Source of the DNA: Candidatus Doudnabacteria bacterium
GTDB taxonomy: Bacteria > Patescibacteriota > Doudnabacteria > UBA920 > O2-02-FULL-48-8
NCBI GenBank assembly: GCA_037200925.1
Contig: JBBCGO010000001.1
Span: 317,248 to 381,247, forward strand
DNA length: 64,000 bases
Direction: 5' to 3'
Under the pieces are notes generated by a model. The model was not told where the DNA came from. It did no database searches and saw only the letters and a program-made list of their open reading frames with translations. Below are positions 1 to 64,000 of this stretch, piece by piece. Position numbers and translations under genes: made by a program. Positions within the stretch are counted from its first letter, which is position 1; the number at the start of each line of letters is the position of its first letter.

Positions 1-555
1 AGCGGCAACACGGACATTTTCAGACATTGAATCGAATCGCGGCATAAGCATGAATTCCTGAATATCTATATTGGTATCGCCGTGCTTGCCGCCATTGATG
101 ACATTGAACATCGGTTTGGGTATTTTCAATTGTTTTTTTTTATGCAAAAGGGCGACATATTTATAAACAGGAATTTTTTTAGCCAGTGATGCGGTTTTCG
201 CCGCAGCCCCCGATACTCCCAGAATCGCATTGGCGCCGAGTTTCTTTTTGCCGGACGTCCCATCAAGGCTGATCAAAGCCGCGTCCAGTAGAGACTGGTC
301 AAATACATTCATCCCGCGGATATTTTTGGCAATGATCGTATTCACATTCGCCACAGCTTTAGAAACCCCAAGACCGCCAAATTCCTTCCCGCCATCCCGC
401 AATTCCTGTGCTTCAGCCGTTCCGGTCGAAAGCCCCGACGGGACGCCAAACGTCCCTCTTGCAGTCCCTGCCTCAACTGTCACCTCAACTGTGGGATTGC
501 CGTTAGAATCAAGGATCTGCCGGGCAAGGATATTTTTTATCGGCGTATTAGGCAT
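1..555 (-). CDS. eno: enolase (phosphopyruvate hydratase); C-terminal part runs off the window edge
   Basis: Minus-strand translation from ATG 553-555 is open to position 1: MPNTPIKNILARQILDSNGNPTVEVTVEAGTARGTFGVPSGLSTGTAEAQELRDGGKEFGGLGVS...LGANAILGVS...FNVINGGKHGD. Classic enolase N-terminus. Missing from the ORF track because there is no stop in the window. Confidence 0.85.
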   Translation of the reverse strand, partial: MPNTPIKNILARQILDSNGNPTVEVTVEAGTARGTFGVPSGLSTGTAEAQELRDGGKEFGGLGVSKAVANVNTIIAKNIRGMNVFDQSLLDAALISLDGTSGKKKLGANAILGVSGAAAKTASLAKKIPVYKYVALLHKKKQLKIPKPMFNVINGGKHGDTNIDIQEFMLMPRFDSMSENVRVAA

Positions 556-1781
556 GATTTAGAGCCTTGATCGCCGGCAGTTGCTTGCCTGATAAAAATT
601 CCAGCATAGCCCCGCCGCCAGTGGAGACATGGTCCACGAATTGCGAAACTTTTGCCTGATCCACAACTTGGGCCGTCTCGCCGCCTCCGATCACTCCAAA
701 TGCGCGGCCTTTCGATCTTGAGGCAAAAATCAGGGCCAGGGCTTTGCTGCCATTGGCGTATCTTGGCTGTTCGATCAGGCCAAATGGCCCGTTCCAAACC
801 AAAGTTTTCGCCCCTTTGATAATACCGGCGAACTTGCGTATGCTTTTTGGCCCAATATCAAAAATGGATTCCTCAGGCCTGACCTTATCAATAGGTGTCA
901 CTCTGGCCCTTGCTTCCAAACTCGTGGCTACAACGATATCAACAGGCAAAACAATTTTATCTTTATAGTGCCTCAGCAGCTCGCGAGCAACTGCGATATC
1001 TGATGTTTTGGACTTACCCACTTCGTAGCCGTGAGCTTTCAGGAAAGTATTCGCCACTCCTCCGCCGACAATGATGTTGGATGCTTCTTTGGCCAGACTG
1101 TGGATCGTCCCGACCTTGTCTTCGATCTTGATCCCGCCGATCAGCATGACCAGCGGTTTCTGCGGATCCTTCATAACTTTTGAAAAAGACCGGATCTCTT
1201 TCATAAAAGAGAGCCCGGCGTAAGCCGGCAATTTTCTCGCCAAGCCGAAAGTCGAAGCTTCCCTCCGGTGAGCCATGGAAAAAGCTTCGTTGACAAAAAC
1301 ATCTCCAAAACCGGCCAGCAGGTCAATAAATCCTTCGCTATTGTCTTCTTCGCCTTTATAAAACCTCAGGTTTTCCAGAAATAAAATACTGCCTCCCGGC
1401 AGATCCCGGCTCATTTGGACGTAATCCGACTTCGTGATGTCTGCAGGCAGAAAATTGATATGCTGCACGGAATAATCAGGCAAGTGGTCTTTGATTTTTA
1501 CTACTTTTAAACCGAGTAATTCGCCAAGTTTTTCCGCGGCCGGCCAAAGACTTTTAGTATTTTTATGATGCCCGTCCGGCCGGTCGAGATGAGAGAGCAA
1601 AATAATTCTGGCTTTTTGCTTTATCAAATATTTCAAGGTCGGCAAAGCATCTTTGATCCGAGTATCATCCGCCACTTCCCATTGTTCGGTGTGGATATTT
1701 TTTTTTCAATGGCACATCAAATCCGGCGCGCAATATCACGCGCCGGTCTGTGACTTTGACGGATGAAATAGATTTTATCAT
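548..1781 (-). CDS. pgk: phosphoglycerate kinase, reading frame broken by +1 in a T9 homopolymer (1698-1706)
   Basis: Track ORF 548-1675 starts at ADDTRIKDALP..., which is mid-PGK. Upstream, in another frame, ATG at 1781 gives MIKSISSVKVTDRRVILRAGFDVPLKK, the PGK N-terminal motif. The two frames join if the A9/T9 run loses one base. The ATG overlaps the TGA of the upstream gene (ATGA). Confidence 0.8.
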
Positions 1782-2965
1782 TGAGTTTGCGATCCCGTCA
1801 CGATCACCCACCCGTTCGGCACGTCGCAGGGTGTGGGGAATTGTTTGACCTCTCCGGTCGCAGGATTCTTCGCAGTTGTAATTACTTGGATGCAGGCAAT
1901 CGGCTCATTGCTGATCGGCGATGTAAATCCAAAAGTGGAAAGGATCTGGCTTATTAGATCTTTTGTTCCTCCGGGTGCGCCAATCTCTAAATACTTATTT
2001 TGAACGGATATAGTGGCGGTTGGTATTCCCAAAACACTATCGTAGATCTTCGCACCGAGGCCATTGATCGCAGATTCAGCAACGTTGCTTTTCGACGCTA
2101 CCAATAATTGTTCTTCTGTGGTGAAAGCGGCTTGATTTGGAAAAATTTTCACATACAAAACATTGTTAGCAGTGGTTTGCGGAGGAGACTGCTGCTGTTT
2201 TATTGAGTTAAAGTTGATCCAGACAATCCCGGCTTTGTCGGTAGTTACGTCTCCTTCGCTCCAATCAACTGGGTATTTAAAGGCAATGCCGTATTTTGTA
2301 TTCGTATAAGTTTTCCAGGTGGAAGTATCTGCTGCCGCGCTTGGTTCAGTAAACTTGACATTAGAAACGATTTGGTCAAAATCTATATCAAACTTCGTAG
2401 GAGGTTTGGGGTAATTGATGTGAAATAGATCCGTTTTATTCAGCTGAACAATGACATGGAATTCGGATTGACCGGTTGAAGAATAATCCAATCGGATCGC
2501 CGGTTTTCCGCCGACAGTTATGTCTGTTTTTGGCAGTTGTTCAGGCGTAAGCTTAAAGGCAGCAAGCTGCTCTGTGTACCATTCATCCAACGGAAGGTTT
2601 TTTGGATTTCCGTTCGGCTCAACCTCAAACGTCACCAGCGAATTTGCCGCGGTTTGCGACGGTTCCAGGATGGAAATACTGTAAAACGTTCCTGTGCCCT
2701 CCAGCCCTACAAGCAATGTCGGCGGATATTTAAAACTAAACCCGTACTGAGAATTCGTATACGTTTTCCAGTCCGCTGTTGGGTCTTTGTGAACGACTGG
2801 TTGAGCCGGCGACGGGACGGAGATTGTTGATTGCCAATACCAGATGCCGGCTACAGCACATGCGCCTAAGACCAAAAGCGAAGCTATCACAGCAATGAAC
2901 TTTGGCGTGAAAGTTTTTTTAGGCGGCGAAATGTCCTGCTGTTGTTGTATTGGGGTTATTTCCAT
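1778..2965 (-). CDS. membrane-anchored secreted protein, YTN-motif family (two motif copies)
   Basis: N-terminal TM helix followed by YWQ, then DWKTYTNSQYGFSFKYP and a second TWKTYTNTKYGIAFKYPVDW. Paralog of 2985-4061, 6419-7402, 31110-31697 and 36021-36587. Confidence 0.6.
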   Translation of the reverse strand: MEITPIQQQQDISPPKKTFTPKFIAVIASLLVLGACAVAGIWYWQSTISVPSPAQPVVHKDPTADWKTYTNSQYGFSFKYPPTLLVGLEGTGTFYSISILEPSQTAANSLVTFEVEPNGNPKNLPLDEWYTEQLAAFKLTPEQLPKTDITVGGKPAIRLDYSSTGQSEFHVIVQLNKTDLFHINYPKPPTKFDIDFDQIVSNVKFTEPSAAADTSTWKTYTNTKYGIAFKYPVDWSEGDVTTDKAGIVWINFNSIKQQQSPPQTTANNVLYVKIFPNQAAFTTEEQLLVASKSNVAESAINGLGAKIYDSVLGIPTATISVQNKYLEIGAPGGTKDLISQILSTFGFTSPISNEPIACIQVITTAKNPATGEVKQFPTPCDVPNGWVIVTGSQTQ

Positions 2966-2984
2966 ATGGATGTGATGAATTTGA

Positions 2985-4061
2985 TCACTGCAGAAGTTTA
3001 AAATCCTTTATCCCTAAACCAAAAATATCTAAATAAACCGAGCATAAATAAGGCTCTTGGCTTTTAAAATTCGGGTCAATACAATCTGATCCGGGACTGG
3101 GAGGTTGTTGGATTTGTTTTTCAAATACATATTTACTATTCCTTCCCAACTCCTGGCCTTGATCGCAACCCGGTGTAGTTGCGCTTTGGCAAGCATCTTT
3201 CTTCCAACTGTTCAGAGGAGTAATAGCTATCCACCAAACAGCAAAATGGTCTGCTGTATCCTTTAACTTATGGTCGAGAGGTAATCCGAACATCAATATA
3301 GTTGTGTTAGGAAAAACTTGATCATCAGGACGAGGAGTTATTTCGTCGACCGTATATTTGGTCCAGCTATCAGGCATCGTCAGTTGAAATCCATATTTTG
3401 CGTTGGTATAAACTTTTGAGGTCAGAATAGTGCCAATGCTCGGAGTCGTAAACTTGAAAGTGGAAAGGATTTGGGTAAGAACCGGACTTAAATCCGTATC
3501 GCTTGGGTAAAGCTCTATTGTGTAGAATTTATTTTTGTACGGTGTATCCAAAAAAAGAGATTTGTGTTCAGCTCCTAGTCCTGTCGCGTCACGATGCGTA
3601 TTCCAATCGATTCCACCAATAGACATAGTGGGTCCGGCACCTTGAAAATTCTTAATCCCCGAATCTTCAGTCAAGCTTGAGGAAAATTCCGCATATGAAA
3701 AATCATTGTCGGATACTGTCTTAGTTACTTGTACTGTACTAAATTTTGTCAGTGGATTAGGATCGGCATTGCTTTCATCTGAAAGATTCCAGTCATTTGG
3801 ATACTTAAACTCAAACCCATACTGAGCATTCGTATAAGTTTGCCAGGTTGCCGTTGGATCGACCTTCACTTTATGCACCGGCAGATCGACTATGGCCGGG
3901 ATCTGCCTGACTGTCTGCCAATAATAAAGGCCCGCGACAATGGCAGCTAAAATCGCAAACAGAAAAACAAAACCCAAAATCATATGCCGGCTGAACCAAT
4001 TTTTCTTTACATCCGGATGGAAATTGAAATTAGGTTCATTTGATTGATTTTGCGGTTCCAT
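2985..4061 (-). CDS. membrane-anchored secreted protein, YTN-motif family
   Basis: TM helix then YYWQ, then TWQTYTNAQYGFEFKYPNDW; a second degenerate copy is KVYTNAKYGFQLTMPDSW. Confidence 0.6.
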   Translation of the reverse strand: MEPQNQSNEPNFNFHPDVKKNWFSRHMILGFVFLFAILAAIVAGLYYWQTVRQIPAIVDLPVHKVKVDPTATWQTYTNAQYGFEFKYPNDWNLSDESNADPNPLTKFSTVQVTKTVSDNDFSYAEFSSSLTEDSGIKNFQGAGPTMSIGGIDWNTHRDATGLGAEHKSLFLDTPYKNKFYTIELYPSDTDLSPVLTQILSTFKFTTPSIGTILTSKVYTNAKYGFQLTMPDSWTKYTVDEITPRPDDQVFPNTTILMFGLPLDHKLKDTADHFAVWWIAITPLNSWKKDACQSATTPGCDQGQELGRNSKYVFEKQIQQPPSPGSDCIDPNFKSQEPYLCSVYLDIFGLGIKDFKLLQ

Positions 4062-4065
4062 ATAT

Positions 4066-5128
<1,063 letters not shown>

Positions 5129-5263
5129 TTATTTCAATAATTGCAGCAGAAAAGCGACGATGAACAGCGCCCAAACGAGAAAAATGATAAATTCAATATT
5201 ATCTTCAAACAGAAAATAGCGATGAAGATGCTGGTCCAATGTTTTTCTTGTTTTTTTTGCCAT
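5129..5263 (-). CDS. hypothetical small membrane protein (44 aa)
   Basis: MAKKTRKTLDQHLHRYFLFEDNIEFIIFLVWALFIVAFLLQLLK, between gap and fba; not in the ORF track (below its size cutoff). Confidence 0.25.
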   Translation of the reverse strand: MAKKTRKTLDQHLHRYFLFEDNIEFIIFLVWALFIVAFLLQLLK

Positions 5264-5322
5264 ACGTTTTGATTAATTTTTTTAATTATTTTATTTAAGA
5301 TTTATTCCTCAAAGCAGTGATA

Positions 5323-6189
5323 TTACTGTATTCCGTTAAAAAGTTTCAACCTCCCTTCTACCACTTTTTCTATTGCATCTACGGCAGGTTGTAAAATTTT
5401 ATATGGAGCGATTTCGTCAGGATGTTCGGCTAAAGATTTTTTAAGCGCCTCGTCGTAGGCCACACGTATTTCAGTATTAATGTGGATAATTGAAATGCCC
5501 GCCTTGATCGCATTTGTAAAATCCACATCACGCAATCCTGAACCACCGTGCAATACGAGAGGCACGCCCGTTGCTTTTTTTATTTCTCCCACACGCTCTT
5601 CATTTATATGAGGTTTGCCGCTTTTTATGAGGCCATGGATGCTGCCGACAGATGGTGCGAGCATATCTGTGCCGGTCATTTCCACAAATTTCTTAGCATC
5701 TTCGGGTTTCGTCAGGATCCCGGCGCCTTCCGGTATGGTATCTTTTATATTTGACCCTGAACCGATAAACCCCAGCTCTGCTTCTACTAAAATATCTCTG
5801 CCGGTTTCCTGAATCACACTCTTGGCATATTCTACGGTTTGTTTTGTGATCTTTACATTTTCTTCGAAACTCAAATTTGCCAGATCTATGATCACGGCAT
5901 CGAAGCCCGCGTCAATCGCACTCTTTGCACGCTCAAAAGAATAATGATGATCAGCATTCAGGAAAATAGGGTAATTATCTTTCGCTCTAATCTGATTGAT
6001 CATCCCAACTGCTTCGTTCTTGCCGACAAAATCTTCCTCGCCTTCGGAGAGCCCGATAATGACGGGCACTGCCAGTTTTTTTGCAGCATTATAGATCCCG
6101 TGGAATCCTTCCAAATTTGAAATATTAAAATGTCCGATAGCAACGCCTTTTTCCTCGGCTTCTTTCACATATTCTCGCAATGTTTTCAT
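5323..6189 (-). CDS. fba: class II fructose-bisphosphate aldolase
   Basis: GHFNISNLEGF, PVIIGLSEGE, LNADHH and VLHGGSG motifs of class II FBA/tagatose-bisphosphate aldolases. Confidence 0.8.
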   Translation of the reverse strand: MKTLREYVKEAEEKGVAIGHFNISNLEGFHGIYNAAKKLAVPVIIGLSEGEEDFVGKNEAVGMINQIRAKDNYPIFLNADHHYSFERAKSAIDAGFDAVIIDLANLSFEENVKITKQTVEYAKSVIQETGRDILVEAELGFIGSGSNIKDTIPEGAGILTKPEDAKKFVEMTGTDMLAPSVGSIHGLIKSGKPHINEERVGEIKKATGVPLVLHGGSGLRDVDFTNAIKAGISIIHINTEIRVAYDEALKKSLAEHPDEIAPYKILQPAVDAIEKVVEGRLKLFNGIQ

Positions 6190-6196
6190 AAAAGAG

Positions 6197-6409
6197 TTAA
6201 AACCTTATACCTGCTTTAAGAATATCCCACAATCCCGGCAATGTGGCTTTATTATTTGTGGCCTGGCACAAAGCATAGACCACCTGATATTGGCAATTCC
6301 AGCCTTTGGATTCTATCAGCAGGCTTGTGACTCCGCGCCAATACAGGAACAGGACCACCACGATCGCCAGCAAAATAAGTTTTACTCTCATTTTTTTCTT
6401 CAGGTACAT
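6197..6409 (-). CDS. hypothetical small membrane protein
   Basis: 70-aa ORF with one TM helix; no recognisable domain. Confidence 0.3.
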   Translation of the reverse strand: MYLKKKMRVKLILLAIVVVLFLYWRGVTSLLIESKGWNCQYQVVYALCQATNNKATLPGLWDILKAGIRF

Positions 6410-6418
6410 ATTAATGAT

Positions 6419-7402
6419 TTATCGGATGCCGGTATCGATATTGAAATCCGAAGTTGTAGTCTGGCCGGATTTGATAGTGACTGTGCCGACTGTCATACTG
6501 AGCTGGTCAACTCGCATTCCGCTGGCCTTCAGGGTGTATGTGCCTGCGGGCAGGGAAAATTTGTAATTTCCGTTTCCATCAAGGTGCTGGCTTGCGACCA
6601 AGCCGTTATTGCCAAAAACACCGACTTGTCGCGCCATATTCATCTCTGGCGTAGCCTGGCACGGATGGCCCGCTTGCTCCACGGGACAGATCGGCCCGAT
6701 CGTCACATGTCCCAAAAGCGTTCCCATTGACGAGGTTGATGAATTTGGATCACTAAATTTAAAAGTCTTTAGCATTTCATCCAATCGTTTCCAAACAGCA
6801 TTCGCATCAACTTCCGCCACTGCCCCGGGGGTGTAGTTGCCGATGTTGGCAATTCCGATGGTCTGACTGACTTCCATACAATCTTGGCCATGAAAAACCC
6901 GGTAAATTCTGGTTTGATAGTTCGTCCCGGCCGCTCCTTGGTTTTCATCGGATTCATGGAATATCACACCGTTAACTTCATACGTCTTAGCCGCGGCAAT
7001 GCAGTTTGATTCTGAACTTTGCGGCTGGACTGCAACCGTCAGATTGGCCGAACCAAAATTAGTTTTCGGATAAAGGCTTTGCGGGAGCACCGCGCTGATC
7101 AAGCTTTTGGCCGCATGTTTGAAGAAATTTGCCTGGTTGCCGGACGTATCAAGATCATAATTTTTATCATAATTAAACTGGAAACCATATTCGGTGTTCG
7201 TGTAAGTTCCGGTTTTCGGCGCCAGATGCATTGGCTGCATAAAATCTCCCGGGATCGGCTGGTAAGCCATTTGCCAATAATAGATCAGGCTGACTGCGGC
7301 TGCGAAAGCCAGTAAAACAAATAGAATTCCTAAAAATCTGAATTTCATTTGTTCATCTTCTTTTTGTGAAGCTTTGTGAATTTTATTTTTGGGGTTTGCC
7401 AT
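6419..7402 (-). CDS. membrane-anchored secreted protein, YTN-motif family, with C-terminal beta-sandwich-like tail
   Basis: TM helix, then YYWQ, then GTYTNTEYGFQFNYDKNY. C-terminus GTYTLKASGMRVDQLSMTVGTVTIKSGQTTTSDFNI resembles a carboxypeptidase-regulatory/Ig-like fold. Confidence 0.55.
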   Translation of the reverse strand: MANPKNKIHKASQKEDEQMKFRFLGILFVLLAFAAAVSLIYYWQMAYQPIPGDFMQPMHLAPKTGTYTNTEYGFQFNYDKNYDLDTSGNQANFFKHAAKSLISAVLPQSLYPKTNFGSANLTVAVQPQSSESNCIAAAKTYEVNGVIFHESDENQGAAGTNYQTRIYRVFHGQDCMEVSQTIGIANIGNYTPGAVAEVDANAVWKRLDEMLKTFKFSDPNSSTSSMGTLLGHVTIGPICPVEQAGHPCQATPEMNMARQVGVFGNNGLVASQHLDGNGNYKFSLPAGTYTLKASGMRVDQLSMTVGTVTIKSGQTTTSDFNIDTGIR

Positions 7403-7419
7403 GTTATTTAATATTTATT

Positions 7420-8409
7420 CTACAATAAAACAAGTTCTCTGGCTCTGAATTTTGGATGTGTTTTAAGATATGCTTCGATCTGCGGCTTGGACTGGAGGCC
7501 TTTGTGGGGGCCCACGAACTGCACCACGTGTCCGCCGTTGACAGTGCCCCACGCGATCGCTTCCTCTATCGGCTTGCCGTAAAAGATGGCGGATGTGAAG
7601 GCAGTGCCGTAAGCATCTCCTGCTCCGGTGGCTTCGATGTGCGGACCGATAAATTCATCCATGAACCAGACCTTGGGCGAGCCGTCTGAGGCGTATGATC
7701 CGGCCCGGCCATCGGTGATGACGGCTATCTTGGCGCCCAATTTATGCATTCCTTTCAGCAACGTTTTGACATTTCTGGTCTGATGCTTTAAGACCAATTG
7801 AGCCTCTTCGCGGTTGAGGAACAAAATTTCGGTCCGTTTATATATCCCTTTCAACTTTTCCGTACCCATGCGCATCTGAAAAGTGCCCGGATTGAAAGAC
7901 AATTTGATCTTCGGATTTTTCACTAAAAATCTCTCCAATTCCTTGTTAAATTTCTCTGTGCCGGCGGCCATTGATGAAAAATAGATCCATTTGGTATCAA
8001 GTTTATGAGGCAATTTATAGAGAAATTTGTTGTGTTTGATCAGGATAGTGCGCTCGCCCTGGAACGAAAGCACAAAATGAAAATTGGTCTGTGCGCCCTT
8101 ATTGATGTGGATAAACCGGGTGTCGATGCCTTCTTCCGTCAGCTCTCTGATGATCTTTTGCCCGCTTTCATCATCGCCGACCGAGGTGACAAAGGCGTCT
8201 TTCATGCCCAATCTGGTCGAGCCAACTGCATTGTTTGTGGAGTTGCCGGCCGGCAGCAGGGTCAAAGTGTCATAAGGGATCTTGTCCGCAAAAGACATGC
8301 AAAGCTGGCAATTCGTATGGTCCACCGCGCAATGCACAGAAGCTTCATGCAATTGGATGAAGGCATCAATGGTCGCATCCCCGATTGAAACTATGTCGTA
8401 TTTGGCCAT
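7420..8409 (-). CDS. PfkB/ribokinase-family carbohydrate kinase
   Basis: N-terminal IVSIGDATIDAF and C-terminal ATGAGDAYGTAFTSAIFYG (PfkB signature 2). Sits in the glycolytic cluster. Confidence 0.7.
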   Translation of the reverse strand: MAKYDIVSIGDATIDAFIQLHEASVHCAVDHTNCQLCMSFADKIPYDTLTLLPAGNSTNNAVGSTRLGMKDAFVTSVGDDESGQKIIRELTEEGIDTRFIHINKGAQTNFHFVLSFQGERTILIKHNKFLYKLPHKLDTKWIYFSSMAAGTEKFNKELERFLVKNPKIKLSFNPGTFQMRMGTEKLKGIYKRTEILFLNREEAQLVLKHQTRNVKTLLKGMHKLGAKIAVITDGRAGSYASDGSPKVWFMDEFIGPHIEATGAGDAYGTAFTSAIFYGKPIEEAIAWGTVNGGHVVQFVGPHKGLQSKPQIEAYLKTHPKFRARELVLL

Positions 8410-8471
8410 TTTTTGTTTCCTAATGTTATTTTTACTTCTTTATTATAATGAATTGTTAATTTTTTGTAAAA

Positions 8472-8504
8472 TTAAAAGCCCCTCTTCAATATGAGGGCTT
8501 TTGG
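8472..8504. terminator. bidirectional intrinsic terminator hairpin
   Basis: AAGCCCCTC-ttcaatat-GAGGGCTT flanked by an A-run and a T-run, downstream of 8512-10287. Confidence 0.5.
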
Positions 8505-8511
8505 GACTAGG

Positions 8512-10287
8512 TTAATTTATTCCTGAAGGACTGGCGGTCTTAACTCCGGCCGTATATCCGGCGATGTCAGCGCTTAAACAAAATGTCAACTGATAGCTCT
8601 GTCCGGAATTAAGCTGTTGGTAAGTGTAAGTATTCTGGGCTTGGGTGCAGGTTCCACCGGCCGGAACCGGAGCCGTCGGCCATGTGGAAATATAAGTGCT
8701 CCATTTCGGATTTCCGTCATTGGGGTTGGCTGTGCCGTTTAAACTGGCCGGATAGCGATTGTTGTCATTGTAGAACAATTCCAAGCCGGTCATAAGCTGG
8801 TGTACATCTGCCATCCGCCTGGCATCATCCGCAACTCCCTGCGATTTTTTCAATATTTCAGCATAGTCGTAGGTGTGCACTCCTGCTGTCAGCAACGGGT
8901 TAGAAGAAAGATCGGTATGGTCTACCTCCAAGCAATATTTTAAGGTGAAGTTTGTCAGATCAGCGGATACCGTATAAACATAGTTATTGTCCGAGCCGGA
9001 GCAGGGGGAAGCTGACGAGGCAACAGGGGTTGGTACGGCGTCCATGTAATTGGGAACCAAAGATTGGAGAGTGACCGGGAATTTTTTTGAATTATTTTCA
9101 GAATATATTCCCAGTCCGCCAAATATCGTGCCTAGATCAATTAATCTTTGCGCATCCCGCAGCTCTGCCGGGGTCAATATTGTGATTGTAACCTGCTCAC
9201 TCACAGTACCGCTGGCACTGGTCGCAGCCAAAGTATAAGTCGTGGTCGCAGTCGGAGTAACGTCTTTCGAACCGGTTAAATCTACCGGACTGTTGTCCAA
9301 AGTTACGGTTGTAGCATCCGAAGTCGACCATTCCAAGGTGGTGGTATCACCGGGTTTGATCTTGGCAGAATAAGCATCGAAGTAAGAGATCGAGGGTTGG
9401 CTGTTGTTTACAAACTCCACTGTGGCAGATTGACTAACAGACTGTCCGTTAAAAGTCGCAGTCAAAGTATATGTGGTCGTTTTATCTATTACATCCGCGG
9501 CTCCACCACCACTACCGACAGGATTCGGCACGTCTTTAATCTCCGGGGTAATATTTACAACACTGCTTTGAGGAATCACTTGCCAGAGAAGAGTCGGGCC
9601 ATATTTTTCATTGGGATCTATGGCGGTTATACTCTGTGGCGTAACATCAAATTGTAAAATCTGCGGGGCAGTTAAAGGCGCCAGTGTAAATTTGATCGGC
9701 GATCTGGCCAGTTCAACGAAAGTGTTCCCTGTATCATCATTAATATCATTGGCATACATGTATGCGGTGTGTTCAAGTCCATCGCGGAGATTATCAGGAA
9801 TAATGACTTCAAAACCGTGATTGCCCGTTACGCCCAAAGCCGAATTAACATCAGGCCGGCTGATATATGCGCTGCCGGCGGCATTTGAATCTCCTCGTTT
9901 CGCGTCAAAAAAAGCCCAAACTAATAGTGAGCTATCAAGAGAATCCTTATCCAATGCCCAGCCATGAATTACACCATTTTCGTCTATAGTGTCCGTAAAG
10001 CCGACCGGAAGCTGATTTATTGAAACAGTCGGGCCTATTGGCAGTGCCAGATCTTCCGAATTGGCTTTATTGATGTCGCTTGCTTTGTGGCCCCAGGATT
10101 TGAATATGGCCATGGACGGGAACGGATAACGCTGATCCGTGCCCAAAAAAAATACAGTATGCTTGCTGTCTACGACAACGGAACCCTTGGTATGCCGTGT
10201 TGCGGCGGAGGCAAAAGGAACATTAATGAGCAGTCCTACGGCTAATATTAGCCCTAAACACCCGATCGCTTTCAAAAAATTTGTCAT
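8512..10287 (-). CDS. large secreted protein with a C-terminal pilin-like core
   Basis: Signal peptide MTNFLKAIGCLGLILAVGLLINVPFASAA. C-terminal region ARRMADVHQLMTGLELFYNDNNRYPASL resembles the pilin/pseudopilin core. Adjacent to a type IV pilin gene. Confidence 0.5.
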   Translation of the reverse strand: MTNFLKAIGCLGLILAVGLLINVPFASAATRHTKGSVVVDSKHTVFFLGTDQRYPFPSMAIFKSWGHKASDINKANSEDLALPIGPTVSINQLPVGFTDTIDENGVIHGWALDKDSLDSSLLVWAFFDAKRGDSNAAGSAYISRPDVNSALGVTGNHGFEVIIPDNLRDGLEHTAYMYANDINDDTGNTFVELARSPIKFTLAPLTAPQILQFDVTPQSITAIDPNEKYGPTLLWQVIPQSSVVNITPEIKDVPNPVGSGGGAADVIDKTTTYTLTATFNGQSVSQSATVEFVNNSQPSISYFDAYSAKIKPGDTTTLEWSTSDATTVTLDNSPVDLTGSKDVTPTATTTYTLAATSASGTVSEQVTITILTPAELRDAQRLIDLGTIFGGLGIYSENNSKKFPVTLQSLVPNYMDAVPTPVASSASPCSGSDNNYVYTVSADLTNFTLKYCLEVDHTDLSSNPLLTAGVHTYDYAEILKKSQGVADDARRMADVHQLMTGLELFYNDNNRYPASLNGTANPNDGNPKWSTYISTWPTAPVPAGGTCTQAQNTYTYQQLNSGQSYQLTFCLSADIAGYTAGVKTASPSGIN

Positions 10288-10378
10288 TAAAATTTGGGGT
10301 TAAATATACGAACTAACCAGTATACCCCTCTCTGATGCTATTGTCAATGCTGGAGGTGATACAAGTCTTTTTATTTAA

Positions 10379-10936
10379 TCACGGACCCAAATATTGCAGA
10401 CAATAATAATACTTGTCTAAGTGCTGGACCGGAGTAACTGACGGACAATTGGAATCGGGTATAACGCTTTCCTGCATCCATATCAGGTAAGCACCTGGGG
10501 GATCAGGGGGGCCTAGAAAGATCGACCCAACACCGTTCCAATGAGCATTGTACAGGAGCCGGTTATACGCATTCGTGCCCTGGTCAGCGTTATTGTCCGG
10601 AAATATTGGCAAAAAAGGCGTCATGTCAGTGACCAATGCATCCGAACCTTCATAAAAACCGTCCCAGCAGGTCTCGTTGGCGGGGCCGAAACAGCTAAAA
10701 CCGTTCGCAGCGCCGTTGCCGTGCGGCTCGTTCGGCGGCCAGGAGCTGTTATGTGTCTGATAATACAAATTCAGGGCGATGACGACTTGTTTTTTGTTTT
10801 GAAGCCTTTTGACATCGCGGGCTTTGAGCTGCGCTGAATCTAAGTAAACCAAAAATATCGCAGACAAAAGACCGATAATGGCAATGACGACAAGCAATTC
10901 TATTATTGTAAAACCAGAACCTCTTTTTGGTTTCAT
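10379..10936 (-). CDS. type IV pilin / pseudopilin with prepilin (class III) signal
   Basis: MKPKRGSGFTIIELLVVIAIIGLLSAI: G-F cleavage site, Glu at +5 and a hydrophobic helix. Confidence 0.8.
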   Translation of the reverse strand: MKPKRGSGFTIIELLVVIAIIGLLSAIFLVYLDSAQLKARDVKRLQNKKQVVIALNLYYQTHNSSWPPNEPHGNGAANGFSCFGPANETCWDGFYEGSDALVTDMTPFLPIFPDNNADQGTNAYNRLLYNAHWNGVGSIFLGPPDPPGAYLIWMQESVIPDSNCPSVTPVQHLDKYYYCLQYLGP

Positions 10937-10937
10937 A

Positions 10938-12452
10938 TTATTTACCGGTCAAACCCGTCTTTTCGCCCGGAATAGCATTCGCATCCGGTTTGGCAGTTGG
11001 CTGTTCGGCAATCAACTGGGCCGGCGATATAGGCGGAGGCGGGTTTATTTTTTGGTCGTTCAGCTGTTCAAATCGCTTCTCGTCCCGATTCAACCGCTTA
11101 TATAGAACGAAAATCACTATTGAAGCAAAAATAATGATTATAAAAACAATAATTGCCACAGCGGTGGTTTTGCCATGACCTTTGATGCTTGCGGCCAGCT
11201 GATCAAACTTGGTGTCAATCGATTTTTTAGCAGCGATCATTTGTTGGCAATCAGCAACATACGGATCAATATACTTTACCAAAGAAAAATCCGGATTGAT
11301 GTTATCTTTTGCCTGGTCAAATTCAGAAATCGCGCTCCTGCAATGGCTGGCCTGCATTAGTGCCAGCCCACGGACGATGTGATCAAAATAATCCGAATTC
11401 CCGTTCAATAAATTACTGGCCTGCAAAAAATCCTTGGGTATCTGGATCGGAATTGCAAAGGCAAAATTATCCCCTTGGCTATTGGTGCTGGTGTCGGATT
11501 CGTAAGTTACCACCCCGATCGCTTCCCCGGATGCGTTAAACAGCGGTCCGCCGCTCGATCCGGGCGAAATTTTGGCGTCGGTCTGGATAAGCTGGAAGTC
11601 CTTGTTAACGGAATCCTTAAATGCGCCTATTGAGCCTTGGGTGAATGTCGATTCGCTCAAATTCGTACCGTTAGCGTCAGCACTGGCCGGGAAGCCAAAA
11701 ATATAAATCTTATTGCCTGCATTCAGACCGGCAGAATTGCCGAGTTTGATCACCGGAAGCTTGCCTTTGGGATCGATCTTTATTTCGCCCACGTCCTTTC
11801 CGTCAAATTCAAAATTAGAGTTGGCGCTCACAAGAGTGGCGACAGAACCGTCCTTCACCGAATCGGAAAGAGTATTTTTTATTGACGAAGGATTGAGCAC
11901 GGTCAGTTCATTTTTCAGATTCGCAGTATTGTGAGCCAGAATATATTTTAGTAGATTCTGGTAAATTTCAAGACCCTTTGCCCCCGCATTATCCTGGGTA
12001 TAACCGAAGCTTTCCAATTGTGCATCTGAAAATTGGGAAAATTTTTCGGCCAAAACCAAATAAGCCAGGCTTTGGGCCTTGGTCACCAGATCGGCATTAT
12101 CCGAAACGACATGAGCATTGGAAAGGATATAACCGTCCGGACTGACCACAAAACCTGTCCCCAGCAGATCATCATCCACATTGACCTTCAGAGGCAGGCC
12201 GTGGTCATCAAAAATATCGCCGGTTTTGAGGTCAAAATCAAACGAATCAAAAGAAACATCTCCGGAAATATGGTGCACGATCCGGACAACTCCCGGCTTG
12301 ACCAGATTCACCAGATCTTCCTGGCTTAAATTCGCGGGCGGAATATCGGAACTGTAAATTATTTTCTGTGAATTTAAATAAACATAAACACCGGCGGCAG
12401 CCAGCATCAAAATCGCCGCGAAAACGCCCAAGCCCAAGAGGATTTTTTTCAT
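10938..12452 (-). CDS. trypsin-like serine protease (S1/HtrA-like) with N- and C-terminal TM segments
   Basis: GTGFVVSPDGYILSNAHVV (His) and GSSGGPLFNASGEAIGVV (Ser). C-terminal hydrophobic stretch VAIIVFIIIIFASIVIFVLY. Confidence 0.7.
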   Translation of the reverse strand: MKKILLGLGVFAAILMLAAAGVYVYLNSQKIIYSSDIPPANLSQEDLVNLVKPGVVRIVHHISGDVSFDSFDFDLKTGDIFDDHGLPLKVNVDDDLLGTGFVVSPDGYILSNAHVVSDNADLVTKAQSLAYLVLAEKFSQFSDAQLESFGYTQDNAGAKGLEIYQNLLKYILAHNTANLKNELTVLNPSSIKNTLSDSVKDGSVATLVSANSNFEFDGKDVGEIKIDPKGKLPVIKLGNSAGLNAGNKIYIFGFPASADANGTNLSESTFTQGSIGAFKDSVNKDFQLIQTDAKISPGSSGGPLFNASGEAIGVVTYESDTSTNSQGDNFAFAIPIQIPKDFLQASNLLNGNSDYFDHIVRGLALMQASHCRSAISEFDQAKDNINPDFSLVKYIDPYVADCQQMIAAKKSIDTKFDQLAASIKGHGKTTAVAIIVFIIIIFASIVIFVLYKRLNRDEKRFEQLNDQKINPPPPISPAQLIAEQPTAKPDANAIPGEKTGLTGK

Positions 12453-13423
12453 TTTTTTCTTTTTAGGACTTTTTTGACTGCATTAATGATCGCTTTGCTG
12501 TCCATTCCCCATTTAGCGATCAGTTCGTTCTGTTCCCCGCTTTCGCCGAAGTGGTCAGGCATGCCCACGAACTCCTGAGGCACGGGAAAATTGCGCCCCA
12601 AAACTTCGGCCACAGCTCCGCCCACTCCGCCTGTGATCTGGTGCTCTTCGGCAGAAACAGCGCAGCCGGTTTTTTTCACGGATGCTGTAATGGTTTGCTC
12701 GTCGATCGGTTTGACCGAAGCAACATTTATAACCTCGCACTCAATCCCTTCTTTTGCAAGCTCATTGGCCGCGGCAAGAGCGTAATAGACCTGCGGACCG
12801 GCCGCGGCGATCGTGCAGTCCTTGCCTTCGCGGAAAACCTGCGCTTTGCCAATTTCAAACGGCGTTTCTTCTACTGTAAATTGAGGGGTTTTTTCGCGGC
12901 CCAGCCGGATATAAACCGGGCCATTGATCTTAGCCGAGGCCAAAGTGGCTTTACGCGCTTCAATTGCATCGCATGGGACTAGAACTGTCATGCGCGGCAA
13001 TACCCGCGTGATGGCAATATCTTCCATTGCTTGGTGCGTCGCGCCATCAGGCCCAACCGATATCCCGGCGTGCGAGCCCACGATTTTCACATTGTTGCCG
13101 CCATAGCAGATAGAGACTCTGATCTGATCCCAATTCCTGCCCGGAGAAAAAGTCGCGTATGAAGTGATGAACGGGATCTTTCCTTCATGCGCAAACCCGG
13201 CCCCTAAGCCGGCTAAATTTTGTTCGGCCACGCCGACTTCCACAAATCTTTCGGGGAAAGCATCGGCAAATGCCTGCGACCGGGTTGATTCGGTCAGATC
13301 GCAGCAAAGCACAACCACATCCGGATTTTCCTTGCCTAAGATCATCAAGCCCTCGCCATATCCATTGCGGATCGGGACTTGCTTCATATCGGACGCATAT
13401 AAATTATCGACTAATTTGATCAT
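12449..13423 (-). CDS. transketolase, C-terminal (pyrimidine-binding) subunit
   Basis: CCDLTESTRSQAFADAFPERFVEVGVAEQNLAGLGAGFA and FITSYATFSPGRNWDQIR. Confidence 0.85.
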   Translation of the reverse strand: MIKLVDNLYASDMKQVPIRNGYGEGLMILGKENPDVVVLCCDLTESTRSQAFADAFPERFVEVGVAEQNLAGLGAGFAHEGKIPFITSYATFSPGRNWDQIRVSICYGGNNVKIVGSHAGISVGPDGATHQAMEDIAITRVLPRMTVLVPCDAIEARKATLASAKINGPVYIRLGREKTPQFTVEETPFEIGKAQVFREGKDCTIAAAGPQVYYALAAANELAKEGIECEVINVASVKPIDEQTITASVKKTGCAVSAEEHQITGGVGGAVAEVLGRNFPVPQEFVGMPDHFGESGEQNELIAKWGMDSKAIINAVKKVLKRKK

Positions 13424-13683
13424 GGGTTATATAATTTTCCGAGGTCTTTTATCACCTTGCCGATCCCGAATCTTTCGATCTCTTTTTTTACGCCGGCCTT
13501 ATCAAAAGGGGTCAGATCCGGATTAAGTTCAACTAATTCCAAGATCAGTCCTGCGGCTCTGTCTTCCAATTCTCCGGTTGGCAGCCCGGCATTATCAACT
13601 TTGACTAGATCCGAAGTCACGCTGGCCAAATCGGAACTTAACTTCTGGAGTGGATTCAAATTTTCACTTCCCGGATCATTCAT
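13420..13683 (-). CDS. hypothetical protein (87 aa), translationally coupled to the tkt C-subunit
   Basis: Stop overlaps the tkt C-subunit start (ATGA). No recognisable domain. Confidence 0.4.
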   Translation of the reverse strand: MNDPGSENLNPLQKLSSDLASVTSDLVKVDNAGLPTGELEDRAAGLILELVELNPDLTPFDKAGVKKEIERFGIGKVIKDLGKLYNP

Positions 13684-13698
13684 GTAAATAATCGGTAA

Positions 13699-14088
13699 TC
13701 AATCCAATTTTTTAGTATTCAACCGGCGATTCTCATCTTCAACTTTTTTATCAATATCTTCTTGAACGACACTTTTCAATTCACTTAGGGACATAGGCTC
13801 AGTCGTAAGGTTTTTTGGATGCAGTTTATATGTCAGAGCTTCGGCTTTGTCCGCAAGCATTTTATCCTCTTCACTAATCGGCCAACCGGGGTTTGCAAAA
13901 ATCATCTCAGTTTTAAGGGCTTTATATTCGGCCAAACGTTTTTCAGCCAAAGATTCATCTTGGCTTGCAGCCGCCTGCGCCAACGCATCTATCTTTTCGC
14001 TCAACATGCCTATCAGCTGACGATGTTTTTCTTGAAAAGTATCTGATTCTCTTGCTCCCAAATAATTGGGTTCTTTATTCATATTCAT
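13699..14088 (-). CDS. hypothetical coiled-coil protein (129 aa)
   Basis: Helical, charged sequence; no recognisable domain. Confidence 0.4.
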   Translation of the reverse strand: MNMNKEPNYLGARESDTFQEKHRQLIGMLSEKIDALAQAAASQDESLAEKRLAEYKALKTEMIFANPGWPISEEDKMLADKAEALTYKLHPKNLTTEPMSLSELKSVVQEDIDKKVEDENRRLNTKKLD

Positions 14089-14093
14089 GTGAT

Positions 14094-14252
14094 TTAATAA
14101 CAGATCATGCGTCCGCCCAGAGGTCTGCAGCCCCCGATCGGAGGGTTATAATTACTTTTTTTAGGTTCATATTTCCAAAGAAGAACACCAGAAAAAATTA
14201 GAGAAGCTAACAATAATAAAGCTAAAACGATGATAATAATATTTTTATTCAT
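14094..14252 (-). CDS. hypothetical small membrane protein (52 aa)
   Basis: MNKNIIIIVLALLLLASLIFSGVLLWKYEPKK...; its start lies inside the direct-repeat copy at 14245-14267. Confidence 0.25.
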   Translation of the reverse strand: MNKNIIIIVLALLLLASLIFSGVLLWKYEPKKSNYNPPIGGCRPLGGRMICY

Positions 14253-14274
14253 GCTCGCTCGCAAAATAGGTTCA

Positions 14275-14517
14275 TTAATTAAGTTTATTCTTGATCTCCT
14301 GCCCTGATTTTAGGTCAAAATCTTTCAAAAATTCAGGATCAGACTTTAGAATCTCTGCAGCAATTTCTTTGGCCAAACGTTCCATTTTTTCCGCATCAAC
14401 TCCATTCCTGTCTTCTCGAAGAGATGCTTCCTTTTTTTTGATATCTACATACTGTTCTTTGAGGTCTGCTAATCTGCTGTATGGCTCATATTCATACAGA
14501 TTCATTTCTCTGTCCAT
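14275..14517 (-). CDS. hypothetical acidic coiled-coil protein (80 aa)
   Basis: Flanked by approximately 23-bp direct repeats that copy the 3' end of the tkt N-subunit gene. Confidence 0.4.
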   Translation of the reverse strand: MDREMNLYEYEPYSRLADLKEQYVDIKKKEASLREDRNGVDAEKMERLAKEIAAEILKSDPEFLKDFDLKSGQEIKNKLN

Positions 14518-14540
14518 ATTATTGCCTCAGCGAGATTGAT

Positions 14541-15419
14541 TTACTCATGTTCGCTCGCAATCTTCCCTCCCAGAGTTCTTAATTCTTTCAATGCGATCGC
14601 GGCCTGCTGGTCCTTAGGAGGCGATCCGGACGGCTCAATCGTGCCCGGCGGATTGCCATGCCATTCAAAGCGGTATTCCATATAATCCACGCCTTTGCCC
14701 GGGATCGTATGGCAGATTATCACAGTCGGTTTTTCGGCAATTGCCTTGGCCTGATTGCAGGCATCGATTATTTCTTGCATATTGTGTCCGTCAATTTCCA
14801 GAACATGCCAGCCGAATGCTTTCCATTTATCAATGAAAGGTTCCAGCGGCATGATGTCTTCCGTGTAGCCGTCGATCTGAATGTTATTCCGGTCAATAAT
14901 TCCGGTCAGATTCCGCAGTTTATTTTTTCCCGCGAACATCGCCGCTTCCCAGATCTGGCCTTCTTCCTGCTCACCGTCGCTCATGACGCAATACACGCGC
15001 CAAGGTTCTTTTTTCATTTTCAAACCCGCATAGGCCATGCCCGCGGCTTGCGAAAGCCCTTGGCCTAAGGGGCCGGAAGTATTTTCAGCTCCTGGCAAAC
15101 CTTCGTGATGAGGGTGTCCCTGCAGTCTGGTTCCCAATTTGCGTAAGGTTGCCAGTTCAGCCATTGGGATAAATCCGGCTTCTGCCAAAGCTGCATACCA
15201 CACGGGGCAAATGTGTCCGCATGATAAAACAAATCTGTCGCGGGTGGGAAGTTCAGGATTTTTCGGATCAACGTTCAAGATCCCGCCAAAATATAGCGCT
15301 GTAAATACATCGGCCATGCCCAAAGGCCCGGCCGAGTGGCCCGATTTGGCAGCGACTAGCATTTTAATAATATCTTGTCGGATATCGTTTGCTTTTTGTT
15401 CGAGTTCTTTGATAGTCAT
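14541..15419 (-). CDS. transketolase, N-terminal (TPP-binding) subunit
   Basis: SGHSAGPLGMADVFTALYFGGILNVDPKNP, RFVLSCGHICPVWYAALAEAGF. Confidence 0.85.
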   Translation of the reverse strand: MTIKELEQKANDIRQDIIKMLVAAKSGHSAGPLGMADVFTALYFGGILNVDPKNPELPTRDRFVLSCGHICPVWYAALAEAGFIPMAELATLRKLGTRLQGHPHHEGLPGAENTSGPLGQGLSQAAGMAYAGLKMKKEPWRVYCVMSDGEQEEGQIWEAAMFAGKNKLRNLTGIIDRNNIQIDGYTEDIMPLEPFIDKWKAFGWHVLEIDGHNMQEIIDACNQAKAIAEKPTVIICHTIPGKGVDYMEYRFEWHGNPPGTIEPSGSPPKDQQAAIALKELRTLGGKIASEHE

Positions 15420-16075
15420 TAACTTTCAATATCTACTTTAAGCGCTTCAATTGCCAATTCTTCGTCTTCTGAGCGCAAGATCGCCGACCCGGCTACCAAG
15501 ATGTCAGCGCCTGCCTTGGCACACTGCCGGGCAATGCCGACTTTCACGCCTCCATCCACGCAAATTGTGACACTTTTGCTTAAGCTTCGCAATTCAACGA
15601 TCTTTGCGATTGTGGAAACCATAAACGGTCGGCCCTGAAAACCCGGCTGGATACCCATAAGCTGGATAATATCAACTTCCTTCAAAAATTTTCCGGCCAG
15701 ATGAAGCGGTGTTGCGGGGTTTATCACTAGTCCTGGCTTTAGTCCCAGACTTTTTGCCCTCTCGATCACCGGCTGGATCTCTGAATCATGGTTAAACGCT
15801 TCCAGATGGAATAAAACCCATTTGAATCCCGCATTTTTTGCATCCTCAAAATATATTTCCGGGGTCAGCGTCATAAAATGCGCCATCAGAAGAAACGGCG
15901 AGGATTTTAAAAAACCCAGATCAGCGGGCATCACGGTCTTATTGTGAATGAACTTGTCGTCAATGAAATCAATATGCAACTTAGTAAAATATTGGCTCAA
16001 CGCAAAAAGCCGCCCGTACCTTAAGCGGAAATCCGAGATATCATTGGTCAGAATTGCCGGAGAAATTTCGGTCAC
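15419..16075 (-). CDS. rpe: ribulose-phosphate 3-epimerase
   Basis: (beta/alpha)8 RPE with MGIQPGFQGRPF and GADILVAGSAI. Confidence 0.8.
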   Translation of the reverse strand: MTEISPAILTNDISDFRLRYGRLFALSQYFTKLHIDFIDDKFIHNKTVMPADLGFLKSSPFLLMAHFMTLTPEIYFEDAKNAGFKWVLFHLEAFNHDSEIQPVIERAKSLGLKPGLVINPATPLHLAGKFLKEVDIIQLMGIQPGFQGRPFMVSTIAKIVELRSLSKSVTICVDGGVKVGIARQCAKAGADILVAGSAILRSEDEELAIEALKVDIES

Positions 16076-16521
16076 AGATTTATATCTATTTTTTTTACTT
16101 TATTCACCCGCCTGTTAAATCGTTCTTCGTCGGCAAATGGAGTCGTCAAAAAAGTATGCACGATCTTTTTCGCCTCATCCAGGGTCGTGTAATCGGCTGC
16201 CAGACAAAGGATATTGGCGTCATCATCATTGCGCGCGGCGTGTGCGGTTTTTTCATTCCAAGCCAGAGCCGCTCTCGCCCCTTTGGCTTTGTTCGCCACA
16301 ATGCACTCGCCTTGCCCTGACCTGCAAACCAAGATCCCGAACGAATCCAGTTCCGAACCGACTCTGACCCCGACCGGCCAAGCAAAATCCGGATAATCAT
16401 CTTCTGAATCAAATTTTTTTGCTCCCAGATCCTCAAAATCAATACCCCACTCTTTGAGCCAGTTTTTTATCTCTTCCTTCAATTTATACCCGCCGTGATC
16501 AGCGCCTAAGTATACTTTCAT
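16072..16521 (-). CDS. rpiB: ribose-5-phosphate isomerase B
   Basis: MKVYLGADHGGYKLKEEI...ILVCRSGQGECIVANK. Confidence 0.85.
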   Translation of the reverse strand: MKVYLGADHGGYKLKEEIKNWLKEWGIDFEDLGAKKFDSEDDYPDFAWPVGVRVGSELDSFGILVCRSGQGECIVANKAKGARAALAWNEKTAHAARNDDDANILCLAADYTTLDEAKKIVHTFLTTPFADEERFNRRVNKVKKIDINL

Positions 16522-17295
16522 ATTCGATGTATTGCTTCCCTGTTAAATTCTTTAATTACCTGCCAAAAATTCTCCGTATCCAGGCTGGCTGCGCCGACCA
16601 GTGCGCCGTCAATGATCGGATATTTGGCATACTCCTGAACGTTATTCTTGTTCACCGTCCCGCCGTATAAAACCCTCAGATTTCTGGCGGCCTTGCCGAT
16701 CCGATGCTCCAAAAGCTGAAAAATATGTTCTATCAGCTCACTGGCATGCTCACCTGTTGCAGGTTCGGATCTTTTCATGGTCGAAATAGCCCAGATTGGT
16801 TCATAAACGTAAACGATCTTCTCCAATTGCTTCTTGTCCAGGTCCTTTGTAACTTCCGCAAACTGTCTGGTAACCAGATTTTTCATTTCCGTCTTGACCG
16901 CGCCCTCTTCCCCGCCCAAACAGACAATAGGCGTGATCTTATGTTTTAGAGCGGCGATGATCTTGGCATTCACAACTGAGTCAGTCTCGCCTAGAGATAA
17001 TCTTCTTTCTGAATGGCCCAAAATAACGTATTTAACATTCCATTGCAAAAGCTGGACAGGCGAAATCTCGCCGGTCAGCGCCCCCCCCGTCCGCCCAGCT
17101 CATATTTTGCGCGCCCAACTGCACGCCGTCCGTATAATGCATGAGCGCCGGCAAATAAACGAACGGCGGACAGACCACGACCTCGGTATGAGCCGCGATC
17201 GATCGGCTGTGATGTTCAATGGCGGCTGCCAAGCGCTTTGCTTCGTCCACAGCCTGAGGATTCATTTTCCAGTTTGCGACAATAAGTTTTTTCAT
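16518..17295 (-). CDS. tpiA: triosephosphate isomerase, frame broken by +1 in a C8 run (17081-17088)
   Basis: Track ORFs 17032-17295 (MKKLIVANWKMN...NMSWADGGGADRR) and 16518-17048 ([15 protein letters not shown]...) are two halves of TIM. Removing one G from the minus-strand G8 restores [33 protein letters not shown]. Confidence 0.85.
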
Positions 17296-18287
17296 TAGGG
17301 CTGTCTGTAAAGGTCGGCCGCCGCTTCCGGCATCACGGTATTCACATAAACGTCAGAACCCAATTCAAACCCACCCCAGACATTCAGGCGCGGCATGATC
17401 TCCAGGTGCCAATGGTAGCTGCGCACGTCATACTGCGTCCGCGGCGAATGCGATACGGGCAGGGTGTGGATGTAATAATTGTAAGCCGGATCAAAAAGTT
17501 TATAATAGATCTTTTGCAAAACGATTTTGAGCACGCGCGTCAAGGAGCTGCGCTGACTGTCGGTCATTTCAAAAAAATTCGCCTGGTGGGTTTTCGGAAG
17601 GATCCGCAGGGCATATGGAACTCTGGCCGCAAAAGGAGAAAGCACCAAAAAATCCTCGTCATCCAAAACCAATCTTGTCGGCTCGGATAATTCTTTAAGG
17701 ATCAACTCGCAAAAAATACAGGCGCCTGTTGCCATAAAAAAATGATGGCTGCTTAAGACCTCGTCATGCAGATGCTCCGGGACGAACGGCGTGGCAAAGA
17801 TCTGAGAATGGGGATGAATGACTGACGCACCGCCCTCATGTCCGTGATTTTGCAGGATATGGACATACTGGACCTCAGGATGATCAGACAGCGTAAGCAT
17901 CCGGCTCTGGTAGACTTCAAGGCATAAATTCAAAAGTTTGTCAGGCAAAAAACCCGTCAGGACATTGTGCGGCCTGGTGATGATGACCTCATGATCCCCG
18001 ATCCCTTCGCGTACGCGATAAAAATCGTGCCGTTCGCGGCCGCCAAAATGGCCTAATGCTTCAAACTTATTGGGTATTACGCGGACTTGCCAATTTTTTC
18101 CGACCGGCCGTGATAAAATTTCCTGATTCAAATTTTCCTGCCCGGGACAAAACGGGCAAGTTTTGTCGTGCTCAGGTAAAGTTGCCGGAAAAGCCGGAGG
18201 ATGCTTAAAATCCTCAGGGCGCGTGGACCTGTTCGGCGCAAAAAGCACCCAGTGTTTGGAGACTATGTCTTGTCGGAACTCACTCAA
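17295..18287 (-). CDS. GalT-family nucleotidyltransferase (galactose-1-phosphate uridylyltransferase-like)
   Basis: CPFCPGQE zinc motif and HPHSQIF (HxHxQ) active site. Confidence 0.65.
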   Translation of the reverse strand: MSEFRQDIVSKHWVLFAPNRSTRPEDFKHPPAFPATLPEHDKTCPFCPGQENLNQEILSRPVGKNWQVRVIPNKFEALGHFGGRERHDFYRVREGIGDHEVIITRPHNVLTGFLPDKLLNLCLEVYQSRMLTLSDHPEVQYVHILQNHGHEGGASVIHPHSQIFATPFVPEHLHDEVLSSHHFFMATGACIFCELILKELSEPTRLVLDDEDFLVLSPFAARVPYALRILPKTHQANFFEMTDSQRSSLTRVLKIVLQKIYYKLFDPAYNYYIHTLPVSHSPRTQYDVRSYHWHLEIMPRLNVWGGFELGSDVYVNTVMPEAAADLYRQP

Positions 18288-18801
18288 AATGGAATGTTAA
18301 TTGTAACTGCCGGACAAAGGCATCCGTGCCGCGGATAACGTACAATTTATTTCCGTGCAAAGCCAAAATTACCGTTTCTGAATGACCCATGCCTAGATCA
18401 TTGGCGATTTTCTGCGCCGGCATATCGTCAAGCTGAGTGCTGACCTCGCTCGAAATTTTCAGGGTTTTGCGGATGGCTTTTTCTGAATCAGGGCTGGTGA
18501 CCTCGACAGTAACCCCCTCATCCGAATTAGTGCTCGGCACAAAAGTGATCGCGGAATTACTATCAGCTTCAATGGACCAATCCGCAGGGTAACGCACGTC
18601 AAAGCCCAGACGGGAATCTTTGTAGTTGTGCCACGGATAAAATGTATTTTCCGCAACCTGGGCTTCAAAACTTACATCCGTAACTTTGATATATCCGACC
18701 AGTGCGACCGTGACGATCACGGCGTAGGCGATCGTCCATATCAGCCATCGATTAGGATGGATTACAATTTTATGTATTTTGCTTAATTTCGTTTTGGCCA
18801 T
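18280..18801 (-). CDS. membrane-anchored secreted protein, distant YTN-family member
   Basis: TM helix then YPWHNYKDSRLGFDVRYPADW. Confidence 0.5.
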   Translation of the reverse strand: MAKTKLSKIHKIVIHPNRWLIWTIAYAVIVTVALVGYIKVTDVSFEAQVAENTFYPWHNYKDSRLGFDVRYPADWSIEADSNSAITFVPSTNSDEGVTVEVTSPDSEKAIRKTLKISSEVSTQLDDMPAQKIANDLGMGHSETVILALHGNKLYVIRGTDAFVRQLQLTFHFE

Positions 18802-18835
18802 GCAATCTTATTTTGTCCTATGTTGATTGTTCGTA

Positions 18836-19012
18836 TTAGTGCTGTGCGGTACCGTCAAAAAAGAATTTGAGACCCCATCTGTGTCCAGCTCTAGCTTTGC
18901 GATTGAAATCTGCGCCAATAGTCCCCGCACCTACAATAATCGCAAACACGACTGCCCAAACAAAATACCGCTGCGCGACCAATTGATCAACCCACGTTTT
19001 TCTTTTTGCCAT
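18836..19012 (-). CDS. hypothetical small membrane protein (58 aa)
   Basis: MAKRKTWVDQLVAQRYFVWAVVFAIIVGAGTIG...; preferred over the protein-unlike plus ORF 18827-19108. Confidence 0.3.
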   Translation of the reverse strand: MAKRKTWVDQLVAQRYFVWAVVFAIIVGAGTIGADFNRKARAGHRWGLKFFFDGTAQH

Positions 19013-19073
19013 CTTTTTCCCTTGCCCGCCGTAGCTTTATGCGTAGGCGGATTAATTTTTTTATTAATTTTAA

Positions 19074-19478
19074 TTATTTTTTTGTGTCCAGGTATTGCTG
19101 CAGCATGATCTGTGCTGCGATATTGTCTTTTATGGCCCGTTGCTGGCGTACCCTCATCCCCTGATCCTTTAACAGCTTTCCCGCCTGAACTGAACTAAAC
19201 CGTTCGTCAACCAGTTTGATCGGAACTTTCACGGACCGGAATAAATTATCCGCAAATATTTTGAGTTTTTCAGCTGATTTGCCCTCCTTCCCGGAAAGAT
19301 CCGTTGGCAGGCCGAGTAAAATTAACCCGATTTCCTGCTCTTGGATTATTCTTTTTATTTCTAGAACGGCTTTTTTGCTTTCAAAAGGCTGTTTTAAGGG
19401 AAATGCGATTTTCGTGGCACTGTCGGCTATGGCAGCTCCTACCCGGACCGAGCCCCAATCCAGGGCCAGTATGCGCAT
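19074..19478 (-). CDS. ruvX: Holliday junction resolvase-like protein RuvX/YqgF
   Basis: MRILALDWGSVRVGAAIAD... RNase H-like fold. Confidence 0.8.
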   Translation of the reverse strand: MRILALDWGSVRVGAAIADSATKIAFPLKQPFESKKAVLEIKRIIQEQEIGLILLGLPTDLSGKEGKSAEKLKIFADNLFRSVKVPIKLVDERFSSVQAGKLLKDQGMRVRQQRAIKDNIAAQIMLQQYLDTKK

Positions 19479-20747
19479 TATTTGCTTTCACCCAAAGTTA
19501 CGGTAACATCTTTGGTCTTGCCCCCGCTTAGCACGGACATTTTGACGATATCGCCCGGATTAAAGTCTTTCAGATACGAGGCCAGGCTATGATCCTGATC
19601 GATGGTGTGCCCGTTGATCTGTAAAATAATGTCATTCTCTTTAAGTCCGGCCTTATCAGCCGCAGACCCGGCCACAACTGCCGGAGCTGATGAAGCATCG
19701 CCGGAAACGATCAAGGCCCCATGATCAACGCTTAAATTATTTTCCTGCTGGATGCTCTGATTGACCAAAACGTAGCGCACACCGAGGAAAGGCTTGACGA
19801 TTCGTCCGAATTTTTTGAAGCTGTCTATATCCTTCTTAATGTCATTGACCGGGATTGCAAATCCGATGAGCTGTCCTTGGGAATCAATGGCGGTATTGAT
19901 GCCGATGACAGAGCCGCCGATATCCAGAAGCGGACCGCCGGAGTTGCCGGGATTGATGGCAGCATCTGTCTGGATGACTCCTTCAAGCTGCTCAGAATCA
20001 GAGCTGCCGGTCGTATCTCCGGCCGTGATCGTCCGGCCGATGCCGGACACTATCCCTTTGGTCACTGTGTTGCTGTACTGGCCCAGAGAATTTCCGATCG
20101 CCACGACTGTCTGGCCGATCTGCAGATTCGAAGAATCTCCCAATGCCAAGGTCGGTAAGTTGGAGGCGGTGATCTTTACCAAAGCCAGGTCATTGACCGG
20201 GTCCCGGGACAAAACGGTGGCGTCATATTTTTTGCCGTCATTTGTCAAAACGGTGTACGTTGCGGTTGTATCGTCGACCACGTGCTTATTGGTCATGATC
20301 AGCCCGTCGGAAGAGATAATGAACCCGGACCCGCCGCCGACCTGCTGAATATTCGGCGTAGCGCTGTTATTTTGCTGATTCTGACTGCGGTTCTGGAAAA
20401 AAGGGTCAAACGAAAACGGCCCGAAATCATAGGGCGAAGTCGAGTATCCCGGGATCTTATTCAGGTCTTTGGAAATAATGATGGAAACCACTGCCGGACT
20501 GGAGTTTTTCACGACATCCACAATTCCCGACTGCTCGTTAACTGAAACTGTCTTAATGTCAGCGCCGGTGCTGCTAACACCCAAAGATATGCCGTGCGTG
20601 AGTAAGAAAGGTCGTACCAAACACGGCACCCGCTATGCCAAACAGGAAACTCAGCAAAACAACCAGAGAAACCAGCTTAAAATTGGACTTATCCGCGTTT
20701 TCCCGCAGATCCTCGGTGAGATTTTTTTCGTTATGTAAATTTGTCAT
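19478..20747 (-). CDS. HtrA/DegP-family serine protease with PDZ domain; N-terminal TM segment in a different frame (+1 at CCC 20580-20582)
   Basis: GGGSGFIISSDGLIMTNKHVV, GNSGGPL and a C-terminal PDZ domain. Upstream ATG 20747 encodes MTNLHNEK...FKLVSLVVLLSFLFGIAGAVFGTTFL (TM anchor). It joins the main frame if one G of GGG is removed. Confidence 0.75.
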
Positions 20748-20821
20748 ATTTCTATTAACGATTTTGGCTATCAGGTATTACAGGTTGGTATATTATAACA
20801 TATTCCACGTCAAGTTCAAAA

Positions 20822-21586
20822 TCATTGCAAGGTAAGGATCTCGCATCCGTTATCGGTTATCATAACCGTATGTTCAAAGTGGGATGATCGGCCATGATCA
20901 GAAGTTTTAATGGTCCAGTTGTCTTGTGCAAAGTAAACCTTCCAGCCAAATTCATTGACCATGGGTTCTACCGCGATCACCATGCCTTTGATAAGTTTAG
21001 TTCCTGTGCCGTGTTTGCCAAAACACGGAACTTCCGGCTCTTCATGCACGGCTTTTCCCACTCCGTGCCCCACCAGCTCCCTGACAACCTGGAATCCGTA
21101 GTCTTTTGCTATCGATTCAATCGCAAACCCGACATCACCTGTATAATTATCCGGTTTCACCTGCATAAGTCCGGCTTTCAAAGCTTCTTGAGCTGCTGCG
21201 ATCAATTTCAGGTACTTTCCAGAAACTTTACCCACAGGTACGGTGATTGCGGCGTCCGTGAACAACCCTTGATATTGCACTCCGAGATCCAGGCCGACGA
21301 TATCGCCGTCCTGCATAATTTTATCTTTGCCAGGAATGCCGTGCACGACCTCATCATTGACGGAAACGCAGAGGCTGGCAGGAAAAGGCGTATCGCCCGG
21401 CTGCGGGCGGTAATTTTTGAACGACGGAATCCCTCCGAGCTTCCTGATCTCCGATTCTGCCAGCTGGTCCAGGTCAAAAGCCGAGACTCCCGGTTTCACT
21501 TGCTTTGCGACCAGATCCAAAACAGCGGCCAAGATCTTGCCTCCTTGGCGCAGAATTTCAAGCTCTTTTGGATCTTGAGTAATCAT
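20822..21586 (-). CDS. map: methionine aminopeptidase type I
   Basis: VHGIPGKDKIMQDGDIVGLDLGVQYQGLFTDAA and HEEPEV metal ligands. Confidence 0.85.
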   Translation of the reverse strand: MITQDPKELEILRQGGKILAAVLDLVAKQVKPGVSAFDLDQLAESEIRKLGGIPSFKNYRPQPGDTPFPASLCVSVNDEVVHGIPGKDKIMQDGDIVGLDLGVQYQGLFTDAAITVPVGKVSGKYLKLIAAAQEALKAGLMQVKPDNYTGDVGFAIESIAKDYGFQVVRELVGHGVGKAVHEEPEVPCFGKHGTGTKLIKGMVIAVEPMVNEFGWKVYFAQDNWTIKTSDHGRSSHFEHTVMITDNGCEILTLQ

Positions 21587-22142
21587 CTATTGCCTTTTTA
21601 ACATCCAGGGCAACTTTCACGATAGTTTGGTTGCCATTGATGAATTTAACTTTATGGAATTTCTGGAAATATCGGATCGTTTCCATAACCTGTTTTTTAT
21701 GGTAACTGATCCGGGATCGGATGTACTGCATGTCTAAATCCTTTTTTTCTCTATCTCTGTGAAAAGAACGTTTTTTTACCAATGCATCAGGCAGGCGGAG
21801 GTAGATCGCAAAAAAATCGCGGTGCTTGCGGTCCAGAATTTTTTTTAACAACACAGCCTCGCTTTTCAGTCTTGGTGTGCCGACAAACAACAAGTTTTTA
21901 CTTCTCGGGGCTCGTTCGACTGATCTTTTGATATATTCGTCAATAATTTTTGAAGGCACGGGAAGACCCCTGTCATAAGTCTGCAAAAAAATTTTTTTAT
22001 ATCTCGGATTTTCCCTCAATTTTCGCAGATACTCGCCGGATTTTACAAGCTTGAACTCATAATAACTTGCCAATAAATCAGCTTGGGTGTCTTTACCGGA
22101 AACCGGGGAACCGAGAATTATAAGATCAAAGCCGAGTTTCAT
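21558..22142 (-). CDS. divergent adenylate-kinase-family (NMP kinase) paralog
   Basis: LIILGSPVSGKDTQ P-loop variant. Adjacent to canonical adk. Confidence 0.5.
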   Translation of the reverse strand: MKLGFDLIILGSPVSGKDTQADLLASYYEFKLVKSGEYLRKLRENPRYKKIFLQTYDRGLPVPSKIIDEYIKRSVERAPRSKNLLFVGTPRLKSEAVLLKKILDRKHRDFFAIYLRLPDALVKKRSFHRDREKKDLDMQYIRSRISYHKKQVMETIRYFQKFHKVKFINGNQTIVKVALDVKKAIDDYSRSKRA

Positions 22143-22714
22143 AAGATCCCCAGTTGGCTTAAAATTTCCTGCTGGACTCCTTCAATCGACTGATCTCCGT
22201 TTATATGGATCAGCATTTCTTTTGATTCATAGTAATCGCGGATCTGGGCGGTCTTTTTTTCATATTCTTCAAAGCGTTTTTCAACTCTGGCAATATCCGA
22301 GTCATCAACCCGGCCTTCCGTAGCGCTCCGTAAAGATAACCGGGTCAACAATTTTACCTTATCGACATCAAGCACAAAAATTCTCTGGTCACTTATATTA
22401 TGCTTAGCTAAGACCGAATTCAGCATCTCCACTTGTCCGGCCGTTCTGGGAAAGCCGTCCAAAATTAAGCCCGGTTTACCCATGACCTTCTCGATCTCCT
22501 GATCGAAAACTTGCTTTGTCAGTTCATCCGATACGATCATGCCCTGGTCAATTGTGGTTTTTATCAGGCGGCCCAGATCATTGTCTTGTTTTGCCGCTTC
22601 GCGGAAAGTATCGCCCATACTAAAATAGCCGTACCCGAGCTTTTCCATCAGAAGTCTGCTTTGAGTGCCCTTGCCGCTCCCAGGCGGACCCATGAGAATA
22701 ATGATTTGTTTCAT
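22139..22714 (-). CDS. adk: adenylate kinase
   Basis: MKQIIILMGPPGSGKGTQ. Start trimmed from track ORF 22139-22801 to the internal Met. Confidence 0.85.
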   Translation of the reverse strand: MKQIIILMGPPGSGKGTQSRLLMEKLGYGYFSMGDTFREAAKQDNDLGRLIKTTIDQGMIVSDELTKQVFDQEIEKVMGKPGLILDGFPRTAGQVEMLNSVLAKHNISDQRIFVLDVDKVKLLTRLSLRSATEGRVDDSDIARVEKRFEEYEKKTAQIRDYYESKEMLIHINGDQSIEGVQQEILSQLGIL

Positions 22715-22773
22715 ATCAATATTATAGCGTAAAATCGGGACAAAAAAAACGGCTTTTGAATCATTATTGATTC

Positions 22774-23022
22774 TTAAGCCTGGTCTAGATGCTGCATCCA
22801 CTTCAAGTATTTCGTCCTCTTGTCCTCGTTGGTCGTGTAGAGCTGATGGCTTTCGATGATCTCTCTGGCCAGCAAAGGATCACCTTCATCTAACGCGCCC
22901 GCGGCAAGGTCATAAGGCTCGGCATAACGCACGTTGTTCACATGACCGTTCCGCATTTGCTGAGCCAGGTCCCGCAACCATCGTGAAATTTTTGGCCGAA
23001 CTTGCTCTGATCCCATTGACAC
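22774..23022 (-). CDS. hypothetical protein (82 aa) inserted between secY and adk
   Basis: GTG start preceded by TAGGAGGA; no recognisable domain. Confidence 0.45.
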   Translation of the reverse strand: MSMGSEQVRPKISRWLRDLAQQMRNGHVNNVRYAEPYDLAAGALDEGDPLLAREIIESHQLYTTNEDKRTKYLKWMQHLDQA

Positions 23023-23035
23023 GCATCCTCCTAAT

Positions 23036-24337
23036 CTAGAAATCTTCGTAATCCCGCATGACCATTTGCGACTGGACTTGTTTCATAACTTCAATGACCA
23101 CGGACACCACGATCAAAAGCGAAGTGCCGCCCAAGGTCAGCGATTGGGTATGAGTGAAAGCCTGGATAATGTTCGGCAGCACAGCCACTAATCCTAAGAA
23201 AATCGCGCCGACCAGAGTAATGCGGTTCAAAACTTTATACAAAAATTCGGCGGTCTGCAATCCCGGCCGCAGGCCTGGGATAAACCCGCCTTGCTTCTGG
23301 ATATTTTCGGAAATTTCTTCGGGATTGAATACGATGGCAGTATAGAAGTAAGTGAAAGCCACGACCAAAATAAAGTAAACAATACCCTGATAAGTAGGAT
23401 TTTGGAAAAAATTATTGATGGCAGTCGCGGCGTGCGCGATAAATACGGTCTTGGCGTTGGCAAAAAAATTGGCGATCAGGCCCGGGAACAGCAGGATGGA
23501 AATGGCAAAAATGATCGGAATGACCCCTGCCTGGTTGACGCGCAGAGGCAAATGCGTGTTCACTCCGCCGTACATTTTATTGCCGCGGATCCTTTTCGCA
23601 TAAGACACGGGAATATTGCGCTGGGCCTCGGTGATCAAAACCACCGCGCCGATGACCACGACAGCGACCGCCAGATAAGAAAGCGCAGTTATCAAATTCT
23701 GAGGGCTTAGAACCGAAGACGAGTTGGTCAAACTCAGGTAAGCCTGCTGGGCGGCAGTTGGCAGCCTGGCCACAATGCCGGCAAAAATGATCAGGGATAT
23801 GCCATTGCCGATCTTGTATTCAGAAATGATCTCACCCAGCCAGAGCAGGATCATGGTGCCGGTGGTGATGGACAGCAAGGTCACAAACCACTGGAAAGGC
23901 GTGAACCCGGACGTGATGTCAATGTTGCTGGTGCGCGCCAGCAAAAGTATCGTGCCGTAGCCCTGGATCGGGGTTAAAAAAACCGTAAGGTAGCGCATAT
24001 ACTGGTTGATCTTCATCCTGCCGGCCTCTCCGCCCTCTTTGCTCAATTCACCAAGACTGGGAATAATAATTGTCAGAAGCTGGATAATGATGGACGCGGT
24101 AATGTATGGCCCGATGCCAAGCATGACGATAGAAAAATTACGCAGACCGCCGCCGGAAAAAATATCAAATAATCCCAGCAGCTGGTTGTTATTGAGTAGT
24201 GCCCGCAAACTGGTCACATCGATCCCAGGGATGGGAATATGTGCCAGAACCCTGGTGGCGACCAAAAGCAGCGCCACAATGATAATGCGGTTCCTGAGGT
24301 CTTTGACTTTCCAAATTTGTGAAATTCTATTAGCCAT
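23036..24337 (-). CDS. secY: preprotein translocase SecY
   Basis: 10-TM protein in the canonical position after rplO. Confidence 0.9.
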   Translation of the reverse strand: MANRISQIWKVKDLRNRIIIVALLLVATRVLAHIPIPGIDVTSLRALLNNNQLLGLFDIFSGGGLRNFSIVMLGIGPYITASIIIQLLTIIIPSLGELSKEGGEAGRMKINQYMRYLTVFLTPIQGYGTILLLARTSNIDITSGFTPFQWFVTLLSITTGTMILLWLGEIISEYKIGNGISLIIFAGIVARLPTAAQQAYLSLTNSSSVLSPQNLITALSYLAVAVVVIGAVVLITEAQRNIPVSYAKRIRGNKMYGGVNTHLPLRVNQAGVIPIIFAISILLFPGLIANFFANAKTVFIAHAATAINNFFQNPTYQGIVYFILVVAFTYFYTAIVFNPEEISENIQKQGGFIPGLRPGLQTAEFLYKVLNRITLVGAIFLGLVAVLPNIIQAFTHTQSLTLGGTSLLIVVSVVIEVMKQVQSQMVMRDYEDF

Positions 24338-24339
24338 AA

Positions 24340-24810
24340 CTATTGACCGGCCTTCTCGGTTTCAGTTTTAAGAATGACCTTCCCGCCCGCCTTTTCAATT
24401 TTTTCGCGGGCAGCGGCCGAAACCGCGATCTTTTCGAAATTAAGCGCTTTCTTGATCTCGCCGGAGGACAAAACTTTTACCCTGGAACTGCCTGATTTGA
24501 TGAGGCCCAGATTATATAAAATTTTGGGATTAACCGTATCCCCGGCTTTGAACTTATCACTCAGATCATCCAGGTTGAGTATTGTGGCTTTCGTGTTTCT
24601 GCTGGTAAAGCCGCGCCGCTTCGGCAGCTGGCGCTGCAGCGGCATTCGTCCGCCCTCAAATCCGATAGGAATTGAAGAGCCGGCGCGGGCTTTCTGGCCC
24701 TTGGCGCCGCGGCCGGAAAAAGTGCCATGGCCAGACCCAACGCCTCTCCCTACGACTTTACGGCGTTTAGTGGATCCTTTATGCGGTTTTAAGCTGTGTA
24801 AATTAAGCAT
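24340..24810 (-). CDS. rplO: 50S ribosomal protein L15
   Basis: GSGHGTFSGRGAKGQKAR. Follows rpsE directly, with no L30 gene between them. Confidence 0.9.
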   Translation of the reverse strand: MLNLHSLKPHKGSTKRRKVVGRGVGSGHGTFSGRGAKGQKARAGSSIPIGFEGGRMPLQRQLPKRRGFTSRNTKATILNLDDLSDKFKAGDTVNPKILYNLGLIKSGSSRVKVLSSGEIKKALNFEKIAVSAAAREKIEKAGGKVILKTETEKAGQ

Positions 24811-24811
24811 A

Positions 24812-25306
24812 TTACTTCCTTAGTTCCGCCATTTCTTCCTTGGAACGCAATTTGGACAAAGCCAAATAAGTGGCCATGGCGTTATTGACCTTGTTTGAAG
24901 ACCCGAGCATTTTCGACAGGACATTCTTAACACCAACAAGGTCCAACACCTGGCGGATAGCTCCGCCGGCGATGACTCCGGTGCCGGGCTGGGCCGGCTT
25001 TAGGAATACAACGGATGATTTATATTTAAACTTGATCTCATGCGGAATGGTATCGTTGACGATCTTGATCGGGATCATGGTTTTTTTGGCAGCCGCCACT
25101 GACTTGTTCACGGCTTCGGACACGTCAGCTCCTTTCCGCAGGCCCACACCCACGCGCCCTTTCTTATCTCCGATGACGACCAGCGCCCGAAAACGCATGC
25201 GCTTACCGCCTGCCACCACGCGCGTGACGCGCTTGATCTCCACGATCTTTTGTTCAAAATCGCGCTTGCCTGCATCCTGATTTCTGCCTCTTGATTGTCT
25301 GCGCAT
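24812..25306 (-). CDS. rpsE: 30S ribosomal protein S5
   Basis: RVTRVVAGGKRMRFRALVVIGD. Confidence 0.9.
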   Translation of the reverse strand: MRRQSRGRNQDAGKRDFEQKIVEIKRVTRVVAGGKRMRFRALVVIGDKKGRVGVGLRKGADVSEAVNKSVAAAKKTMIPIKIVNDTIPHEIKFKYKSSVVFLKPAQPGTGVIAGGAIRQVLDLVGVKNVLSKMLGSSNKVNNAMATYLALSKLRSKEEMAELRK

Positions 25307-25307
25307 A

Positions 25308-25652
25308 TTAAAACTCCAATCCGGAAGCTCTTGCCGCTTCTGCTAATTCTTTCACGCGGCCATGGTACTGATATCCGCCGCGGTCAAACACGACTTTTTT
25401 AATTCCCAATTTTTGCGCTTTTTCTGCCGCCAATTTTCCGACTGCCGCTGCAATTTCCGATTTCTTGCCTTTCATTTTTACTTCAGTGCTGCTTGCTGCG
25501 GCCAAGGTCTTACCTGTTTCATCATCGATCAGCTGTACATAAATGTGAGACAACGAGCGAAAAACATTCAGTCGCGGTTTGCTTCCGCTGCCTGAAACTT
25601 TTGCCCGAACTCGGCGCTGTCTTAGTTTTCTCTGGGTTCGTCTGGAGTTCAT
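25308..25652 (-). CDS. rplR: 50S ribosomal protein L18
   Basis: [24 protein letters not shown]. Start trimmed to MNSRRTQ at 25652, adjacent to the L6 stop. Confidence 0.85.
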
Positions 25653-25653
25653 A

Positions 25654-26208
25654 TTATTTGCCTCCGCCGACGGCTTTGACGACCTTGCCCGCTTTGCGCC
25701 TGATAACTTCATCGCTGTATTTAATTCCTTTGCCTTTGTACGGTTCCGGCTCCCGCTGCGAACGCACCACAGCCGCAAACTGGCCGACTGCCTGGCGATC
25801 GGAGCCGGTAATGGTAATGATATTTTTTTCCACTTTTGCTTCCAGTCCTGTTGGCACTTCCATTTCGATAGGATGAGAATAGCCCAAATTAAGCACTAAC
25901 TTTTTGCCTGAAATCGCGGCCTTGTATCCGACCCCGTTGATCTCCAAAATTTTGGTAAAACCGGTGGTGACGCCGGTGACCATGTTATTTATCAGTGAGC
26001 GGAACAGCCCCCACAAAGCGCGCTCGGATTTTTCATCCGGTTTTTTAACTGTGACAATTATCTCCGTGTCTTTGTGTTCAATCAAAACTTTCGGGTGAAT
26101 GGTCAGCATTAATTCGCCCTTTGGTCCTTTGACCCTGAGGGTTTCATCTTTGATGTCCACAGTGACGCCTGCGGGAATGACTACTGGTTTTTTGCCTATT
26201 CTGCTCAT
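25654..26208 (-). CDS. rplF: 50S ribosomal protein L6
   Basis: [17 protein letters not shown]... Confidence 0.9.
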
Positions 26209-26289
26209 AATTATTGCTTTAGCGAGGATGTTGAATAAAAAAGAATTCTGAGGCCGAAGTTGCTTTGTCGCAACGAGGCCGAGGACTTA

Positions 26290-26335
26290 GGTCTAAATTA
26301 CTGCGACTAGCATAATTTAGACCGTCTTTTTTTTG
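26290..26335 (+). terminator. strong hairpin plus T9 (plus-strand orientation) inside the 142-bp rpsH-rplF spacer
   Basis: GGTCTAAATTA-ctgcgactagca-TAATTTAGACC followed by TTTTTTTTT. A second weaker hairpin (GTTGC...GCAAC) lies at 26255-26285. Confidence 0.4.
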
Positions 26336-26350
26336 CAACATCCGAGCGCC

Positions 26351-26749
26351 TCACCAAATCTGGCAGACAATCTCGCCGCCGACTTTGTTCGCCCGCGCTT
26401 CCTTGTCTGTCATTAATCCTTTTGAAGTTGAAACGATAGTGGTCCCGATGCCACCCATGACTTTGGGGATCTCAGTCCGGGTGGAGTAGATCCGCTGGCC
26501 GGGCTTGCTCACGCGCTTGATACCGGAAATAACCGGGGTACCTGTCTTGTCATACTTTAGTTCCAGCGACAGACTCTTTATCCCTTCGGTTTCTTTCACT
26601 TCCACGTTTTTGATATATCCTTCCGACTGCAAAACTTTCGCCAGACTGTGCTTGAAATTGGAATACGGCAAAACCACGTCTGATTTCTTTGCCATCAGGC
26701 CGTTGCGGATGCGGGTCAGCATGTCGGAAATTGTATCGCTCATTGTCAT
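26351..26749 (-). CDS. rpsH: 30S ribosomal protein S8
   Basis: MTMSDTISDMLTRIRNG... Confidence 0.9.
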   Translation of the reverse strand: MTMSDTISDMLTRIRNGLMAKKSDVVLPYSNFKHSLAKVLQSEGYIKNVEVKETEGIKSLSLELKYDKTGTPVISGIKRVSKPGQRIYSTRTEIPKVMGGIGTTIVSTSKGLMTDKEARANKVGGEIVCQIW

Positions 26750-26755
26750 ATATTT

Positions 26756-26950
26756 TTACCAGGAAGCCTTAAATACGCCGGGGATCTCGCCGTTTGAAGC
26801 CAGCTCGCGGAAACAAATGCGGCAAATATCAAAATCGCGCATGTAGCCGTGCTTTCGGCCGCAGCGCCAGCAGCGCCGCACGATCCGCGACGAATACTTC
26901 GCATTGGTGCGGGAACGGAACGATCTGATTGTCTGTGCTTTTGTAGCCAT
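26756..26950 (-). CDS. rpsZ: 30S ribosomal protein S14 type Z (zinc-binding)
   Basis: [23 protein letters not shown]. Confidence 0.85.
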
Positions 26951-26954
26951 ATAT

Positions 26955-27494
26955 TTAGTCCTTTTGAAACGGGAATCCTAATGATTTTAACAATTCCAGT
27001 GCTTTCTTGTCATCATTGGTCGAAGTTTGGATGTTGACCTCAAGGCCAAAAACATATTCCAAATGCTCGCGCGTGGTTTCCGGAAAAACGATCTGTTCTT
27101 TGATCCCGACATTGTAATTCCCGTGGCCGTCGAATTTTTTCGGATTCAGGCCCCTAAAATCCCGCACACGGGGCAACGCCACATTTACGAACTTTTCCAA
27201 AAAATCATACATCCGGCGGCCCCGAAGCGTGACAGTCAGGCCGACGACCTGATTTTCGCGGATTTTAAATCCGGCTATGGATTTCTTAGCCAGCGTTTTG
27301 ACCGGAGCCAGACCCGCAATGCGCTTAACATCCTCAATGATCGCCTCAAGCATCTTCGGGTCTTTTAGGGTCTTGCCCACGCCCACGTTCAGCACGACTT
27401 TCTCAACTTTGGGTACAGCCATAGGATTGGTCAATCCGAAAGCTTGCTTCAACGTTGGCACCGATTTTTCTTTGTAAATAGTCTTAAGACTCAT
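26955..27494 (-). CDS. rplE: 50S ribosomal protein L5
   Basis: Canonical L5. Confidence 0.9.
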
Positions 27495-27498
27495 ATGA

Positions 27499-27813
27499 TT
27501 ATATTGCTTTTCCGCAATGCTTGCATTTGCGTAAATTTCCCTGCGCAGTTATTTCATGGCCGATCCTGGTCGGCTTGCCGCAATTCGGACATATCAGCAT
27601 GACTTTGGAAACATTCAAAGGGGCGGGCAATTCCAAACGCTGGCCTTTCTCGCCCTGATTCTTCGGCCGGGAAAACCGGACGTGGATATTCAAGCCTTCC
27701 ACAGACACTCTTTTGTCCTTTGGGAACACTTCCAAAACCTTGCCGGATTTGCCTCTTTCCTTGCCGGCCAGCACTTTTACCATATCGCCTTTTTTAATGC
27801 TCATCTTCTTCAT
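27499..27813 (-). CDS. rplX: 50S ribosomal protein L24 with C-terminal C4 zinc-ribbon extension
   Basis: KOW domain [26 protein letters not shown], followed by [30 protein letters not shown]. Confidence 0.85.
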
Positions 27814-28181
27814 ATTACTTCCTCTGCCAATGAAATGATCTTGGTAAATCCGAGATCCCGAAGCTCGCGCGGAATAGGCCCGAAAATGCGCGTGCCGCGT
27901 GGTTCCGGATTGTCTTTATTCACCAATACTGCGGCATTATCGTCAAACCGGATGTAAGAACCGTCAGCGCGCCGGACTTCCTTATGCGTGCGGACGATAA
28001 CAGCATAAACCTTGTCGCCTTTTTTCACCTGGCCTTTGGGGCTGGCGATCTTAACCGAAGCTGCGACCACGTCGCCTAGCCTTGCCCAGCGGCGGTGGTT
28101 TTTGCCGGACACGCCGAACACTGCGATCTCTCGAGCGCCTGTATTGTCCGCGACTTTTAATCTGGTTCTTAGCTGGATCAT
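27810..28181 (-). CDS. rplN: 50S ribosomal protein L14
   Basis: [18 protein letters not shown]... Confidence 0.9.
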
Positions 28182-28193
28182 GGATCTAAATAA

Positions 28194-28442
28194 TTAAACT
28201 TTGCTTAATACTTTCCAAAAGACCGTTTTGCTGTAAGGCTTTGACTCTTCAATTATAACCTTATCGCCTATGGCAAACTGCTCTTCCGCGTGCGCCGGGA
28301 ATTTCTTAAAGACCTTGTAGCGTTTATGGTATTTCGGGTGGACCTTCACGCTCTCAACTTTCACGATCACCGTTTTGTTCATCTTGTTTGAGGTCACGAT
28401 CCCCGTTAATTTTCGCTTGATGGCATCCATATTATTTGGCAT
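28194..28442 (-). CDS. rpsQ: 30S ribosomal protein S17
   Basis: Canonical S17. Confidence 0.85.
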   Translation of the reverse strand: MPNNMDAIKRKLTGIVTSNKMNKTVIVKVESVKVHPKYHKRYKVFKKFPAHAEEQFAIGDKVIIEESKPYSKTVFWKVLSKV

Positions 28443-28614
28443 TCATTAAGGTTAAAATTCGGGCAATGTCGCGCTTTACGGCTTTGAGCATATGGTTATT
28501 CTTCACTTCGCGCGAGTGCAGCTTGAAAGACAGGTCCCGCACCTGCTCCCGCAGGGTGGCTAGCGTTTTTACCAATTCAGCCTGGCCCATTACTTGTAAT
28601 TCCTTGATCTTCAT
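28432..28614 (-). CDS. rpmC: 50S ribosomal protein L29
   Basis: MKIKELQVMGQAELVKTLATLREQ... Confidence 0.85.
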   Translation of the reverse strand: MKIKELQVMGQAELVKTLATLREQVRDLSFKLHSREVKNNHMLKAVKRDIARILTLMNAK

Positions 28615-28618
28615 AAGA

Positions 28619-29032
28619 TTATGCCTGATTCCTTAATACAAATTTAGTCTTGATTGGCAATTTATGAGAGGCCAACCGCATGGCTTCAGCCGCCTGATCT
28701 GACGTAACCCCATCCATCTCGAACATCACGCGCCCTTTTTGCACTACCGCCACAAAGTGATCCACCGCGCCTTTGCCGCCGCCCATGGGCGATTCGTTGC
28801 CGTGAGAAGTAATGGGTTTATCCGGAAAGATCCGGATCCAGATCTTGCCGCCGCGCTGAATATATCTGGTCATGGCTCGCCTAGCCGCTTCTATCTGGCG
28901 GCTGGTGACCCAGCTGTTTTCCATGGCTTTCAATCCAAAACTTCCAAATGCCACAAAGTTGCCGGACATGGATTTGCCGGAGGAGCGCCCTCTGTGATGC
29001 TTTCTGTGCTTAACTTTTTTCGGGATCAGCAT
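28619..29032 (-). CDS. rplP: 50S ribosomal protein L16
   Basis: [16 protein letters not shown]... Confidence 0.9.
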
Positions 29033-29035
29033 AAA

Positions 29036-29698
29036 TTATTCGCCTTTCAGCTTAAGCTTCTTGCCGTCAAAAACTTCGCCTTTATTGATCCAAACCTTCA
29101 CGCCTATGGTGCCATAGGTGGTAAATGCCGTAACTCTGGCAAAATCAATATTGGCGCGCAAAGTATGCAGTGGCAATTTGCCTTTGAACAACCGTTCACT
29201 GCGGGCAATTTCCGCGCCGCCCAGTCTTCCCGCGCATTCTATCTTAACGCCCAAAGCCCCGGCTTCCATGACCTGCTCTATCGCGCCTTTCATGGCGCGG
29301 CGGAAGGCGATGCGCTTTTCGATCTGGTCCACGATATTCTGCGCCACAACCTGGGCCTGCAGATTCATGTCTTTGACTTCTTCAATATTGATCTTCATGT
29401 CCAATTTCTTCAGCTCCAGATTCTTCAGGATCTTTTTCTTCAGATCTTCAATGCCGGCCCCGCCTTTGCCGATGATCATGCCCGGCTTGGTGGTTTTCAC
29501 TGTGACGATCAGGTTCTGGCCGAATCGCTCAATATCAATCCTGACCAAACCGGCGCGGCGCAATTCTTGCATCAGAAAAGCGCGGATCCGGGTATCCTGC
29601 TGGAGTTTCGCGGCAAAACCGGTCTTGGCCAGCCATTTGGATTTCCAAGTTTCGGTAATGTTCAGTCTTAAACTGTTGGCATTAACTTTCTGTCCCAT
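29036..29698 (-). CDS. rpsC: 30S ribosomal protein S3
   Basis: MGQKVNANSLRLNITETW... KH domain. Confidence 0.9.
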   Translation of the reverse strand: MGQKVNANSLRLNITETWKSKWLAKTGFAAKLQQDTRIRAFLMQELRRAGLVRIDIERFGQNLIVTVKTTKPGMIIGKGGAGIEDLKKKILKNLELKKLDMKINIEEVKDMNLQAQVVAQNIVDQIEKRIAFRRAMKGAIEQVMEAGALGVKIECAGRLGGAEIARSERLFKGKLPLHTLRANIDFARVTAFTTYGTIGVKVWINKGEVFDGKKLKLKGE

Positions 29699-29699
29699 A

Positions 29700-30281
29700 T
29701 TATTCTCCGCTCTTTCTGTTAAATAACCGGCGCTTCAAAGACACTATATTCTGCTTGAGCTTTTCAGAAGGCCTCGGAGCCTGTTTGGCCTTGGTCTTTA
29801 TAGCCTGTACTTCACCGGCTTTAGGCTGTTCTATCTGGCCTGTGTGCGGCTCTTTTACTTCCGGCGCTGCGGCCCTTGGCCTCAAAGAGAAAATTGACCG
29901 GGTTTGCTTGGATTTGGCCCGCTCGCGGGATTCCAAAACAACATTGATATGGCTGGTGCGCTTGCGCTCCACAAATGCCCGGCCCTGGGCTCTGGGTGCA
30001 TAGCGTTTGAATACCGGGCCTTGGTCTATGGTCACGGCTTTTACGAATAAATTTTCTTTTTTCAGGTCAAAATTATGCACGGCATTGGCCACAGCTGAAT
30101 TGATGGCTTTGGTCAGGGGCAAAGCGGCATTCTTGGAAGAAAACCGGAGCTGTTCTAAGGCCACATCCACAGGAGTCCTTCGGATAAGGTCCGCCACAAG
30201 TCGAAGCTTGCGCGGAGACACATGGATGTATCTGGCGAATGCTTTGACCTCTTTAACTTTTGATAAATCTTGTTTAGCCAT
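29700..30281 (-). CDS. rplV: 50S ribosomal protein L22 with long basic C-terminal extension
   Basis: L22 core plus an approximately 80-aa lysine/alanine/proline-rich tail. Confidence 0.85.
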   Translation of the reverse strand: MAKQDLSKVKEVKAFARYIHVSPRKLRLVADLIRRTPVDVALEQLRFSSKNAALPLTKAINSAVANAVHNFDLKKENLFVKAVTIDQGPVFKRYAPRAQGRAFVERKRTSHINVVLESRERAKSKQTRSIFSLRPRAAAPEVKEPHTGQIEQPKAGEVQAIKTKAKQAPRPSEKLKQNIVSLKRRLFNRKSGE

Positions 30282-30308
30282 AATTATTTCTTAGGAGCAG
30301 CAGCTGGT

Positions 30309-30632
30309 TCAGCTTTTGCAGCTTCCAATGACCGTTTTTTCCGCTTCCTGGGCCGCAATCGCCTCTTCTTTGGCCATGCGTCCGCCGTGTCTGACGAATT
30401 TGCGGCTTGGTGAAAACTCGCCTAATTTGTGCCCGACCATGTTTTCCGAACAATGCACGGTTATAAAATTCTTGCCGTTGTGAACAAGGAAAGTCAGGCC
30501 TACCATTTCGGGAAAAATAGTGGAGTCGCGCGACCAGGTCTTGATCTCAACTTTCTGCCCAGGCCGAACCTTCTGGATCTTCTCCAGAAGTTTAGGATCT
30601 ATAAATGGTCCTTTTTTCAGTGATCGTGACAT
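30309..30632 (-). CDS. rpsS: 30S ribosomal protein S19
   Basis: [12 protein letters not shown]...[18 protein letters not shown]. Confidence 0.9.
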
Positions 30633-30635
30633 ATA

Positions 30636-31091
30636 TTAATTAGTAGATTTATTTGGATCAGGACCGCAAATGATATGTCCCGGGATACTCTGGGTTGTTC
30701 CGATCGGCACTTGTCCGGCAGGACATGGCCCGGGTGACGGGATCGGCGCTGGCGCTTCCGCACCAACTGGTGTTTGATCAGCAAGAGTAATTGTGGAAAC
30801 AGCAATGGTTCCTTCTCCTTGCTGACAAGTGCTCATTTCTTGCAAAGTACCTTTAATATCCACCGCATCACCTGTTTTGAATCCGGCAAGATTGCCTGTC
30901 AAAGTGTATTGTTTGCCGTCATCGGTTTGGAACAATTGGCATTCAGCGCCACCTGCTATTAACTTCCCGCTGAAAGAAGTTCCATTGCCTGGCTGATTTC
31001 CAGGCCCAACAGGTGCCTGTTTGTTGCAAGCTGCGGCTATTAAAATAATAGCCGGGATCAGGATAATTAATTTTTTCAGCGATCGTGACAT
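30636..31091 (-). CDS. lipoprotein inserted in the S10 operon; N-terminus MSRSLKK duplicated from rpsS
   Basis: MSRSLKKLIILIPAIILIAAAC (lipobox LIAAAC). Gene flanked by 24-bp direct repeats 30612-30635 and 31071-31094. Confidence 0.65.
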   Translation of the reverse strand: MSRSLKKLIILIPAIILIAAACNKQAPVGPGNQPGNGTSFSGKLIAGGAECQLFQTDDGKQYTLTGNLAGFKTGDAVDIKGTLQEMSTCQQGEGTIAVSTITLADQTPVGAEAPAPIPSPGPCPAGQVPIGTTQSIPGHIICGPDPNKSTN

Positions 31092-31109
31092 GTAATGCTT
31101 AATTTGGAT

Positions 31110-31697
31110 TTAATTGTTCTTGTCAGGAGGACATGGCTTGCCCATGTTCGGATCACAAGGATTTAGGCCATTAAGGTTGTTCTGATTTGCTTGAGATTGA
31201 GTAAATTTGAAAGTGGAAATTATCTGTTTGAATTCAGCGATCTTATCATTATTTTTCCCGTCAAAAGTTATAAACCTTACTTCTATGGCAGCGCCGGTGC
31301 TGGACTGGAAAGTAACCTCATATGAGATCCCTCCTGTTGGAGAGGCTGTCACTACCGGGGATTCATAAGCCGTAATTCCATTTACTTTGGTCTTATTTGG
31401 TATGTTTGCGAAATTCTTGTTCAAAAGGAAATCCATCGTGGAATAAGCTGAAGAAAAAGCCGGAGCCTGGGTACTGCCAAACATGCTGACCACATTCTTT
31501 GAAACGCTGTAATTGGAAGGGTACATTATCTGAAATCCATATTGAGCGTTCGTATACGTCTGCCAATCAGCCATTGAAACCGTTGAAGGAGCCGGTTGTT
31601 GTGTTTGCTGATTTTGGGCAGGTTGAACAGCCGCTTGTTGGTTGCAGGCCGCGGCCACTAATATTATTGAAGCTGTAACTGCCAGGATCTTTTTCAT
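31110..31697 (-). CDS. lipoprotein, YTN-motif family
   Basis: MKKILAVTASIILVAAAC lipobox, then DWQTYTNAQYGFQIMYPSNY. Confidence 0.65.
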   Translation of the reverse strand: MKKILAVTASIILVAAACNQQAAVQPAQNQQTQQPAPSTVSMADWQTYTNAQYGFQIMYPSNYSVSKNVVSMFGSTQAPAFSSAYSTMDFLLNKNFANIPNKTKVNGITAYESPVVTASPTGGISYEVTFQSSTGAAIEVRFITFDGKNNDKIAEFKQIISTFKFTQSQANQNNLNGLNPCDPNMGKPCPPDKNN

Positions 31698-31698
31698 A

Positions 31699-32340
31699 TT
31701 ATTTTTGTTTAATTTCTAATGTTTTAATTATATTGGTCATATCAATAAGCGCGGTGTTCAAACTTGCGCTGCCCTTCACGGGCAAACTGTTCACGTCCTT
31801 TGAATTATAAGCCATTGTCACTACCAAACCGGGAGGCTGATCATCTGTGTAATAATTGAAGTAGCCATTTCTGCTGTCCGTCAGATAAGAAAAATACCAA
31901 ACAGTAGAACCATTGGTCGGAACATTACAGTAATCTTTTTTGTCAGCAGCGGCAACATACAGATCCGCTCGGGAATAGTCATCAAATGCCGGATTTTTTT
32001 CTGAAGTCCCGCAGGGAGGGCTTGGCTGTTCGGTCACAACAGCATCAGCGCTTGGCGCCCCCATGGCAATTTCCGCAAAACGACCTCCCTCAACACCGCT
32101 GGCTTGTGAAGCCTGAGTGTTAACATAAAGAATATAGTTTCCCTTGGTAATATTGACCGCTGCGGAATTTGAACCGGCCTGAGCGGCTGTCCATCCGGCA
32201 GGGATCGTGATTTTCATGAATTGATTTTCGTAAACCTGGCTCTGTGGCGGCGGAGGTGGAGTAGGCTGAACAGCCGCTTGTTTGTTGCAAGCCGCGGCAA
32301 GTAGCAAAATTCCGATTGTAGCTACAAAAATCTTTTTCAT
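31699..32340 (-). CDS. lipoprotein, hypothetical
   Basis: MKKIFVATIGILLLAAACNKQAAVQP lipobox. The leader is near-identical to those of neighbours 31110-31697 and 36021-36587. Confidence 0.6.
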   Translation of the reverse strand: MKKIFVATIGILLLAAACNKQAAVQPTPPPPPQSQVYENQFMKITIPAGWTAAQAGSNSAAVNITKGNYILYVNTQASQASGVEGGRFAEIAMGAPSADAVVTEQPSPPCGTSEKNPAFDDYSRADLYVAAADKKDYCNVPTNGSTVWYFSYLTDSRNGYFNYYTDDQPPGLVVTMAYNSKDVNSLPVKGSASLNTALIDMTNIIKTLEIKQK

Positions 32341-32344
32341 AAAA

Positions 32345-33175
32345 TTATTTTTCCCGTCTCTTAACTATAAACTTATTAGATTTCTTTTTATCTCGTGTCT
32401 TTACGCCCAAAGCGTGTTTGCCCCACGGGGTTTTCGGGTATTTCAAACCGATAGGATTATGCCCTTCGCCCCCGCCGTGCGGGTGGTCTATCGGGTTCAT
32501 GGCCTTGCCGCGGACCGAAGGCCGGACTCCCATGTGGCGGACTCTCCCTGCCTTGCCGATCCGCACATACATCCAGTCAGTGTTGGAAACCTGTCCGATC
32601 GTGGCGTACGATTTGACCGGTACTTTGCGAAGCTCGCTGGAAGGCAGTTTCAGAGTCGTGTAATCCGGCTCCTGGGCAGCGACGATTGCATATGTTCCGG
32701 CAGATCTGGCGAGCAAGCCTCCCTGCCCGCCCAAAATTTCCACATTATGGACATTAGTGCCGAGGGGGATGTGTTTGAGCATCATGCGGTTTCCCGGCTT
32801 GATCTCCGCGCGTTCGGAAGTCACCAGAACTTCGCCCATCTTTACTCCGTCAGGTGCGAGAATGTACCGTCTTTCGCCGTCGCGGTAAGCCAAAAGGGAA
32901 ATGAACGCCGAACGGCCCGGATCGTATTCCAAAGTTTTGACGATTGCCGGAATATCCATCTTGTCGCGCTTAAAATCTATCAGGCGGTTTATCTGCTTAT
33001 GCCCGCCGCCCTGGTGGCGGATAGTGATCTTACCCTGGTTGTTGCGACCCGCGGTGCGGGCGGCTGATCGCATCAAAGATTTCACGGGTTTGGAATTTTT
33101 GGTCAAAACCGAATAATCCGTCACGGAATGGATGCGGCGGCCGGGTGAAGTTGGTTTGTAAATCTTGATAGCCAT
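32345..33175 (-). CDS. rplB: 50S ribosomal protein L2
   Basis: Canonical L2 (GRNNQGKITIRHQGGGHK...). Confidence 0.9.
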   Translation of the reverse strand: MAIKIYKPTSPGRRIHSVTDYSVLTKNSKPVKSLMRSAARTAGRNNQGKITIRHQGGGHKQINRLIDFKRDKMDIPAIVKTLEYDPGRSAFISLLAYRDGERRYILAPDGVKMGEVLVTSERAEIKPGNRMMLKHIPLGTNVHNVEILGGQGGLLARSAGTYAIVAAQEPDYTTLKLPSSELRKVPVKSYATIGQVSNTDWMYVRIGKAGRVRHMGVRPSVRGKAMNPIDHPHGGGEGHNPIGLKYPKTPWGKHALGVKTRDKKKSNKFIVKRREK

Positions 33176-33176
33176 A

Positions 33177-33599
33177 TTATACTCCTTCGGATAATCCTGC
33201 TATCCGTTCTCCGCTCTTTAAAGTAACTATTGCTTTCTTCCAATCCTGGGTTCTTCCCACTGACTTGCCTTGGCGGCGGTTCTTGCCGGAAACATTTATC
33301 ATATTGACCGCAGAGACATGCACGTCATATACAGCCTCAACCGCTTTTTTGACCTCTATCTTATTGGCGGTCTTGGCTACTTTGAAAACATATCGGCCGA
33401 TGGAGGAAAACTGGTTGGTTTTTTCCGACAAATGATAACGATGCAGAATATGATGCGCACGACCCGTGTTTTCTTTCAAAACAGTCGGCGTTGAATCGGT
33501 CTTTCCTGCAACAGGTTCTTTGACCAAATCCAAAACATTGTCCTCTTTCGGGGCTTTCTTGCTGCCTTGTTTGCTTTTAAATCTGTCTAAGAGCGCCAT
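33177..33599 (-). CDS. rplW: 50S ribosomal protein L23 (with N-terminal extension)
   Basis: L23 core in the canonical position. Confidence 0.8.
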   Translation of the reverse strand: MALLDRFKSKQGSKKAPKEDNVLDLVKEPVAGKTDSTPTVLKENTGRAHHILHRYHLSEKTNQFSSIGRYVFKVAKTANKIEVKKAVEAVYDVHVSAVNMINVSGKNRRQGKSVGRTQDWKKAIVTLKSGERIAGLSEGV

Positions 33600-33603
33600 A
33601 TCA

Positions 33604-34245
33604 TTAAACTTTTAAATACGTTTTCTCAATAATTGGCAACGCATCTTTCAAAACCAATACATCATGCTTCAAAAGATCCAAAACATTCAGCCGATCGGCG
33701 TATAGGACTTTCACATTTTCCAGATTTCGCGCAGCCCGTTCCAGGTCTTTATTATGCGTGGCCAGAACCAGCAAATATTTCTTGCCGAACTCGGCTTTGC
33801 CGGCAACAACCGCCAGTTTTGCCGCCAGTTCTTTCGATTTGGCGGTATTATCAAAACTTTCCACGATAACTAACTTATGCTCATTGACCTTGTCGGTCAA
33901 AACGCTGAACATTGCTTTTCTTTGGGCTGACTTGTTCATTTTCAAGGACCAATTGCGGGCGCTGGTCGGGCCAAAAGTGACTCCGCCGTGCCGCCAAATA
34001 GGCGAACGGACCGAGCCGGCTCTGGCGCGTCCGGTGCCTTTTTGCTTCCACGGCTTTTTGCCGGAACCGGCTACCTCGCCGCGGTTTTTCGTATGGGCGA
34101 TCGACCGGCGGGCGTTATTTCTCTGCGTTCGCACAGCCGAGTGGACCAGATTACCGTCAATTTTTTCAATGCCAAAGATCTTCGGATTCAGGTCCAGTTC
34201 CGTTACTTTTTCGCCTGTTTGGTTGTAGACTGATGTTTTTGCCAT
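33604..34245 (-). CDS. rplD: 50S ribosomal protein L4
   Basis: Canonical L4. Confidence 0.85.
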   Translation of the reverse strand: MAKTSVYNQTGEKVTELDLNPKIFGIEKIDGNLVHSAVRTQRNNARRSIAHTKNRGEVAGSGKKPWKQKGTGRARAGSVRSPIWRHGGVTFGPTSARNWSLKMNKSAQRKAMFSVLTDKVNEHKLVIVESFDNTAKSKELAAKLAVVAGKAEFGKKYLLVLATHNKDLERAARNLENVKVLYADRLNVLDLLKHDVLVLKDALPIIEKTYLKV

Positions 34246-34246
34246 A

Positions 34247-34840
34247 TTAGTTCCTAATCAAATTAGGGCAATCAGTAAACACACCGTCTATCTGAAATTC
34301 TTTAAGCTTTTCAAATCTTTCCCGGTCATTTACTGTCCAGATGAAGATCTTTTTATTCAGCTTTTTCAGATACTCGATCGTGATCCTGTTGCAAAAAAAC
34401 GATTTTGGATGAATGGAATAAAGCTGCAGAGTGCGGTCCAGCTTCGGAATGAGCGGAAGAAGAAAAAAATTCTCTCCCAGTATCAGCCCGAGTTTGATAT
34501 TTTCATCCAAACTTCTGATCTTCTTCAGTATCGACGGATACTTGGAGGAAACCAGAACTTCAGAGGAAAAATTCTTAAGCAATTCTACGAGCTGGGTTTC
34601 AAAACCCGTCTCTTTAACTTCCAGGTTCAGCGCAACCTTCGCGACCCGAAGCAGTTCTTCCAAGGTTGCCGGCTGGTTGTGTTTGTTCAAAAAATTATGG
34701 CACAGAACGATCTGGCCGTCGGAATTGAGGCGCAAGTCGGTTTCAAGCATGTCCACTCCCAGCTCCTGCGCTTTTTGAAAAGAACGGATAGTATTCTCAG
34801 GTTCCAGGCTTGGCGCTCCTCTGTGTCCTATTATTAGCAT
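34247..34840 (-). CDS. glycerophosphodiester phosphodiesterase (GDPD family), inserted between rplC and rplD
   Basis: MLIIGHRGAPSLEPENTIRSFQKAQELGVDMLETDLRLNSDGQIVLCHN - the GDPD catalytic motifs HRG...ENT...E.D. Confidence 0.75.
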   Translation of the reverse strand: MLIIGHRGAPSLEPENTIRSFQKAQELGVDMLETDLRLNSDGQIVLCHNFLNKHNQPATLEELLRVAKVALNLEVKETGFETQLVELLKNFSSEVLVSSKYPSILKKIRSLDENIKLGLILGENFFLLPLIPKLDRTLQLYSIHPKSFFCNRITIEYLKKLNKKIFIWTVNDRERFEKLKEFQIDGVFTDCPNLIRN

Positions 34841-34898
34841 AAATATTGAATTTTGATTTTAGTTTTTAACCTGTCGCGCATGATCGTCAACGTTGTTA

Positions 34899-35504
34899 CT
34901 AACTCTGCGTCTGGATCCTGACTATACCGCCGTTTGCGCCCGGAACCGCTCCTTTCACTGCTATCAGATTTCTCTTGAGGTCCACATCCACGACTTCCAG
35001 ATTGATGACTGTCCGCACGCCGCCCATGCGTCCGGCCATATGCAAACCTTTTCTGACATGCTGGGGAAACCTGCCGCCGATGGCGCCCACGGCTCTCGGA
35101 TGGTCATGGCCGTGGGAAGCCGGCGCGCCTTTGAACCTGTAACGCTTGATCGGTCCTGCAAATCCCCGGCCTTTCATTTCTGCCGTAACTTTCACCTTGT
35201 CGCCGACGGCAAACGCGTCAACTTTTATCTCCTGGCCTTTTTCAAAACTGTCTTTTTCGGAAATTCTGAATTCCGCCAAAGTTTTAAATGCGCCCGCCTC
35301 TTTGCCGTGCCCTAGTTCTGCTTTGTTTGCGTTCTTCTTCTTGCCAAACCCAACCTGCACGGCCTGGTATTTGTCTTTATCCAAGGTTTTGACCTGCACG
35401 ACTTTGACCGGTCCTGCCAAAAGAATGGTTACGGGCACGACCTTGCCGTCTTTCGTGAACATCTGCGACATATTCAGTTTTTCAGCGAGAATGAATTTGG
35501 ACAT
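34899..35504 (-). CDS. rplC: 50S ribosomal protein L3
   Basis: Canonical L3. Confidence 0.9.
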   Translation of the reverse strand: MSKFILAEKLNMSQMFTKDGKVVPVTILLAGPVKVVQVKTLDKDKYQAVQVGFGKKKNANKAELGHGKEAGAFKTLAEFRISEKDSFEKGQEIKVDAFAVGDKVKVTAEMKGRGFAGPIKRYRFKGAPASHGHDHPRAVGAIGGRFPQHVRKGLHMAGRMGGVRTVINLEVVDVDLKRNLIAVKGAVPGANGGIVRIQTQS

Positions 35505-35510
35505 AAATTT

Positions 35511-35563
35511 GGCTTAAAGAAAAACCATTCAGATCCCAGAAAGCTTCAGAAACCTGAATGGTT
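35511..35563 (-). terminator. terminator/attenuator-like hairpin plus U-run between rpsJ and rplC
   Basis: Minus strand: AACCATTCAG-(21 nt)-CTGAATGGTT followed by TTTTCTTT, immediately upstream of the rplC start. Confidence 0.4.
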
Positions 35564-35618
35564 CTTCTTCGTTGGCGATTTCCGGGAGGATCTATCCAAC
35601 ATACACTATTATAATTTT

Positions 35619-35945
35619 TTACATTTTGATCTCTATATCCACTCCTGCCGGCAAATTCAGATTACTTAATGCATCAATTGTTTTCGGCGTAGGAGAAGCA
35701 ATATCTATCAGGCGCTTATGAATGCGCATCTCAAACTGCTCGCGGGCATTCTTATGCACGAAGGTCGAGCGGTTCACGGTATACTTTGTCTTTTCAGTCG
35801 GAAGCGGAACAGGCCCGATGACCGCAGCGCCTGTTCGCTTGGCAGTTTCTACGATCTGCTTCGCGGACTGGTCTATCAGCTTATGGTCATAAGCCCGGAT
35901 CTTGATCCTTATTCTGCCTTTATTCTCGTCAGTATCTTGCGCCAT
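35619..35945 (-). CDS. rpsJ: 30S ribosomal protein S10
   Basis: Canonical S10. Confidence 0.9.
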
Positions 35946-36020
35946 CTGGTTTGTAAATATTACTTAACGCTCTTGTTAAAATACACATTTTCGAAGGGTT
36001 TGTCAACACCGGAAGGGATG

Positions 36021-36587
36021 TTATTTGGTAAATTTAACACTGGCCAGAATATAGTTTAATATTTGATCGTTCGTGGAATTTTTAAATCTGTTATCATAAG
36101 AAATCGCCAAGTAATTGTTAGCTGAAAAAGGAATCGAGATAAGTTGTTCCTTCGCGTCCGAAATACTGGTCGCTTGCTTGCCGCCGACGGTCAATTGCGT
36201 AGGGTTCCCTAATTTGCTTAAATTTCCCGTACCATTACCAACACTAAGCGAAAATATACAAACCGCCGAGGCCAAATTCTGCGGGTCAAAACAAGATTTT
36301 GATTCACTGACCAGCTTTAATCCCGAAACAAAAAGTGGGGATGGCTGCATAATTTCCATTTGTAAGCTTGTCGGATACTTGAACTCAAATCCATATTGCG
36401 CATTGGTATAAGTTTTCCAACCTGCTGTCGGGTCAGTTGTGGGGGCAGGGGCTGGTGCAGGAGTTTGAGTTACCGGCTGCGGGGCGGGAGCGGGCTGAAC
36501 AGCCGCCTGATTGTTGCAAGCCGCGGCGAGGAGCAAAACTGCTGATGTAATTACTAGAATCTTCTTCATAACTTCCAACCTAACCAA
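36021..36587 (-). CDS. lipoprotein, YTN-motif family, inserted between tuf and rpsJ
   Basis: Likely start MKKILVITSAVLLLAAAC at 36569, then GWKTYTNAQYGFEFKYPTSL. Confidence 0.65.
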   Translation of the reverse strand: MVRLEVMKKILVITSAVLLLAAACNNQAAVQPAPAPQPVTQTPAPAPAPTTDPTAGWKTYTNAQYGFEFKYPTSLQMEIMQPSPLFVSGLKLVSESKSCFDPQNLASAVCIFSLSVGNGTGNLSKLGNPTQLTVGGKQATSISDAKEQLISIPFSANNYLAISYDNRFKNSTNDQILNYILASVKFTK

Positions 36588-36627
36588 AGGACTACTTGGG
36601 GTTTCCTCAAGTAGTCCTTTATTTTTT
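36587..36627. terminator. 12-bp perfect hairpin downstream of tuf (bidirectional terminator-like)
   Basis: AAGGACTACTTG-gggtttcct-CAAGTAGTCCTT flanked by A/T runs. Confidence 0.45.
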
Positions 36628-37813
36628 ACTTTGTGATCTTGAGCACTACGCCGGCTCCTACGGTGTGTCCGCCTTCGCGGATGGCGAAACGCATCTTCTC
36701 TTCCATGGCCACGGGTGTGATCAATTTAATTTTTAAGGTAACGGTGTCGCCCGGCATGACCATTTCCTGCCCTGCTGGCAGTTCAACTTCTCCGGTCACG
36801 TCAGTGGTTCGGATATAAAATTGGGGTTTGTAGCCTTTGAAGAAAGGAGTATGACGGCCGCCTTCTTCCTTGGTCAGAATGTAGACTTCAGCGTCAAATT
36901 CAGTGTGAGGGGTCACAGAACCCGGCTTGGCCAAAACTTGTCCGCGTTCAACATCTTCTTTCTTGGTGCCGCGGAGCAAAACCCCGGCATTGTCGCCGGC
37001 CCGGCCTTCTTCCAATTGCTTGTTGAACATTTCAATACCGGTCACAACCGTCTTTGTGGTCGGGCGGATGCCGACGATCTCAATTTCTTCGCCGATCTTG
37101 ACTATGCCGCGTTCAATTCTTCCTGTGACCACAGTGCCGCGTCCTTCAATTGAAAAAATATCTTCTATCGGCATCAGATATGGCTTGTCGGTTTCTCGCA
37201 CCGGTTCAGGGATATAAGTGTCCAATGCTTCTACCAATTTCAGAATTGAAGGCTCGCCGATCTCTGACTGGTCGCCTTCCAACGCTTTGAGCGCGGAACC
37301 GCGGATGATAGGAGTATCTTTTCCCGGAAAGCCGTATTTGGTCAAAAGGTCGCGAATTTCTTCTTCCACCAGATCAAGCAATTCCTTGTCATCCACCATA
37401 TCCACTTTGTTCATATAAACCACGATGTAAGGAACGCCAACCTGCTTGGCAAGCAAAATATGTTCGCGGGTCTGAGGCATGGGACCGTCAGTTGCTGACA
37501 CGACCAAGATCGCGCCGTCCATCTGGGCTGCACCCGTGATCATATTCTTGATGTAATCTGCGTGTCCCGGACAGTCCACGTGCGCATAGTGGCGCTTGTC
37601 TGATTCGTATTCAACGTGCGTGGTGTTGATGGTTATACCGCGCGCCTTTTCTTCCGGTGATTTATCAATATCATCATACGCGCGGGCCTTAGCCTTGCCG
37701 GTTTTGGCCAGCACGTTGGTGATTGCCGCAGTCAATGTAGTCTTGCCATGGTCAACGTGGCCAATGGTGCCGATGTTGATATGCGGTTTGGAACGGTCAA
37801 ATTTCTCTGCCAT
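36626..37813 (-). CDS. tuf: elongation factor Tu
   Basis: [13 protein letters not shown]...DCPGHADY... Confidence 0.95.
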
Positions 37814-37987
37814 ACAAAATAGCCTTATTTTATTAAGGTTTAAGCGCTTATCATTCTGATCCTAAGCCAAGGATCTTTCGACCATGACACTTGGCCAAGT
37901 TCAGGATGAGGGCTCAAAACCTATATTTAATTATAGTCACTTGGAGATTATATAGGATTTGGAGGGCCTTAGCAAGTCCTCCAACCC

Positions 37988-38016
37988 TTGTGGATAAATA
38001 CCCTAAATGATATGCT
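37988..38016 (+). promoter_or_regulatory. candidate sigma70-like promoter for plus-strand islet 1
   Basis: TTGTGG-17 nt-TATGCT upstream of the SD AAGGAGGA and GTG 38040. Weak match. Confidence 0.25.
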
Positions 38017-38039
38017 AGGAAACCATAAGGAGGACGTTT

Positions 38040-38354
38040 GTGATTGATCCTACTGAGGAGACCATCCTGGCGATCACCGTATATTTGAAAAGACAACGCG
38101 CTATCTTTGAAACAATGAGCCAAGGCCTGGATGAAAATGCAAACCTATTCAAGGAAACCCTTGCCCAGATAGATGAGGCCATCGCCCATCTGCAGGCTGG
38201 CGCTTTTTCTCGGACAATCAGTCTATTAGAGGAACAACGTCACATTACCTCGAAGATAAATTTAAACACGATCGAAAAAGATGAGGTCAACAGAGTAGTG
38301 TTTAAACTGCTGGACGAATGGCTCAGAGTTCTTAAAAAACAGATCCAGTCATAA
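38040..38354 (+). CDS. hypothetical protein (104 aa), islet 1 gene 1
   Basis: GTG start 10 nt after AAGGAGGA; helical; no recognisable domain. Confidence 0.5.
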   Translation: MIDPTEETILAITVYLKRQRAIFETMSQGLDENANLFKETLAQIDEAIAHLQAGAFSRTISLLEEQRHITSKINLNTIEKDEVNRVVFKLLDEWLRVLKKQIQS

Positions 38355-38395
38355 GCTAAGTTTCTGGAATAATCGGGTCAAAAAGGAGGGCTTAA

Positions 38396-38788
38396 TTGCC
38401 CAAGAACATACGACCGCGGGTGAACCGGCTGGCCCGAAACAAGCAAGACGACAAACTTAGCTTTGTGATCAAAGAGGTCGAAGAATATGTGAGAGCCAGG
38501 ATCAAGTTGCATACAAAGGCAGCTCGGCGAAAAGGCGATAAGCTCTTGGCTCAAATTTTTCTGGTCCAAGACAAAAATGCCCTGAAATATTTGAACACGG
38601 GGCATCTGCCGAAAGTAGTTCAATTCCTGGCCGACGAACAGGAACTGTGCCGGGAGTTGGCCAAGAGCGCCCGCGAGGTAATGAAAGAGTTGCCGCGAGC
38701 CCAGCTCCTGGTACAAATCCGTGAGGCCCAGATCGAAGCTGAAATGGTCGGTCAGTGGATCAAGGTTCTTTCCAAACAACAGCGATGA
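38396..38788 (+). CDS. hypothetical protein (130 aa), islet 1 gene 2
   Basis: TTG start after AAAGGAGGG; basic helical protein. Confidence 0.5.
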   Translation: MPKNIRPRVNRLARNKQDDKLSFVIKEVEEYVRARIKLHTKAARRKGDKLLAQIFLVQDKNALKYLNTGHLPKVVQFLADEQELCRELAKSAREVMKELPRAQLLVQIREAQIEAEMVGQWIKVLSKQQR

Positions 38789-38890
38789 TCTGCCAAGATC
38801 AGCTGCCCCGCCCGCCCAAGCTAAATGCTGCTGCGGGTTCTTTTTTTATACAAAAAAATGATATACTGGAGGCCAAACAAGGAGGAGGAT

Positions 38891-39337
38891 GTGAAATACA
38901 TGATAGGACTCTTCCGAAGACTGCGTGCTTTGATGCCCGGCAGAAAAGACTGGTATCTAGGAACTTGGGGGCCTGATGTTTGCAAAGGTACGTGGAACTT
39001 TGACAACGGACGAGCCGTAATATTCGAACTTACTCCGCTCATATCCGTGGCTCGCTACCATACCCAAAGGGAAGCCGAGGATATAGCGTTGTATCTCAAT
39101 CAGGTAAATTTTTGCATTGTGCGGCCGGACAAAAGCATCTACGACGCGCCTGTGAGGATGCTGACCCTTTCGCCTGAAAACGACAGGTGGAACAAAATGG
39201 CTCTGGGCATCGCAGACAAGAAAACGCACGCTTGGCCGTTTGATTCCATCATAGGAGGACCGAATGAAGATCGAGCTCAACCTTTCGATAAGGGTGACGC
39301 AACAAATCCAAACGCTTCCTCTGATCAGGCGGTTTAG
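38891..39337 (+). CDS. hypothetical protein (about 148 aa), islet 1 gene 3
   Basis: Track ORF 38825-39337 trimmed to the GTG at 38891 (or ATG at 38900) preceded by AAGGAGGAGG. Overlaps the next gene by 74 nt. Confidence 0.45.
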   Translation: MKYMIGLFRRLRALMPGRKDWYLGTWGPDVCKGTWNFDNGRAVIFELTPLISVARYHTQREAEDIALYLNQVNFCIVRPDKSIYDAPVRMLTLSPENDRWNKMALGIADKKTHAWPFDSIIGGPNEDRAQPFDKGDATNPNASSDQAV

Positions 39338-39554
39338 GAAAAAGATCGAGATCGACCTGCCCGAGGGAGCCACGGTCGCGGATGTGAAGCTCGGACCAAA
39401 CAACGAGATCCGCGTCTCAATAAATGCCGATGGGATTGTCAACGAAGCCAGTTTCTGGAAGCTGGATCTTGATTGGCAACCGAACGGTCTGGCTTACACC
39501 AAGCAGATGGCACGGCCTATTGATCCGGAAGCCTGGCGCGCGGCCGTGGACTAA
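39264..39554 (+). CDS. hypothetical protein (96 aa), islet 1 gene 4
   Basis: ATG preceded by TAGGAGGA. Confidence 0.5.
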   Translation: MKIELNLSIRVTQQIQTLPLIRRFRKKIEIDLPEGATVADVKLGPNNEIRVSINADGIVNEASFWKLDLDWQPNGLAYTKQMARPIDPEAWRAAVD

Positions 39555-39572
39555 TGATTATCCGGAGGAGAC

Positions 39573-39791
39573 ATGAACAGACTGACCCGCTCAGAACGCT
39601 CAATCGGTCTGCGGCAGGCTCAACAGTCGAACCCGGAGCATTTCGCCGCCAAGTTCGAACTCGAACAGAACTATCGCAAAAAAGTCAGGAACGGTAAGCT
39701 GGTTCTGCTTGCGATCGTTGTTGTGGTTGTCTGGTGGCCTGATATCTTCAGATCAATAAGCCGGATCATGCACATGGTCGCTCGCAACTGA
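39573..39791 (+). CDS. hypothetical small membrane protein (72 aa), islet 1 gene 5
   Basis: SD GGAGGAG; one TM helix LVLLAIVVVVVWW. Confidence 0.45.
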   Translation: MNRLTRSERSIGLRQAQQSNPEHFAAKFELEQNYRKKVRNGKLVLLAIVVVVVWWPDIFRSISRIMHMVARN

Positions 39792-39817
39792 CGACCTGCC
39801 GCGAGGAGGAAAACTCC

Positions 39818-39955
39818 GTGTACTACCCGTCCCGATTCGACCGCTTCATCGTGCGCTTGGCCTACTGGGCCGGATGGCTCACTGATGTGGACAAAGAACT
39901 GGTGCAAGCCTTTCTGAACTCGCCCAGACACCCGCCCAAACTCACGCCAAAGTGA
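39818..39955 (+). CDS. hypothetical small protein (45 aa), islet 1 gene 6
   Basis: GTG 39818 preceded by GAGGAGGA at 8 nt; VYYPSRFDRFIVRLAYWAGWLTDVDKELVQAF... Confidence 0.3.
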   Translation: MYYPSRFDRFIVRLAYWAGWLTDVDKELVQAFLNSPRHPPKLTPK

Positions 39956-40002
39956 ATTTGGGTCTTTTTTTTGCTCATGACTTTGCTGCTGAGCATTATC
40001 TG

Positions 40003-40036
40003 GAACAAAAAACCGCCTTTCGGCGGTTTTAAAATT
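40003..40036. terminator. bidirectional intrinsic terminator shared by islet 1 (+) and fusA (-)
   Basis: AAAAAACCGCC-tttc-GGCGGTTTTAAAATTTT. Confidence 0.65.
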
Positions 40037-40042
40037 TTAAGT

Positions 40043-42175
40043 TTACTTACCTACCTGCCCGACTCTTATCTTTCCTGCTTCGCCGATGATCTTTTCTGAC
40101 ACGTGCTTCGGCACTTCTTCGTATTTGAGAAATTCCATGGTATAAGAAGCCTGGCCCTGCGACATGGACCTGATCTGCGTGGCGTAGCCGAACATTTCGG
40201 CCAATGGCACTTCCGCATCCACGACTTTGATGTTGCCGCGCTCGGTCATTTCCAGGATCTTGCCCCGCTTGGCGTTGAGGTCTCCGATGACATCGCCCAA
40301 AGATGATTCCGGGGTCAGCACTTCCACTTTCATAATAGGTTCCAAAAGAATTGGCTGGGCTTTTTTCACGGCATCCTGGAAAGCCATGGAGCCGGCGATC
40401 TTGAAAGCTATTTCGGATGAGTCAACTTCATGGTAGCTTCCATCGTAGAGAGTGGTTTTTACATTCAGCACCGGGAAACCCGCGATGACGCCGCGGTCTT
40501 CCGCTTCTTCTATTCCTTTTTCCACCGGCTTGATGTATTCCTTGGGGATCGTTCCGCCTACGACCTCGTTAACAAACTCGTTGCCTTTTGTCGGGTCATC
40601 CTGAGGCTCAATGCGGATGTAAACATGCCCGTATTGGCCGCGGCCGCCGGTCTGTCGGATGTATTTGCCTTCCGCTTCGGATTTTCCTTTGATAGTTTCT
40701 TTGTATGCGACCTGGGGACGGCCGACATTGGCTTCAACTTTAAATTCCCGCTTCATGCGGTCCACAATGATTTCCAGATGCAGTTCGCCCATGCCGGAGA
40801 TCAGGGTCTGATTGGTTTCTTCATCTGAGCGGATCCTGAAGGTCGGGTCTTCCTCGGCCAGTTTCTGCATGGCCAGGCCCATTTTCTCCTGGTCCTGCTT
40901 GGTCTTAGGTTCAATAGCCACCGAAATGACCGGTTCAGGGAATTTGATGCGCTCCAGTAAAATCGGATGATCGGCATCGCAAAGTGTATCGCCTGTGAAT
41001 GTGTCTTTCGGCCCCACTAAGGCTGCGATGTCGCCGGAAAAAACTTCTTTCACTTCTTCGCGCGAATCGGCATGCAGGCGGACCAGTCGGCCCACGCGTT
41101 CTTTGTTGCCTGACCGGGCATTGAGAATATACGAGCCGGTCTGCAGGGTCCCGGTGTAAACGCGGAAGAATGCCAATTTTCCCACGAACGGGTCAGTGGC
41201 TATTTTAAATGCCAAAGCTACGAACTTGTCCGAATCTTTCGGGGTCAATAAAATCTCTTCTTTGGTCTTCAGATTCGTGGCTTTGATCGGCGGCTTGTCC
41301 AGAGGAGACGGCAGATAATTCACCACGGCATCCAAAATACTGGTTACTATCAACCCGCGGCCATCACCGCCCAGAACCGGATAGAATTTTCCGGTCAAAG
41401 TGCTAAGCCTTATCGCTCTTACTAATTCTTCATCGCTGATCTCGGTTCCCGCCAGATACTTTTCCATCAAGGCATCGTCCGCCTCCACAACTTTTTCCAT
41501 AAGTTTCAAACGATATTCTTTGCACTTGGCCAGCATGTCAGCAGGCACTTCGCCTTCCACAAAACCTTTGTCTTTAAAATCTGTATAAGTATAAGACTTC
41601 ATTTTTACCAGATCCACGATACCGACGATGTCTTTTTCAAAACCGATCGGCAGCTGGATAGGATATGCGTTCGGGGACAGCCGCTTATGGATCGCATCCA
41701 AGGATTTATAAAAATCTCCGCCGGTTTGGTTGATCTTGTTTATAAAACACATGCGGGGCACCGAATATTTATCTGCCTGGCGCCACACAGTTTCGGATTG
41801 CGGTTCCACTCCCATTTTCCCGTCAAACACCACGACCGCGCCGTCCAGCACACGCAAAGAACGCTCCACTTCCACCGTAAAGTCTACGTGGCCCGGAGTA
41901 TCAATGATATTTATGCGGTGCGTATCTTCGGCCTTGCCGCCACTATGCAAACTTGGAGACCAAAAAGCCGTAGTGGCTGCAGCCGTGATCGTAATGCCGC
42001 GCTCGCGCTCCTGTTCCATCCAGTCCATGGCTGTGTTGCCTTCGTGCACTTCGCCTATCTTGTGGATCTTTCCCGTGTAAAACAAAATCGCCTCGGTAGT
42101 GGTGGTCTTACCGGCGTCAATGTGGGCAATTATCCCGATATTGCGTGTCTGTTCTAATGAATACTCACGTGGCAT
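40043..42175 (-). CDS. fusA: elongation factor G
   Basis: [12 protein letters not shown]..., 710 aa. Confidence 0.95.
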
Positions 42176-42179
42176 TTAT

Positions 42180-42665
42180 TTACCTTCGTTGGAATCTTGC
42201 AAAATGAGCGAAGGCTTTGTTCGCTTCCGCCATCTTATGCACGTCTTCGCGCTTTTTGATGGCTGCGCCCTGCTTGTTGTAGGCTTCCATCAATTCCGTG
42301 GCCAGTTTTTCGGCCATGGGCTTTCCTTTTTTGGCGCGGGCCGCATCAATCACCCATTTCATGCCGAGCGTGGTTTTGCGCGGCTCCTGCACTTCCATCG
42401 GCACCTGATAATTGGCTCCGCCGATGCGGCGGCCCTTGACTTCAACCATCGGCGACACGTTGCGGATAGCCTGCTCAAAAACAGTTTTCGGATCCGCCTT
42501 CATATCAGTTTCAATTTTATCCATCGCGCCGTAAACCACTTTTGAAGCCACGGTCTTTTTGCCGCGGGTCATGACATAGTTAATGAACTTCGCGATCTTC
42601 ACGCTATTGTATTTGTTATCCGCCGTGACCGGATGTTTTTTATAGCTTCTTGCTTTCCTAGGCAT
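42180..42665 (-). CDS. rpsG: 30S ribosomal protein S7
   Basis: Start trimmed to MPRKARSYKKHP. Confidence 0.9.
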   Translation of the reverse strand: MPRKARSYKKHPVTADNKYNSVKIAKFINYVMTRGKKTVASKVVYGAMDKIETDMKADPKTVFEQAIRNVSPMVEVKGRRIGGANYQVPMEVQEPRKTTLGMKWVIDAARAKKGKPMAEKLATELMEAYNKQGAAIKKREDVHKMAEANKAFAHFARFQRR

Positions 42666-42666
42666 A

Positions 42667-43083
42667 CTATTCGGTCCTCTTCGCTCCGTACTTTGACCGG
42701 CCTTGCTTGCGGCCTTCCACTCCGGAGGCATCCAGTTTTCCGCGGACAATGTGATATCGAACGCCTGGTAAATCCTTCACGCGGCCGCCGCGGATCATGA
42801 CCACTGAGTGCTCCTGCAAATTATGGCCGATACCCGGGATATAGGCCGTGACTTCCATGCCGTTTGATAATCTAACGCGCGCGATCTTCCGCAAAGCCGA
42901 GTTTGGCTTTTTCGGCGTGGTGGTGGTGACTTTGATGCAAACTCCGCGCTTAAAAGGCGAACCCTTTGGCAAAGAATAAGGACTCCCTTGGAGCAGGTTA
43001 AAGCCGCGGTCCAGGGCCGGGGTTTTGGATTTATAAACTGATTTGGTTCGTCCTTTCCGGACAAGTTGATTTACTGTAGGCAT
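42667..43083 (-). CDS. rpsL: 30S ribosomal protein S12 (with approximately 13-aa insertion after ...SKTPAL)
   Basis: [12 protein letters not shown]...[16 protein letters not shown]...; the extra segment is [17 protein letters not shown]. Confidence 0.9.
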
Positions 43084-43340
43084 GTCGTCGCAATTGGTCG
43101 AACCTTCGCAATTTTGCTTTGCAAAATATGCTACGGTCGACGTATTGCTCCTCTCGAAAAAATTGTTCTCGACGCTTCGCGTCTGCGACTCAATTTTTTC
43201 GTAATATTAATTTAGTTAAATTCGGCAAATTAAAACGGCTCATTAGCCGTTGTTGCAACTCAAAACAACGAATTTAATTACTGGCAAATCCTAACAAGTT
43301 TTTGAAGGTGTGTCAACAAATAAAGCAAAAAATCTGGCAA

Positions 43341-43369
43341 TTGACAAACTAAACATTTTATGCTAAAAT
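43341..43369 (+). promoter_or_regulatory. sigma70-type promoter for islet 2
   Basis: TTGACA-17 nt-TAAAAT. Confidence 0.55.
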
Positions 43370-43432
43370 AATAAGTTGGCAATACTGTCAACCTGTGATG
43401 TGCACAGCGATGTGTGCTTAGAGGAGAACAGT

Positions 43433-43603
43433 GTGGCGAAACCAAGTAAGAAAAAGGTCTGGACGAATCGAGAGATCTTTGAAGCCGCTCAATTCAAGGC
43501 TCTCAAAGTTCTAGATAAATCGCGCCGGCAAAAACTGAGGCCCGATCCGATCGACGATGAGCCTCAACTGAGTCTCGGCCTCGGTATCCATCTCAAGCGT
43601 TAG
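43433..43603 (+). CDS. hypothetical small basic protein (56 aa), islet 2
   Basis: GTG start 6 nt after GAGGAG; VAKPSKKKVWTNREIFEAAQFKALKVL...; stop lies 4 nt before the next gene. Confidence 0.4.
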   Translation: MAKPSKKKVWTNREIFEAAQFKALKVLDKSRRQKLRPDPIDDEPQLSLGLGIHLKR

Positions 43604-43607
43604 GAGA

Positions 43608-43925
43608 ATGATGGCTGCCAAACGGATCGAGAACTACAAACTTGGGAACATAGCGAACTTCGACAGATTGAAAAACACAGGCATTATCACACCCGAGATT
43701 GACGGTTGCAAACTGCAGTTCAGTTTCGAGAGTATCGCCCAACCGAGATTTGAAAACGGCATCATCGTCTGCCGTGGTCTAGTGCAGCCGATAAATCACA
43801 GGCGACCCAGGATCGGAGAGCAGATTCTCTATCTGACATCAGGCAATCGGCGCCCGGAGGTCATATCCTGGATAACCCTCACCGACGTCGGCAAGCTTGT
43901 CTGGCAAGAGGGGGCAACATCATAG
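43608..43925 (+). CDS. hypothetical protein (105 aa), islet 2
   Basis: SD AGGAGA; no recognisable domain. Confidence 0.45.
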   Translation: MMAAKRIENYKLGNIANFDRLKNTGIITPEIDGCKLQFSFESIAQPRFENGIIVCRGLVQPINHRRPRIGEQILYLTSGNRRPEVISWITLTDVGKLVWQEGATS

Positions 43926-44036
43926 TATAACGTTCGCAGAAATTGGCAAGATCGCCTGGGAGAAGTCTTGCGGACAATACAACATGGCAACTCGCAATAA
44001 CGAGTAGCTGACAGGAGGATGAACGAAAACTACAAA

Positions 44037-44076
44037 GGCGAGTTTGCATTAATGCAAACTCGCCTATTCTTTTTGT
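44037..44076 (+). terminator. intrinsic terminator
   Basis: GGCGAGTTTGCA-ttaa-TGCAAACTCGCC followed by TATTCTTTTTGT. Confidence 0.7.
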
Positions 44077-44092
44077 TCGAAAATTTGCGGCA

Positions 44093-44121
44093 TTGACGGG
44101 AACGAAAAAAAATGATAGAAA
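44093..44121 (+). promoter_or_regulatory. candidate promoter
   Basis: TTGACG-17 nt-TAGAAA. Confidence 0.35.
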
Positions 44122-44169
44122 AAATGCATTGTTCTCATCTAGCCATTTTCAACTGACCAAGGGGGGAAA

Positions 44170-44655
44170 ATGTCAGGGCAACCGAAACTTGCGGACGGCA
44201 TTGAGCATGGCAAAGTGAAATTCTTCACCAGCACCGGAGGCAGGAACTTCGGGTTCATCACACGCATCGGCAAACCTGATCTCCACTTCCATCACGACTT
44301 AGGTACTGCTTGGACATGCGTTAACGGCGAATTCTGTTTCGCAGGCAGGCACTGCAATCTGCCGAGCAGATTTGCCAAGCAGCATGACGATATCTATTTT
44401 ATCGAAGGCCGGACCAAGAAAGGCCCGACCGCCGCTCCCTGGGCCCTTGGCGAGGACCTCGATCGGTTGATCAAAGCGCGAAGCAGAAACACGGTCACCA
44501 ACACCGGCACAGAGGCCATCCGTCGGCCGCGCGAGCCCGTGACCTCAGAAGACCGTTTCGAAACCGGCGACGACTTTGTCGATCGGATCGATCGAATAGA
44601 AGGTCGCAGAGCCACGGACAGGATGTTGTCGCGAATGCTTCACGATGATGACTGA
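44170..44655 (+). CDS. cold-shock-domain-like protein with charged C-terminal extension (161 aa)
   Basis: GKVKFFTSTGGRNFGFI...DLHFHHD...IYFIEGRTKKGPTAAPWAL resembles the CSD pattern (GxVKWFNxxKGFGFI...VHF...GP.A.NV). Confidence 0.45.
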   Translation: MSGQPKLADGIEHGKVKFFTSTGGRNFGFITRIGKPDLHFHHDLGTAWTCVNGEFCFAGRHCNLPSRFAKQHDDIYFIEGRTKKGPTAAPWALGEDLDRLIKARSRNTVTNTGTEAIRRPREPVTSEDRFETGDDFVDRIDRIEGRRATDRMLSRMLHDDD

Positions 44656-44685
44656 ATCGGCAACGATTTGGAAGATAAAAAACAA

Positions 44686-44726
44686 AGGCGCCCGGTCATA
44701 AAAGACCCGGACGCCTCTTCTTTTTG
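44686..44726 (+). terminator. intrinsic terminator
   Basis: AGGCGCCCGG-tcataaaaga-CCCGGACGCCT followed by CTTCTTTTT. Confidence 0.55.
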
Positions 44727-44729
44727 CCA

Positions 44730-44758
44730 TTGACTTATAGCTCCAATAAGTCTAGAAT
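44730..44758 (+). promoter_or_regulatory. sigma70-type promoter
   Basis: TTGACT-17 nt-TAGAAT. Confidence 0.5.
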
Positions 44759-44783
44759 TATCTCCTCACAACAGGAGGATGAA

Positions 44784-45335
44784 ATGTACAAGGCTGGTAC
44801 GATCACGCTTGTCGCGCCAAGCCTTGGAACGGCTTTGGCAGTCAATGGCGGAGAAAAATGGCTTGTTCAGCAGAACCGCAGAGGTCAGTTTATACAAGGA
44901 CTGGAACAACCCGAACTGACTGAATCTTCGGCGGAAACTAGGCAACGTCTGCCGATACGGTCTGAGGTCATTTATTTCATTGAGGATGAGAATGACCCTG
45001 CTGCGGTAAAGCTGTGGGCCACAAAACAGGACTACCTGGACATAGAAGAAATCATTCGGCAGCGAAAAGAATCAGACCAGCAGAAAGAAGAAATGGCGTC
45101 TCGGCCCAAGATCCGTGTCATGGAGCAACTCATCGAGCGAGGTATCCTGATCGGTGAGGCGAAACCGGTCATAAACGAAATATTCCTTGATGACTTTCTC
45201 AGGCAATATTCGATCATCAGACGCCACGATACGTTCGCTACATCAGGCGATTTTTATCAAACCCGCAAACGCTGGTTTGAACAACTAACGCCGGAAGGCT
45301 GGGTTCAAACTCCGGACCCGCGCCGGAAGTTATAA
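44784..45335 (+). CDS. hypothetical protein (183 aa), islet 2
   Basis: ATG preceded by AGGAGG; MYKAGTITLVAPSLGTALAVNGGEKW...; no recognisable domain. Confidence 0.45.
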   Translation: MYKAGTITLVAPSLGTALAVNGGEKWLVQQNRRGQFIQGLEQPELTESSAETRQRLPIRSEVIYFIEDENDPAAVKLWATKQDYLDIEEIIRQRKESDQQKEEMASRPKIRVMEQLIERGILIGEAKPVINEIFLDDFLRQYSIIRRHDTFATSGDFYQTRKRWFEQLTPEGWVQTPDPRRKL

Positions 45336-45337
45336 CA

Positions 45338-45376
45338 CGGCGAGTTTGCGCAGCGCGCTAGCTCGCCTCTTTTTTA
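45338..45376. terminator. GC-rich hairpin plus T8; its 5' arm matches the terminator at 44037
   Basis: GGCGAGTTTGCgcagcgcgctagCTCGCC followed by TCTTTTTT. Confidence 0.55.
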
Positions 45377-46030
45377 TTAAAAACCCAGCGGCGCGTTGGG
45401 ACCCAGCAAAAATTTCAGGAAAAAAACCAGCGGCGGCAGAACTATGCTTTGCAAAACACCTGTATACAGCAATATGGCCAAAACCGCGAACAGCCAAATG
45501 CCAAACCGCTCCAAGGATAAAATAGCGTACATCCATGCTTCATTAAAATAACCTAAAATGCTCGCTAAAACTTTGGAACCGTCCAGAGGCGGAACCGGGA
45601 TGAGATTAAAAAAACAAAGCACTAAATTCAAGCTCACGGTTTCTATCAGCAGATCTTGCCCCATTGCGGAAATATTCGGCACCAGCCTGAAAACTGCGGC
45701 CGCCAAAATTGCCAGCAAAAAATTCGTAGCTACGCCCGCAATTGCGACCAAAAACATATCACGCTTAAGATTTTTGAAATTCCTGTAATCCACCGGCACC
45801 GGCTTGGCCGCACCGAACACGAACATACCGTGAGTGGCCCAAAACAAAAATAGAGGCAGTAAAATTGAGCCGAACGGATCTATGTGCGGTATGGGATTAA
45901 GGGTCAGCCGTCCTGCTTCACGCGCAGTCGGGTCCCCCAGTTTTTCCGCCACCAAACCATGCGCGACTTCATGAAAGATCACGGAGAACAGCAAGATCAA
46001 AATAAATATGATGATCGAGATCGGGTCCAT
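45377..46030 (-). CDS. M50-family (site-2 protease-like) membrane metalloprotease
   Basis: HEVAHGLVAEKLGDPTAREAGRLTLNPIPHIDPFG. Confidence 0.8.
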   Translation of the reverse strand: MDPISIIIFILILLFSVIFHEVAHGLVAEKLGDPTAREAGRLTLNPIPHIDPFGSILLPLFLFWATHGMFVFGAAKPVPVDYRNFKNLKRDMFLVAIAGVATNFLLAILAAAVFRLVPNISAMGQDLLIETVSLNLVLCFFNLIPVPPLDGSKVLASILGYFNEAWMYAILSLERFGIWLFAVLAILLYTGVLQSIVLPPLVFFLKFLLGPNAPLGF

Positions 46031-46121
46031 ATGACTTGATAAATTCCTTTTATTATGCTAACCTTAACCAGTGCTTATTCATCATAAGCATTATTTATTT
46101 CTTTAACAAGTGGAGCATTTT

Positions 46122-46313
46122 ATGGCAAGAGTTTGCGAAATTTGCGGCAAAGGCTATCTCGCCACGTTTACGCGGTCCCATTCCATGCGCAAGACCAAGG
46201 TCCGGCTCTATCCCAATCTCCAACGGTTGACCTTGGATCACGGCAAGAGGGTCAAGGCTTGTACCAAATGTATCAAGACGCACAACCGTAAAATGGTGGC
46301 AGTCGCCGTATAA
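46122..46313 (+). CDS. rpmB: 50S ribosomal protein L28
   Basis: MARVCEICGKGYLATFTRSHSMRKTKVRLYPNLQ; SD GTGGAG. Confidence 0.8.
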   Translation: MARVCEICGKGYLATFTRSHSMRKTKVRLYPNLQRLTLDHGKRVKACTKCIKTHNRKMVAVAV

Positions 46314-46346
46314 AAAATCCCCGTCAAATGACCGGGGATTTTTTGT
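46314..46346. terminator. bidirectional terminator between rpmB (+) and mscL (-)
   Basis: AAAAAATCCCCG-tcaaatgac-CGGGGATTTTTTG. Confidence 0.65.
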
Positions 46347-46733
46347 TTAGCTTAATTGCGAGGTGCAGTTCGGGCAGCGTGTGGCTTTCAGTGCTATCGG
46401 CGTGATACAGAACGGACATTCTTTCGTATTCGGGACGTCTTTAGGTACACGGCTCAAACGGTTGAACTGCTTGATCACCAAAAATACGGCAAATGCCACA
46501 ATGAAAAAATTTATAAGCGCATTCAGGAAAGATCCGAAAGCCAATGAATGGTGAAAAAATACCAATTTTAAATTGGCAAAATAAATATGCCCGGTGAATA
46601 TACTTATGATCGGATTGATGATATCGGTAACCAAAGAGTTGACCACTTGGCCAAAAGCCGCCCCGATCACTACGCCGACCGCCAGTTCTAAGGCGCTGCC
46701 TCTGATTGCGAATTCCTTAAATTCTTTCCACAT
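46347..46733 (-). CDS. mscL: large-conductance mechanosensitive channel MscL with C-terminal zinc ribbon
   Basis: MWKEFKEFAIRGSALELAVGVVIGAAFGQVVNSLV...; tail CPFCITPIALKATRCPNCTSQLS. Confidence 0.8.
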   Translation of the reverse strand: MWKEFKEFAIRGSALELAVGVVIGAAFGQVVNSLVTDIINPIISIFTGHIYFANLKLVFFHHSLAFGSFLNALINFFIVAFAVFLVIKQFNRLSRVPKDVPNTKECPFCITPIALKATRCPNCTSQLS

Positions 46734-46743
46734 ATACCCTATC

Positions 46744-47679
46744 TTACACTGTTCGGGCTTCGGCTTCAACCGCTTTTTTATCCGGCAGATTTTCGTTCAC
46801 AATTGTCAGTTTCGTGATCGCAAACAGCAAAATTGCCCCGCCATAAATTTGCATCCCAGATAAAGTAGCACCAAGGAATTTCCAGTTCACGATCACGGCC
46901 GCGAACGGAAAAGCCAGCTCGCAAAGCGTCGCTACTGAGGCTTTGGTTGAGCGCAGGCCGTAATAATAGATCATAAGCGAAATAAACCCTGCGACAATGG
47001 CGGTGATAAACACGAATCCCCAATCTTTTTTTGTGGTCAAGGCCAGCTCCGGCAAAGCATGATAATAAATTTCAAGAAAGAAAAGAAAAACCAAGGCTGA
47101 GAGAAACCGAAGCCCGGTCATAACTTGAAAACTGACTTTATTCAGCACAAACCTCCCGAACACGGTTGACCCGCCCCAGAAAAACGCGGCTCCCAAAGCC
47201 AGCAGCACTCCTAAGGTATTGGAGTTCCAGGTAAAACCCGTCGGCCGCAGGTCAGGAAATGAAATAATGTAGGCGCCAAAAATCGCCACAACGGCCCAAA
47301 GCCAAAAATTCTTGGACAAATTTTCTTTCAAGATCCAGGCGGCCAGACCGATCGCGATCAAGGGCTGGAGTTTTTGCAATAAAATCGCGACAGTAGGGTT
47401 CAAATAGTGGAAGCTTTGCGTAAACAAAACTGTGGCCAGGGCGGAACCGCCAAAACCGATGAAAATAACTGACAGCCATTCGCGCCATGTCAGATTTTTT
47501 AATTCATGCAAGCGAGGCAATAAGATCGCTATTGCCAGAACTGCGATCATGATGTGTTCCATCAAAACGATCGTGGTCGATGACAGCTGAGTCGTTAAAT
47601 ATTTGCGGAACGGCGCGTCCACTGCCCACAAAATCGCCGCAAAGGTCACGAACCAAGGCCCAAATTTGTCGTTTTTCAT
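46744..47679 (-). CDS. EamA/DMT-family transporter, putative riboflavin transporter (ImpX-like) under FMN riboswitch control
   Basis: 10-TM EamA-like protein. Start set to the ATG at 47679, immediately after the riboswitch terminator. Confidence 0.7.
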   Translation of the reverse strand: MKNDKFGPWFVTFAAILWAVDAPFRKYLTTQLSSTTIVLMEHIMIAVLAIAILLPRLHELKNLTWREWLSVIFIGFGGSALATVLFTQSFHYLNPTVAILLQKLQPLIAIGLAAWILKENLSKNFWLWAVVAIFGAYIISFPDLRPTGFTWNSNTLGVLLALGAAFFWGGSTVFGRFVLNKVSFQVMTGLRFLSALVFLFFLEIYYHALPELALTTKKDWGFVFITAIVAGFISLMIYYYGLRSTKASVATLCELAFPFAAVIVNWKFLGATLSGMQIYGGAILLFAITKLTIVNENLPDKKAVEAEARTV

Positions 47680-47705
47680 AAAAATAAAACCCTGTTCTTT
47701 CAGGG
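47680..47705 (-). terminator. riboswitch expression-platform terminator
   Basis: Minus strand: CCCUGAAAGAACAGGG followed by UUUUAUUUUUAUG (start codon). Confidence 0.6.
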
Positions 47706-47719
47706 CAAACGCAAAAAAC

Positions 47720-47850
47720 CTGCCTTCTTTCATCCGGACTTTACCGTCGCCTCTGGAATTGCACCAGATCAGCCCAGTTCCAGTTCTTCAAACTGGGGCT
47801 GGGGTCGCGGGGTTTACCGCCGGTGGGGACTTACACCCCGCCCTGAAGGA
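47720..47850 (-). promoter_or_regulatory. FMN riboswitch (RFN element)
   Basis: Minus strand: UCCUUCAGGGCGGGGUGUAAGUCCCCACCGGCGGUAAACCCCGCGACCC...GCAAUUCCAGAGGCGACGGUAAAGUCCGGAUGAAAGAAGG. Matches the RFN consensus GGGCAGGGUGAAAUUCCCGACCGGCGGUA...CCGACAGUGAAAGUCUGGAUGGGAGAAGG. Confidence 0.85.
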
Positions 47851-47852
47851 TA

Positions 47853-48212
47853 TTAATTGCTTGAATTATAACTTTTGAAAAACTCTCTTGCAAGCTGCTC
47901 ATCCTGCTTCATTTGTTCGATCAGCGCTTGTTCGGATTCAAATTTTTGATTCTCACGCAGTTTTTTTATTGTCTCTACCTCAATTTTTTGGTTATAAAGG
48001 TCATCTGAAAAATCTAAAATATAAATTTCCGCTTTTCGGTCAGTCTCGCCAAAGGTTTGAGCCGCACCAATAAAAACCAAAGCCGGTTTGCTGTTTGCCA
48101 GCCCGATATAAAGTCCGTCTGGCAGATCTTTCGGAACGTCAAGATTTGCCGTTGCAAATCCCAGATCTTTTCCGCGCCCTGCTCCTTTTTTTACAATTCC
48201 CGAAAACTTCAT
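47853..48212 (-). CDS. monofunctional riboflavin kinase
   Basis: GIVKKGAGRGKDLGFATANL, the riboflavin-kinase domain motif. Confidence 0.75.
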   Translation of the reverse strand: MKFSGIVKKGAGRGKDLGFATANLDVPKDLPDGLYIGLANSKPALVFIGAAQTFGETDRKAEIYILDFSDDLYNQKIEVETIKKLRENQKFESEQALIEQMKQDEQLAREFFKSYNSSN

Positions 48213-48625
48213 CTGCTCTTTTTTCTGATTATTGAGCTCTTAAATACCTCGGGTCGAAAGGGTTTGAGTCTTATTACTTTGGTCTTCAACCCTCGCTTCT
48301 GCAATTCTTTGGGCAGATTTCCAACAAAAGACCCTTGGTCATAACCAAGCGCAATTAAGTCAGGTTTTTCTTTTTTGATGTGCGGCCACGGGTCTTTGGT
48401 GCCGCCCAAAACGACTCTGTTTGCAAGCTTCAGTTGTTTGACATGCTGAGCGCGTTTTTTTTCGTCAAAAACAGGGGACTTCTCTTTGATTCTTTTCACA
48501 TTCAAATCTCTGGCAACGGAAACTATCAAAAACGTCCCCAATTTTTTTGCCTGCTTAATAAAACTAATATGCCCCGGATGCAGCAGATCAAAAACTCCGA
48601 ATACCATGACTTTCTTCATGACCAA
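48209..48625 (-). CDS. cytidylyltransferase-like FMN adenylyltransferase (RibL/TagD-like)
   Basis: VFGVFDLLHPGHISFIKQAKKLG (HxGH nucleotidyltransferase motif), DLIALGYDQ. Likely ATG at 48619. Overlaps the riboflavin kinase by 4 nt. Confidence 0.6.
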   Translation of the reverse strand: MVMKKVMVFGVFDLLHPGHISFIKQAKKLGTFLIVSVARDLNVKRIKEKSPVFDEKKRAQHVKQLKLANRVVLGGTKDPWPHIKKEKPDLIALGYDQGSFVGNLPKELQKRGLKTKVIRLKPFRPEVFKSSIIRKKSR

Positions 48626-48658
48626 ATCATAGCGAATTTTGGGAAAAAAAAGAAGACT

Positions 48659-48687
48659 TTGATTATATCTAACATAAAGACTATAAT
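48659..48687 (+). promoter_or_regulatory. promoter for tRNA-Pro
   Basis: TTGATT-17 nt-TATAAT, 20 nt upstream of the tRNA. Confidence 0.5.
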
Positions 48688-48706
48688 AGACTAGCTAAAA
48701 AATTAT

Positions 48707-48780
48707 CGGGGTGTAGTATACCGGTAGTACGCGCCCATGGGGTGGGTGTAGACCGGGTCCAATTCCCGGCACCCCGACCA
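48707..48780 (+). tRNA. tRNA-Pro (anticodon GGG)
   Basis: 7-bp acceptor stem CGGGGTG/CACCCCG plus A-CCA, U8, A14, anticodon loop AUGGGGU, T-arm CCGGG/CCCGG. Confidence 0.8.
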
Positions 48781-48787
48781 AGAAAAA

Positions 48788-48812
48788 ATCTCAACGTCTG
48801 TTGGGATTTTTT
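48788..48812 (+). terminator. terminator after tRNA-Pro
   Basis: ATCTCAAC-gtct-GTTGGGAT followed by TTTTT. Confidence 0.5.
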
Positions 48813-48992
48813 CTATAATAGACAAATATAAAAAAGAAGCCCGAAGATTGCTCTTCAGGCTATATGGTGGCACGAATTTCCGCGATTGTGCGGATAGGCG
48901 GACAAACTTTCTCCTGCTCATCGGCGCGGCGCTGCTGGGGTACTGGACGATCATCTGTTCGGCGAGTTTGCTCAGACATGGCTCTCTGTCCT

Positions 48993-49250
48993 TTATGTTG
49001 CGGAGCGGGCTGTGATCCGGAAGATTTTGACTAGTTCGTTGCGGCGTCCGTACCGGAAGCTTTGTTCCGTGTAGATACAAAGTTCCGGCGGAAAGCAAGT
49101 CGCATACACGCTTCTCTCCTCTGCCCGGATCAATGCCTCGTTCTCTGATACGGCAAGTTTGTACCCTGTATAGTCCCTTCCGAGACCGATTAGTTCGCGC
49201 ATGTCCTTCTCCGCGCTAGACGCCATGACCATAGCCCTTCGGGTGCTCAT
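48993..49250 (-). CDS. hypothetical protein (85 aa) in GC-rich segment next to tRNA-Pro
   Basis: GC-rich codon usage; overlaps 49216-49476 in another frame. Confidence 0.3.
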   Translation of the reverse strand: MSTRRAMVMASSAEKDMRELIGLGRDYTGYKLAVSENEALIRAEERSVYATCFPPELCIYTEQSFRYGRRNELVKIFRITARSAT

Positions 49251-49476
49251 CCGGTTTTCTGGTCAGCTGAGCCGAAAGAAAGACCTGTCCGGGTGCTCCC
49301 TGCAGCACTGCGGCTATCCTGTTCGCGGCGGCGCGCTGCGCTGCGAGAGTGCGAGTCAACGCCTGTTTACGGAACTCCGGCACTCTCGGATTGTTCAGGC
49401 GGGCCTGGATTCCGATGATATTGGCCTCGATCCGGGTATACCTGGCCATGACCGGACAATGCGGCATATCGTGCAT
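49216..49476 (-). CDS. hypothetical protein (86 aa) in GC-rich segment
   Basis: MHDMPHCPVMARYTRIEANIIGIQARLNNPRVPEFRKQ...; no recognisable domain. Confidence 0.3.
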   Translation of the reverse strand: MHDMPHCPVMARYTRIEANIIGIQARLNNPRVPEFRKQALTRTLAAQRAAANRIAAVLQGAPGQVFLSAQLTRKPDEHPKGYGHGV

Positions 49477-49733
49477 CTTATTCCCCCTTCACTTTCTGAA
49501 ATTTACGCCTCAATAAAAATCCGACCACTTGGTCGGTTCATTCTAGAATTAAGTTTTGCCTACAACTTACATTCTATGAACCGACATCAACCAAGACAAT
49601 ATTAAGAGCGGCCAAAAGGTTTTGGCTAACGGGCTTAATAAGGTTGCTGAACAAATGTCCGTTCATAGATTTATGCATAGAATATAGTAAATAAAATAAC
49701 TTGTCAAAAAAAGACCGAGAAAATTTCTCGATC

Positions 49734-49922
49734 TTAGGAACCCCACAAGGGTTCGATGCTTTCAGGCCAATTGATGGTGGAAGCATTCGCCTTGGGTTTA
49801 TTGCCGGCAGGGCAATTCGCTTTTTGCCAGTCTTCTTTGTTGGGGTACTTCGTCTTGCAATTCGGACACCTCATGCCGCCGCCCTTTAGGTTGATGCCGC
49901 CGAAACTCATGCACTTTGCCAT
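49734..49922 (-). CDS. small zinc-ribbon protein
   Basis: ATG preceded by GGAGGAA; MAKCMSFGGINLKGGGMRCPNCKTKYPNKEDWQKANCPAG. Confidence 0.45.
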   Translation of the reverse strand: MAKCMSFGGINLKGGGMRCPNCKTKYPNKEDWQKANCPAGNKPKANASTINWPESIEPLWGS

Positions 49923-50097
49923 CGTTTCCTCCAATTTTGTGCAACAAAAACACCGACTTTCCGTCGGGTTTGTTTGCTGTTATCTGACAAGCAAAAACGC
50001 CCGACTAGCCGGTGAAATAAAACCAAAATGAATTGGTGTTTACATGCGCTTTGCTCATATTAAAAACATTATAATCTTCAAACTAAAAATCGTCAAA

Positions 50098-50949
50098 TTA
50101 TTGTTCCAATTTATTGATCTTATCCAAAAAACTGTTCAACTCTTCATTTGAAAAAAATTCAATGGTGATCTTACCCGACTCTCCTGACTTCTGTACTCTA
50201 ACTTTAGTACCCAGCTTTCCTCGAAGCTCAGATTCAAGCGCCGCCACATCGGGATCGGAAGTTCCTCTCGTAGCTCTGATCGCTTTTGGCCGCTCCAGGA
50301 GTTCTCGGACTTTTTCTTCCACCTGGCGGACCGTCATCTCTTCTTTGATGATCAGCTCGAGCAGGGCTATTTGTTTTTCCATGCCCGGCAATGCCAAAAT
50401 TGACCGTGCATGACCTTCGGAAATGCTTCCTTCAGCCAATGAGTTCTGAATTTTTAAAGGCAAATGCAGGAGCCTGAGCATGTTCGTGACCGTCGTTCGT
50501 CCTTTGCCGACTCTTTTCGCCACTTCTTCCTGGGTGATCTTATATTCATCGATCAGCTGCTGATAGGCCAGCGCTTCTTCGATCGGATCCAGATTATGCC
50601 GCTGGATGTTCTCGATCAATGCCAACTCCAGCTTTTTCTGCTCCTCCATAAAATCACGGATCATGACCGGGACTTTGGTCAGGCCCGCGATCTTTGATGC
50701 GCGCAATCTTCGCTCACCGACGATCAGCTGGTACGTACCGTCGGGCAAAGGAACTACGACCAATGGCTGCAAAATACCGTGCTCGCGGATAGAATCGGCC
50801 AACTCCTGCAGAGCCTGCTCATTGAACGTCCGCCTCGGCTGCCAGGGATTGGGTTTGATCAGGTCAATCGAAATTTCCGCCAAATTCAAAACCGGCAGAT
50901 TCTCTGGGGGCGGGACGTATAATACTTCACCTGAATCGATATCATCCAT
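50098..50949 (-). CDS. parB: ParB/Spo0J-family partition protein
   Basis: LELALIENIQRHNLDPIEEALAYQQL... plus an HTH. Confidence 0.8.
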   Translation of the reverse strand: MDDIDSGEVLYVPPPENLPVLNLAEISIDLIKPNPWQPRRTFNEQALQELADSIREHGILQPLVVVPLPDGTYQLIVGERRLRASKIAGLTKVPVMIRDFMEEQKKLELALIENIQRHNLDPIEEALAYQQLIDEYKITQEEVAKRVGKGRTTVTNMLRLLHLPLKIQNSLAEGSISEGHARSILALPGMEKQIALLELIIKEEMTVRQVEEKVRELLERPKAIRATRGTSDPDVAALESELRGKLGTKVRVQKSGESGKITIEFFSNEELNSFLDKINKLEQ

Positions 50950-50963
50950 AAAAATATTTTAAT

Positions 50964-51701
50964 TCACGGCCGGATCAGCTGATACAGATGGTCTTCCAAA
51001 TGGAAGAAGTCAGTCGAACGCAAGGACCTTGGCCTGGGCAGATTATTTTTTACCACCCGCTCAAGCTTTGCGGGTCTTTGCGTAAGTACTGCCACGCGAT
51101 CCGCCAGCTCCAAGGCCTCAGCAATGATGTGCGTGACCAGCACGATCGTGGTCTTCCGATCGGTCCAGATCTTCAAAAGTTCGTGACGCAGTTCTTCGGC
51201 GGTAAAAGAATCCAGTTCAGAAAACGGTTCATCCATAAAAATAATTTTCGGATTTGTGGCCCAGGCCCTGGCGATCCCGACTCTTTGCTTCATCCCGCCG
51301 GACAAATCTTTAGGATAAACATGAGCAAATTTCTCAAGGCCGAATTGTTTAAGTTCCTTGGCGACCACGCTGTTACGCAAATTTTCATCCAATTTTTTTG
51401 AAAACAAGCCTAGTTCGATATTCTGACGGACAGTCAGCCACGGCAGAAGAGCAAACTGCTGGAAAACAAAACTCATATCCAAATCCGTAATATCCTTGCC
51501 CAAAATCACCTCACCTTTGTAATCTTTTTCCAAACCCGAGGCAATGCGCAGAATGGTCGATTTGCCGCTCCCTGACGGCCCTACCAACACGAAAAATTCA
51601 CCCGCCTCGATCTCCAAACTGATATTATCCAAGATCAAAAGCTGCTTTTTATCTTCTTCAAAATATTTAGTGATATTTTTCAGGGTAATTACTGCTGACA
51701 T
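50964..51701 (-). CDS. ABC transporter ATP-binding protein (NitT/TauT-like)
   Basis: Walker A GPSGSGKST and signature LSGGMKQRVGIARA. Confidence 0.8.
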   Translation of the reverse strand: MSAVITLKNITKYFEEDKKQLLILDNISLEIEAGEFFVLVGPSGSGKSTILRIASGLEKDYKGEVILGKDITDLDMSFVFQQFALLPWLTVRQNIELGLFSKKLDENLRNSVVAKELKQFGLEKFAHVYPKDLSGGMKQRVGIARAWATNPKIIFMDEPFSELDSFTAEELRHELLKIWTDRKTTIVLVTHIIAEALELADRVAVLTQRPAKLERVVKNNLPRPRSLRSTDFFHLEDHLYQLIRP

Positions 51702-51722
51702 TTGTTAAATTAATCCTATTTT

Positions 51723-52451
51723 TTATTCTTCCATGAGTCTGTGGCTGGCATCCAGAAGAGGTATCCAGACCAGCTTATTGATGCTGAAAACAATAATCAA
51801 TAATGCTAAAATTCCCAACAAAGTAATGGTCGTGTCGAGAGAATGGATCTGAAAAAACTCTCCCACTCCGCCGGGCAGTTTGACTATAATTTCTGTTGCC
51901 ACAAGCGCGCCCCAGCCTTCACCCAAACCGATGATCGAACCGGTGACCAGGCCCGGAATACTAAGCGGCAAAATAAATTTACGGAAATAATTCCAGCCGG
52001 ACAGATGATAGATCTCAACCGCTTCCTCCACTTCGTGCTTGACCAACCGAAGCGAGCTTAAAACTGAAAACACAACCGGCCAAATAATCGTCAATACCAG
52101 AAAAAAAATGACTGTAAAATTAGATTGACCAAAATAGTGGACGGCAAACGGCAAGATCGCAAACTCGGGAAAACTTTGCAGAATGTCAAAAAGCGGCAAA
52201 ACCACATGCGACAAAATCCCGCGATAAAAAAGTGTGGCTAAAGACCAGCCTAATAAAACGGCGATCACGTAGGCCGCAAACAGGCGTCCGATAGACATAA
52301 ACATGTCACTAAATAGGCTCAATACATCGAGCTGTTCGACTTTTGCGAAAAAAAGCAGAAATAGGAAAGGTGCGACTATGATCAAAAAAGTTGCAGCCAA
52401 ATGAATTCCTGAACGATAAATTTTGATTCTATGTTTTGGATTTCGGTTCAT
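51723..52451 (-). CDS. ABC transporter permease
   Basis: 6-TM BPD-type permease partner. Confidence 0.7.
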   Translation of the reverse strand: MNRNPKHRIKIYRSGIHLAATFLIIVAPFLFLLFFAKVEQLDVLSLFSDMFMSIGRLFAAYVIAVLLGWSLATLFYRGILSHVVLPLFDILQSFPEFAILPFAVHYFGQSNFTVIFFLVLTIIWPVVFSVLSSLRLVKHEVEEAVEIYHLSGWNYFRKFILPLSIPGLVTGSIIGLGEGWGALVATEIIVKLPGGVGEFFQIHSLDTTITLLGILALLIIVFSINKLVWIPLLDASHRLMEE

Positions 52452-52484
52452 ACAAAGTGTTGCTTCGCGCTTTGATTATACCAT

Positions 52485-52511
52485 AAAAAACAAAAAAGCG
52501 CTTATGCGCTT
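52485..52511 (-). terminator. terminator downstream of tRNA-Leu
   Basis: Minus strand: AAGCGC-auaa-GCGCUU followed by a U-rich run. Confidence 0.5.
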
Positions 52512-52520
52512 AATATAATC

Positions 52521-52606
52521 TGGTGCCGAAGGAGAGAGTCGAACTCTCATGGGATTACTCCCGCGCGATTTTGAGTCGCGTGCGTCTGCCATTCCGCCAC
52601 TCCGGC
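52521..52606 (-). tRNA. tRNA-Leu (anticodon CAA)
   Basis: GCCGGAG acceptor, anticodon loop CUCAAAA, long variable arm, T-arm GAGAG-UUCGACU-CUCUC, CCA end. Confidence 0.85.
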
Positions 52607-52618
52607 ATGCATTATATT

Positions 52619-53131
52619 TTAGCTTAAAAACCTTTTTTTGAGAAGACGGCGGAAAAACAGCACGGTCGCCAAGGCGATGACCATGCTGGCCAGAACATCT
52701 GACGGATAATGCACTCCGATAAAAATTCGTGCCACCGAAGCCACTGTGGCCAAAACCAGTAACGGATAAAACAGCTTAGTGCCATAAAAACTGAAGGCAA
52801 TACAAAACAAGATCACGGCATGGCCGGAAGAAAATGACAGCCCTTTTTCGGTATCCGATACTATTTGATGGACCGGAAAAATTTCATAAGGCCTCGGCCG
52901 GTTGACCAGCCTTTTTATGACCTCAACGATCAGAAGTCTGGCTACCAAAGAACTAATGATCGCGAGAATCGAATTCCAAAAGTACCGTTTGTAGAAAAGC
53001 AAGATCAATACCCACCCTGCAAGAAAATAGATCAGCCAAACACCGAGAAAAATCCCGACAATATCCAAGACCTGGTTTTTACCGGCCAAACCGTTGATAG
53101 AAAAGAAAATTTTGTAGTCTAGATTATACAA
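52619..53131 (-). CDS. PAP2-family lipid phosphatase
   Basis: KRLVNRPRPY, SFSSGH and GVHYPSDV motifs. Confidence 0.75.
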   Translation of the reverse strand: MYNLDYKIFFSINGLAGKNQVLDIVGIFLGVWLIYFLAGWVLILLFYKRYFWNSILAIISSLVARLLIVEVIKRLVNRPRPYEIFPVHQIVSDTEKGLSFSSGHAVILFCIAFSFYGTKLFYPLLVLATVASVARIFIGVHYPSDVLASMVIALATVLFFRRLLKKRFLS

Positions 53132-53894
53132 ATAGCCAAAAAATAATTGCGACTAAGATCCGATACGTGCCAAACGGGGTAAACGTGTGTTTTTGCACAT
53201 ATTTTATAAAATACTTGACTGCGGCCATTGCCACGAGGAAAGCTACCACAAACCCGGTCAGCAGAATCGAAAGGCTTCCCGATTCCAAGGTCTTATAACT
53301 GTGCAGCAGATCCAAACCGGAAGCGGCGATCATGGTCGGTACAGCCAGCAAAAAAGAAAACTCAACGATCGTTCTTCGCTTAATACCCAAAAGCAAACCG
53401 CCAACTATCGTCGCGGCCGAACGGGACACGCCGGGAATTATCGCGATCGACTGGAACAAGCCGATTATGAAAGCCTGCTGATAGGTAATTTCAACCAGAG
53501 ACTGTTCCAATTTTTCTTTTTGCGATTTTTCATACCAACGCTCGAACAGGATCAGGGTGATCCCGCCCAAAAACATGCTCCACAAAACTATGGAATTATT
53601 GCCCAGAAGATAGTTCTTTACGATCTTGTACAGCACAAGCCCTATCACTCCGGTTGGCACAAATGCCACTGCCAAACGCTTGATAATTTCCCATTTCCAA
53701 AGATCTGTCGAATACAGAACGACGACAGCCAAAATTGCGCCGACCTGAATAATAATTTCAAAACTCTTCACAAAGTCGGTTTGACCGATGTGCAAAAGAC
53801 TGGAAACCAAGATCTGATGCCCTGTGGACGAGATCGGCAGGAATTCTGTCAGTCCTTCAACAATGCCTAAAATTATGGCGTGGATAAAACTCAT
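53124..53894 (-). CDS. uppP: undecaprenyl-diphosphate phosphatase (BacA/UppP)
   Basis: ILGIVEGLTEFLPISSTGH...GVSRSAATIVGGLLLG. Start trimmed to MSFIHAI (ATGA overlap with the glyA stop). Confidence 0.8.
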   Translation of the reverse strand: MSFIHAIILGIVEGLTEFLPISSTGHQILVSSLLHIGQTDFVKSFEIIIQVGAILAVVVLYSTDLWKWEIIKRLAVAFVPTGVIGLVLYKIVKNYLLGNNSIVLWSMFLGGITLILFERWYEKSQKEKLEQSLVEITYQQAFIIGLFQSIAIIPGVSRSAATIVGGLLLGIKRRTIVEFSFLLAVPTMIAASGLDLLHSYKTLESGSLSILLTGFVVAFLVAMAAVKYFIKYVQKHTFTPFGTYRILVAIIFWLFV

Positions 53895-55126
53895 AAGCCA
53901 GGGGCTGGGAAGTTTTTGGTGAACCGCTTGATTTCCATGCGGACTTTTTCCGTGACTGAATGTTCGGTGATGACAGCCGTGATCCACGACGCGATCTTGC
54001 TCATTTCTTTTTCCTTCATGCCGCGGCTGGTCACGGCCGCAGTGCCGAGCCTGATGCCGGACGGGTCAAACGGCGAACGAGGGTCATTCGGCACCATATT
54101 CATATTCAGGATAATTCCGGCTGACTCCAGGAGTTTTTGCGCATCTTTGCCTCCGATATTCTTATTGGTCAGATCGATCAGCATCAGATGATTATCCGTG
54201 CCGTCGGACACCAGTTTGAACCCGAAATCCGAAAGTGCGTGGGCCAGGGCTTTGCAATTTTTCACTATCTGTTCAGCGTATTTTTTGAAAGACGCGGTTT
54301 TGACCTCTTTCATGGCCACTGCAATTGCGGCAATCGCATTCTCGTGAGGACCGCCCTGCATGCCCGGAAACACGGCTTTATCAATGGCCGTGGCAAATTT
54401 ATCTTTGCACATGATGATCGCGCCTCTGGGACCCCGCAAGGTTTTGTGAGTGGTGGTCGTGACCACGTCAAAAAACGGGATTGGAGATGGATGCACGCCT
54501 GCGGCTACCAGGCCGCCGATGTGGGAGATGTCAGCCATGGTGATCGCCTTCACCTTGTCGCCGATCTCTTTGAGTTTCCGGAAATCAATTTCGCGCGGGT
54601 ACGCCGTAAACCCGGACACTATCAGTTTGGGATTGACGCGATCGGCCATTTTCAGGATCTCCATGTAATCCAGCAATCCGGTTTTGGCTGATACGCCGTA
54701 ATGGACGAATTTGTATGTTTTACCCGAGGCATTGACTTTGGACCCGTGGGTCAGATGCCCGCCGTGCGCCAGATCCATGGCCATGACCGTATCTGCTGGC
54801 TCCAAAAGAGCGGCATAAACTTCCAAGTTCGCGGGACTTCCGGAATACGGCTGGACATTCACGTGCCAATCCAGCGGCAGATCAAAACCCTCGCGCACGC
54901 GCTCTATTGCCAGTTCTTCCACCTGGTCGATTATTTCATTGCCAGCATAGTATCGCTTGCGCGGGTAGCCCTCGGCATATTTATTAGTCAGCACCGAACC
55001 TAAGGCTTCCAAAACTTCATCGGACACATAATTTTCAGACGCGATCAATTCTAAAACTTCAGCCTGCCTGCGGCGCTCTTTTTGGATCAGATCGTAAATT
55101 TGCTGATCTTTTTGCTTTAGTGACAT
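53891..55126 (-). CDS. glyA: serine hydroxymethyltransferase
   Basis: Canonical SHMT (411 aa). Confidence 0.9.
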   Translation of the reverse strand: MSLKQKDQQIYDLIQKERRRQAEVLELIASENYVSDEVLEALGSVLTNKYAEGYPRKRYYAGNEIIDQVEELAIERVREGFDLPLDWHVNVQPYSGSPANLEVYAALLEPADTVMAMDLAHGGHLTHGSKVNASGKTYKFVHYGVSAKTGLLDYMEILKMADRVNPKLIVSGFTAYPREIDFRKLKEIGDKVKAITMADISHIGGLVAAGVHPSPIPFFDVVTTTTHKTLRGPRGAIIMCKDKFATAIDKAVFPGMQGGPHENAIAAIAVAMKEVKTASFKKYAEQIVKNCKALAHALSDFGFKLVSDGTDNHLMLIDLTNKNIGGKDAQKLLESAGIILNMNMVPNDPRSPFDPSGIRLGTAAVTSRGMKEKEMSKIASWITAVITEHSVTEKVRMEIKRFTKNFPAPGL

Positions 55127-55219
55127 AAGTTTAAATTAATTCTGATTACACCTTCAAAAAGATGAGGGTCAAACGAAGTAATTTGTGTAATTAGAGTTGA
55201 TCAGAATTAACATAAATTA

Positions 55220-56386
55220 TTATTTTCTTGCAGCCCCAGGCTTTAAAAATCCGTAAAATAAGGTTAAGACTCCCACGAACGCGAACACATAAAAGATATT
55301 CTTAGTATAGTATAAAATCGCTATCGCACCCAGGGCCGTGATTATTTTCCCGACTGCCAGGCTGAGCTCATAGAACACACTATATGCAGTGGCATAATCA
55401 GTACCTTTCGATCCTGCTATCTCATAAGTCAGAGCGATCATGGGGATGTTAAGGAGCCCTTTGGCCGCTTTGGTCAGCGTATCAAAGATCAAAACGGCCG
55501 GAGTATTTACCGCCAGGAACCGGCCGAACCAGGTCAAAGAATAAATCAGGGAACTATTTTTGATAAGCTGCACTTTTTTGTCTATATCAGCGCGGCTGCC
55601 GATGTACAGCATCAACCCGGTGGCGAGCAGCATAGAGGTCGTGCTGATCAAGCCTACCGAGGCCACTTGCGGCACCACGATGAAAATATACACGGGCCAA
55701 AGGCTCATCAGCATCAGATCCTCGGCATAGCCCCAGTATCCGAAAAAATTTGAAGGGTACTCGCGAAAAATTTTCCATAGATCCCGGAATCGGAAATTCT
55801 GCCGGGTATAAAGATCGCGCGACAAGAACAACGGCGCGGAGGAAACAGCCATCAATACTGAGGCTAAGGCAAACAGCAAAAAGAAACCAAAAAAATAAGA
55901 GATCAATCCGCCTATCAACGGGCTGATGATGAGGGTGACCTGAATGATAGAAAATAATAAGCCGATCTCACGACCCTGCTGGTCTTTTTTGTCTGAAAGC
56001 GACACATCCGCGTCAAATGCAGGCCAAAAAAATGATTTCTGCAGGGCAAAAAATACGGGAGCCAGAAAGAACAGCTTCGGATGGAACCGGATGGAATAAA
56101 GCGCAGCCCAGTAAGCCACGTAAATGATATTGGAAATAAAAATTGAATGCTTATAGCCTATTTTACCCGCGATCTTCGCCCCCCAGCCTATCAAAACCAC
56201 ATACCAGCCGTATACATTCACATAAAACCACATGATGCTTATCAAAGAAAAGCCCAATTTATACAGATAGATCGGCTCGAATATGAAAACCAGGGAGATC
56301 GCGAGATTGGCAATGAAAGTCTGCCAATATACCTCTTTCACTTCCCTGTTCACTTTATGAGAAAAATAATGAAAATAATTTTGCAT
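55220..56386 (-). CDS. polytopic membrane transporter (MFS-like)
   Basis: Approximately 12 predicted TM helices. Confidence 0.5.
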   Translation of the reverse strand: MQNYFHYFSHKVNREVKEVYWQTFIANLAISLVFIFEPIYLYKLGFSLISIMWFYVNVYGWYVVLIGWGAKIAGKIGYKHSIFISNIIYVAYWAALYSIRFHPKLFFLAPVFFALQKSFFWPAFDADVSLSDKKDQQGREIGLLFSIIQVTLIISPLIGGLISYFFGFFLLFALASVLMAVSSAPLFLSRDLYTRQNFRFRDLWKIFREYPSNFFGYWGYAEDLMLMSLWPVYIFIVVPQVASVGLISTTSMLLATGLMLYIGSRADIDKKVQLIKNSSLIYSLTWFGRFLAVNTPAVLIFDTLTKAAKGLLNIPMIALTYEIAGSKGTDYATAYSVFYELSLAVGKIITALGAIAILYYTKNIFYVFAFVGVLTLFYGFLKPGAARK

Positions 56387-56393
56387 TTTGTTA

Positions 56394-56455
56394 TTGTCAT
56401 TCCCGCGAAAGCGGGAATCCAGAGACTGGGTCCCGGATCAAGTCCGGGATGACAA
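56394..56455. repeat. 62-bp palindromic element (two tandem 7-bp-stem hairpins inside a 7-bp terminal inverted repeat) overlapping the tsaC 3' end
   Basis: TTGTCAT-TCCCGCgaaaGCGGGAA-tccagagactggg-TCCCGGAtcaagTCCGGGA-TGACAA. The last 5 tsaC codons lie inside it. Confidence 0.4.
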
Positions 56456-57076
56456 ACTATTTTTTTTTCTTAATACTTTGTCAATTTGTTTTTCTGTGAT
56501 CGGCCCTTCTCTTAGTATTTTAACATGTCTGCCTGACAATATGACCACAGTTGAAGGTTTTGTGCGCTTTAGCTCGCCTCCGTCCAGATAAAAATCAGGC
56601 TTTAATTTGGATCCTGTAAATTGTTTTTTGACCTCAGCAACCGAGTAGCAATTGGGTTTTCCCGAAACATTAGCCGAAGTTGTGGTGATCGGTTTGCCCA
56701 AACAACCCGACAGATCAAGCGCAAGCTTATTTTTCGGCCTACGAATTCCTAAAGTTCTAGTTCCTGCTGAAAGCATGTCCCAGGACCTGCCTTGGGCCCG
56801 CAGCGGCAAAACTAAAGTCAGAGGGCCCGGCATTAGTGATTCGATCAGTTTTTTTGCTTCCGGCCTAAGTTTGACCAATTTTTCTATCCAACCCTTGGTC
56901 GGCGGGATGACATGGATCGGTTTGTTATAATCCCGGCCTTTTAGGCGATAAAGTCTTTTTACAGCTGCAAGATCGGCCGCATCCACTGCCAAACCATAAG
57001 CGGTGTCGGTTGGATAAACCACGACACCGCCTTGCTTCAAGATCTGAACTGCTTTATTTATATTGTTCGAGCGCAT
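56438..57076 (-). CDS. tsaC: L-threonylcarbamoyladenylate synthase (TsaC/YrdC/Sua5 family)
   Basis: VVVYPTDTAYGLAVDA... Confidence 0.8.
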   Translation of the reverse strand: MRSNNINKAVQILKQGGVVVYPTDTAYGLAVDAADLAAVKRLYRLKGRDYNKPIHVIPPTKGWIEKLVKLRPEAKKLIESLMPGPLTLVLPLRAQGRSWDMLSAGTRTLGIRRPKNKLALDLSGCLGKPITTTSANVSGKPNCYSVAEVKKQFTGSKLKPDFYLDGGELKRTKPSTVVILSGRHVKILREGPITEKQIDKVLRKKNSLSSRT

Positions 57077-57083
57077 GCGAGAA

Positions 57084-59357
57084 CTATTCCACTACAAAAT
57101 TAATCAATTTGTCCTGGACAAAAATCTCTTTCACAATTTCCTTGCCTTCCAAATGTCTTTTGACATTTGCATCTGCCAAAGCCTTTTCTTTCACTTCAGA
57201 CTGTGAAGCACCGGAAGAAAATGCCAAAGACGCGCGGACCCGGCCCAAAACCTGAACTACCACCGTAACTGTTTCTTCCTTGGTTAATTTTTCATTATAT
57301 TTCGGCCAGGATTGGGTATGAATTGATTCCTTATGCTTCAACTGATGCCATAGATCTTCTGTCATGTGCGGGGCAAAGGGCGCTAGCAGGATCAAAAAAG
57401 TTTCCCAATTCTCTTTTGACAGTTGCTTGTTCTCGTTCAAAAATTCCATAAATGAGGCGACAGCGGTATTGAATTTGAAATTCTCAATGTCAGAAGTGAT
57501 TTTTTTGGTCAATTTATTGATTTGCTTGTTGTCCGTGCCTGCCTCAAAAACCTGCTGATACCGCCAAACTTTGTCCAAAAATCTTTTTACGCCGACAATT
57601 CCATTGGTTTGCCAAGGCTTGGCGTCTTCCAAGGGCCCCAAGAACATTTCATACATCCGGAAGGCATCAGCGCCGAATTGTTCGATGACTTCGTCCGGAT
57701 TGATGACATTGCCTCGCGATTTGCTCATTTTCTCGCCATCAGGTCCCAGGATCAATCCTTGATTGCGAAGTTTGATGAATGGTTCTTCAAAATTAACATA
57801 ACCCAGATCAAATAAAGCTTTGGTAAAAAATCTTGCATACATCAAATGCAACACTGCGTGTTCCGCGCCGCCCACATACGTGTCCACAGGCAGCCATTCT
57901 TTCATTTTTTTCTTGTCGGCAAAAGATTTGTCATTATGAGGATCGGCAAACCGGAAAAAATACCAGGATGAATCCACAAACGTATCCATAGTGTCGTGAT
58001 CGCGCCGGGCCGGGCCTTCGCACTTTGGACATTTCACGTCATTGAATTTTTTTGATCTGGCCAAAGGGGATTCGCCTGTGGGTATGAAATCAACATCATC
58101 CGGCAATTTCACGGGAAGATCTTCATCCGGCACAGGACTCATGCCGCATTTGTCGCAATAAATGATCGGGATGGGCGCGCCCCAATATCGCTGCCTGGAG
58201 ATCAGCCAATCGCGTAGTTTATATTGAATTTTTTTAGTTCCGAATTTTTTAATTGCTTCCGGAATTGGCATGAGTGGTTTGTCGGCAATAGGGATATCAT
58301 ACTTTTCCGCAAATTGTCGGTCCCGCTCGTCGTGCGCAGGAACTGCCATGATCGCGCCGGTGCCATAAGTCGCGAGTACATAATCTGCGATCCAGACCGG
58401 AATTTTTTCTTTAGTGGCAGGATTAATCGCAAAGGCCCCGGTGAATTCACCTGTTTTTACTTTCTCCAATGCTGTCCGTTCCAGTTCTGATTTAGCTTTG
58501 GTTTTTTCTATATATTCGTTAACTGCTTTTTTGCGGTCTGCAGTCGTGATTTGAGGTAACAAAGAGTGTTCCGGCGACAAAACCATATATGTTGCGCCGA
58601 ACAATGTATCTGGCCTGGTGGTGAAGACTTTGATTTTTTCTTTTCCATTTTCCAATTCAAACTCGATCTCTGCTCCTTCGCTTCGGCCGATCCAGTTTTT
58701 CTGCATGAGTTTGATCGGCTCCGGCCAGTTCAGTTTAGTAAGTTCATTCAACAGCCTGTCTGCGTAATCCGTGATCTTGAAAAACCATTGGGATAACAGT
58801 TTTTGCACAACGACAGTGCCGCATCGCTCGCAGCAGCCGTCGATCACCTGCTCATTGGCCAGAACCGTCTGGTCTTTCGGACACCAGTTCACATATGCCT
58901 CTTTTTTGTATGCCAGGCCTTTTTTGTATAACTGCAAAAACAGCCATTGGGTCCATTTGTAGTACTCAGGATCAGAAGTGTTTAATTCACGTGACCAATC
59001 ATAAGAAAGCCCGATGGACTTTATCTGCTCCCGAAAACGGTTTATATTTTTGGCAATCGATTCAGCTGGAGCGATCCCTTCTTTGATCGCATAATTCTCC
59101 GCCGGCAGGCCAAAAGCGTCCCAACCCATGGGATGCAGAACATCGAAGCCCTGCATGCGCATGAAGCGGGATAAAATATCAGTCGCTGTATACCCTTCCG
59201 GATGGCCGACGTGAAGGCCAACACCAGACGGATACGGGAACATATCCAAAATATACTGCTTCTTCTTTGGATGCTCAGGCGTTTTATAGAGTTGCATCTT
59301 CTCCCAAGCTTCCTGCCACTTCTTTTCAATTGTCTTATGGTCGTAAATTTCTGGCAT
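57084..59357 (-). CDS. leuS: leucine--tRNA ligase
   Basis: PYPSGVGLHVGHPEGY (HIGH) and KMSKS; 757 aa. Confidence 0.85.
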   Translation of the reverse strand: MPEIYDHKTIEKKWQEAWEKMQLYKTPEHPKKKQYILDMFPYPSGVGLHVGHPEGYTATDILSRFMRMQGFDVLHPMGWDAFGLPAENYAIKEGIAPAESIAKNINRFREQIKSIGLSYDWSRELNTSDPEYYKWTQWLFLQLYKKGLAYKKEAYVNWCPKDQTVLANEQVIDGCCERCGTVVVQKLLSQWFFKITDYADRLLNELTKLNWPEPIKLMQKNWIGRSEGAEIEFELENGKEKIKVFTTRPDTLFGATYMVLSPEHSLLPQITTADRKKAVNEYIEKTKAKSELERTALEKVKTGEFTGAFAINPATKEKIPVWIADYVLATYGTGAIMAVPAHDERDRQFAEKYDIPIADKPLMPIPEAIKKFGTKKIQYKLRDWLISRQRYWGAPIPIIYCDKCGMSPVPDEDLPVKLPDDVDFIPTGESPLARSKKFNDVKCPKCEGPARRDHDTMDTFVDSSWYFFRFADPHNDKSFADKKKMKEWLPVDTYVGGAEHAVLHLMYARFFTKALFDLGYVNFEEPFIKLRNQGLILGPDGEKMSKSRGNVINPDEVIEQFGADAFRMYEMFLGPLEDAKPWQTNGIVGVKRFLDKVWRYQQVFEAGTDNKQINKLTKKITSDIENFKFNTAVASFMEFLNENKQLSKENWETFLILLAPFAPHMTEDLWHQLKHKESIHTQSWPKYNEKLTKEETVTVVVQVLGRVRASLAFSSGASQSEVKEKALADANVKRHLEGKEIVKEIFVQDKLINFVVE

Positions 59358-59443
59358 ATACTCAACTTATTCTAGCATTTCGGGCATTTTTTGATAAATG
59401 ATTTCAAATAGTTTAAAATAGTGTTAACTTCACGGAGGGTCTC

Positions 59444-59908
59444 ATGCCTCTGAACCAGGAAGAACTCGACCGGAAGATCCACCAGCTTACGTTTTGCTAC
59501 CGGATCGTCGCCAAAAAGCTTCTGGGCAATTCGGAGTTGGGCAAACTCTGGGCACAAGAACAGAACAGACGACAGGACCAAGTCTTTGGGCTAGAAATAC
59601 TCTGGTCCAAAACGCAACAAAAGTTTCGCGAAGAAAGGCAGAGAATGGACCAGGGTTTTGCGGAGTTTGTCATGCTGCTTGAGTCGTCGATCGAAGAATC
59701 ATCAGCCGCAAGCACTCTTCGCAACATCAAGGAAGAGATCCAAGGGGCCTACCCGGAATTCTGTATCGGCATTCTGATATCGTCACAGCCGAAACAGACA
59801 GCTCTGGTGTGCCTCCCAAAATCATCTCGCTTCGAAATTAATGCCAATGACCGCAGGTTCCTGCGATCTTTGCGAATTGTGGCAGACCAATCAGATCAAC
59901 AGGATTAA
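59444..59908 (+). CDS. hypothetical protein (154 aa), isolated plus-strand gene
   Basis: SD GGAGGG; helical; T8 run after the stop. Confidence 0.45.
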   Translation: MPLNQEELDRKIHQLTFCYRIVAKKLLGNSELGKLWAQEQNRRQDQVFGLEILWSKTQQKFREERQRMDQGFAEFVMLLESSIEESSAASTLRNIKEEIQGAYPEFCIGILISSQPKQTALVCLPKSSRFEINANDRRFLRSLRIVADQSDQQD

Positions 59909-60774
59909 CCTGCTGATCTTTTTTTTATGCCAAACAGTTCACAAGCATTCTCAAAAGTTTTTTGCCCGACCTCTTCCACATTCAATTTTCTGATCTCAGC
60001 CATCCTTGCCGCCACATGCCGGACATAGGACGGTTCGTTTCTTTTTCCGCGATAAGGCGGGGGGGTTAAGTAAGGCGCATCGGTTTCCGTCAGCAATCGG
60101 TCAAACGGGGATTTTTCCACGACTTCCGCCAGCTTACCGGTTTTGTCAAAAGTTAAAATACCGTTGAGTGCAATATAAAATCCCAAGTCAAGAAATTTTT
60201 TCGCAGTTTCCCAGTTGTCCGTAAATGAATGCGCCACGCCCGGAAGCCCTTCGTATTCGCTTTTCAAAATTTCTATCAAGTCAGAATAGGCATCGCGGCA
60301 ATGGATTATGACGGGCAGGCCGTGTTTTTTTGCAAATTCCAATTGTTTGATGAATTCTTGTTTTTGCCGCCGCTTGATGGGTTCCGGATCTTGCCCTAGG
60401 GGCAATCGGAAATAATCCAGTCCGCACTCCCCGATCGCCACAACTTTATCCGAAAGCATTGGCTCATAATCCGTTTCCTCAAAATTTTCCGCACGGGATT
60501 GGAAATGGCTTTCTTCCTCATCGAGCATTTGCTGATAAGTATGCACCGGATGAAGCCCGATGGCCGCATAAACTCCTTCCGGATGATCTTTCGCCAGATC
60601 CACCGCGGATTGGGATGTGTCGGTTTGTGTCCCGACATTGATCATCCAGGTTTCCGCATCCAAAGCACGCTTCACAATTTGGTCACGGTCTTCTTTGAAT
60701 GCCGAAAAATTAACGTGAGTGTGAGTGTCGAAATACATAGATAAGATTGCTTCGTCGACTTCGCCTCCTCGCAA
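59905..60774 (-). CDS. tatD: TatD-family metal-dependent hydrolase/deoxyribonuclease
   Basis: YFDTHTHVNF... Confidence 0.8.
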   Translation of the reverse strand: MRGGEVDEAILSMYFDTHTHVNFSAFKEDRDQIVKRALDAETWMINVGTQTDTSQSAVDLAKDHPEGVYAAIGLHPVHTYQQMLDEEESHFQSRAENFEETDYEPMLSDKVVAIGECGLDYFRLPLGQDPEPIKRRQKQEFIKQLEFAKKHGLPVIIHCRDAYSDLIEILKSEYEGLPGVAHSFTDNWETAKKFLDLGFYIALNGILTFDKTGKLAEVVEKSPFDRLLTETDAPYLTPPPYRGKRNEPSYVRHVAARMAEIRKLNVEEVGQKTFENACELFGIKKRSAG

Positions 60775-60813
60775 ATTCGAATCTGCGAGCGAAGCGAAGC
60801 AGTCTATTCCAAG

Positions 60814-62250
60814 TTAATCAATCTTCTGGAAAAGCGGCTCAGGTTTTTTTATTTCTCCTGACTCCAGCACCGATTTGATCTTCTGGGCTGTTTCGGGCAT
60901 GATGGGCGATAATTTTGCCGCGATCTCAAGCAATAGCGCGGCCAAACTTAACAGCAGGGTTTTTACTTTGTCAGGATCGGTCTTGACCAGTTCCCAGGGC
61001 TTGGATTTGTCTATCAGCTGGTTGGCCCAGGCGATCTCTTTCCAGATCAATACCAATCCTTCGGAAAAATCAAAATTATAGAACGATTCCCAGGCGCCTG
61101 ACAGGTCTTTTGGCGAGTCCGCGAAATCCTCGATCTGGCCGTCAAGATATTTTTCTATCATATCGGTCACGCGGGAAAACAAATTGCCCAGGCCATTCGC
61201 CAGATCGCCGTTAAAGCGCGCTTTCAATTTTTCCTCGCTGACGTCCCCGTCCTGTCCGAACGGCACCTCACGCAACAGAAAATAGCGCACGGCGTCCGGT
61301 CCGTACTTCGCCACCCAGTCATTCGGATCGATAACGTTACCCACGGTTTTGCTCATTTTCTGCCCGTCAACGGTAAAAAACCCGTGCGCAAATACTTTCT
61401 TGGGAATTTCCTCGCCGATAGCAAGCAAAAGCGCCGGCCAGATAACGCAATGAAATTTTATGATATCTTTGGCCATGAGATGTGCATCCGCCGGCCAAAA
61501 TTTCCTGAAATTCTCCTCATCTTCGCCATAACCAATAGCGGAACAGTAATTGAACAAGGCTTCCACCCAGACATATACGGTCTGGTTTTCGTCCCAGGGC
61601 AAAGGGATCCCCCACTTAACGTTAGGTCTTGAGATCGCGATATCCTCCAGGCCCTGCCTGACGAAAGACAGAACCTCGTTGCGCCTGGCTTCCGGCCTGA
61701 TCACGAAATCATTATCGGAAATTTTTTCTTCCAGGATCTTTTGGTATTCGGATAATTTAAAAAACCAATTTTTTTCCTTCAAATGCAGAGGCTTGGTCTT
61801 ATGCTCCGGACACAGGCCGTTGACCAGTTCCGACTCTTTGATAAAAGCCTCATGACCCACGCAATACAAACCTTCGTATTCTCCTTCATAAAGCTTGCCG
61901 GAATCTTTCAGTTTATTTAAAAACTTACCCACTGCTACTATATGTTCCTTATCAGTGGTACGTATAAATTTATCCGGCGCGATGCCTAAGCTATCCCAGG
62001 CAAACGAAAACTTGGCGGAGATCTCGTCTACGAATTCTTTCGGCGACTTGCCGCTCTTTTCTGCAGCTTGCGCGATCTTGGCTCCGTGCTCATCAGTGCC
62101 CGTGAGAAAAAACACGTCCTCGCCCAAAAGCCTGTGAAGACGGGCCACGACGTCGGCCGCGATAGTGGTATAGGCGTGGCCAATGTGCGGTTTATCATTC
62201 ACATAATATATCGGCGTGGTGATATAGAATTTTTTCTGCTCTTCTACCAT
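60814..62250 (-). CDS. metG: methionine--tRNA ligase
   Basis: YYVNDKPHIGHAYT (HIGH), KMSKT. Confidence 0.85.
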   Translation of the reverse strand: MVEEQKKFYITTPIYYVNDKPHIGHAYTTIAADVVARLHRLLGEDVFFLTGTDEHGAKIAQAAEKSGKSPKEFVDEISAKFSFAWDSLGIAPDKFIRTTDKEHIVAVGKFLNKLKDSGKLYEGEYEGLYCVGHEAFIKESELVNGLCPEHKTKPLHLKEKNWFFKLSEYQKILEEKISDNDFVIRPEARRNEVLSFVRQGLEDIAISRPNVKWGIPLPWDENQTVYVWVEALFNYCSAIGYGEDEENFRKFWPADAHLMAKDIIKFHCVIWPALLLAIGEEIPKKVFAHGFFTVDGQKMSKTVGNVIDPNDWVAKYGPDAVRYFLLREVPFGQDGDVSEEKLKARFNGDLANGLGNLFSRVTDMIEKYLDGQIEDFADSPKDLSGAWESFYNFDFSEGLVLIWKEIAWANQLIDKSKPWELVKTDPDKVKTLLLSLAALLLEIAAKLSPIMPETAQKIKSVLESGEIKKPEPLFQKID

Positions 62251-62313
62251 ATTTGTAAATTAAAAAAGCCTGACTTAAGGCCTGATAATTATAGCATAAA
62301 TCCCGCTAAAAAA

Positions 62314-63339
62314 TCAGGCCGGAGGTTCTCCGATCTGCCCGTCCATGATGTCGTTGATAAATACCGAAATTCCGCTGGCCACCGGGATGGCGATCAATGC
62401 TCCGACTACTCCTCCCAGCGTTGCTCCGACCAAAACGGCCAAAATGACCATGATCGGGTTTATGCCCACGCTTTTGCTCATAAGGATGGGCACGATCACG
62501 TGGGCTTCCAGTTGCAGAATGATGAACCAAAGGATCAATACGGCCAAAGCCAGGGCCGGACTCTGCAAAAATGCGAAGAATACGCCGATGGCCAGTCCGA
62601 TGAACGGCCCGATGATCGGGACGATCTCGAGCAAACCCGCAACCAAGGCCAGAACGAGGGCGAATTGCACATTCAGAACCGTCAGGCCGATAAAGACCAG
62701 ACCGAAGATGACAGCAGATAAAATTATCTGTCCCAAAAGCCAGGAGCCCATTTTGCGCTGGATCTTCGTGACCAGCTTCATGACATAAGCCTGATGTTTG
62801 TAAGGCGACAGATGTTTAATGAAATTCTTCATGCCGTTTTCCTCTACCGTCAGGTAGAATGAGATCACGAGCACCAAGATCAGGGAAGCGATCCCTGTTA
62901 AGACCCCTCTGGTGGTGGCAAACAGCGTACCGCCGAAATTGTTGGCCAGATCATTAAAGCTGTTGTTAATGGCCTGGCCGAGCGCCGAATGGCTCAAATT
63001 TTCGCTATAGACGCCGATTTTGGAAATAAACGCCTGGTAAACGTCCGCGCTTTTGATGGCTTCGAATTGTGATGTTACCGGCGGCACGATCAAAAAACCT
63101 ATCAGTACCACGAGCCCCAGAAAGACTATATATACAAATGTCACGCTCAAGATTCTGGGAATTCTGTACTGGAGAAAAAAATCCGCCACCGGATCGATGG
63201 CCGATGAGATGATGATAGCGATCAAAAATATCAACAGCACGTCCCGCACCACCCATAAAAAGCAAAATAAAAGGACGATGAAAACGATCTTCAATAAAGT
63301 TACTGTGGAAATATTGATTGTGTCGTGGCGTTCGCTCAT
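62314..63339 (-). CDS. AI-2E family (PerM/YhhT) transporter
   Basis: 8-TM protein with the conserved UPF0118 architecture. Confidence 0.7.
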   Translation of the reverse strand: MSERHDTINISTVTLLKIVFIVLLFCFLWVVRDVLLIFLIAIIISSAIDPVADFFLQYRIPRILSVTFVYIVFLGLVVLIGFLIVPPVTSQFEAIKSADVYQAFISKIGVYSENLSHSALGQAINNSFNDLANNFGGTLFATTRGVLTGIASLILVLVISFYLTVEENGMKNFIKHLSPYKHQAYVMKLVTKIQRKMGSWLLGQIILSAVIFGLVFIGLTVLNVQFALVLALVAGLLEIVPIIGPFIGLAIGVFFAFLQSPALALAVLILWFIILQLEAHVIVPILMSKSVGINPIMVILAVLVGATLGGVVGALIAIPVASGISVFINDIMDGQIGEPPA

Positions 63340-63411
63340 GCAATTATTATATGTTTATTGCTTAAGTTTGTCGATAGTGATATATAATAAACCTAACTTG
63401 AGGAGGAGCCT

Positions 63412-63666
63412 ATGCAATCCGATTCGGTCTGTCTGACGTCCGAGGAACTGGAGCATTGGCCGCGGCTGCCGAAAGAACGTTCTATCCATCACAGGACTTG
63501 TGCGCAATGTGCCGAGAAAGTGCGGAAGCTGGTCCGACCCCGGTTCATTGAAGCCGCCGAGTCGTTCGGAGTGCGCCGGGGTTTGTCTGCCCAAGAAGTG
63601 CTGGACGGTGATCGGGCAGCTCTTACCCGCGGGGAGATTGATGAGGAACTTGACGACATGGCCTGA
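63412..63666 (+). CDS. hypothetical protein (84 aa), isolated plus-strand gene
   Basis: SD GAGGAGGA; extended -10 TGATATATAAT upstream; the stop codon lies inside a perfect terminator hairpin. Confidence 0.45.
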   Translation: MQSDSVCLTSEELEHWPRLPKERSIHHRTCAQCAEKVRKLVRPRFIEAAESFGVRRGLSAQEVLDGDRAALTRGEIDEELDDMA

Positions 63667-63692
63667 TCGTTGGAAGATCAGGCTTTTATTTT
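63661..63692 (+). terminator. intrinsic terminator
   Basis: GCCTGATC-gttggaa-GATCAGGC followed by TTTTATTTT. Confidence 0.7.
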
Positions 63693-64000
63693 CTGAATTT
63701 TTCCAAAATTGCAATATTCTTCGGATCGTCCTTCGGATCATCTTTCGGCGTTTCCAGGATCCAATCCCGTTTTCCCAAAACTTTATGATCAACCAGGGCT
63801 TTAAATCCCGCAAGCCCGATATGTCCCTGTCCTATATTTTCGTGCCGGTCCAGATGCATGCCCAATTCCGCTTTGGAATCATTAGCATGGACCATGATCA
63901 ATTTTTCAAACCCGATGACTTTTTCGAATTGTTTCAGGCTTTCCTCTACGACTTTTTTGTCCCTTAGATCATAACCCGAAGCAAAAGCATGGCAAGTATC
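63686..64000 (-). CDS. nfo: endonuclease IV (Nfo) family, C-terminal part; N-terminus lies beyond the window
   Basis: HLDRHENIGQGHIGLAGFKALVDH...ILETPK. Confidence 0.6.
   Translation of the reverse strand, partial: DTCHAFASGYDLRDKKVVEESLKQFEKVIGFEKLIMVHANDSKAELGMHLDRHENIGQGHIGLAGFKALVDHKVLGKRDWILETPKDDPKDDPKNIAILEKFRK

Follow-up and report, generated by a model that had tools for sequence, protein, structure and literature searches.

A duplicated rpsS start at a lipoprotein gene between rplB and rpsS in the S10 operon of a Candidatus Doudnabacteria genome

The window analysed here was a stretch of 64,000 nucleotides from a contig of an uncultured Candidatus Doudnabacteria (CPR) bacterium (JBBCGO010000001.1, assembly GCA_037200925.1). 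Three lipoprotein genes (lipo1, lipo2 and lipo3) lay on its minus strand between the ribosomal-protein genes rplB and rpsS (Table 1). Each of them carried a 48-nt direct copy of signal-peptide and lipobox DNA, and the three copies were 73-77% identical and common to otherwise unrelated lipoprotein bodies. An orthologue of lipo1 was located in the same slot of locus L019, and a 68-nt remnant of such an orthologue was left in L012. The second gene, lipo2, bore an added Cys-loop tail (NPCDPNMGKPCPPDKNN) and shared one reading frame with lipo3. In the window assembly rpsS encoded 107 residues, since an A-run near 30335-30340 contained one additional A, whereas in the same-species contig L001 it encoded 115 residues and ended at ~30285. 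The lipoprotein array of the window was also present between tuf and rpsJ. Another species-variable passenger of this operon was a GDPD gene, which lay between rplC and rplD. No Rfam families or tRNAs were found in the 26-40 kb region. Terminator-like sites did not exceed the shuffle expectation, and none was on the minus (coding) strand inside the slot; the promoter-like matches upstream of lipo1 and lipo2 were AT-rich consensus matches only.

Table 1. Coordinates of genes, repeat copies and related features in the window.
Feature	Position	Strand	Description
rpsS (uS19)	30309..30632	-	PF00203, E 9e-35
Repeat copy A	30612..30635	-	TAT + rpsS codons 1-7 (ATG TCA CGA TCA CTG AAA AAA)
Copy A, upstream extension (weak, gapped)	30636..30663	-	End of lipo3 tail (..CGPDPNKSTN*)
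lipo3	30636..31091	-	151-aa DUF5818 lipoprotein (predicted); ORF, Pfam, orthologues and fold
lipo3 signal-peptide and lipobox DNA (..GCCGCAGCTTGCAACAAACAG..)	31002..31049	-	48-nt family copy
Repeat copy B	31071..31094	-	TAC + lipo3 codons 1-7 (ATG TCA CGA TCG CTG AAA AAA)
Spacer, lipo2 stop to lipo3 ATG	31092..31109	-	18 nt; without Shine-Dalgarno-like motif
Copy B, upstream extension (weak, gapped)	31099..31128	-	End of lipo2 tail (..CPPDKNN*) and spacer
lipo2	31110..31697	-	Lipoprotein of 195 aa with MKK start; body weakly PsbP_2-like, its end ..STFKFT
lipo2 signal-peptide and lipobox DNA	31620..31667	-	48-nt family copy
lipo1	31699..32340	-	Lipoprotein of 213 aa with MKK start; without a Pfam family
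lipo1 signal-peptide and lipobox DNA	32263..32310	-	48-nt family copy
rplB (uL2)	32345..33175	-	Left boundary of the variable slot

The protein encoded by lipo3 started with MSRSLKK-LIILIPAIILIAAAC and was composed of the leader MSRSLKK, an h-region (LIILIPAIILIAA), a lipobox with Cys22 and a Cys-loop tail (PCPAGQVPIGTTQSIPGHIICGPDPNKSTN). Residues 41-103 matched DUF5818 (PF19135) with 35.1 bits against the Pfam gathering score of 27, which made the protein a member of this family, and the Pfam search returned no other family. A total of 515 representative DUF5818 homologues were found at E<=1e-3. The AlphaFold model had a pLDDT of 64.7 overall and of ~80 in the five-strand beta core; its comparison with the PDB gave weak OB-fold-like matches only (E ~6e-3), so that the predicted fold was uninformative beyond a “small beta-barrel”. 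Lipoproteins processed by SPase II carry a positive n-region, a hydrophobic h-region and a lipobox of the form [LVI][ASTVI][GAS]C within ~15-35 residues. By inspection, lipo3 contained all three, as MSRSLKK (+3 charge), LIILIPAIILI and I-A-A-C with Cys22, and it is a predicted lipoprotein. A lipobox like that of lipo3, AAAC-N(K/Q)Q, was present in 20 family members, and a paralogue gave a weak match to LPAM_1. No further ATG, GTG or TTG preceded the lipobox cysteine in the lipo3 frame, and the ATG and Lys-Lys of the leader are therefore needed by lipo3. Proteins of the uS19 family (PF00203) have an S19 domain of ~81 residues behind their conserved N-terminus, whereas lipo3 had residues 1-7 alone in common with them and was not an S19 family member.

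The codons for these seven residues belonged to a direct repeat. In forward letters, the repeat consisted of 30612-30635 (TTTTTTCAGTGATCGTGACATATA) and 31071-31094 (TTTTTTCAGCGATCGTGACATGTA), and reading of the sequence and a mismatch search against shuffles confirmed the preliminary description of this DNA, in which the two copies were 22/24 identical and 459 bp apart from start to start. The ORF translations likewise confirmed that both proteins begin with MSRSLKK. The minus-strand consensus of the copies was TAY ATG TCA CGA TCN CTG AAA AAA; their two differences were position -1 and a synonymous base of Ser4, so that 20 of the 21 coding nucleotides were identical, synonymous positions included. 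The repeat did bracket the lipo3 ORF, with copy A directly abutting its TAA stop, but the copies did not end at the ATG as had been proposed, each extending 3 nt beyond it. With up to three mismatches allowed, the 24-mer occurred at just these two sites in 64 kb (chance expectation 0.00 in 100 dinucleotide-preserving shuffles), and a search with a degenerate pattern coding for MSRSLKK found the same two sites only. The self-comparison suggested in the preliminary description also recovered the pair, which extended ungapped to 31 nt at 84%. A gapped upstream extension of 28-30 nt scored 21-23 (shuffle mean 13, sd 2.6), which was reached by 25-57 of 5000 shuffles, and downstream of the two copies no DNA similarity was found (observed score reached by 241 of 1000 shuffles). 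The identity was uneven, at 92% within the 24-mer versus ~65% with indels just upstream. The possibility of an assembly artefact, raised earlier, was contradicted by two contigs: Logan contig L002 (SRR10968259) was 100% identical over 30612-31946, and L001 (SRR28211699) was 99.98% identical over 12.4 kb, with two A-run indels outside the repeat as the sole differences. The exact lipo3 protein was also recorded in the NCBI assembly GCA_015689235.1. The sequence thus recurred in assemblies made independently from separate sequencing runs; the repeat is genuine and non-random and is no assembly artefact.

Comparison of the rplB-rpsS junction across Doudnabacteria placed the repeat in its context. 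Uninterrupted junctions, for which a search of the lineage had been proposed, were found in L173, L013 and many others; elsewhere the junction held 1-3 genes of different families. The slot lipoproteins had different folds and common signal-peptide DNA, and mature domains and Cys-loop modules were exchanged between the genes. The slot of L012 contained a deletion scar, with Cys-loop modules shuffled between slot genes. From these comparisons, the junction is a hypervariable and demonstrably recombinogenic lipoprotein slot. The closest relatives, found via lipoprotein and L2 protein searches, were L003 (92% L2 identity), L092 (91%), and L009 and L173 (both 88%), and scans of GTDB representatives and JGI metagenomes gave nothing above 86% L2 identity. 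Among 172 loci, a second rpsS 5' copy was found in the window species only, and L174, which was obtained later, was the single further case; cassettes in the same slot of more than 15 relatives had no such copy. Relatives carried lipoproteins, including DUF5818 proteins, between rplB and rpsS with MKK starts of their own and without the repeat. This contradicts the earlier view of the repeat as the footprint of lipoprotein entry into the operon; the repeat instead records a rearrangement that came later, within a slot that already varied.

The starts of the related lipoproteins pointed in the same direction. MKK was the start of 17/20 lipoproteins of the signal-peptide family in Doudnabacteria loci, and the DUF5818 orthologues in the same slot of L003, L009 and L177 began with ATG AAA AAG, followed by 15 codons to the lipobox cysteine. 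The same 15-codon spacing from KK to this cysteine was kept in lipo3. Relative to the MKK orthologues, lipo3 had a net 12 nt extra, of which 11 were identical to rpsS codons 2-5. The N-terminus of S19 was the same over ten residues in nearly all relatives examined. With the S19 start conserved and the lipoproteins mostly starting with MKK, the first 21 nt of lipo3 were, as described before, a copy of the rpsS start and no coincidence. None of the 149 other DUF5818 representatives started with MSRSLKK among the matches listed. In the neighbor-joining tree of L2 and S19, (L011,(L093,(L012,(L009,(window,(L092,L003)))))), the window species was nested among lineages with MKK starts. Because most family members, the same-slot DUF5818 orthologues included, start with MKK, MSRSLKK is a derived state, confined among DUF5818 proteins to the window species.

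In L174, whose L2 was 84% identical, a different lipoprotein occupied the same slot and started with ATG TCA CGA TCA CTA AAA AAA, so that a leader MSRSLKK-IYILIPAILLLAAAC was fused to an unrelated body. The rpsS of L174 itself started with ATG AGT AGA TCA CTA AAA AAA; since the lipoprotein codons TCA CGA differ from it, they were not templated by the rpsS that is now adjacent. The upstream context in L174, rplB-TAAT-ATG, did not discriminate between models because it was identical for MKK lipoproteins and rpsS. A further start, “MSSIKK” in L091, was considered as a decayed third capture and had only ATGTCA and AAAAAA in common with rpsS.

We consider it slightly more probable than an even chance that an illegitimate recombination, mediated by microhomology, took place in the hypervariable lipoprotein-cassette slot and that the repeat is its joint; the repeat is no new kind of genetic system. 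Two molecules would have taken part. In the first, lipo2 with its Cys-loop tail, stop and spacer would have preceded the genuine rpsS start (ATG TCA CGA TCA CTG AAA AAA GGA). The second would have carried a cassette starting with ATG AAA AAR, with h-region, lipobox, DUF5818 domain and tail, followed by TAA TAT and its own rpsS (ATG TCA CGA...); this putative partner could have been a sister chromosome or belonged to a co-occurring strain, or it could have been taken up as external DNA. A crossover, placed by us in the short A-run where rpsS codons 6-7 (AAA AAA) correspond to lipoprotein codons 2-3 (AAA AAR), would fuse the resident rpsS 5' end to the lipoprotein cassette, and the other crossover would have occurred in the ribosomal-protein genes alongside, by ordinary homologous recombination. 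As a result, the lipoprotein would start from the former rpsS ATG and carry the rpsS-derived n-region (MSRSL+KK), with a signal peptide that is still valid for a lipoprotein; rpsS would lie intact 3 nt beyond the lipo3 stop, and a 24-bp direct repeat would surround a 459-bp unit. Such a repeat could also mediate precise loss of the cassette and give a lipo2-rpsS junction as in L009. The slot genes are presumably co-transcribed and translationally coupled with the operon.

A joint at rpsS codon 7 predicts that the flank of copy B should match a genuine rpsS flank, and this was found in L009. The 150 nt upstream of copy B were collinear with the true rpsS upstream region of L009 (score 53, 0/1000 shuffles), in an alignment that ran through the Cys-loop tail and its stop and had TAAAT at equal distance from the ATG. 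The region upstream of copy A gave a corresponding alignment with the DNA ahead of rpsS in L092 (score 53, 0/1000), and both flanks therefore resemble genuine “tail-stop-rpsS” junctions. It had been proposed that the gene was inserted, or created by duplication plus recombination, at the rpsS 5' end, and of this the recombination joint was supported by the L009 flank. The switch from rpsS-like to lipoprotein-like sequence was located within AAA AAA / AAA AAR, as expected of a microhomology joint. In 41 distinct rpsS sequences, codons 4, 6 and 7 were nearly invariant at synonymous sites; the A-run codons were AAA in 40/41 and 38/41, while later Lys codons were about 50:50. The uneven identity of the repeat and its surroundings would fit two diverged haplotypes that shared a strongly conserved rpsS 5' end. 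Alternatively, the L009 similarity could result from a deletion between the repeats in a window-like ancestor, a route which would be silent on how the repeat first formed. Intermediates at the strain level were also looked for: at 90%, the clusters of L2, lipo1, L22 and lipo3 were singletons, and no intermediate haplotype (lipo2-tail-rpsS without lipo3, or an MKK-lipo3 in the window species) was found.

A simple one-step tandem duplication was rejected because the bodies around copy B, weak PsbP_2-like in lipo2 and DUF5818 in lipo3, were unrelated; the DNA common to the two genes was confined to the signal-peptide region, the extreme tail with the spacer, and the 24-mer. There was also no sign of an imported foreign tract, as both flanks ranked the same relatives by per-gene nucleotide and protein identity. 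Conserved ribosomal-protein genes flanked the slot on both sides, and L003 was closest throughout, with no left/right discordance in the per-gene identities.

The same lack of flank discordance would also be expected if there had been no gene insertion or duplication at all, and an MKK-DUF5818 gene already present upstream of rpsS had received only 12 nt (TCA CGA TCA CTG) at its start. The rpsS start, 459 bp further downstream, would have been the source, through a switch of template or a short-patch conversion between quasi-repeats (TAYATG...AAAAAR). The net difference of exactly 12 nt from the MKK orthologues and the retained 15-codon spacing from KK to the cysteine are consistent with such a patch, as is L003, the closest relative, in which rpsS was directly preceded by a DUF5818 gene carrying the same loop3 tail. 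In addition, the 24-mer was far more similar than its surroundings, as for a young local conversion. However, a patch explains neither the in-register match of the copy B flank to the L009 rpsS flank nor why the sequences upstream of the two copies are weakly similar when gaps are allowed, and the microhomology arms would be just 5-6 nt. In L174 the local template is missing, the captured TCA CGA standing against AGT AGA in its own rpsS. We therefore regard a short templated patch as unlikely.

A little less likely again is that the leader was inherited as a chimera, from one old Doudnabacteria fusion of the rpsS 5' end with an (I/V)PAI signal peptide that was spread by cassette exchange; the repeat in the window would then not be the scar of a local event. 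The MSRSLKK leader of L174 sat on an unrelated body, and mature domains and Cys-loop modules were clearly swapped between genes. The (I/V)PAI h-region was present in 3/18 aligned leaders, and MSRSLKK was found in 2/3 of these vs 0/15 of the others (p ~0.02). On the other hand, the leader was absent from the closer relatives L003, L092, L009, L012 and L173, and the evidence from the copy B upstream flank points to a local joint. In both lineages the 21 nt were 19-20/21 identical to the clade-typical rpsS start, whereas the adjacent h-region DNA was 61% identical; an inherited leader would therefore need selection or recurrent conversion.

An equally doubtful reading is that the rpsS 5' end (ATG + TCA CGA TCA CTN + A-run) is a recurrent docking point for exchangeable Doudnabacteria lipoprotein cassettes and that the leader is kept by selection. 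The leader was near-identical in the window species and L174 despite diverged adjacent DNA, which may reflect such selection, and through this leader the lipoprotein may be linked to the chain of translational coupling in the operon with the highest expression. If this were true, the slot would be a dedicated expression platform for fast-evolving surface proteins in an episymbiotic CPR lineage. The preliminary description had stated that the S19 initiation signals were captured. This holds for the ATG, the seven codons and no more than 3 nt before the ATG, but not for a Shine-Dalgarno motif, which was absent upstream of either copy, nor for better accessibility. The mean unpaired probability around the start, calculated using ViennaRNA from -40 to +60, was 0.45 for lipo3, 0.68 for a hypothetical MKK version and 0.70 for rpsS. 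Improved initiation by the captured start thus found no support, the predicted accessibility being no better than that of the MKK version.

The footprint of a mobile element, in which a 459-bp cassette entered by transposase target-site duplication or through a recombinase att site at the rpsS start, is very improbable. Direct repeats that duplicate a conserved gene end and keep the gene intact are typical of integrative elements, and the repeat bracketed exactly one gene. However, the boundaries had no terminal inverted repeats, the unit encoded the lipoprotein only, with no transposase or recombinase within, and an imperfect 24-bp repeat with two mismatches is atypical of a target-site duplication, which is exact and of fixed length. 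The repeat was also not found around the same-slot cassettes of the relatives, with L174 as the one further case of rpsS duplication, which argues against an att site, and no tRNA or known RNA element was nearby. Chance resemblance or an assembly artefact, for which the Lys/Arg-rich n-regions of signal peptides and the homopolymer-length differences between the window and another same-species assembly might be cited, was effectively refuted by the shuffles, the match at synonymous sites and the identical independent assemblies.

As a clean and datable example of the formation of a new gene start, lipo3 is a cassette that took its start codon and n-region from an essential ribosomal gene and left rpsS undamaged. 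The wider lipoprotein array inside the otherwise ultra-conserved S10 operon is probably more interesting than the repeat itself, and our literature search on Doudnabacteria lipoproteins, rplB-rpsS in Patescibacteria and DUF5818 found no paper describing this array. Synteny of rplB and rpsS should not be assumed when ribosomal-protein blocks are used for CPR binning or phylogenomics. The passenger lipoproteins are good candidates for surface proteins that are highly expressed, diversify rapidly and take part in host attachment.

Several known systems resemble this locus in part. Homology-facilitated illegitimate recombination with microhomology joints has been described in naturally transformable Acinetobacter and Streptococcus pneumoniae. 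As in those cases, one junction would lie in a very short match (ATG...AAAAAR, a 5-6 nt A-run), the other side would be anchored in the extended homology of ribosomal-protein genes, and foreign or paralogous DNA would be inserted beside a conserved gene. Unlike them, the proposed joint in the window, its mechanism read from sequence, is in-frame within two coding 5' ends and would have created a chimeric signal peptide and a 24-bp duplication. Genomic islands and prophages integrate at conserved gene ends with a replacement copy, for example at tRNA/tmRNA 3' ends, and SCCmec does so at rlmH. Similarly, a repeat equal to a housekeeping gene end bracketed the lipo3 insert and rpsS stayed intact, but the 459-bp unit was without an integrase, the repeat was at the 5' end and translated within the inserted gene, and other cassettes at the rplB-rpsS site were without the repeat. 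In Mycoplasma vsp/vlp-type and Borrelia lipoprotein paralogues, conserved 5' leader DNA is joined to variable mature regions. The adjacent slot lipoproteins likewise had common signal-peptide/lipobox DNA and unrelated mature domains, and the gene content of the slot turned over fast between close relatives, with modules shuffled. Unlike those families, the Doudnabacteria array lay inside the S10 operon between rplB and rpsS, with one start from a ribosomal gene, and no phase-variation device (invertible promoter or homopolymer switch) was found at the array. The spc/alpha region has non-ribosomal passengers of its own, secY, adk, map and infA, which are ancient and conserved. Like these, the slot genes were packed among ribosomal-protein genes with spacers of 1-18 nt, whereas the Doudnabacteria passengers, lipoproteins and GDPD, varied between species of one candidate phylum.

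The two copies of the repeat lay exactly where the preliminary description had placed them when the sequence was read directly, with 22/24 identity and a spacing of 459 bp. In gene orientation, copy A read TAT ATG TCA CGA TCA CTG AAA AAA, followed by GGA CCA of rpsS, and copy B read TAC ATG TCA CGA TCG CTG AAA AAA, followed by TTA ATT of lipo3, one of three lipoprotein genes (lipo1, lipo2, and lipo3) in the slot between rplB and rpsS. The mismatches fell at position -1 and in codon 4 (Ser4), where the change was synonymous. Copy A began straight after the TAA stop of lipo3, so the 459-bp repeat unit equalled the lipo3 ORF plus 3 nt. No third copy was found in the window at up to 3 mismatches (0 in 100 shuffles), and a degenerate MSRSLKK-coding pattern matched only copies A and B. 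The concern that the repeat was an assembly artefact was excluded: the independent Logan contig L002 (SRR10968259) carried identical sequence, a second one, the same-species L001 (SRR28211699), differed from the window solely by two A-run indels elsewhere, and the exact lipo3 protein was on record in GCA_015689235.1. L002 (1335 nt) corresponded to window 30612-31946 and terminated at the last base of copy A (..CACTGAAAAAA), which may be coincidental because no exact match between the copies was long enough to interrupt an assembly graph at k=31. The A-runs at 30335-30340 and 26327-26334 each had one extra A in the window compared with L001, the sequences being otherwise identical over 12.4 kb. 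The extra A at 30335-30340 put the C-terminal extension of rpsS out of frame (107 aa, against 115 aa in L001 and the relative L003) and is probably a homopolymer error of this assembly.

As proposed earlier, the start of lipo3 was copied from that of S19, the rpsS product. The S19 N-terminal start was near-constant among the relatives examined, with few conservative variants, which sets the direction of copying from rpsS to the lipoprotein gene. Among the 20 lipoprotein leaders (signal-peptide starts) in these loci, 17 began with MKK, two with MSRSLKK (the window species and L174), and one with MSSIKK (L091). The DUF5818 orthologues directly upstream of rpsS in L003, L009, and L177 started with ATG AAA AAG, and exactly 15 codons led from KK to the lipobox Cys both in these and in lipo3. 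The lipo3 leader differed from an MKK leader by 12 added nt, TCA CGA TCG CTG, 11 of which were identical to rpsS codons 2-5. In a neighbour-joining (NJ) tree of L2 (the rplB product) and S19, the window species was nested among MKK-bearing lineages. Across 41 distinct Doudnabacteria rpsS starts (codons 2-7, window 30612-30629), codon 4 was TCA in 36, codon 6 was AAA in 40, and codon 7 was AAA in 38, while later Ser and Lys codons varied freely; the near-invariant synonymous sites indicate that the rpsS 5' end is constrained at the nucleotide level.

Judged from the sequences, four observations speak for a recombination joint at rpsS codon 7 rather than for a simple 12-nt patch. Within the 150 nt preceding copy B stood the lipo2 tail CDPNMGKPCPPDKNN, a stop, and TAAAT, and the genuine rpsS of L009 was preceded by CDPRMGRLCPPNRNP, a stop, and TAAAT, collinear with the copy B flank and at the same distance to the ATG (alignment score 53, reached by 0/1000 shuffles). 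For copy A, the upstream region gave an equally good alignment with the DNA preceding rpsS in L092. Each copy thus has a setting that, in relatives, is a true "tail-stop-rpsS" junction. The upstream regions of copies A and B showed a weak gapped likeness (25-57/5000 shuffles reached the score) versus 92% in the 24-mer, and such uneven identity would be expected of two diverged junction versions sharing a conserved rpsS 5' end. The crossover point coincided with the sole sequence common to both partners, ATG...AAAAAR. The fourth observation is the L174 copy described below, for which the adjacent rpsS of today did not serve as template. We lean slightly towards an illegitimate crossover in the A-run, which would have fused the resident rpsS 5' end to a DUF5818 cassette at its 5' end, the flanking homology providing the site of a second crossover. 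The search for an intermediate haplotype gave none, and no left/right phylogenetic discordance was visible. Templated patching of the 12 nt is rather unlikely in view of the four observations. Somewhat more doubtful still is that the chimeric MSRSLKK leader arose once and then spread by cassette exchange; this may hold because both MSRSLKK leaders share a rare h-region motif, (I/V)PAI, whose one other occurrence was in L177, in an MKK leader. One-step tandem duplication was rejected, the neighbouring bodies being unrelated, and transposon or att-site models were without any supporting feature.

The slot was compared in ~50 Doudnabacteria loci gathered by using L2 and the lipoproteins as scan queries, and four states were found (table). 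An uninterrupted rplB-rpsS junction was present in many loci, with a gap of 3-11 nt, including L173, whose L2 was 88% identical to that of the window. The spacer of L012 was a deletion scar in which ~40 nt from the beginning of a lipo1-type gene (MKKIFVATIGILLV..) were kept, followed by a stop; it shows that the cassette was lost in that lineage. The bodies of the slot genes were of five or more unrelated types (DUF5818, a weak PsbP_2-like family ending ..STFKFTK, the lipo1 family, a 176-aa type, and the L174 type), and all carried a leader near-identical at the DNA level, MKK-x11-AAAC-N(K/Q)Q-AAVQP. The Cys-loop modules CDPxMGxxCPP and PCPxGxVPIGxTxxIPGxxICGP differed in position from gene to gene: depending on the lipoprotein, they formed a C-terminal tail, an internal linker, or an N-terminal segment. 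At the DNA level they were similar between genomes, which points to module shuffling. Taking the slot states, varied bodies, common leader, and shuffled modules together, sequence comparison identifies the slot as an old lipoprotein cassette array with fast turnover. The repeat, first read as the footprint of a lipoprotein gene inserted, or formed by duplication and recombination, at the rpsS 5' end, thus does not mark the first entry of lipoproteins into the operon.

Features of the window, states of the rplB-rpsS slot in loci of relatives (L-numbers), and sites of Cys-loop modules
Feature	Position or loci	Strand	Remark
tuf	36626-37813	minus	
lipoprotein gene between tuf and rpsJ	36021-36572	minus	
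rpsJ	35619-35945	minus	
rplC	34899-35504	minus	
GDPD gene	34247-34840	minus	PF03009, E 1e-23
rplD	33604-34245	minus	
rplW	33177-33599	minus	
rplB	32345-33175	minus	
lipo1	31699-32340	minus	
lipo2	31110-31697	minus	
lipo3	30636-31091	minus	
rpsS	30309-30632	minus	
Uninterrupted slot	L013, L016-L018, L023, L024, L026-L030, L097, L099-L105, L173		examples
Short non-coding slot	L012:5829-5895 (JBDTSL010000001.1)		68-nt relic of lipo1-type gene start, ATGAAAAAGATTTTTGTCGCTACAATTGGAATTTTG...
One lipoprotein gene	L009/L010, L011, L014, L015, L019, L020, L031, L038, L092, L093, L174, L177		
Two lipoprotein genes	L003, L091		
Three lipoprotein genes	window species		
Cys-loop modules	window 31120-31160, 30640-30725; L009:5185-5230; L092:1650-1690, 2110-2210		

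A second capture of the rpsS start was observed at L174:4833-5437 (JGI 3300037810, Ga0376277_0005917), in a 192-aa lipoprotein with a different body type. After rplB, this gene began TAAT-ATG TCA CGA TCA CTA AAA AAA (MSRSLKKIYILIPAILLLAAAC), and the locus's own rpsS, 584 bp downstream, began ATG AGT AGA TCA CTA AAA AAA; because the codons differ, the copy was not templated by its present neighbour. At L091:2525-3637 (OBEQ012392405.1), two tandem lipo2-type genes had signal-peptide DNA nearly identical past KK. The first started with ATG AAG AAA (MKK) and the second, adjoining rpsS, with ATG TCA AGT ATT AAA AAA (MSSIKK), which may be an older, decayed capture or unrelated. A hairpin-like GC-rich element lay between them.

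The 151-aa lipo3 protein consisted of a lipoprotein signal peptide (MSRSLKK-LIILIPAIILIAA-C22), a DUF5818 domain (PF19135, with a score exceeding the gathering cutoff), and a Cys-loop tail. Its structure model predicted a small β-barrel core with weak OB-fold-like matches. DUF5818 was widespread (515 representatives at E<=1e-3), and among the best-scoring 150 of these only this protein had the MSRSLKK start. No in-frame alternative start codon occurred ahead of Cys22, so the gene needs the captured ATG and Lys-Lys for its function. The intergenic spacing of 1-18 nt in the slot, with no Shine-Dalgarno motif visible at its genes and no terminator-like site on the coding strand within it, suggests, short of proof, that the slot genes may be co-transcribed and translationally coupled with the operon. 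In RNA folding predictions the captured start was no more accessible than an MKK start, and the capture added one positive charge and four residues to the n-region. The capture has the look of a recombination by-product that was tolerated, and adaptation is not indicated; selection is still conceivable, given that the 21 nt are conserved in two diverged lineages. The repeat could also allow lipo3 to be lost precisely, giving a junction like that of L009. At window 31092-31112, lipo2 and lipo3 were in the same frame with one TAA and six sense codons between them, and stop read-through of lipo2 would yield a fusion of the two proteins. Relatives contained such modules in fused form (e.g., P0009 and P0011).

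The minus strand of the window carried the str/S10/spc ribosomal-protein cluster of this Candidatus Doudnabacteria genome (CPR/Patescibacteria), with rplV, rpsC and onwards after rpsS. The GDPD (glycerophosphodiester phosphodiesterase) gene, a second non-ribosomal passenger of the S10 operon, was inserted between rplC and rplD; it was present in L009/L010, L174, and L175, and absent in the closest relative, L003. The product of the gene between tuf and rpsJ was a lipoprotein too, the fourth with a leader of the slot-gene family (MKKILVITSAVLLLAAACNNQAAVQP...); its body was lipo2-like, ending ..SVKFTK, and the relatives L003, L010, and L174 had nothing at this site.

No literature on this start capture or slot was found. 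In-frame capture of a ribosomal gene's start appears to be new, as does its setting, a variable lipoprotein array with common leader DNA lying inside the S10 operon in a CPR phylum. The class of mechanism, microhomology joints and chimeric 5' ends, is already known, and the proposed event would be akin to homology-facilitated illegitimate recombination or unequal exchange between haplotypes.

What the first reader, a model, noticed from the sequence alone, without database searches (positions are those of the whole stretch)
37880..40036. Opposite-strand islet of six small unannotatable ORFs wedged between fusA and tuf
The str operon (rpsL-rpsG-fusA-tuf) is among the most conserved gene orders in bacteria. 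Here fusA and tuf are separated by 2.2 kb carrying six co-directional plus-strand ORFs of 45-148 aa. Every one is preceded by a strong AGGAGG-type Shine-Dalgarno, and the islet's base composition is visibly GC-richer than the flanks. None of the six has a domain I can recognise. One is a single-TM peptide and two overlap by 74 nt. The islet has its own upstream promoter-like hexamers, a 7-bp hairpin (TTGGAGG...CCTCCAA) and a 10-bp palindrome (CTTGGCCAAG) in the leader. It ends at a bidirectional terminator shared with fusA. The layout is that of a horizontally acquired cassette. It could be a defence or toxin-antitoxin-like module, a phage remnant or a lineage-specific system. That makes it the best candidate here for an undescribed system.
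Basis: partly seen in the sequence, partly recalled or inferred. Interest (0 to 1): 0.75.

Follow-up and report, generated by a model that had tools for sequence, protein, structure and literature searches.

The report
Orphan small-gene cassette splitting fusA and tuf
A 2.2-kb block of five or six small genes with no relatives in any database searched sits backwards between two translation-factor genes of a tiny uncultured bacterium; it is real and looks acquired, perhaps from a phage, but its function is unknown and such insertions at this spot prove common in this bacterial group.

Summary
The ORFs are real. All six plus-strand frames beat the five alternative frames in codon log-odds, and each has a GGAGG-type Shine-Dalgarno 4-8 nt from its start. 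GenBank annotates four of them as hypothetical proteins (Candidatus Doudnabacteria MAG GCA_037975565.1). A fifth, ORF3, is unannotated. It shares a 17-20 aa motif, L.LSPENDRWNKMALGI.D, with two phage contigs, and the DNA differences there are synonymous.

No ORF has a detectable family or homologue in any library or collection I searched (listed in the full report). "GC-richer than the flanks" is wrong: 0.494 against 0.508-0.509. The hairpin and palindrome fit a minus-strand tuf promoter and 5'UTR better than an islet leader.

New findings:
- Neighbouring housekeeping genes lack Shine-Dalgarno sequences, so the islet's are atypical for this genome.
- The islet looks like two units, each with an AATGATATRCTRG extended -10 element, separated by an internal terminator.
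- In Patescibacteria the fusA-tuf spacer is usually occupied, so the interruption is not exceptional.

Best reading: an acquired, possibly phage-derived cassette of unknown function. There is no support for a toxin-antitoxin or defence system.

The parts
37947..37975 (-). Best sigma-70-like promoter in the spacer (TTGCTA-17-TATAAT, 10/12). It faces tuf and is inferred to be the tuf promoter now that tuf is cut off from fusA.
37814..37945 (-). Predicted structured tuf 5'UTR.
   Evidence: z -2.3; inference from the promoter position
37959..37984 (.). Inverted repeat TTGGAGG-N12-CCTCCAA. It brackets the -35 hexamer of the minus-strand promoter and is not above chance expectation.
38006..38018 (+). 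P1: 13-mer AATGATATGCTAG (extended -10, TGnTATGCT), 22 nt upstream of the ORF1 start.
   Evidence: only two copies in 64 kb, both in the islet
38040..38354 (+). ORF1, 104 aa, GTG start, SD AAGGAGG. Helical by composition. Annotated in GenBank as WDN47_02110, hypothetical protein.
38396..38788 (+). ORF2, 130 aa, TTG start, SD AAGGAGG. Confident four-helix-bundle model. Annotated as WDN47_02115.
38810..38848 (+). Internal terminator-like G+C hairpin followed by UUCUUUUUUU, directly after the ORF2 stop.
   Evidence: z -3.06; 0 of 200 shuffles fold as well
38857..38869 (+). P2: 13-mer AATGATATACTGG (extended -10), 22 nt upstream of the ORF3 GTG.
38891..39337 (+). ORF3, 148 aa, GTG start (alternative ATG at 38900), SD AAGGAGGAGG. 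Not annotated in GenBank.
39158..39220 (+). Region of ORF3 (aa 90-110) encoding the motif L.LSPENDRWNKMALGI.D. The motif is shared with two IMG/VR phage contigs, and the DNA differences there are synonymous.
39264..39554 (+). ORF4, 96 aa, ATG start, SD AGGAGG. Overlaps ORF3 by 74 nt in the +1 frame. Annotated as WDN47_02120.
39573..39791 (+). ORF5, 72 aa, single hydrophobic span at about residues 43-58, basic N-terminus. Annotated as WDN47_02125.
39818..39955 (+). ORF6, 45 aa, GTG start, SD AGGAGG. The least certain ORF: codon score about 0, and it is not called by gene callers.
40009..40030 (.). Bidirectional intrinsic terminator (AAAACCGCC-UUUC-GGCGGUUUU) shared by the islet and fusA.
   Evidence: minus strand z -4.8

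Best explanation
The fusA-tuf spacer of this Candidatus Doudnabacteria genome holds a species-restricted accessory cassette of five or six small orphan proteins. It was most likely acquired from a mobile or phage source rather than evolved as part of the translation operon.

Inferred organisation: two plus-strand transcription units.
- Unit 1: P1, then ORF1, ORF2 and an internal terminator.
- Unit 2: P2, then ORF3, ORF4, ORF5, possibly ORF6, and the bidirectional terminator.
- Each unit starts from the same extended -10 element and has a short leader. Every ORF initiates at a canonical Shine-Dalgarno site.

Inferred consequence for the host: rpsL-rpsG-fusA transcription stops at the shared terminator, and tuf runs from its own promoter at 37975-37947.

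Shown directly: coding signal, Shine-Dalgarno sites, both terminators, absence of homologues, the phage-shared motif, and the ORF2 four-helix-bundle model.

Inferred only: the promoters, the two-unit organisation, the foreign origin, and any function. My best guess at function is small proteins that bind host or phage partners. ORF3 would dock through its conserved linear motif, and ORF5 would sit in the membrane.
For: - Coding signal: the proposed frame is the best of six in all six ORFs. Four are annotated genes.
- ORF3: 15 invariant positions in the three-way alignment, including an unbroken run of 11 (NDRWNKMALGI), and 17 of 20 identical to the L084 phage ORF. DNA differences are synonymous, including AGG/CGC for Arg.
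- The motif was found nowhere else in 2.9 M viral contigs. Two JGI metagenome scans and a 5.8-billion-protein search with ORF3 found nothing.
- Shine-Dalgarno contrast: GGAGG precedes 6 of 6 islet ORFs. It precedes none of the 25 gene-caller starts of neighbouring housekeeping genes and none of 62 longest-ORF starts.
- The window holds 18 GGAGG-led ORFs of at least 30 aa, against 11 +/- 3.5 simulated. Six of them lie in this 2.2 kb.
- The 13-mer AATGATATRCTRG occurs only twice in 64 kb, each copy 22 nt from the ORF1 or ORF3 start.
- A terminator-like hairpin follows ORF2, and the end terminator is bidirectional.
- Orphan status.
- The same islet, 100% identical, is present in the three other assemblies that could be read, and a fourth lists the same genes.
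- It is absent from all 80 loci fetched from other species.
- The spacer carries varied cargo across Patescibacteria, including an HNH homing endonuclease and a Bro-N protein.
Against: - No compositional sign of transfer: GC and tetranucleotide content equal those of fusA and tuf.
- No integrase, no flanking repeats and no nearby tRNA.
- No PHROG family below E 1e-3.
- The phage link rests on one short motif in two high-GC contigs that are unlikely to infect this host.
- The promoters are consensus matches only, and the 13-mer was defined after seeing the two copies.
- The genome scan for relatives was truncated at 600 pattern matches. Closer relatives carrying the islet may have been missed.
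- There are no expression data.
Confidence: 0.45

Rival explanations
1. These are native, fast-evolving or de novo lineage-specific small proteins of the host with no mobile origin. They occupy a spacer that is permissive in this phylum.
For: - Composition is indistinguishable from the flanks.
- There are no mobility genes or repeats.
- Many genes in this window have no family, and several interrupt the ribosomal cluster.
- Other GGAGG-led ORFs without a Pfam family occur elsewhere in the window (44784-45335 and 59444-59908). Shine-Dalgarno use may therefore mark a native class of accessory genes.
Against: - The ORF3 motif is otherwise found only in phage contigs.
- Initiation signals and start codons differ sharply from neighbouring core genes.
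- ORF3, ORF5 and ORF6 sit at the bottom of the host codon-score range.
- The islet is absent from the closest available relatives, L004 and L007. Those carry same-strand genes instead.
Confidence: 0.3
2. It is a toxin-antitoxin or anti-phage defence module. For example, ORF5 would be a small membrane toxin with neighbouring regulators.
For: - The genes are small, tightly packed and partly overlapping, and one is a single-pass membrane peptide.
- The location is a variable spacer.
- ORF2 gives a weak PADLOC match to the C-terminal helical part of RT_UG13b (E 0.0015, 15.7 bits).
Against: - No toxin, antitoxin or defence family matches in Pfam, NCBIfam or PADLOC at significant E-values.
- The RT_UG13b match lacks any reverse-transcriptase domain and lies in helix-rich sequence.
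- No DNA-binding antitoxin-type domain was found.
- Six ORFs in two units does not fit the usual two-gene layout.
Confidence: 0.08
3. The cassette is functionally tied to its neighbours. Its small proteins or divergent transcription would modulate tuf expression or act on EF-Tu, EF-G or the ribosome.
For: - The minus-strand tuf promoter and the plus-strand P1 are back to back within about 60 bp.
- An inverted repeat brackets the tuf -35 hexamer.
- The cassette sits between two translation GTPase genes.
Against: - Other Patescibacteria carry unrelated cargo in the same spacer, so position does not imply function.
- The inverted repeat is not above chance.
- No similarity to any translation factor or regulator was found.
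Confidence: 0.07
4. Most or all of the ORFs are chance open frames in a non-coding spacer.
For: - ORF3 and ORF6 are not called by gene callers. In one assembly a different frame is called at 38785-38976, and in two others a minus-strand 48-aa ORF overlaps ORF6.
- ORF3, ORF5 and ORF6 have marginal codon scores.
- There are no homologues with which to show conservation.
Against: - All six proposed frames beat their five alternatives.
- All six have correctly spaced Shine-Dalgarno sites in a genome where these are rare.
- The ORF3 motif is conserved at the protein level through synonymous DNA changes.
- The competing called frames score worse: -0.15 and -0.07.
Confidence: 0.05

Closest known systems
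Occupied fusA-tuf spacers of other Patescibacteria
   Same: The same chromosomal position is interrupted. Spacers of 0.4-7 kb carry lineage-specific genes, sometimes on the opposite strand and sometimes mobile-element genes such as an HNH homing endonuclease or a Bro-N protein.
   Different: None of those genes is related to the six ORFs. The commonest occupant is a same-strand Phd/YefM-like protein with an acidic '...FYLEPVE' tail, found in 19 loci including the closest relatives. It is absent here.
Phage 'morons' (an autonomous promoter-gene-terminator cassette added to a phage or prophage genome; from general knowledge)
   Same: Small genes with their own promoter-like elements and terminators. 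They are inserted between two unrelated transcription units, and their expression signals differ from those of the neighbours.
   Different: The cassette is not inside a recognisable prophage. Its base composition is not distinct. Its promoters are only predicted.
Multigene insertions separating concatenated translation operons in Gammaproteobacteria (Brandis et al. 2019, PMC6735719, abstract)
   Same: Conserved operons of the translation machinery become separated by inserted genes in particular lineages.
   Different: That work describes insertions between operons. Here the insertion lies inside the classical str operon, between fusA and tuf, and on the opposite strand.
Small four-helix-bundle proteins of the 'S23 ribosomal / 23S rRNA intervening-sequence' and Avd type (PDB 2rld_A, 8ube_D)
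   Same: ORF2 is a roughly 130-aa up-down four-helix bundle. 2rld_A is the top Foldseek PDB hit (TM 0.49-0.53), and Avd of a diversity-generating retroelement also appears (TM 0.46-0.52).

Membership tests
Type II toxin-antitoxin module | A toxin of a recognised fold or family (RelE/ParE, MazF, PIN, HipA, Doc and others) | tested here: not met
   No Pfam, NCBIfam or PADLOC family at a significant E-value for any of the six ORFs.
Type II toxin-antitoxin module | An adjacent antitoxin with a DNA-binding domain (RHH, HTH, AbrB, Phd/YefM) | tested here: not met
   No such domain was found. A profile of the Phd/YefM-like family seen in other CPR spacers finds nothing in the window.
Known anti-phage defence systems (PADLOC-DB 2.0) | At least one signature protein matching a system model | tested here: not met
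   The only match is ORF2 against the C-terminal helical part of RT_UG13b (E 0.0015, 15.7 bits), with no reverse-transcriptase domain.
Prophage or prophage remnant | Integrase or recombinase, attachment-site repeats, tRNA adjacency | tested here: not met
   No large ORF or recombinase lies in or next to the islet. No flanking direct repeats were found. The nearest tRNA is more than 8 kb away.
Prophage or prophage remnant | Genes belonging to phage protein families | tested here: inconclusive
   No PHROG family below E 1e-3 (best is ORF1 against phrog_2114, E 0.0011). ORF3 shares a 17-20 aa motif with ORFs of two IMG/VR contigs.
Moron-like autonomous cassette | Own promoter and own terminator | tested here: inconclusive
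   Terminators are well supported. Promoters are consensus-level only: a repeated extended -10 13-mer. No transcription data.
Moron-like autonomous cassette | Base composition distinct from its surroundings | tested here: not met
   GC is 0.494 against 0.508-0.509. The tetranucleotide z-score is 1.5, equal to that of fusA.
23S rRNA IVS / Avd four-helix-bundle family (PF05635) | Sequence-profile match to the family | tested here: not met
   hmmscan of ORF1 and ORF2 against Pfam at E up to 1 shows no such hit.
23S rRNA IVS / Avd four-helix-bundle family (PF05635) | Four-helix-bundle fold superimposable on family members | tested here: inconclusive
str operon (rpsL-rpsG-fusA-tuf) | Gene order and co-orientation of the four genes | tested here: met
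   All four lie on the minus strand in the canonical order (Pfam labels).
str operon (rpsL-rpsG-fusA-tuf) | Co-transcription of tuf with fusA | not testable with these tools
   The sequence predicts separation: a terminator at 40009-40030, 2.2 kb of opposite-strand genes, and a promoter-like site at 37975-37947. RNA data are needed.

The most novel reading that the evidence does not exclude
The cassette is an undescribed phage-derived module. Its products would engage a conserved host machine through the linear motif L.LSPENDRWNKMALGI.D, which is shared by otherwise unrelated modular phage proteins. Its translation would be selectively controlled by Shine-Dalgarno pairing in a genome whose core genes initiate without it.
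Probability: 0.1. Interest if true: 0.6.

Novelty: new member of a known kind. Interest (0 to 1): 0.33.

Why it matters
If the reading is right, three things follow.

- The classical str operon is routinely broken in Patescibacteria, and the fusA-tuf junction is a tolerated landing site for accessory DNA. That matters for anyone using gene order in ribosomal clusters to check bins or infer operons.
- The islet gives a clean within-genome contrast: canonical Shine-Dalgarno sites on accessory orphan genes, none on neighbouring core genes. This could be used to flag acquired genes in such genomes. It also bears on the report that some Parcubacteria lack the anti-Shine-Dalgarno motif (PMC9297842).
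- It adds one unannotated gene (ORF3) and one short conserved peptide motif shared with phage proteins.

None of this establishes a new biological system.

Tried and rejected
- **Concatenated query.** I joined all six proteins into one query for the 5.8-billion-protein search. It saturated the candidate list and did not even recover the proteins themselves, so the search was wasted.
- **Viral and metagenome scans.** Viral-contig scans with ORF1 and ORF4 found nothing. Metagenome scans with ORF3 and ORF1 found nothing.
- **Full HMMER search with ORF4.** Against 1.84 billion representatives it returned only itself and three long repeat proteins. Their E-values come from summing 4-12 repeat matches, so I rejected them as artefacts.
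- **GenBank phages and the literature.** A tblastn of ORF3, and of the two motif-bearing phage ORFs, against GenBank phages found nothing over the motif. A literature search for the motif string returned 0 papers.
- **ORF3 structure.** The single-sequence AlphaFold model has pLDDT 36 and is unusable.
- **ORF1-ORF2 paralogy.** A co-linear 22% alignment scores z 3.2 against shuffles. That is not significant after testing 55 pairs.
- **Mobile-element boundaries.** I looked for repeats linking the islet to the second opposite-strand block upstream of rpsL. None were found.
- **Rfam.** No RNA family matches in the islet.
- **Strains lacking the islet.** Exact-protein look-ups of S10 and EF-Tu found only the same assemblies. 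Two further look-ups were wasted on wrong coordinates.
- **Programmed frameshift joining ORF3 and ORF4.** I considered and rejected this. ORF4 is in the +1 frame and has its own optimally spaced Shine-Dalgarno site and ATG.
Full report
**Source and layout**

The window is part of contig JBBCBH010000057.1 (964 kb) of MAG GCA_037975565.1, named Candidatus Doudnabacteria bacterium by NCBI. On the minus strand lie rpsL (42667-43083), rpsG, fusA (40043-42175), tuf (36626-37813), a lipoprotein-like gene, rpsJ and the S10 cluster.

| ORF | Coordinates | Length | Start codon |
|---|---|---|---|
| ORF1 | 38040-38354 | 104 aa | GTG |
| ORF2 | 38396-38788 | 130 aa | TTG |
| ORF3 | 38891-39337 | 148 aa | GTG |
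| ORF4 | 39264-39554 | 96 aa | ATG |
| ORF5 | 39573-39791 | 72 aa | ATG |
| ORF6 | 39818-39955 | 45 aa | GTG |

ORF3 and ORF4 overlap by 74 nt.

**Are the ORFs real?**

I built a codon log-odds model from 42 long genes of the window. In all six ORFs it ranks the proposed frame first among the six frames.
- ORF1 (0.22), ORF2 (0.14) and ORF4 (0.12) fall inside the gene range. That range has mean 0.23, sd 0.09 and minimum 0.04.
- ORF3 (0.05), ORF5 (0.02) and ORF6 (0.00) sit at its lower edge. They are still well above the alternative-frame mean of -0.50.

PGAP annotates ORF1, ORF2, ORF4 and ORF5 as hypothetical proteins WDN47_02110, 02115, 02120 and 02125. ORF3 and ORF6 are not annotated. Gene callers instead placed a 63-aa ORF in another frame, or a 48-aa minus-strand ORF. 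Both score worse in my model.

ORF3 is rescued by comparative evidence. Residues 90-110 (MLTLSPENDRWNKMALGIADK) match ORFs of two IMG/VR contigs, L084 and L085. In the three-way alignment 15 positions are invariant, including an unbroken run of 11 (NDRWNKMALGI), and 17 of 20 residues are identical to the L084 ORF. At the DNA level the differences are third-position changes and AGG/CGC arginine changes, so they are synonymous. This frame has therefore been under protein-level selection.

An exact 8-mer seed hit is expected by chance in a collection of this size. Nine further identities in the 12 flanking positions are not. ORF6 remains the weakest call.

**Shine-Dalgarno sites**

Every islet ORF has a GGAGG core 4-8 nt from its start: AAGGAGG three times, AGGAGG twice, GGAGG once.
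- Among 25 neighbouring housekeeping genes, using gene-caller starts, none has GGAGG in the 20 nt upstream. These include the ribosomal proteins, EF-Tu and EF-G. Only rplB has AGGAG.
- With longest-ORF starts the count is 0 of 62. Alternative internal starts could raise it to a few at most.
- Across the window there are 18 GGAGG-led ORFs of at least 30 aa, against 11 +/- 3.5 in Markov simulations. Six of the 18 lie in this 2.2 kb.
- Two other GGAGG-led ORFs (44784-45335 and 59444-59908) also have no Pfam family.
- Four of the six islet ORFs start with GTG or TTG, whereas host genes start almost always with ATG.

A published survey reports that the anti-Shine-Dalgarno motif is often undetected in part of the Parcubacteria (PMC9297842). 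I could not read this genome's 16S rRNA.

**Composition**

The claim that the islet is GC-richer than its flanks fails. The islet is 0.494, tuf 0.509 and fusA 0.508, and the window mean is 0.472. The first 700 bp of the islet are only 0.43. The tetranucleotide distance of the islet from the window average is z 1.5, the same as for fusA.

**Regulatory signals**

The terminator at 40009-40030 has an A-run upstream and a U-run downstream and folds well on both strands (minus strand z -4.8). The bidirectional-terminator claim therefore holds.

The strongest sigma-70 match in the 226-bp tuf-ORF1 spacer is on the minus strand: TTGCTA-17-TATAAT at 37975-37947, 10/12.
- It faces tuf, which needs its own promoter once fusA transcription terminates.
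- The 10-bp palindrome lies in a long hairpin of the predicted tuf 5'UTR (z -2.3).
- By my estimate, about 0.2 chance occurrences of each are expected in this spacer, so neither element is above chance.

- A 13-mer, AATGATATRCTRG, containing an extended -10 (TGnTATxCT). It occurs only twice in 64 kb even with one mismatch allowed, at 38006 and 38857. Each copy lies 22 nt upstream of the ORF1 or ORF3 start codon. I defined the pattern after seeing the two copies, so the informative points are the 11/13 identity in the same register and the absence of any third copy.
- A G+C-rich hairpin followed by UUCUUUUUUU directly after ORF2, at 38810-38848 (z -3.06).

Together these suggest two units: P1-ORF1-ORF2-T1 and P2-ORF3-ORF4-ORF5-(ORF6)-T2. 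This is an inference from the sequence.

**Homology and structure**

No significant family was found in any of the four libraries:

| Library | Best match | E-value |
|---|---|---|
| Pfam | ORF1 against Peptidase_M41 | 0.022 |
| PHROGs | ORF1 against phrog_2114 | 0.0011 |
| PADLOC | ORF2 against the C-terminal helical part of RT_UG13b | 0.0015 |
| NCBIfam | ORF1 against a V-type ATP synthase subunit H model | 0.0059 |

Large-database searches were also empty.
- ORF2 finds only itself among 5.8 billion proteins.
- ORF4 finds only itself among 1.84 billion cluster representatives, plus three repeat-protein artefacts.
- ORF3 finds nothing in the protein collection.
- All four annotated proteins are singleton clusters.
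- PDB sequence searches show only coiled-coil noise.

**The phage motif**

In both phage ORFs the motif lies in proline-rich linker sequence between unrelated domains. One ORF has a C-terminal deoxyribosyltransferase-like domain. By eye, the other has a DUF551-like C-terminus. Degenerate-pattern and alignment-based scans of 2.9 million viral contigs find no further copy. The motif behaves like a portable short linear motif. Its partner is unknown.

**Comparative context**

The same islet is 100% identical at the DNA level in the GenBank contig itself and in Logan assemblies of SRR28211699 and SRR10968259. GCA_015689235.1 lists the same genes in the same order, but its DNA could not be read. 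These give no divergence to analyse.

An EF-G-anchored scan of species-representative genomes returned 80 loci. The closest have only 73% EF-G identity. None of the six ORFs has a tblastn match in those loci.

The fusA-tuf spacer differs sharply between groups (my classification from record titles and shared genes):
- Non-CPR loci (16): 23-246 bp in all.
- Patescibacteria-type loci (46): more than 400 bp in 34, and more than 1 kb in 20.

The content of the CPR spacers is heterogeneous. A Phd/YefM-like protein with an acidic tail occurs in 19 loci, including the nearest relatives L004 and L007. Other spacers carry:
- an amylase-family enzyme;
- a ThrE exporter;
- flavoproteins;
- an asparaginase;
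- a glutamine amidotransferase;
- a Bro-N protein;
- an HNH homing endonuclease.

Several of these lie on the opposite strand.

The window's own ribosomal cluster is also interrupted in three places:
- a GDPD gene;
- a DUF5818 gene plus two unknown genes;
- a lipoprotein-like gene.

An interrupted fusA-tuf junction is therefore ordinary in this phylum. What is particular here is the content.

**Interpretation**

The best-supported account is a species-restricted accessory cassette of orphan small proteins, probably acquired from a mobile or phage source. It has its own expression signals, and it has severed tuf from the str operon.

Evidence for acquisition:
- the Shine-Dalgarno and start-codon contrast with core genes;
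- low codon scores for half the ORFs;
- the phage-shared motif;
- absence from the nearest relatives.

Evidence against:
- unremarkable base composition;
- no mobility genes, repeats or tRNA.

The main rival is a set of native fast-evolving genes. A toxin-antitoxin or defence role has no positive evidence. Function remains unknown. My working guess is small binding proteins: a four-helix bundle, a motif-bearing protein and a membrane peptide.

**Verdict**

The feature is real. It is modestly interesting and is not shown to be a new system.

Noticed in passing
window 20000-36000 and 40043-43083 (minus-strand genes) versus 38040-39955, 44784-45335 and 59444-59908: Core genes (ribosomal proteins, EF-Tu, EF-G) lack Shine-Dalgarno sequences. 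0 of 25 gene-caller starts have GGAGG upstream. The GGAGG-led ORFs in the window are all without a Pfam family. This suggests two translation-initiation regimes in one genome.
   Followed up: partly
L004 12741-13097, L007 12233-12604 and 17 further loci (for example L028 3896-4318, L068 2641-3234): A conserved Patescibacteria protein lies directly upstream of tuf on the same strand. Its N-terminus resembles Phd/YefM and it has an acidic tail ending '...(F)YLEPVE'. Pfam finds no family for the member tested. It is absent from the window.
   Followed up: partly
window 43341-45378: A second opposite-strand block lies just upstream of rpsL. It has a near-consensus promoter (TTGACA-17-TAAAAT, 43341-43369) and four ORFs without a Pfam family. 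A perfect 30-bp palindrome with a T-run sits at 44036-44065, and a related terminator stem (GGCGAGTTTGC...) at 45340-45378. No viral-contig relatives were found for the two largest ORFs.
   Followed up: partly
window 30636-32340, 34247-34840, 36021-36587: Non-ribosomal same-strand genes interrupt the S10 ribosomal-protein cluster. A DUF5818 protein and two unknown proteins lie between rpsS and rplB. A glycerophosphodiester phosphodiesterase lies between rplD and rplC. A lipoprotein-like protein lies between tuf and rpsJ.
   Followed up: partly
window 47718-47854 (-): An FMN riboswitch (Rfam RF00050, 105.6 bits) lies upstream of an EamA-family transporter gene (46744-47733). It sits next to flavokinase-like and nucleotidyltransferase-like genes.
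   Followed up: no
window 38276-38303: In the Logan assembly of SRR28211699, two contigs end and start inside ORF1 with a 28-nt overlap. This may reflect a branch in the assembly graph (strain heterogeneity at the islet) or low coverage.
   Followed up: no
window 42667-42749: The S12 ORF (stop at 42667) overlaps the called S7 start (42731) by about 65 nt. The exact S12 product is not on record in the gene collection although its neighbours are. S12 also carries an internal insertion compared with the typical sequence (my reading).
   Followed up: no
L084 4575-5576; L085 4539-5537: The two phage ORFs carrying the ORF3 motif are modular. Each has a Cys-rich N-terminal part, a linker with the motif, and then unrelated C-terminal domains: deoxyribosyltransferase-like in L084, and DUF551-like by eye in L085. 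Both contigs are high-GC and carry GIY-YIG or HNH nuclease genes nearby.
   Followed up: partly

Follow-up and report, generated by a model that had tools for sequence, protein, structure and literature searches.

Where the str operon of a Candidatus Doudnabacteria MAG meets a membrane protease gene, small plus-strand genes raise the question of what they encode and how they arose. The stretch of DNA analysed (the window; 64,000 nt) contains, beside the str operon, a slot bounded by two minus-strand genes, rpsL (42667-43083) and an M50 peptidase gene encoding the membrane protease (45377-46030). Four plus-strand ORFs lie in this slot, designated here 1a, 1b, P2, and P3, all of them labelled hypothetical proteins by NCBI (WDN47_02145 to 02160). 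The original prediction had grouped them into three self-contained promoter-gene-terminator units. That arrangement stood, with the ORFs read from the sequence and the promoters and terminators as predicted sites, and homologues in other genomes are flanked by the same succession of terminator, promoter, and RBS. Our preferred reading, to which we assign a probability of about 60%, is that two small gene families make up a tandem array here, which is lineage-specific and belongs to a narrow Doudnabacteria clade.

Predicted promoters and shared terminator modules

The scan placed a TG-extended rpsL promoter (TTGACA-17-TAGGAT) on the minus strand at 43288..43316, back-to-back with the predicted promoter of unit 1, P1 (TTGACA-17-TAAAAT, TG-extended, plus strand, 43341..43369; score 11/12). 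The rpsL promoter region is kept in relatives L003, L006, L008, and L009, where its -35 box overlaps that of the plus-strand slot promoter; in the window, a 31-nt insertion separates the two -35 boxes. In L003, L006, and L008, the counterpart of P1 by alignment is the promoter that precedes the first slot gene. The predicted plus-strand promoter of unit 3 (TTGACT-17-TAGAAT, 44730..44758) scored 10/12 and is kept, together with the RBS and first codons, ahead of the P3 homologue in L009. That of unit 2 (TTGACG-17-TAGAAA with a TGn-extended -10, plus strand, 44093..44121) was read from the sequence; it ends in A and went unreported by the scan, which requires a T at the last -10 position. All three -35/-10 pairs with 17-nt spacers that had been proposed are thus present as predicted sites. 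Promoter-like sites in the 5-kb region numbered 12, versus 5.6 +/- 2.1 in shuffles. Of the predicted elements, relatives retain the promoters of units 1 and 3 and the terminator next to M50.

Three predicted terminators on the plus strand, T1, T2, and T3, all fold strongly, and each hairpin is followed by a T-run. T1 belongs to a 3' module of unit 1 (44000..44075), delineated by folding and alignment, that comprises an RBS-like AGGAGG, an A-rich spacer, the 13-bp hairpin GGCGAGTTTGCAT/ATGCAAACTCGCC, and the T-run; the hairpin (44036-44065; -22.3 kcal/mol, z -5.8) is the strongest terminator of the region. T2 (44687..44725) is a bulged GC-rich hairpin (44687-44715, z -3.3) plus TCTTCTTTTT, and T3 (45339..45375) consists of GGCGAGTTTGC...CTCGCC (hairpin 45339-45367, z -3.0) and a T-run that abuts the M50 stop codon.

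The common origin originally suggested for the terminators is borne out by a shared arm, shared flanks, and alignments of the 3' modules. The arm GGCGAGTTTGC occurs exactly at both 44037 and 45339, and the T2 flanks AAAACAAAGGCG and CGCCTCTTCTTTTTG are common to T1 and the L003 terminator. The unit 1 module aligns with the flanks 3' of P2 and 3' of its homologue P0002 (in L003), matches L090:765-815 at 76% identity across 54 nt, and contains a 13-nt segment, ACAGGAGGATGAA, identical to the P3 RBS region at 44771-44783. A hairpin orthologous to T3, GGCGAG(TTT)...(AAA)CTCGCC plus a T-run, occupies the same site in L003, L005/6, L008, and L009 regardless of the preceding gene, and L009 carries a remnant of the T2 tail upstream of its P3 promoter. 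All three terminators look like copies of a single module.

Two other readings of these elements lost ground. The segment 44011-44036 could be taken as the scar of a deleted P3 copy, with the P3 RBS/start fused to the terminator, a view weakened by L003 and L090, in which that module follows other genes. A likeness of the hairpins to integron attC sites was dropped, there being no integrase and no R'/R'' consensus and a T-run following each hairpin. An Rfam search of 42600-46400 returned no credible RNA family.

P2, P3, and their families

P2 (unit 2; 44170..44655, plus strand) is a 161-aa protein with a cold-shock domain (CSD) at residues ~12-100, interrupted by an insertion of ~18 residues between strands 3 and 4 and followed by an Arg/Asp/Glu-rich tail at ~105-161. 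In hhalign comparisons against five canonical Csps, P2 matched with Prob 94% and E 9e-8 (strands 1-3), and the extended P2 family with Prob 97% and E 1e-10 over CSD positions 4-63; profile homology of P2 spans the whole CSD (strands 1-5). The top matches in a PDB profile search were all Csps, and none of 2,000 shuffles (0/2000) reached the score, the PDB scores of the A9 profile being inflated by a near-canonical CSD fragment (from L093) that it contains. A bridging homologue, L092:1062-1364, is linked to P2 by BLASTP (E 3e-6) and to the CSD HMM over both domain halves (E 5e-8), and the P2-family HMM retrieves canonical Csps in other loci (E 4e-8). Against Pfam CSD (PF00313), P2 scored 11 bits (E 0.42) and P0002 19.8 bits (E 7e-4), both below the 27-bit gathering threshold; scans of P2 against Pfam, PHROGs, NCBIfam, and PADLOC gave only sub-threshold CSD matches. 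Judged by the profile comparisons and the bridging homologue, P2 is a real but very divergent cold-shock domain, as had been proposed for unit 2.

The resemblance to CspA/CspB (PF00313) includes alignment of the N-terminal ~90 residues with the whole CSD, a GxVKxF motif, an RNP1-like (R)NFGFI, DLHFHH at RNP2, a C-terminal I-Y-F-I-E...KGP-x-A, and the organisation as a small, single-domain, monocistronic gene with its own predicted promoter and terminator. Unlike these proteins, P2 falls below the Pfam gathering score and carries insertions at RNP1 and between strands 3 and 4. Its RNP1 reads R-N-F-G-F-I (canonical K-G-F-G-F-I) with two extra residues before it, and in its RNP2, L-H-F-H-H (canonical V-F-V-H-F), the aromatic positions are partly His. 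Because the RNP1-like FGFI and the His/aromatic-rich RNP2 position are retained, we infer that P2 most likely binds single-stranded RNA or DNA. Further differences from CspA/CspB are a conserved W-A-L-G-E-D-L helix after the domain, to which the source genome adds a 55-residue charged tail, and the size of the P2 family, which has only two to three known members.

In L003, the rpsL/M50 slot contains a single gene, P0002, whose product is 54% identical to P2. The charged tail is absent from both P0002 and L092:1062-1364, the closest homologues, and is therefore a recent, genome-specific extension. A CSD followed by a long Arg/Asp/Glu-rich tail is also the architecture of eukaryotic Y-box proteins, whose CSDs appear among the PDB profile matches; the tails, in contrast, have no sequence relationship. 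AlphaFold2 on a two-sequence alignment gave a low-confidence model of P2 (pLDDT 38.8) with five short strands followed by helices. For the same genome pair, dN was 0.445 for P2 versus 0.176 for M50 and 0.057 for rpsL. The PADLOC CSD model matched P2 weakly (E 0.039), a match that reflects only the CSD motif.

The family of P3 (unit 3; 44784..45335, plus strand; 183 aa) is uncharacterised and very small, numbering only five clusters among 1.84 billion representatives. As delineated by these searches, the family consists of clade-restricted proteins of ~180-200 aa. Three homologues, P0004, P0005, and P0006 (in L005-L009; 53-60% identity), are each the sole gene between rpsL and M50. P3 dN/dS values are 0.18-0.31, and the gene is under purifying selection. 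P3 matched nothing in Pfam, PHROG, or NCBIfam, nor a P3 profile anything in PDB, and no enzymatic or effector domain was detected in these searches; a Cas8g match in the family scans was spurious. Two metagenome-contig scans with P3 alignments found nothing, and an AlphaFold2 model from four sequences was of low confidence (pLDDT 45.7).

The two ORFs of unit 1

Unit 1 encodes ORF 1a (43436..43603, plus strand; 55-56 aa, GTG start after GAGGAG; WDN47_02145) and ORF 1b (43608..43925, plus strand; 105 aa, or 104 aa from the second ATG at 43611, the start chosen by NCBI), both singletons. The 4-nt gap reported between them is correct. The Shine-Dalgarno site of 1b overlaps the 1a stop codon, and the pair has one predicted promoter and one predicted terminator. 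In relatives, the first slot gene has its RBS and ATG at the positions that correspond in the alignment to the RBS and start of 1a.

Apart from itself, 1b has no homologue among 5.8 billion proteins. tblastn of 1a and 1b against the fetched loci of relatives gave no match, full-length matches being confined to L001 and L002, i.e., the source genome itself. In L014, tblastn gave one short, weak match to the 1b C-terminus, outside any ORF. Neither protein matched Pfam, NCBIfam, PADLOC, PHROGs, or PDB.

The similarity of 1b to its neighbour P2 is weak, in a collinear, near-gapless alignment to the P2 profile over 79 residues. hhalign gave E 0.008 versus CSD and E 0.077 versus the P2 family. Shuffle tests of 1b against CSD/P2 reached the score in 14/2000 cases, with p 0.005-0.015, in a permutation test in which a negative control reached p 0.05. 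With all window ORFs taken into account, the link of 1b to CSD loses significance, 1b ranking only 10th among them with the CSD HMM (E 6). The 3' flank of 1b is homologous to the 3' flanks of P2 and P0002. In the alignments, the aromatic residues of RNP1 and RNP2 are mostly lost from 1b. Weak as this evidence is, it points to 1b as a probable degenerate paralogue of P2, the CSD-like gene.

The main alternative for unit 1 is that both ORFs are non-functional, either what is left of a duplicated unit in decay or ORFs that occur by chance in a transcribed spacer. Besides the singleton status of both and the lost RNP aromatics of 1b, this reading has in its favour the codon-usage scores, which for 1a (-0.018) and 1b (0.028) are lower than the 5th percentile of true genes and within the range of spurious ORFs, and an indel between assemblies. 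In L002, a second assembly from the same population, the G5 run at 43906-43910 has one G fewer, and the resulting frameshift turns 1b into a 131-aa protein. Against it, the annotated frame has the best codon score of the six for both ORFs, both have Shine-Dalgarno sites, and the unit retains a near-consensus predicted promoter and the strongest terminator of the region. Real genes, e.g., rpmB, score as low on codon usage as 1a and 1b. We consider loss of function a serious possibility, if somewhat on the improbable side. Under the preferred reading of a tandem array, 1a and 1b would be of recent origin and under little constraint, having either acquired a new function or begun to decay.

Origin and turnover of the slot

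How the two families relate to each other bears on what the array might do. Distant P3 homologues (28-30% identity), all on contigs of only 1-1.7 kb, adjoin CSD-like genes: P0012 in L092 lies next to both a CSD-like gene and M50, and in L093 P0013 is followed by a CSD gene. It follows that the two families travel together, and P3 may act with P2 or on the same targets. Direct comparison of P2 with P3 gave a BLASTP E of 0.29, hhalign E values of 0.023, 0.07, and 0.0045, and permutation p values of 0.036 and 0.1; P3 versus CSD was not significant.

A stronger version of this idea would make P2 and P3 a functional two-gene module, e.g., an RNA-binding CSD protein plus a rapidly diversifying partner or effector, possibly in phage/host conflict. 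Adjacency of the families in the window, L092, L093, and probably L091, at P3 identities of only 28-30%, speaks for such a module, as do the faster evolution of both P2 and P3 relative to their neighbours and the occurrence of tandem paralogues (two P3-like genes in L090; 1b in the window). However, each gene stands alone in complete slots (P2 in L003; P3 in L006, L008, and L009), which weakens the case for an obligate partnership. Gene order, moreover, is not fixed, the two genes have separate predicted promoters and terminators, and P3 yielded no enzymatic or effector domain. The weak PADLOC match to P2 might also be cited in support, but it merely reflects the CSD motif. We regard a functional module as unlikely. 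A yet more speculative and clearly less probable extension is that P2 and P3 would target RNA as a module of ultra-small (CPR) bacteria that diversifies rapidly and has not been described before, with a possible role in defence or in interaction with a host, retained next to the strong promoter of the str operon, growing and shrinking by recombination between repeated hairpin modules of ~55 nt, and having 1a/1b as its newest derivative.

The block had also been proposed to be accessory DNA, and one part of that claim holds: the slot is highly variable among Doudnabacteria. In ~20 species, the gap between rpsL and M50 measures anything from 130 to 3591 bp and contains mostly unrelated ORFs; some relatives have P2 or P3 alone, some have both, and others have different genes or none. 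This patchy presence among close relatives, the orphan-like character of the genes, and a second plus-strand block that interrupts fusA-tuf would suit an islet of horizontally acquired or mobile DNA inserted beside the str operon. A mobile origin of the DNA found no support. P2 and P3 homologues are syntenic wherever present, occurring at exactly this position in several related species amid conserved flanking signals, and the GC content of the slot (0.41-0.56) is like that of its flanks. The ORFs listed around the slot include no integrase or transposase, and there is no tRNA target; no direct repeats flanking the block were found. Nothing was found either by tblastn of 1b and P3 against phages or by scanning viral contigs for the P2 family. 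Deviant composition, mobility genes, repeats, and a tRNA target, by which a mobile element would be recognised, are thus all missing, and we consider insertion of an islet improbable, slightly more so than the RNA-targeting module. Same-slot homologues of P2 and P3, ordinary GC, and the absence of mobility signs lead us instead to see the slot content as specific to the lineage and passed on vertically, with duplication and deletion occurring locally, i.e., neither an inserted islet nor the conserved housekeeping genes that were the other outcome envisaged.

Least probable of all is the proposal that 1a and 1b are a type II toxin-antitoxin-like pair in which 1a, small and basic, would counteract 1b and repress its own promoter, P1: the compact bicistronic layout fits (two short ORFs of 56 and 105 aa, in the expected size range, 4 nt apart with overlapping Shine-Dalgarno and stop, one promoter, and one terminator), and the related genome L003 has typical toxin-antitoxin genes elsewhere (YafQ, PIN), but neither protein matches a toxin or antitoxin family in the five databases searched or has a detectable DNA-binding domain, the pairing is not conserved anywhere known since 1b has no homologue and neither ORF a match in the relatives' loci, a frameshifting G-run variant exists in the population or the assembly, and 1b, weakly collinear with the neighbouring CSD gene and followed by the same 3' module, is more like a degenerate CSD copy.

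The tandem array that we favour would comprise a first family of highly divergent CSD proteins, with P2 as a clear member and 1b as a probable degenerate second copy, and P3 as the second family. Each gene would have its own predicted sigma-70-type promoter, Shine-Dalgarno site, and intrinsic terminator, with the terminators and part of the promoter/RBS segments being copies of one another. The array would occupy a slot of fast turnover in this class, between the bidirectional rpsL promoter and the M50 3' end, and would have evolved by local duplication, deletion, and rapid divergence, with no import of mobile DNA. Tandem csp paralogue clusters and local small-gene arrays are comparable in their same-orientation repeated promoter-gene-terminator units, homologous terminators, and gain or loss of units between relatives. 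They differ in that the copies in the window have diverged almost beyond recognition at the protein level and are interleaved with the unrelated or barely related P3 family.

For annotation, three of the four hypothetical proteins can be better described, as a diverged CSD protein missed by standard annotation, its probable degenerate copy, and a member of a tiny clade-restricted family that accompanies CSD genes. The locus is a modest curiosity of gene-family turnover, with no new kind of system or mechanism. Doudnabacteria have reduced genomes, in which the stretch joining the str operon to M50 is a hotspot of small-gene duplication, loss, and remodelling, where the predicted promoter and terminator modules persist while the genes they serve turn over, making the locus a compact natural example of orphan-gene turnover.

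Organization of the array and its predicted transcription signals

Four plus-strand ORFs lie, as originally predicted, between rpsL (42667-43083, minus strand, the first gene of rpsL-rpsG-fusA) and the M50 peptidase gene (45377-46030, minus strand), i.e., 1a (43436-43603, with a GTG start preceded by GAGGAG) and 1b (43608-43925; the NCBI start is the ATG at 43611) in unit 1, P2 (44170-44655) in unit 2, and P3 (44784-45335) in unit 3. The region's proteins are identical residue for residue to the NCBI hypothetical proteins WDN47_02145 to 02160 (GCA_037975565.1, 964-kb contig). Two of the three predicted promoters were recovered by a consensus scan, those of unit 1 (43341-43369, 11/12) and unit 3 (44730-44758, 10/12), both on the plus strand. 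The third, upstream of unit 2 on the same strand (44093-44121, TTGACG-17-TAGAAA with a TGn extension), was read from the sequence and went unreported because its -10 box ends in A where the scan demands a T. Each unit also has its own predicted intrinsic terminator (T1, T2, and T3, after 1b, P2, and P3), the three hairpins folding far better than shuffles (z -5.8, -3.3, and -3.0) and each being followed by a T-run. The array would be expected to give three monocistronic or bicistronic transcripts.

The arm said to be shared by the terminators at 44037 and 45338 is the 11-mer GGCGAGTTTGC, exact in the first and third predicted terminators; the three terminator tails follow one another at intervals of 651 and 652 nt. 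A third occurrence of this 11-mer (48961-48971) falls about 20 nt inside a possible minus-strand ORF (ATG 48990-48988), where a locally GC-rich segment (peak GC 0.58, ~49000-49400) has its low-coordinate edge.

The regulatory modules are conserved in relatives. The rpsL leader and its predicted promoter are kept in four related loci (L003, from GCA_023246005.1, and L006, L008, and L009), in all of which the -35 box of the plus-strand promoter in the rpsL-M50 gap (here, the slot) overlaps that of rpsL on the opposite strand (TTGTCAAAC); the window differs in having a 31-nt insertion between the back-to-back rpsL and first-slot -35 boxes. This bidirectional promoter region spans 43225-43370 in the window, 4005-4120 in L003, and 1145-1230 in L006, and a conserved rpsL-leader hairpin (AACGGCTAATGAGCCGTT) is found on the minus strand at 43234-43251. 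In these relatives, the RBS and ATG of whichever gene comes first in the slot line up with the RBS and start of 1a; L009 also keeps the predicted P3 promoter, its RBS, and the opening codons, with a remnant of the T2 tail upstream.

At the other end of the slot, a hairpin, GGCGAG(TTT)...(AAA)CTCGCC, plus T-run lies beside the stop codon of the M50 gene, regardless of the preceding gene, both in the window and in L003, L005/6, L008, and L009, and T1 is another copy of it. Moreover, one ~55-nt module, consisting of an RBS-like (A/T)GGA(G/A)GA, an A-rich spacer, and AAAGGCG-hairpin-CGCCT, aligns 3′ of 1b, P2, the P2 homologue P0002 (L003), and the first P3-like gene of contig L090. Copies at 44000-44075 in the window, L003:4538-4618, and L090:755-835 read AGGAGG, A-rich spacer, GGCGAG...CTCGCC, the window and L090 modules being 76% identical over 54 nt. 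The L090 module lacks a T-run, and the module may therefore exceed a terminator role. The common origin proposed for the terminators is thus borne out by T1 and by the 3′ module shared with relatives; local duplication plus deletion between repeated modules would be the simplest reading.

The P2 and P3 families

P2 scores only 11 bits against the Pfam cold-shock domain (CSD). A profile built from P2 and its single homologue P0002 (54% identity) matched an alignment of five cold-shock proteins (CspA, CspE, B. subtilis CspB, and the T. maritima and B. caldolyticus Csps) with Prob 94% and E 9e-8, outscored 2000/2000 shuffles against the CSD HMM, and retrieved exclusively cold-shock proteins as top matches in the PDB. 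A bridging 101-aa protein (L092:1062-1364), encoded next to a distant P3 homologue, matches both P2 by BLASTP (E 3e-6) and the CSD HMM (E 5e-8, both domain halves). With this protein included, the P2 family aligned to CSD positions 4-63 (Prob 97%, E 1e-10), and its HMM recovered canonical csp genes in unrelated loci (E ~4e-8; 16,607 ORFs scanned). P2 is homologous to the CSD, in line with its original description as CSD-like, and the profile matches and the bridging protein together identify it, at the sequence level, as a full, divergent domain. Its RNP1 carries a 2-residue insertion (RNFGFI), the RNP2 position is His-rich (LHFHH), an insertion of ~18 residues separates strands 3 and 4, and a conserved WALGEDL helix is located C-terminal to the CSD. 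AlphaFold2 gave a low-confidence model of P2 (pLDDT 38.8). P2 would presumably bind single-stranded nucleic acid.

The predicted long Arg/Asp-rich tail comprises 55 Arg/Asp/Glu-rich residues; it is missing from P0002 and the L092 protein and is therefore a recent extension. A GATC-rich palindromic stretch within it (44577-44600, TCGATCGGATCGATCGAATAGA) encodes the repeat DRIDRIE, suggesting that the tail grew through small internal duplications. Separately, in a more distant Doudnabacteria genome, a canonical csp gene (L051:5328-5570, CSD HMM score 78 bits) sits immediately upstream of M50 in divergent orientation, on the opposite side of M50 from the slot.

P3 had three homologues (53-60% identity) among 5.8 billion proteins, and its profile retrieved only five clusters at E ≤ 0.001 in an exhaustive search of 1.84 billion cluster representatives; no relatives were found in Pfam, PHROG, NCBIfam, or the PDB. 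dN/dS was 0.18-0.31 among close members of the family and 0.07-0.09 for M50 and rpsL (window versus L003). P3 is a real gene under selection that belongs to a tiny family. The AlphaFold2 model of P3 was of low confidence (pLDDT 45.7). P3 may share ancestry with the CSD family: hhalign repeatedly aligned its residues 22-92 collinearly with P2 residues 14-105 (E 0.023, 0.07, and 0.0045), and column permutation gave the similarity no significance (p 0.036 and 0.1).

P0002 is the sole gene between rpsL and M50, both on the minus strand, in GCA_023246005.1 and other contigs, and the close P3 homologues P0004, P0005, and P0006 each occupy the slot alone (L005-L009). Among the distant P3 homologues (28-30% identity), P0012 (L092) has a 101-aa ORF on one side and, on the other, the CSD-like gene (1062-1364), which converges on an M50 gene; P0013 (L093) comes before a near-canonical CSD gene truncated by the contig end; P0011 (L091) is followed by a 31-aa fragment, CSD-like by eye only; and in L090 a second P3-like gene precedes P0010. 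These contexts indicate that the P2 and P3 families tend to travel together, each also occurring alone, and the two may be functionally linked. The tandem P3-like genes of L090, a short contig (2-760 and 917-1456), show that the P3 family too duplicates locally; the first has a C-terminal extension resembling that of P0013.

Nature and origin of unit 1

1b aligns weakly but collinearly with the CSD (GNIANF..KNTGIITPE..KLQFSF...ILYLTSGNRRPEV; hhalign E 0.008; 14/2000 shuffles; p 0.005, while a negative control reached p 0.05) and with the P2 profile (79 residues, equal insertion length, p 0.012); ranked among all window ORFs it came 10th, which is not significant. Taking this weak similarity together with the 3′ module that 1b shares and its place in the tandem array, we regard 1b as a probable, if unproven, degenerate paralogue of P2 (probability about 0.7), with the canonical aromatic binding residues mostly gone. 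Unit 1 would then have arisen by duplication. Codon usage is marginal in both 1a and 1b, the annotated frame being the best of six.

The toxin-antitoxin-like pair originally proposed was not supported beyond its layout: neither 1a nor 1b matched a toxin, antitoxin, or defence family in four family libraries and the PDB, no 1b homologue besides itself was found among 5.8 billion proteins, and neither ORF (1a being checked against the fetched loci, the four libraries, and the PDB) had a match in any relative's locus.

Near the end of 1b, a run of five G (G5, 43906-43910) is shortened to G4 in L002, which is a Logan assembly (SRR28211699) of the same population; the resulting frameshift yields a 131-aa 1b (P0009). 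Either an error in assembling the homopolymer or real heterogeneity could account for the difference. Another Patescibacteria genome has, within its rpsL-M50 gap and outside any long ORF, a weak tblastn match to the C-terminal part of 1b (L014:6734-6856, 44% over 41 aa), which could be due to chance or be what is left of a pseudogene.

Variability of the rpsL-M50 slot

A search of the M50 protein against GTDB species representatives found M50-rpsL adjacency in 20 Doudnabacteria-like genomes, with gaps of 130 to 3591 bp. The gap ORFs are mostly unrelated, families being common to close pairs only, and no P2- or P3-like gene occurs in these 20 slots. The prediction of accessory DNA next to rpsL therefore stands as regards highly variable content. 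A mobile islet is not supported: no mobility genes, flanking repeats, or phage or viral-contig matches were found for the array, and its GC (0.41-0.56) is like that of the surroundings. Slot content is lineage-specific, not demonstrably imported.

The first islet (38040-39960), between fusA and tuf, has about six plus-strand ORFs (104, 130, ~145, 96, 72, and 45 aa) that have gene-like codon usage and match nothing in the loci of relatives; fusA and tuf are separated by 2230 bp in the window versus 690-770 bp in L012, L016, and L039.

Overall, the finding is mostly explained as a clade-specific, fast-evolving array that combines a divergent cold-shock gene family with an uncharacterised companion family.
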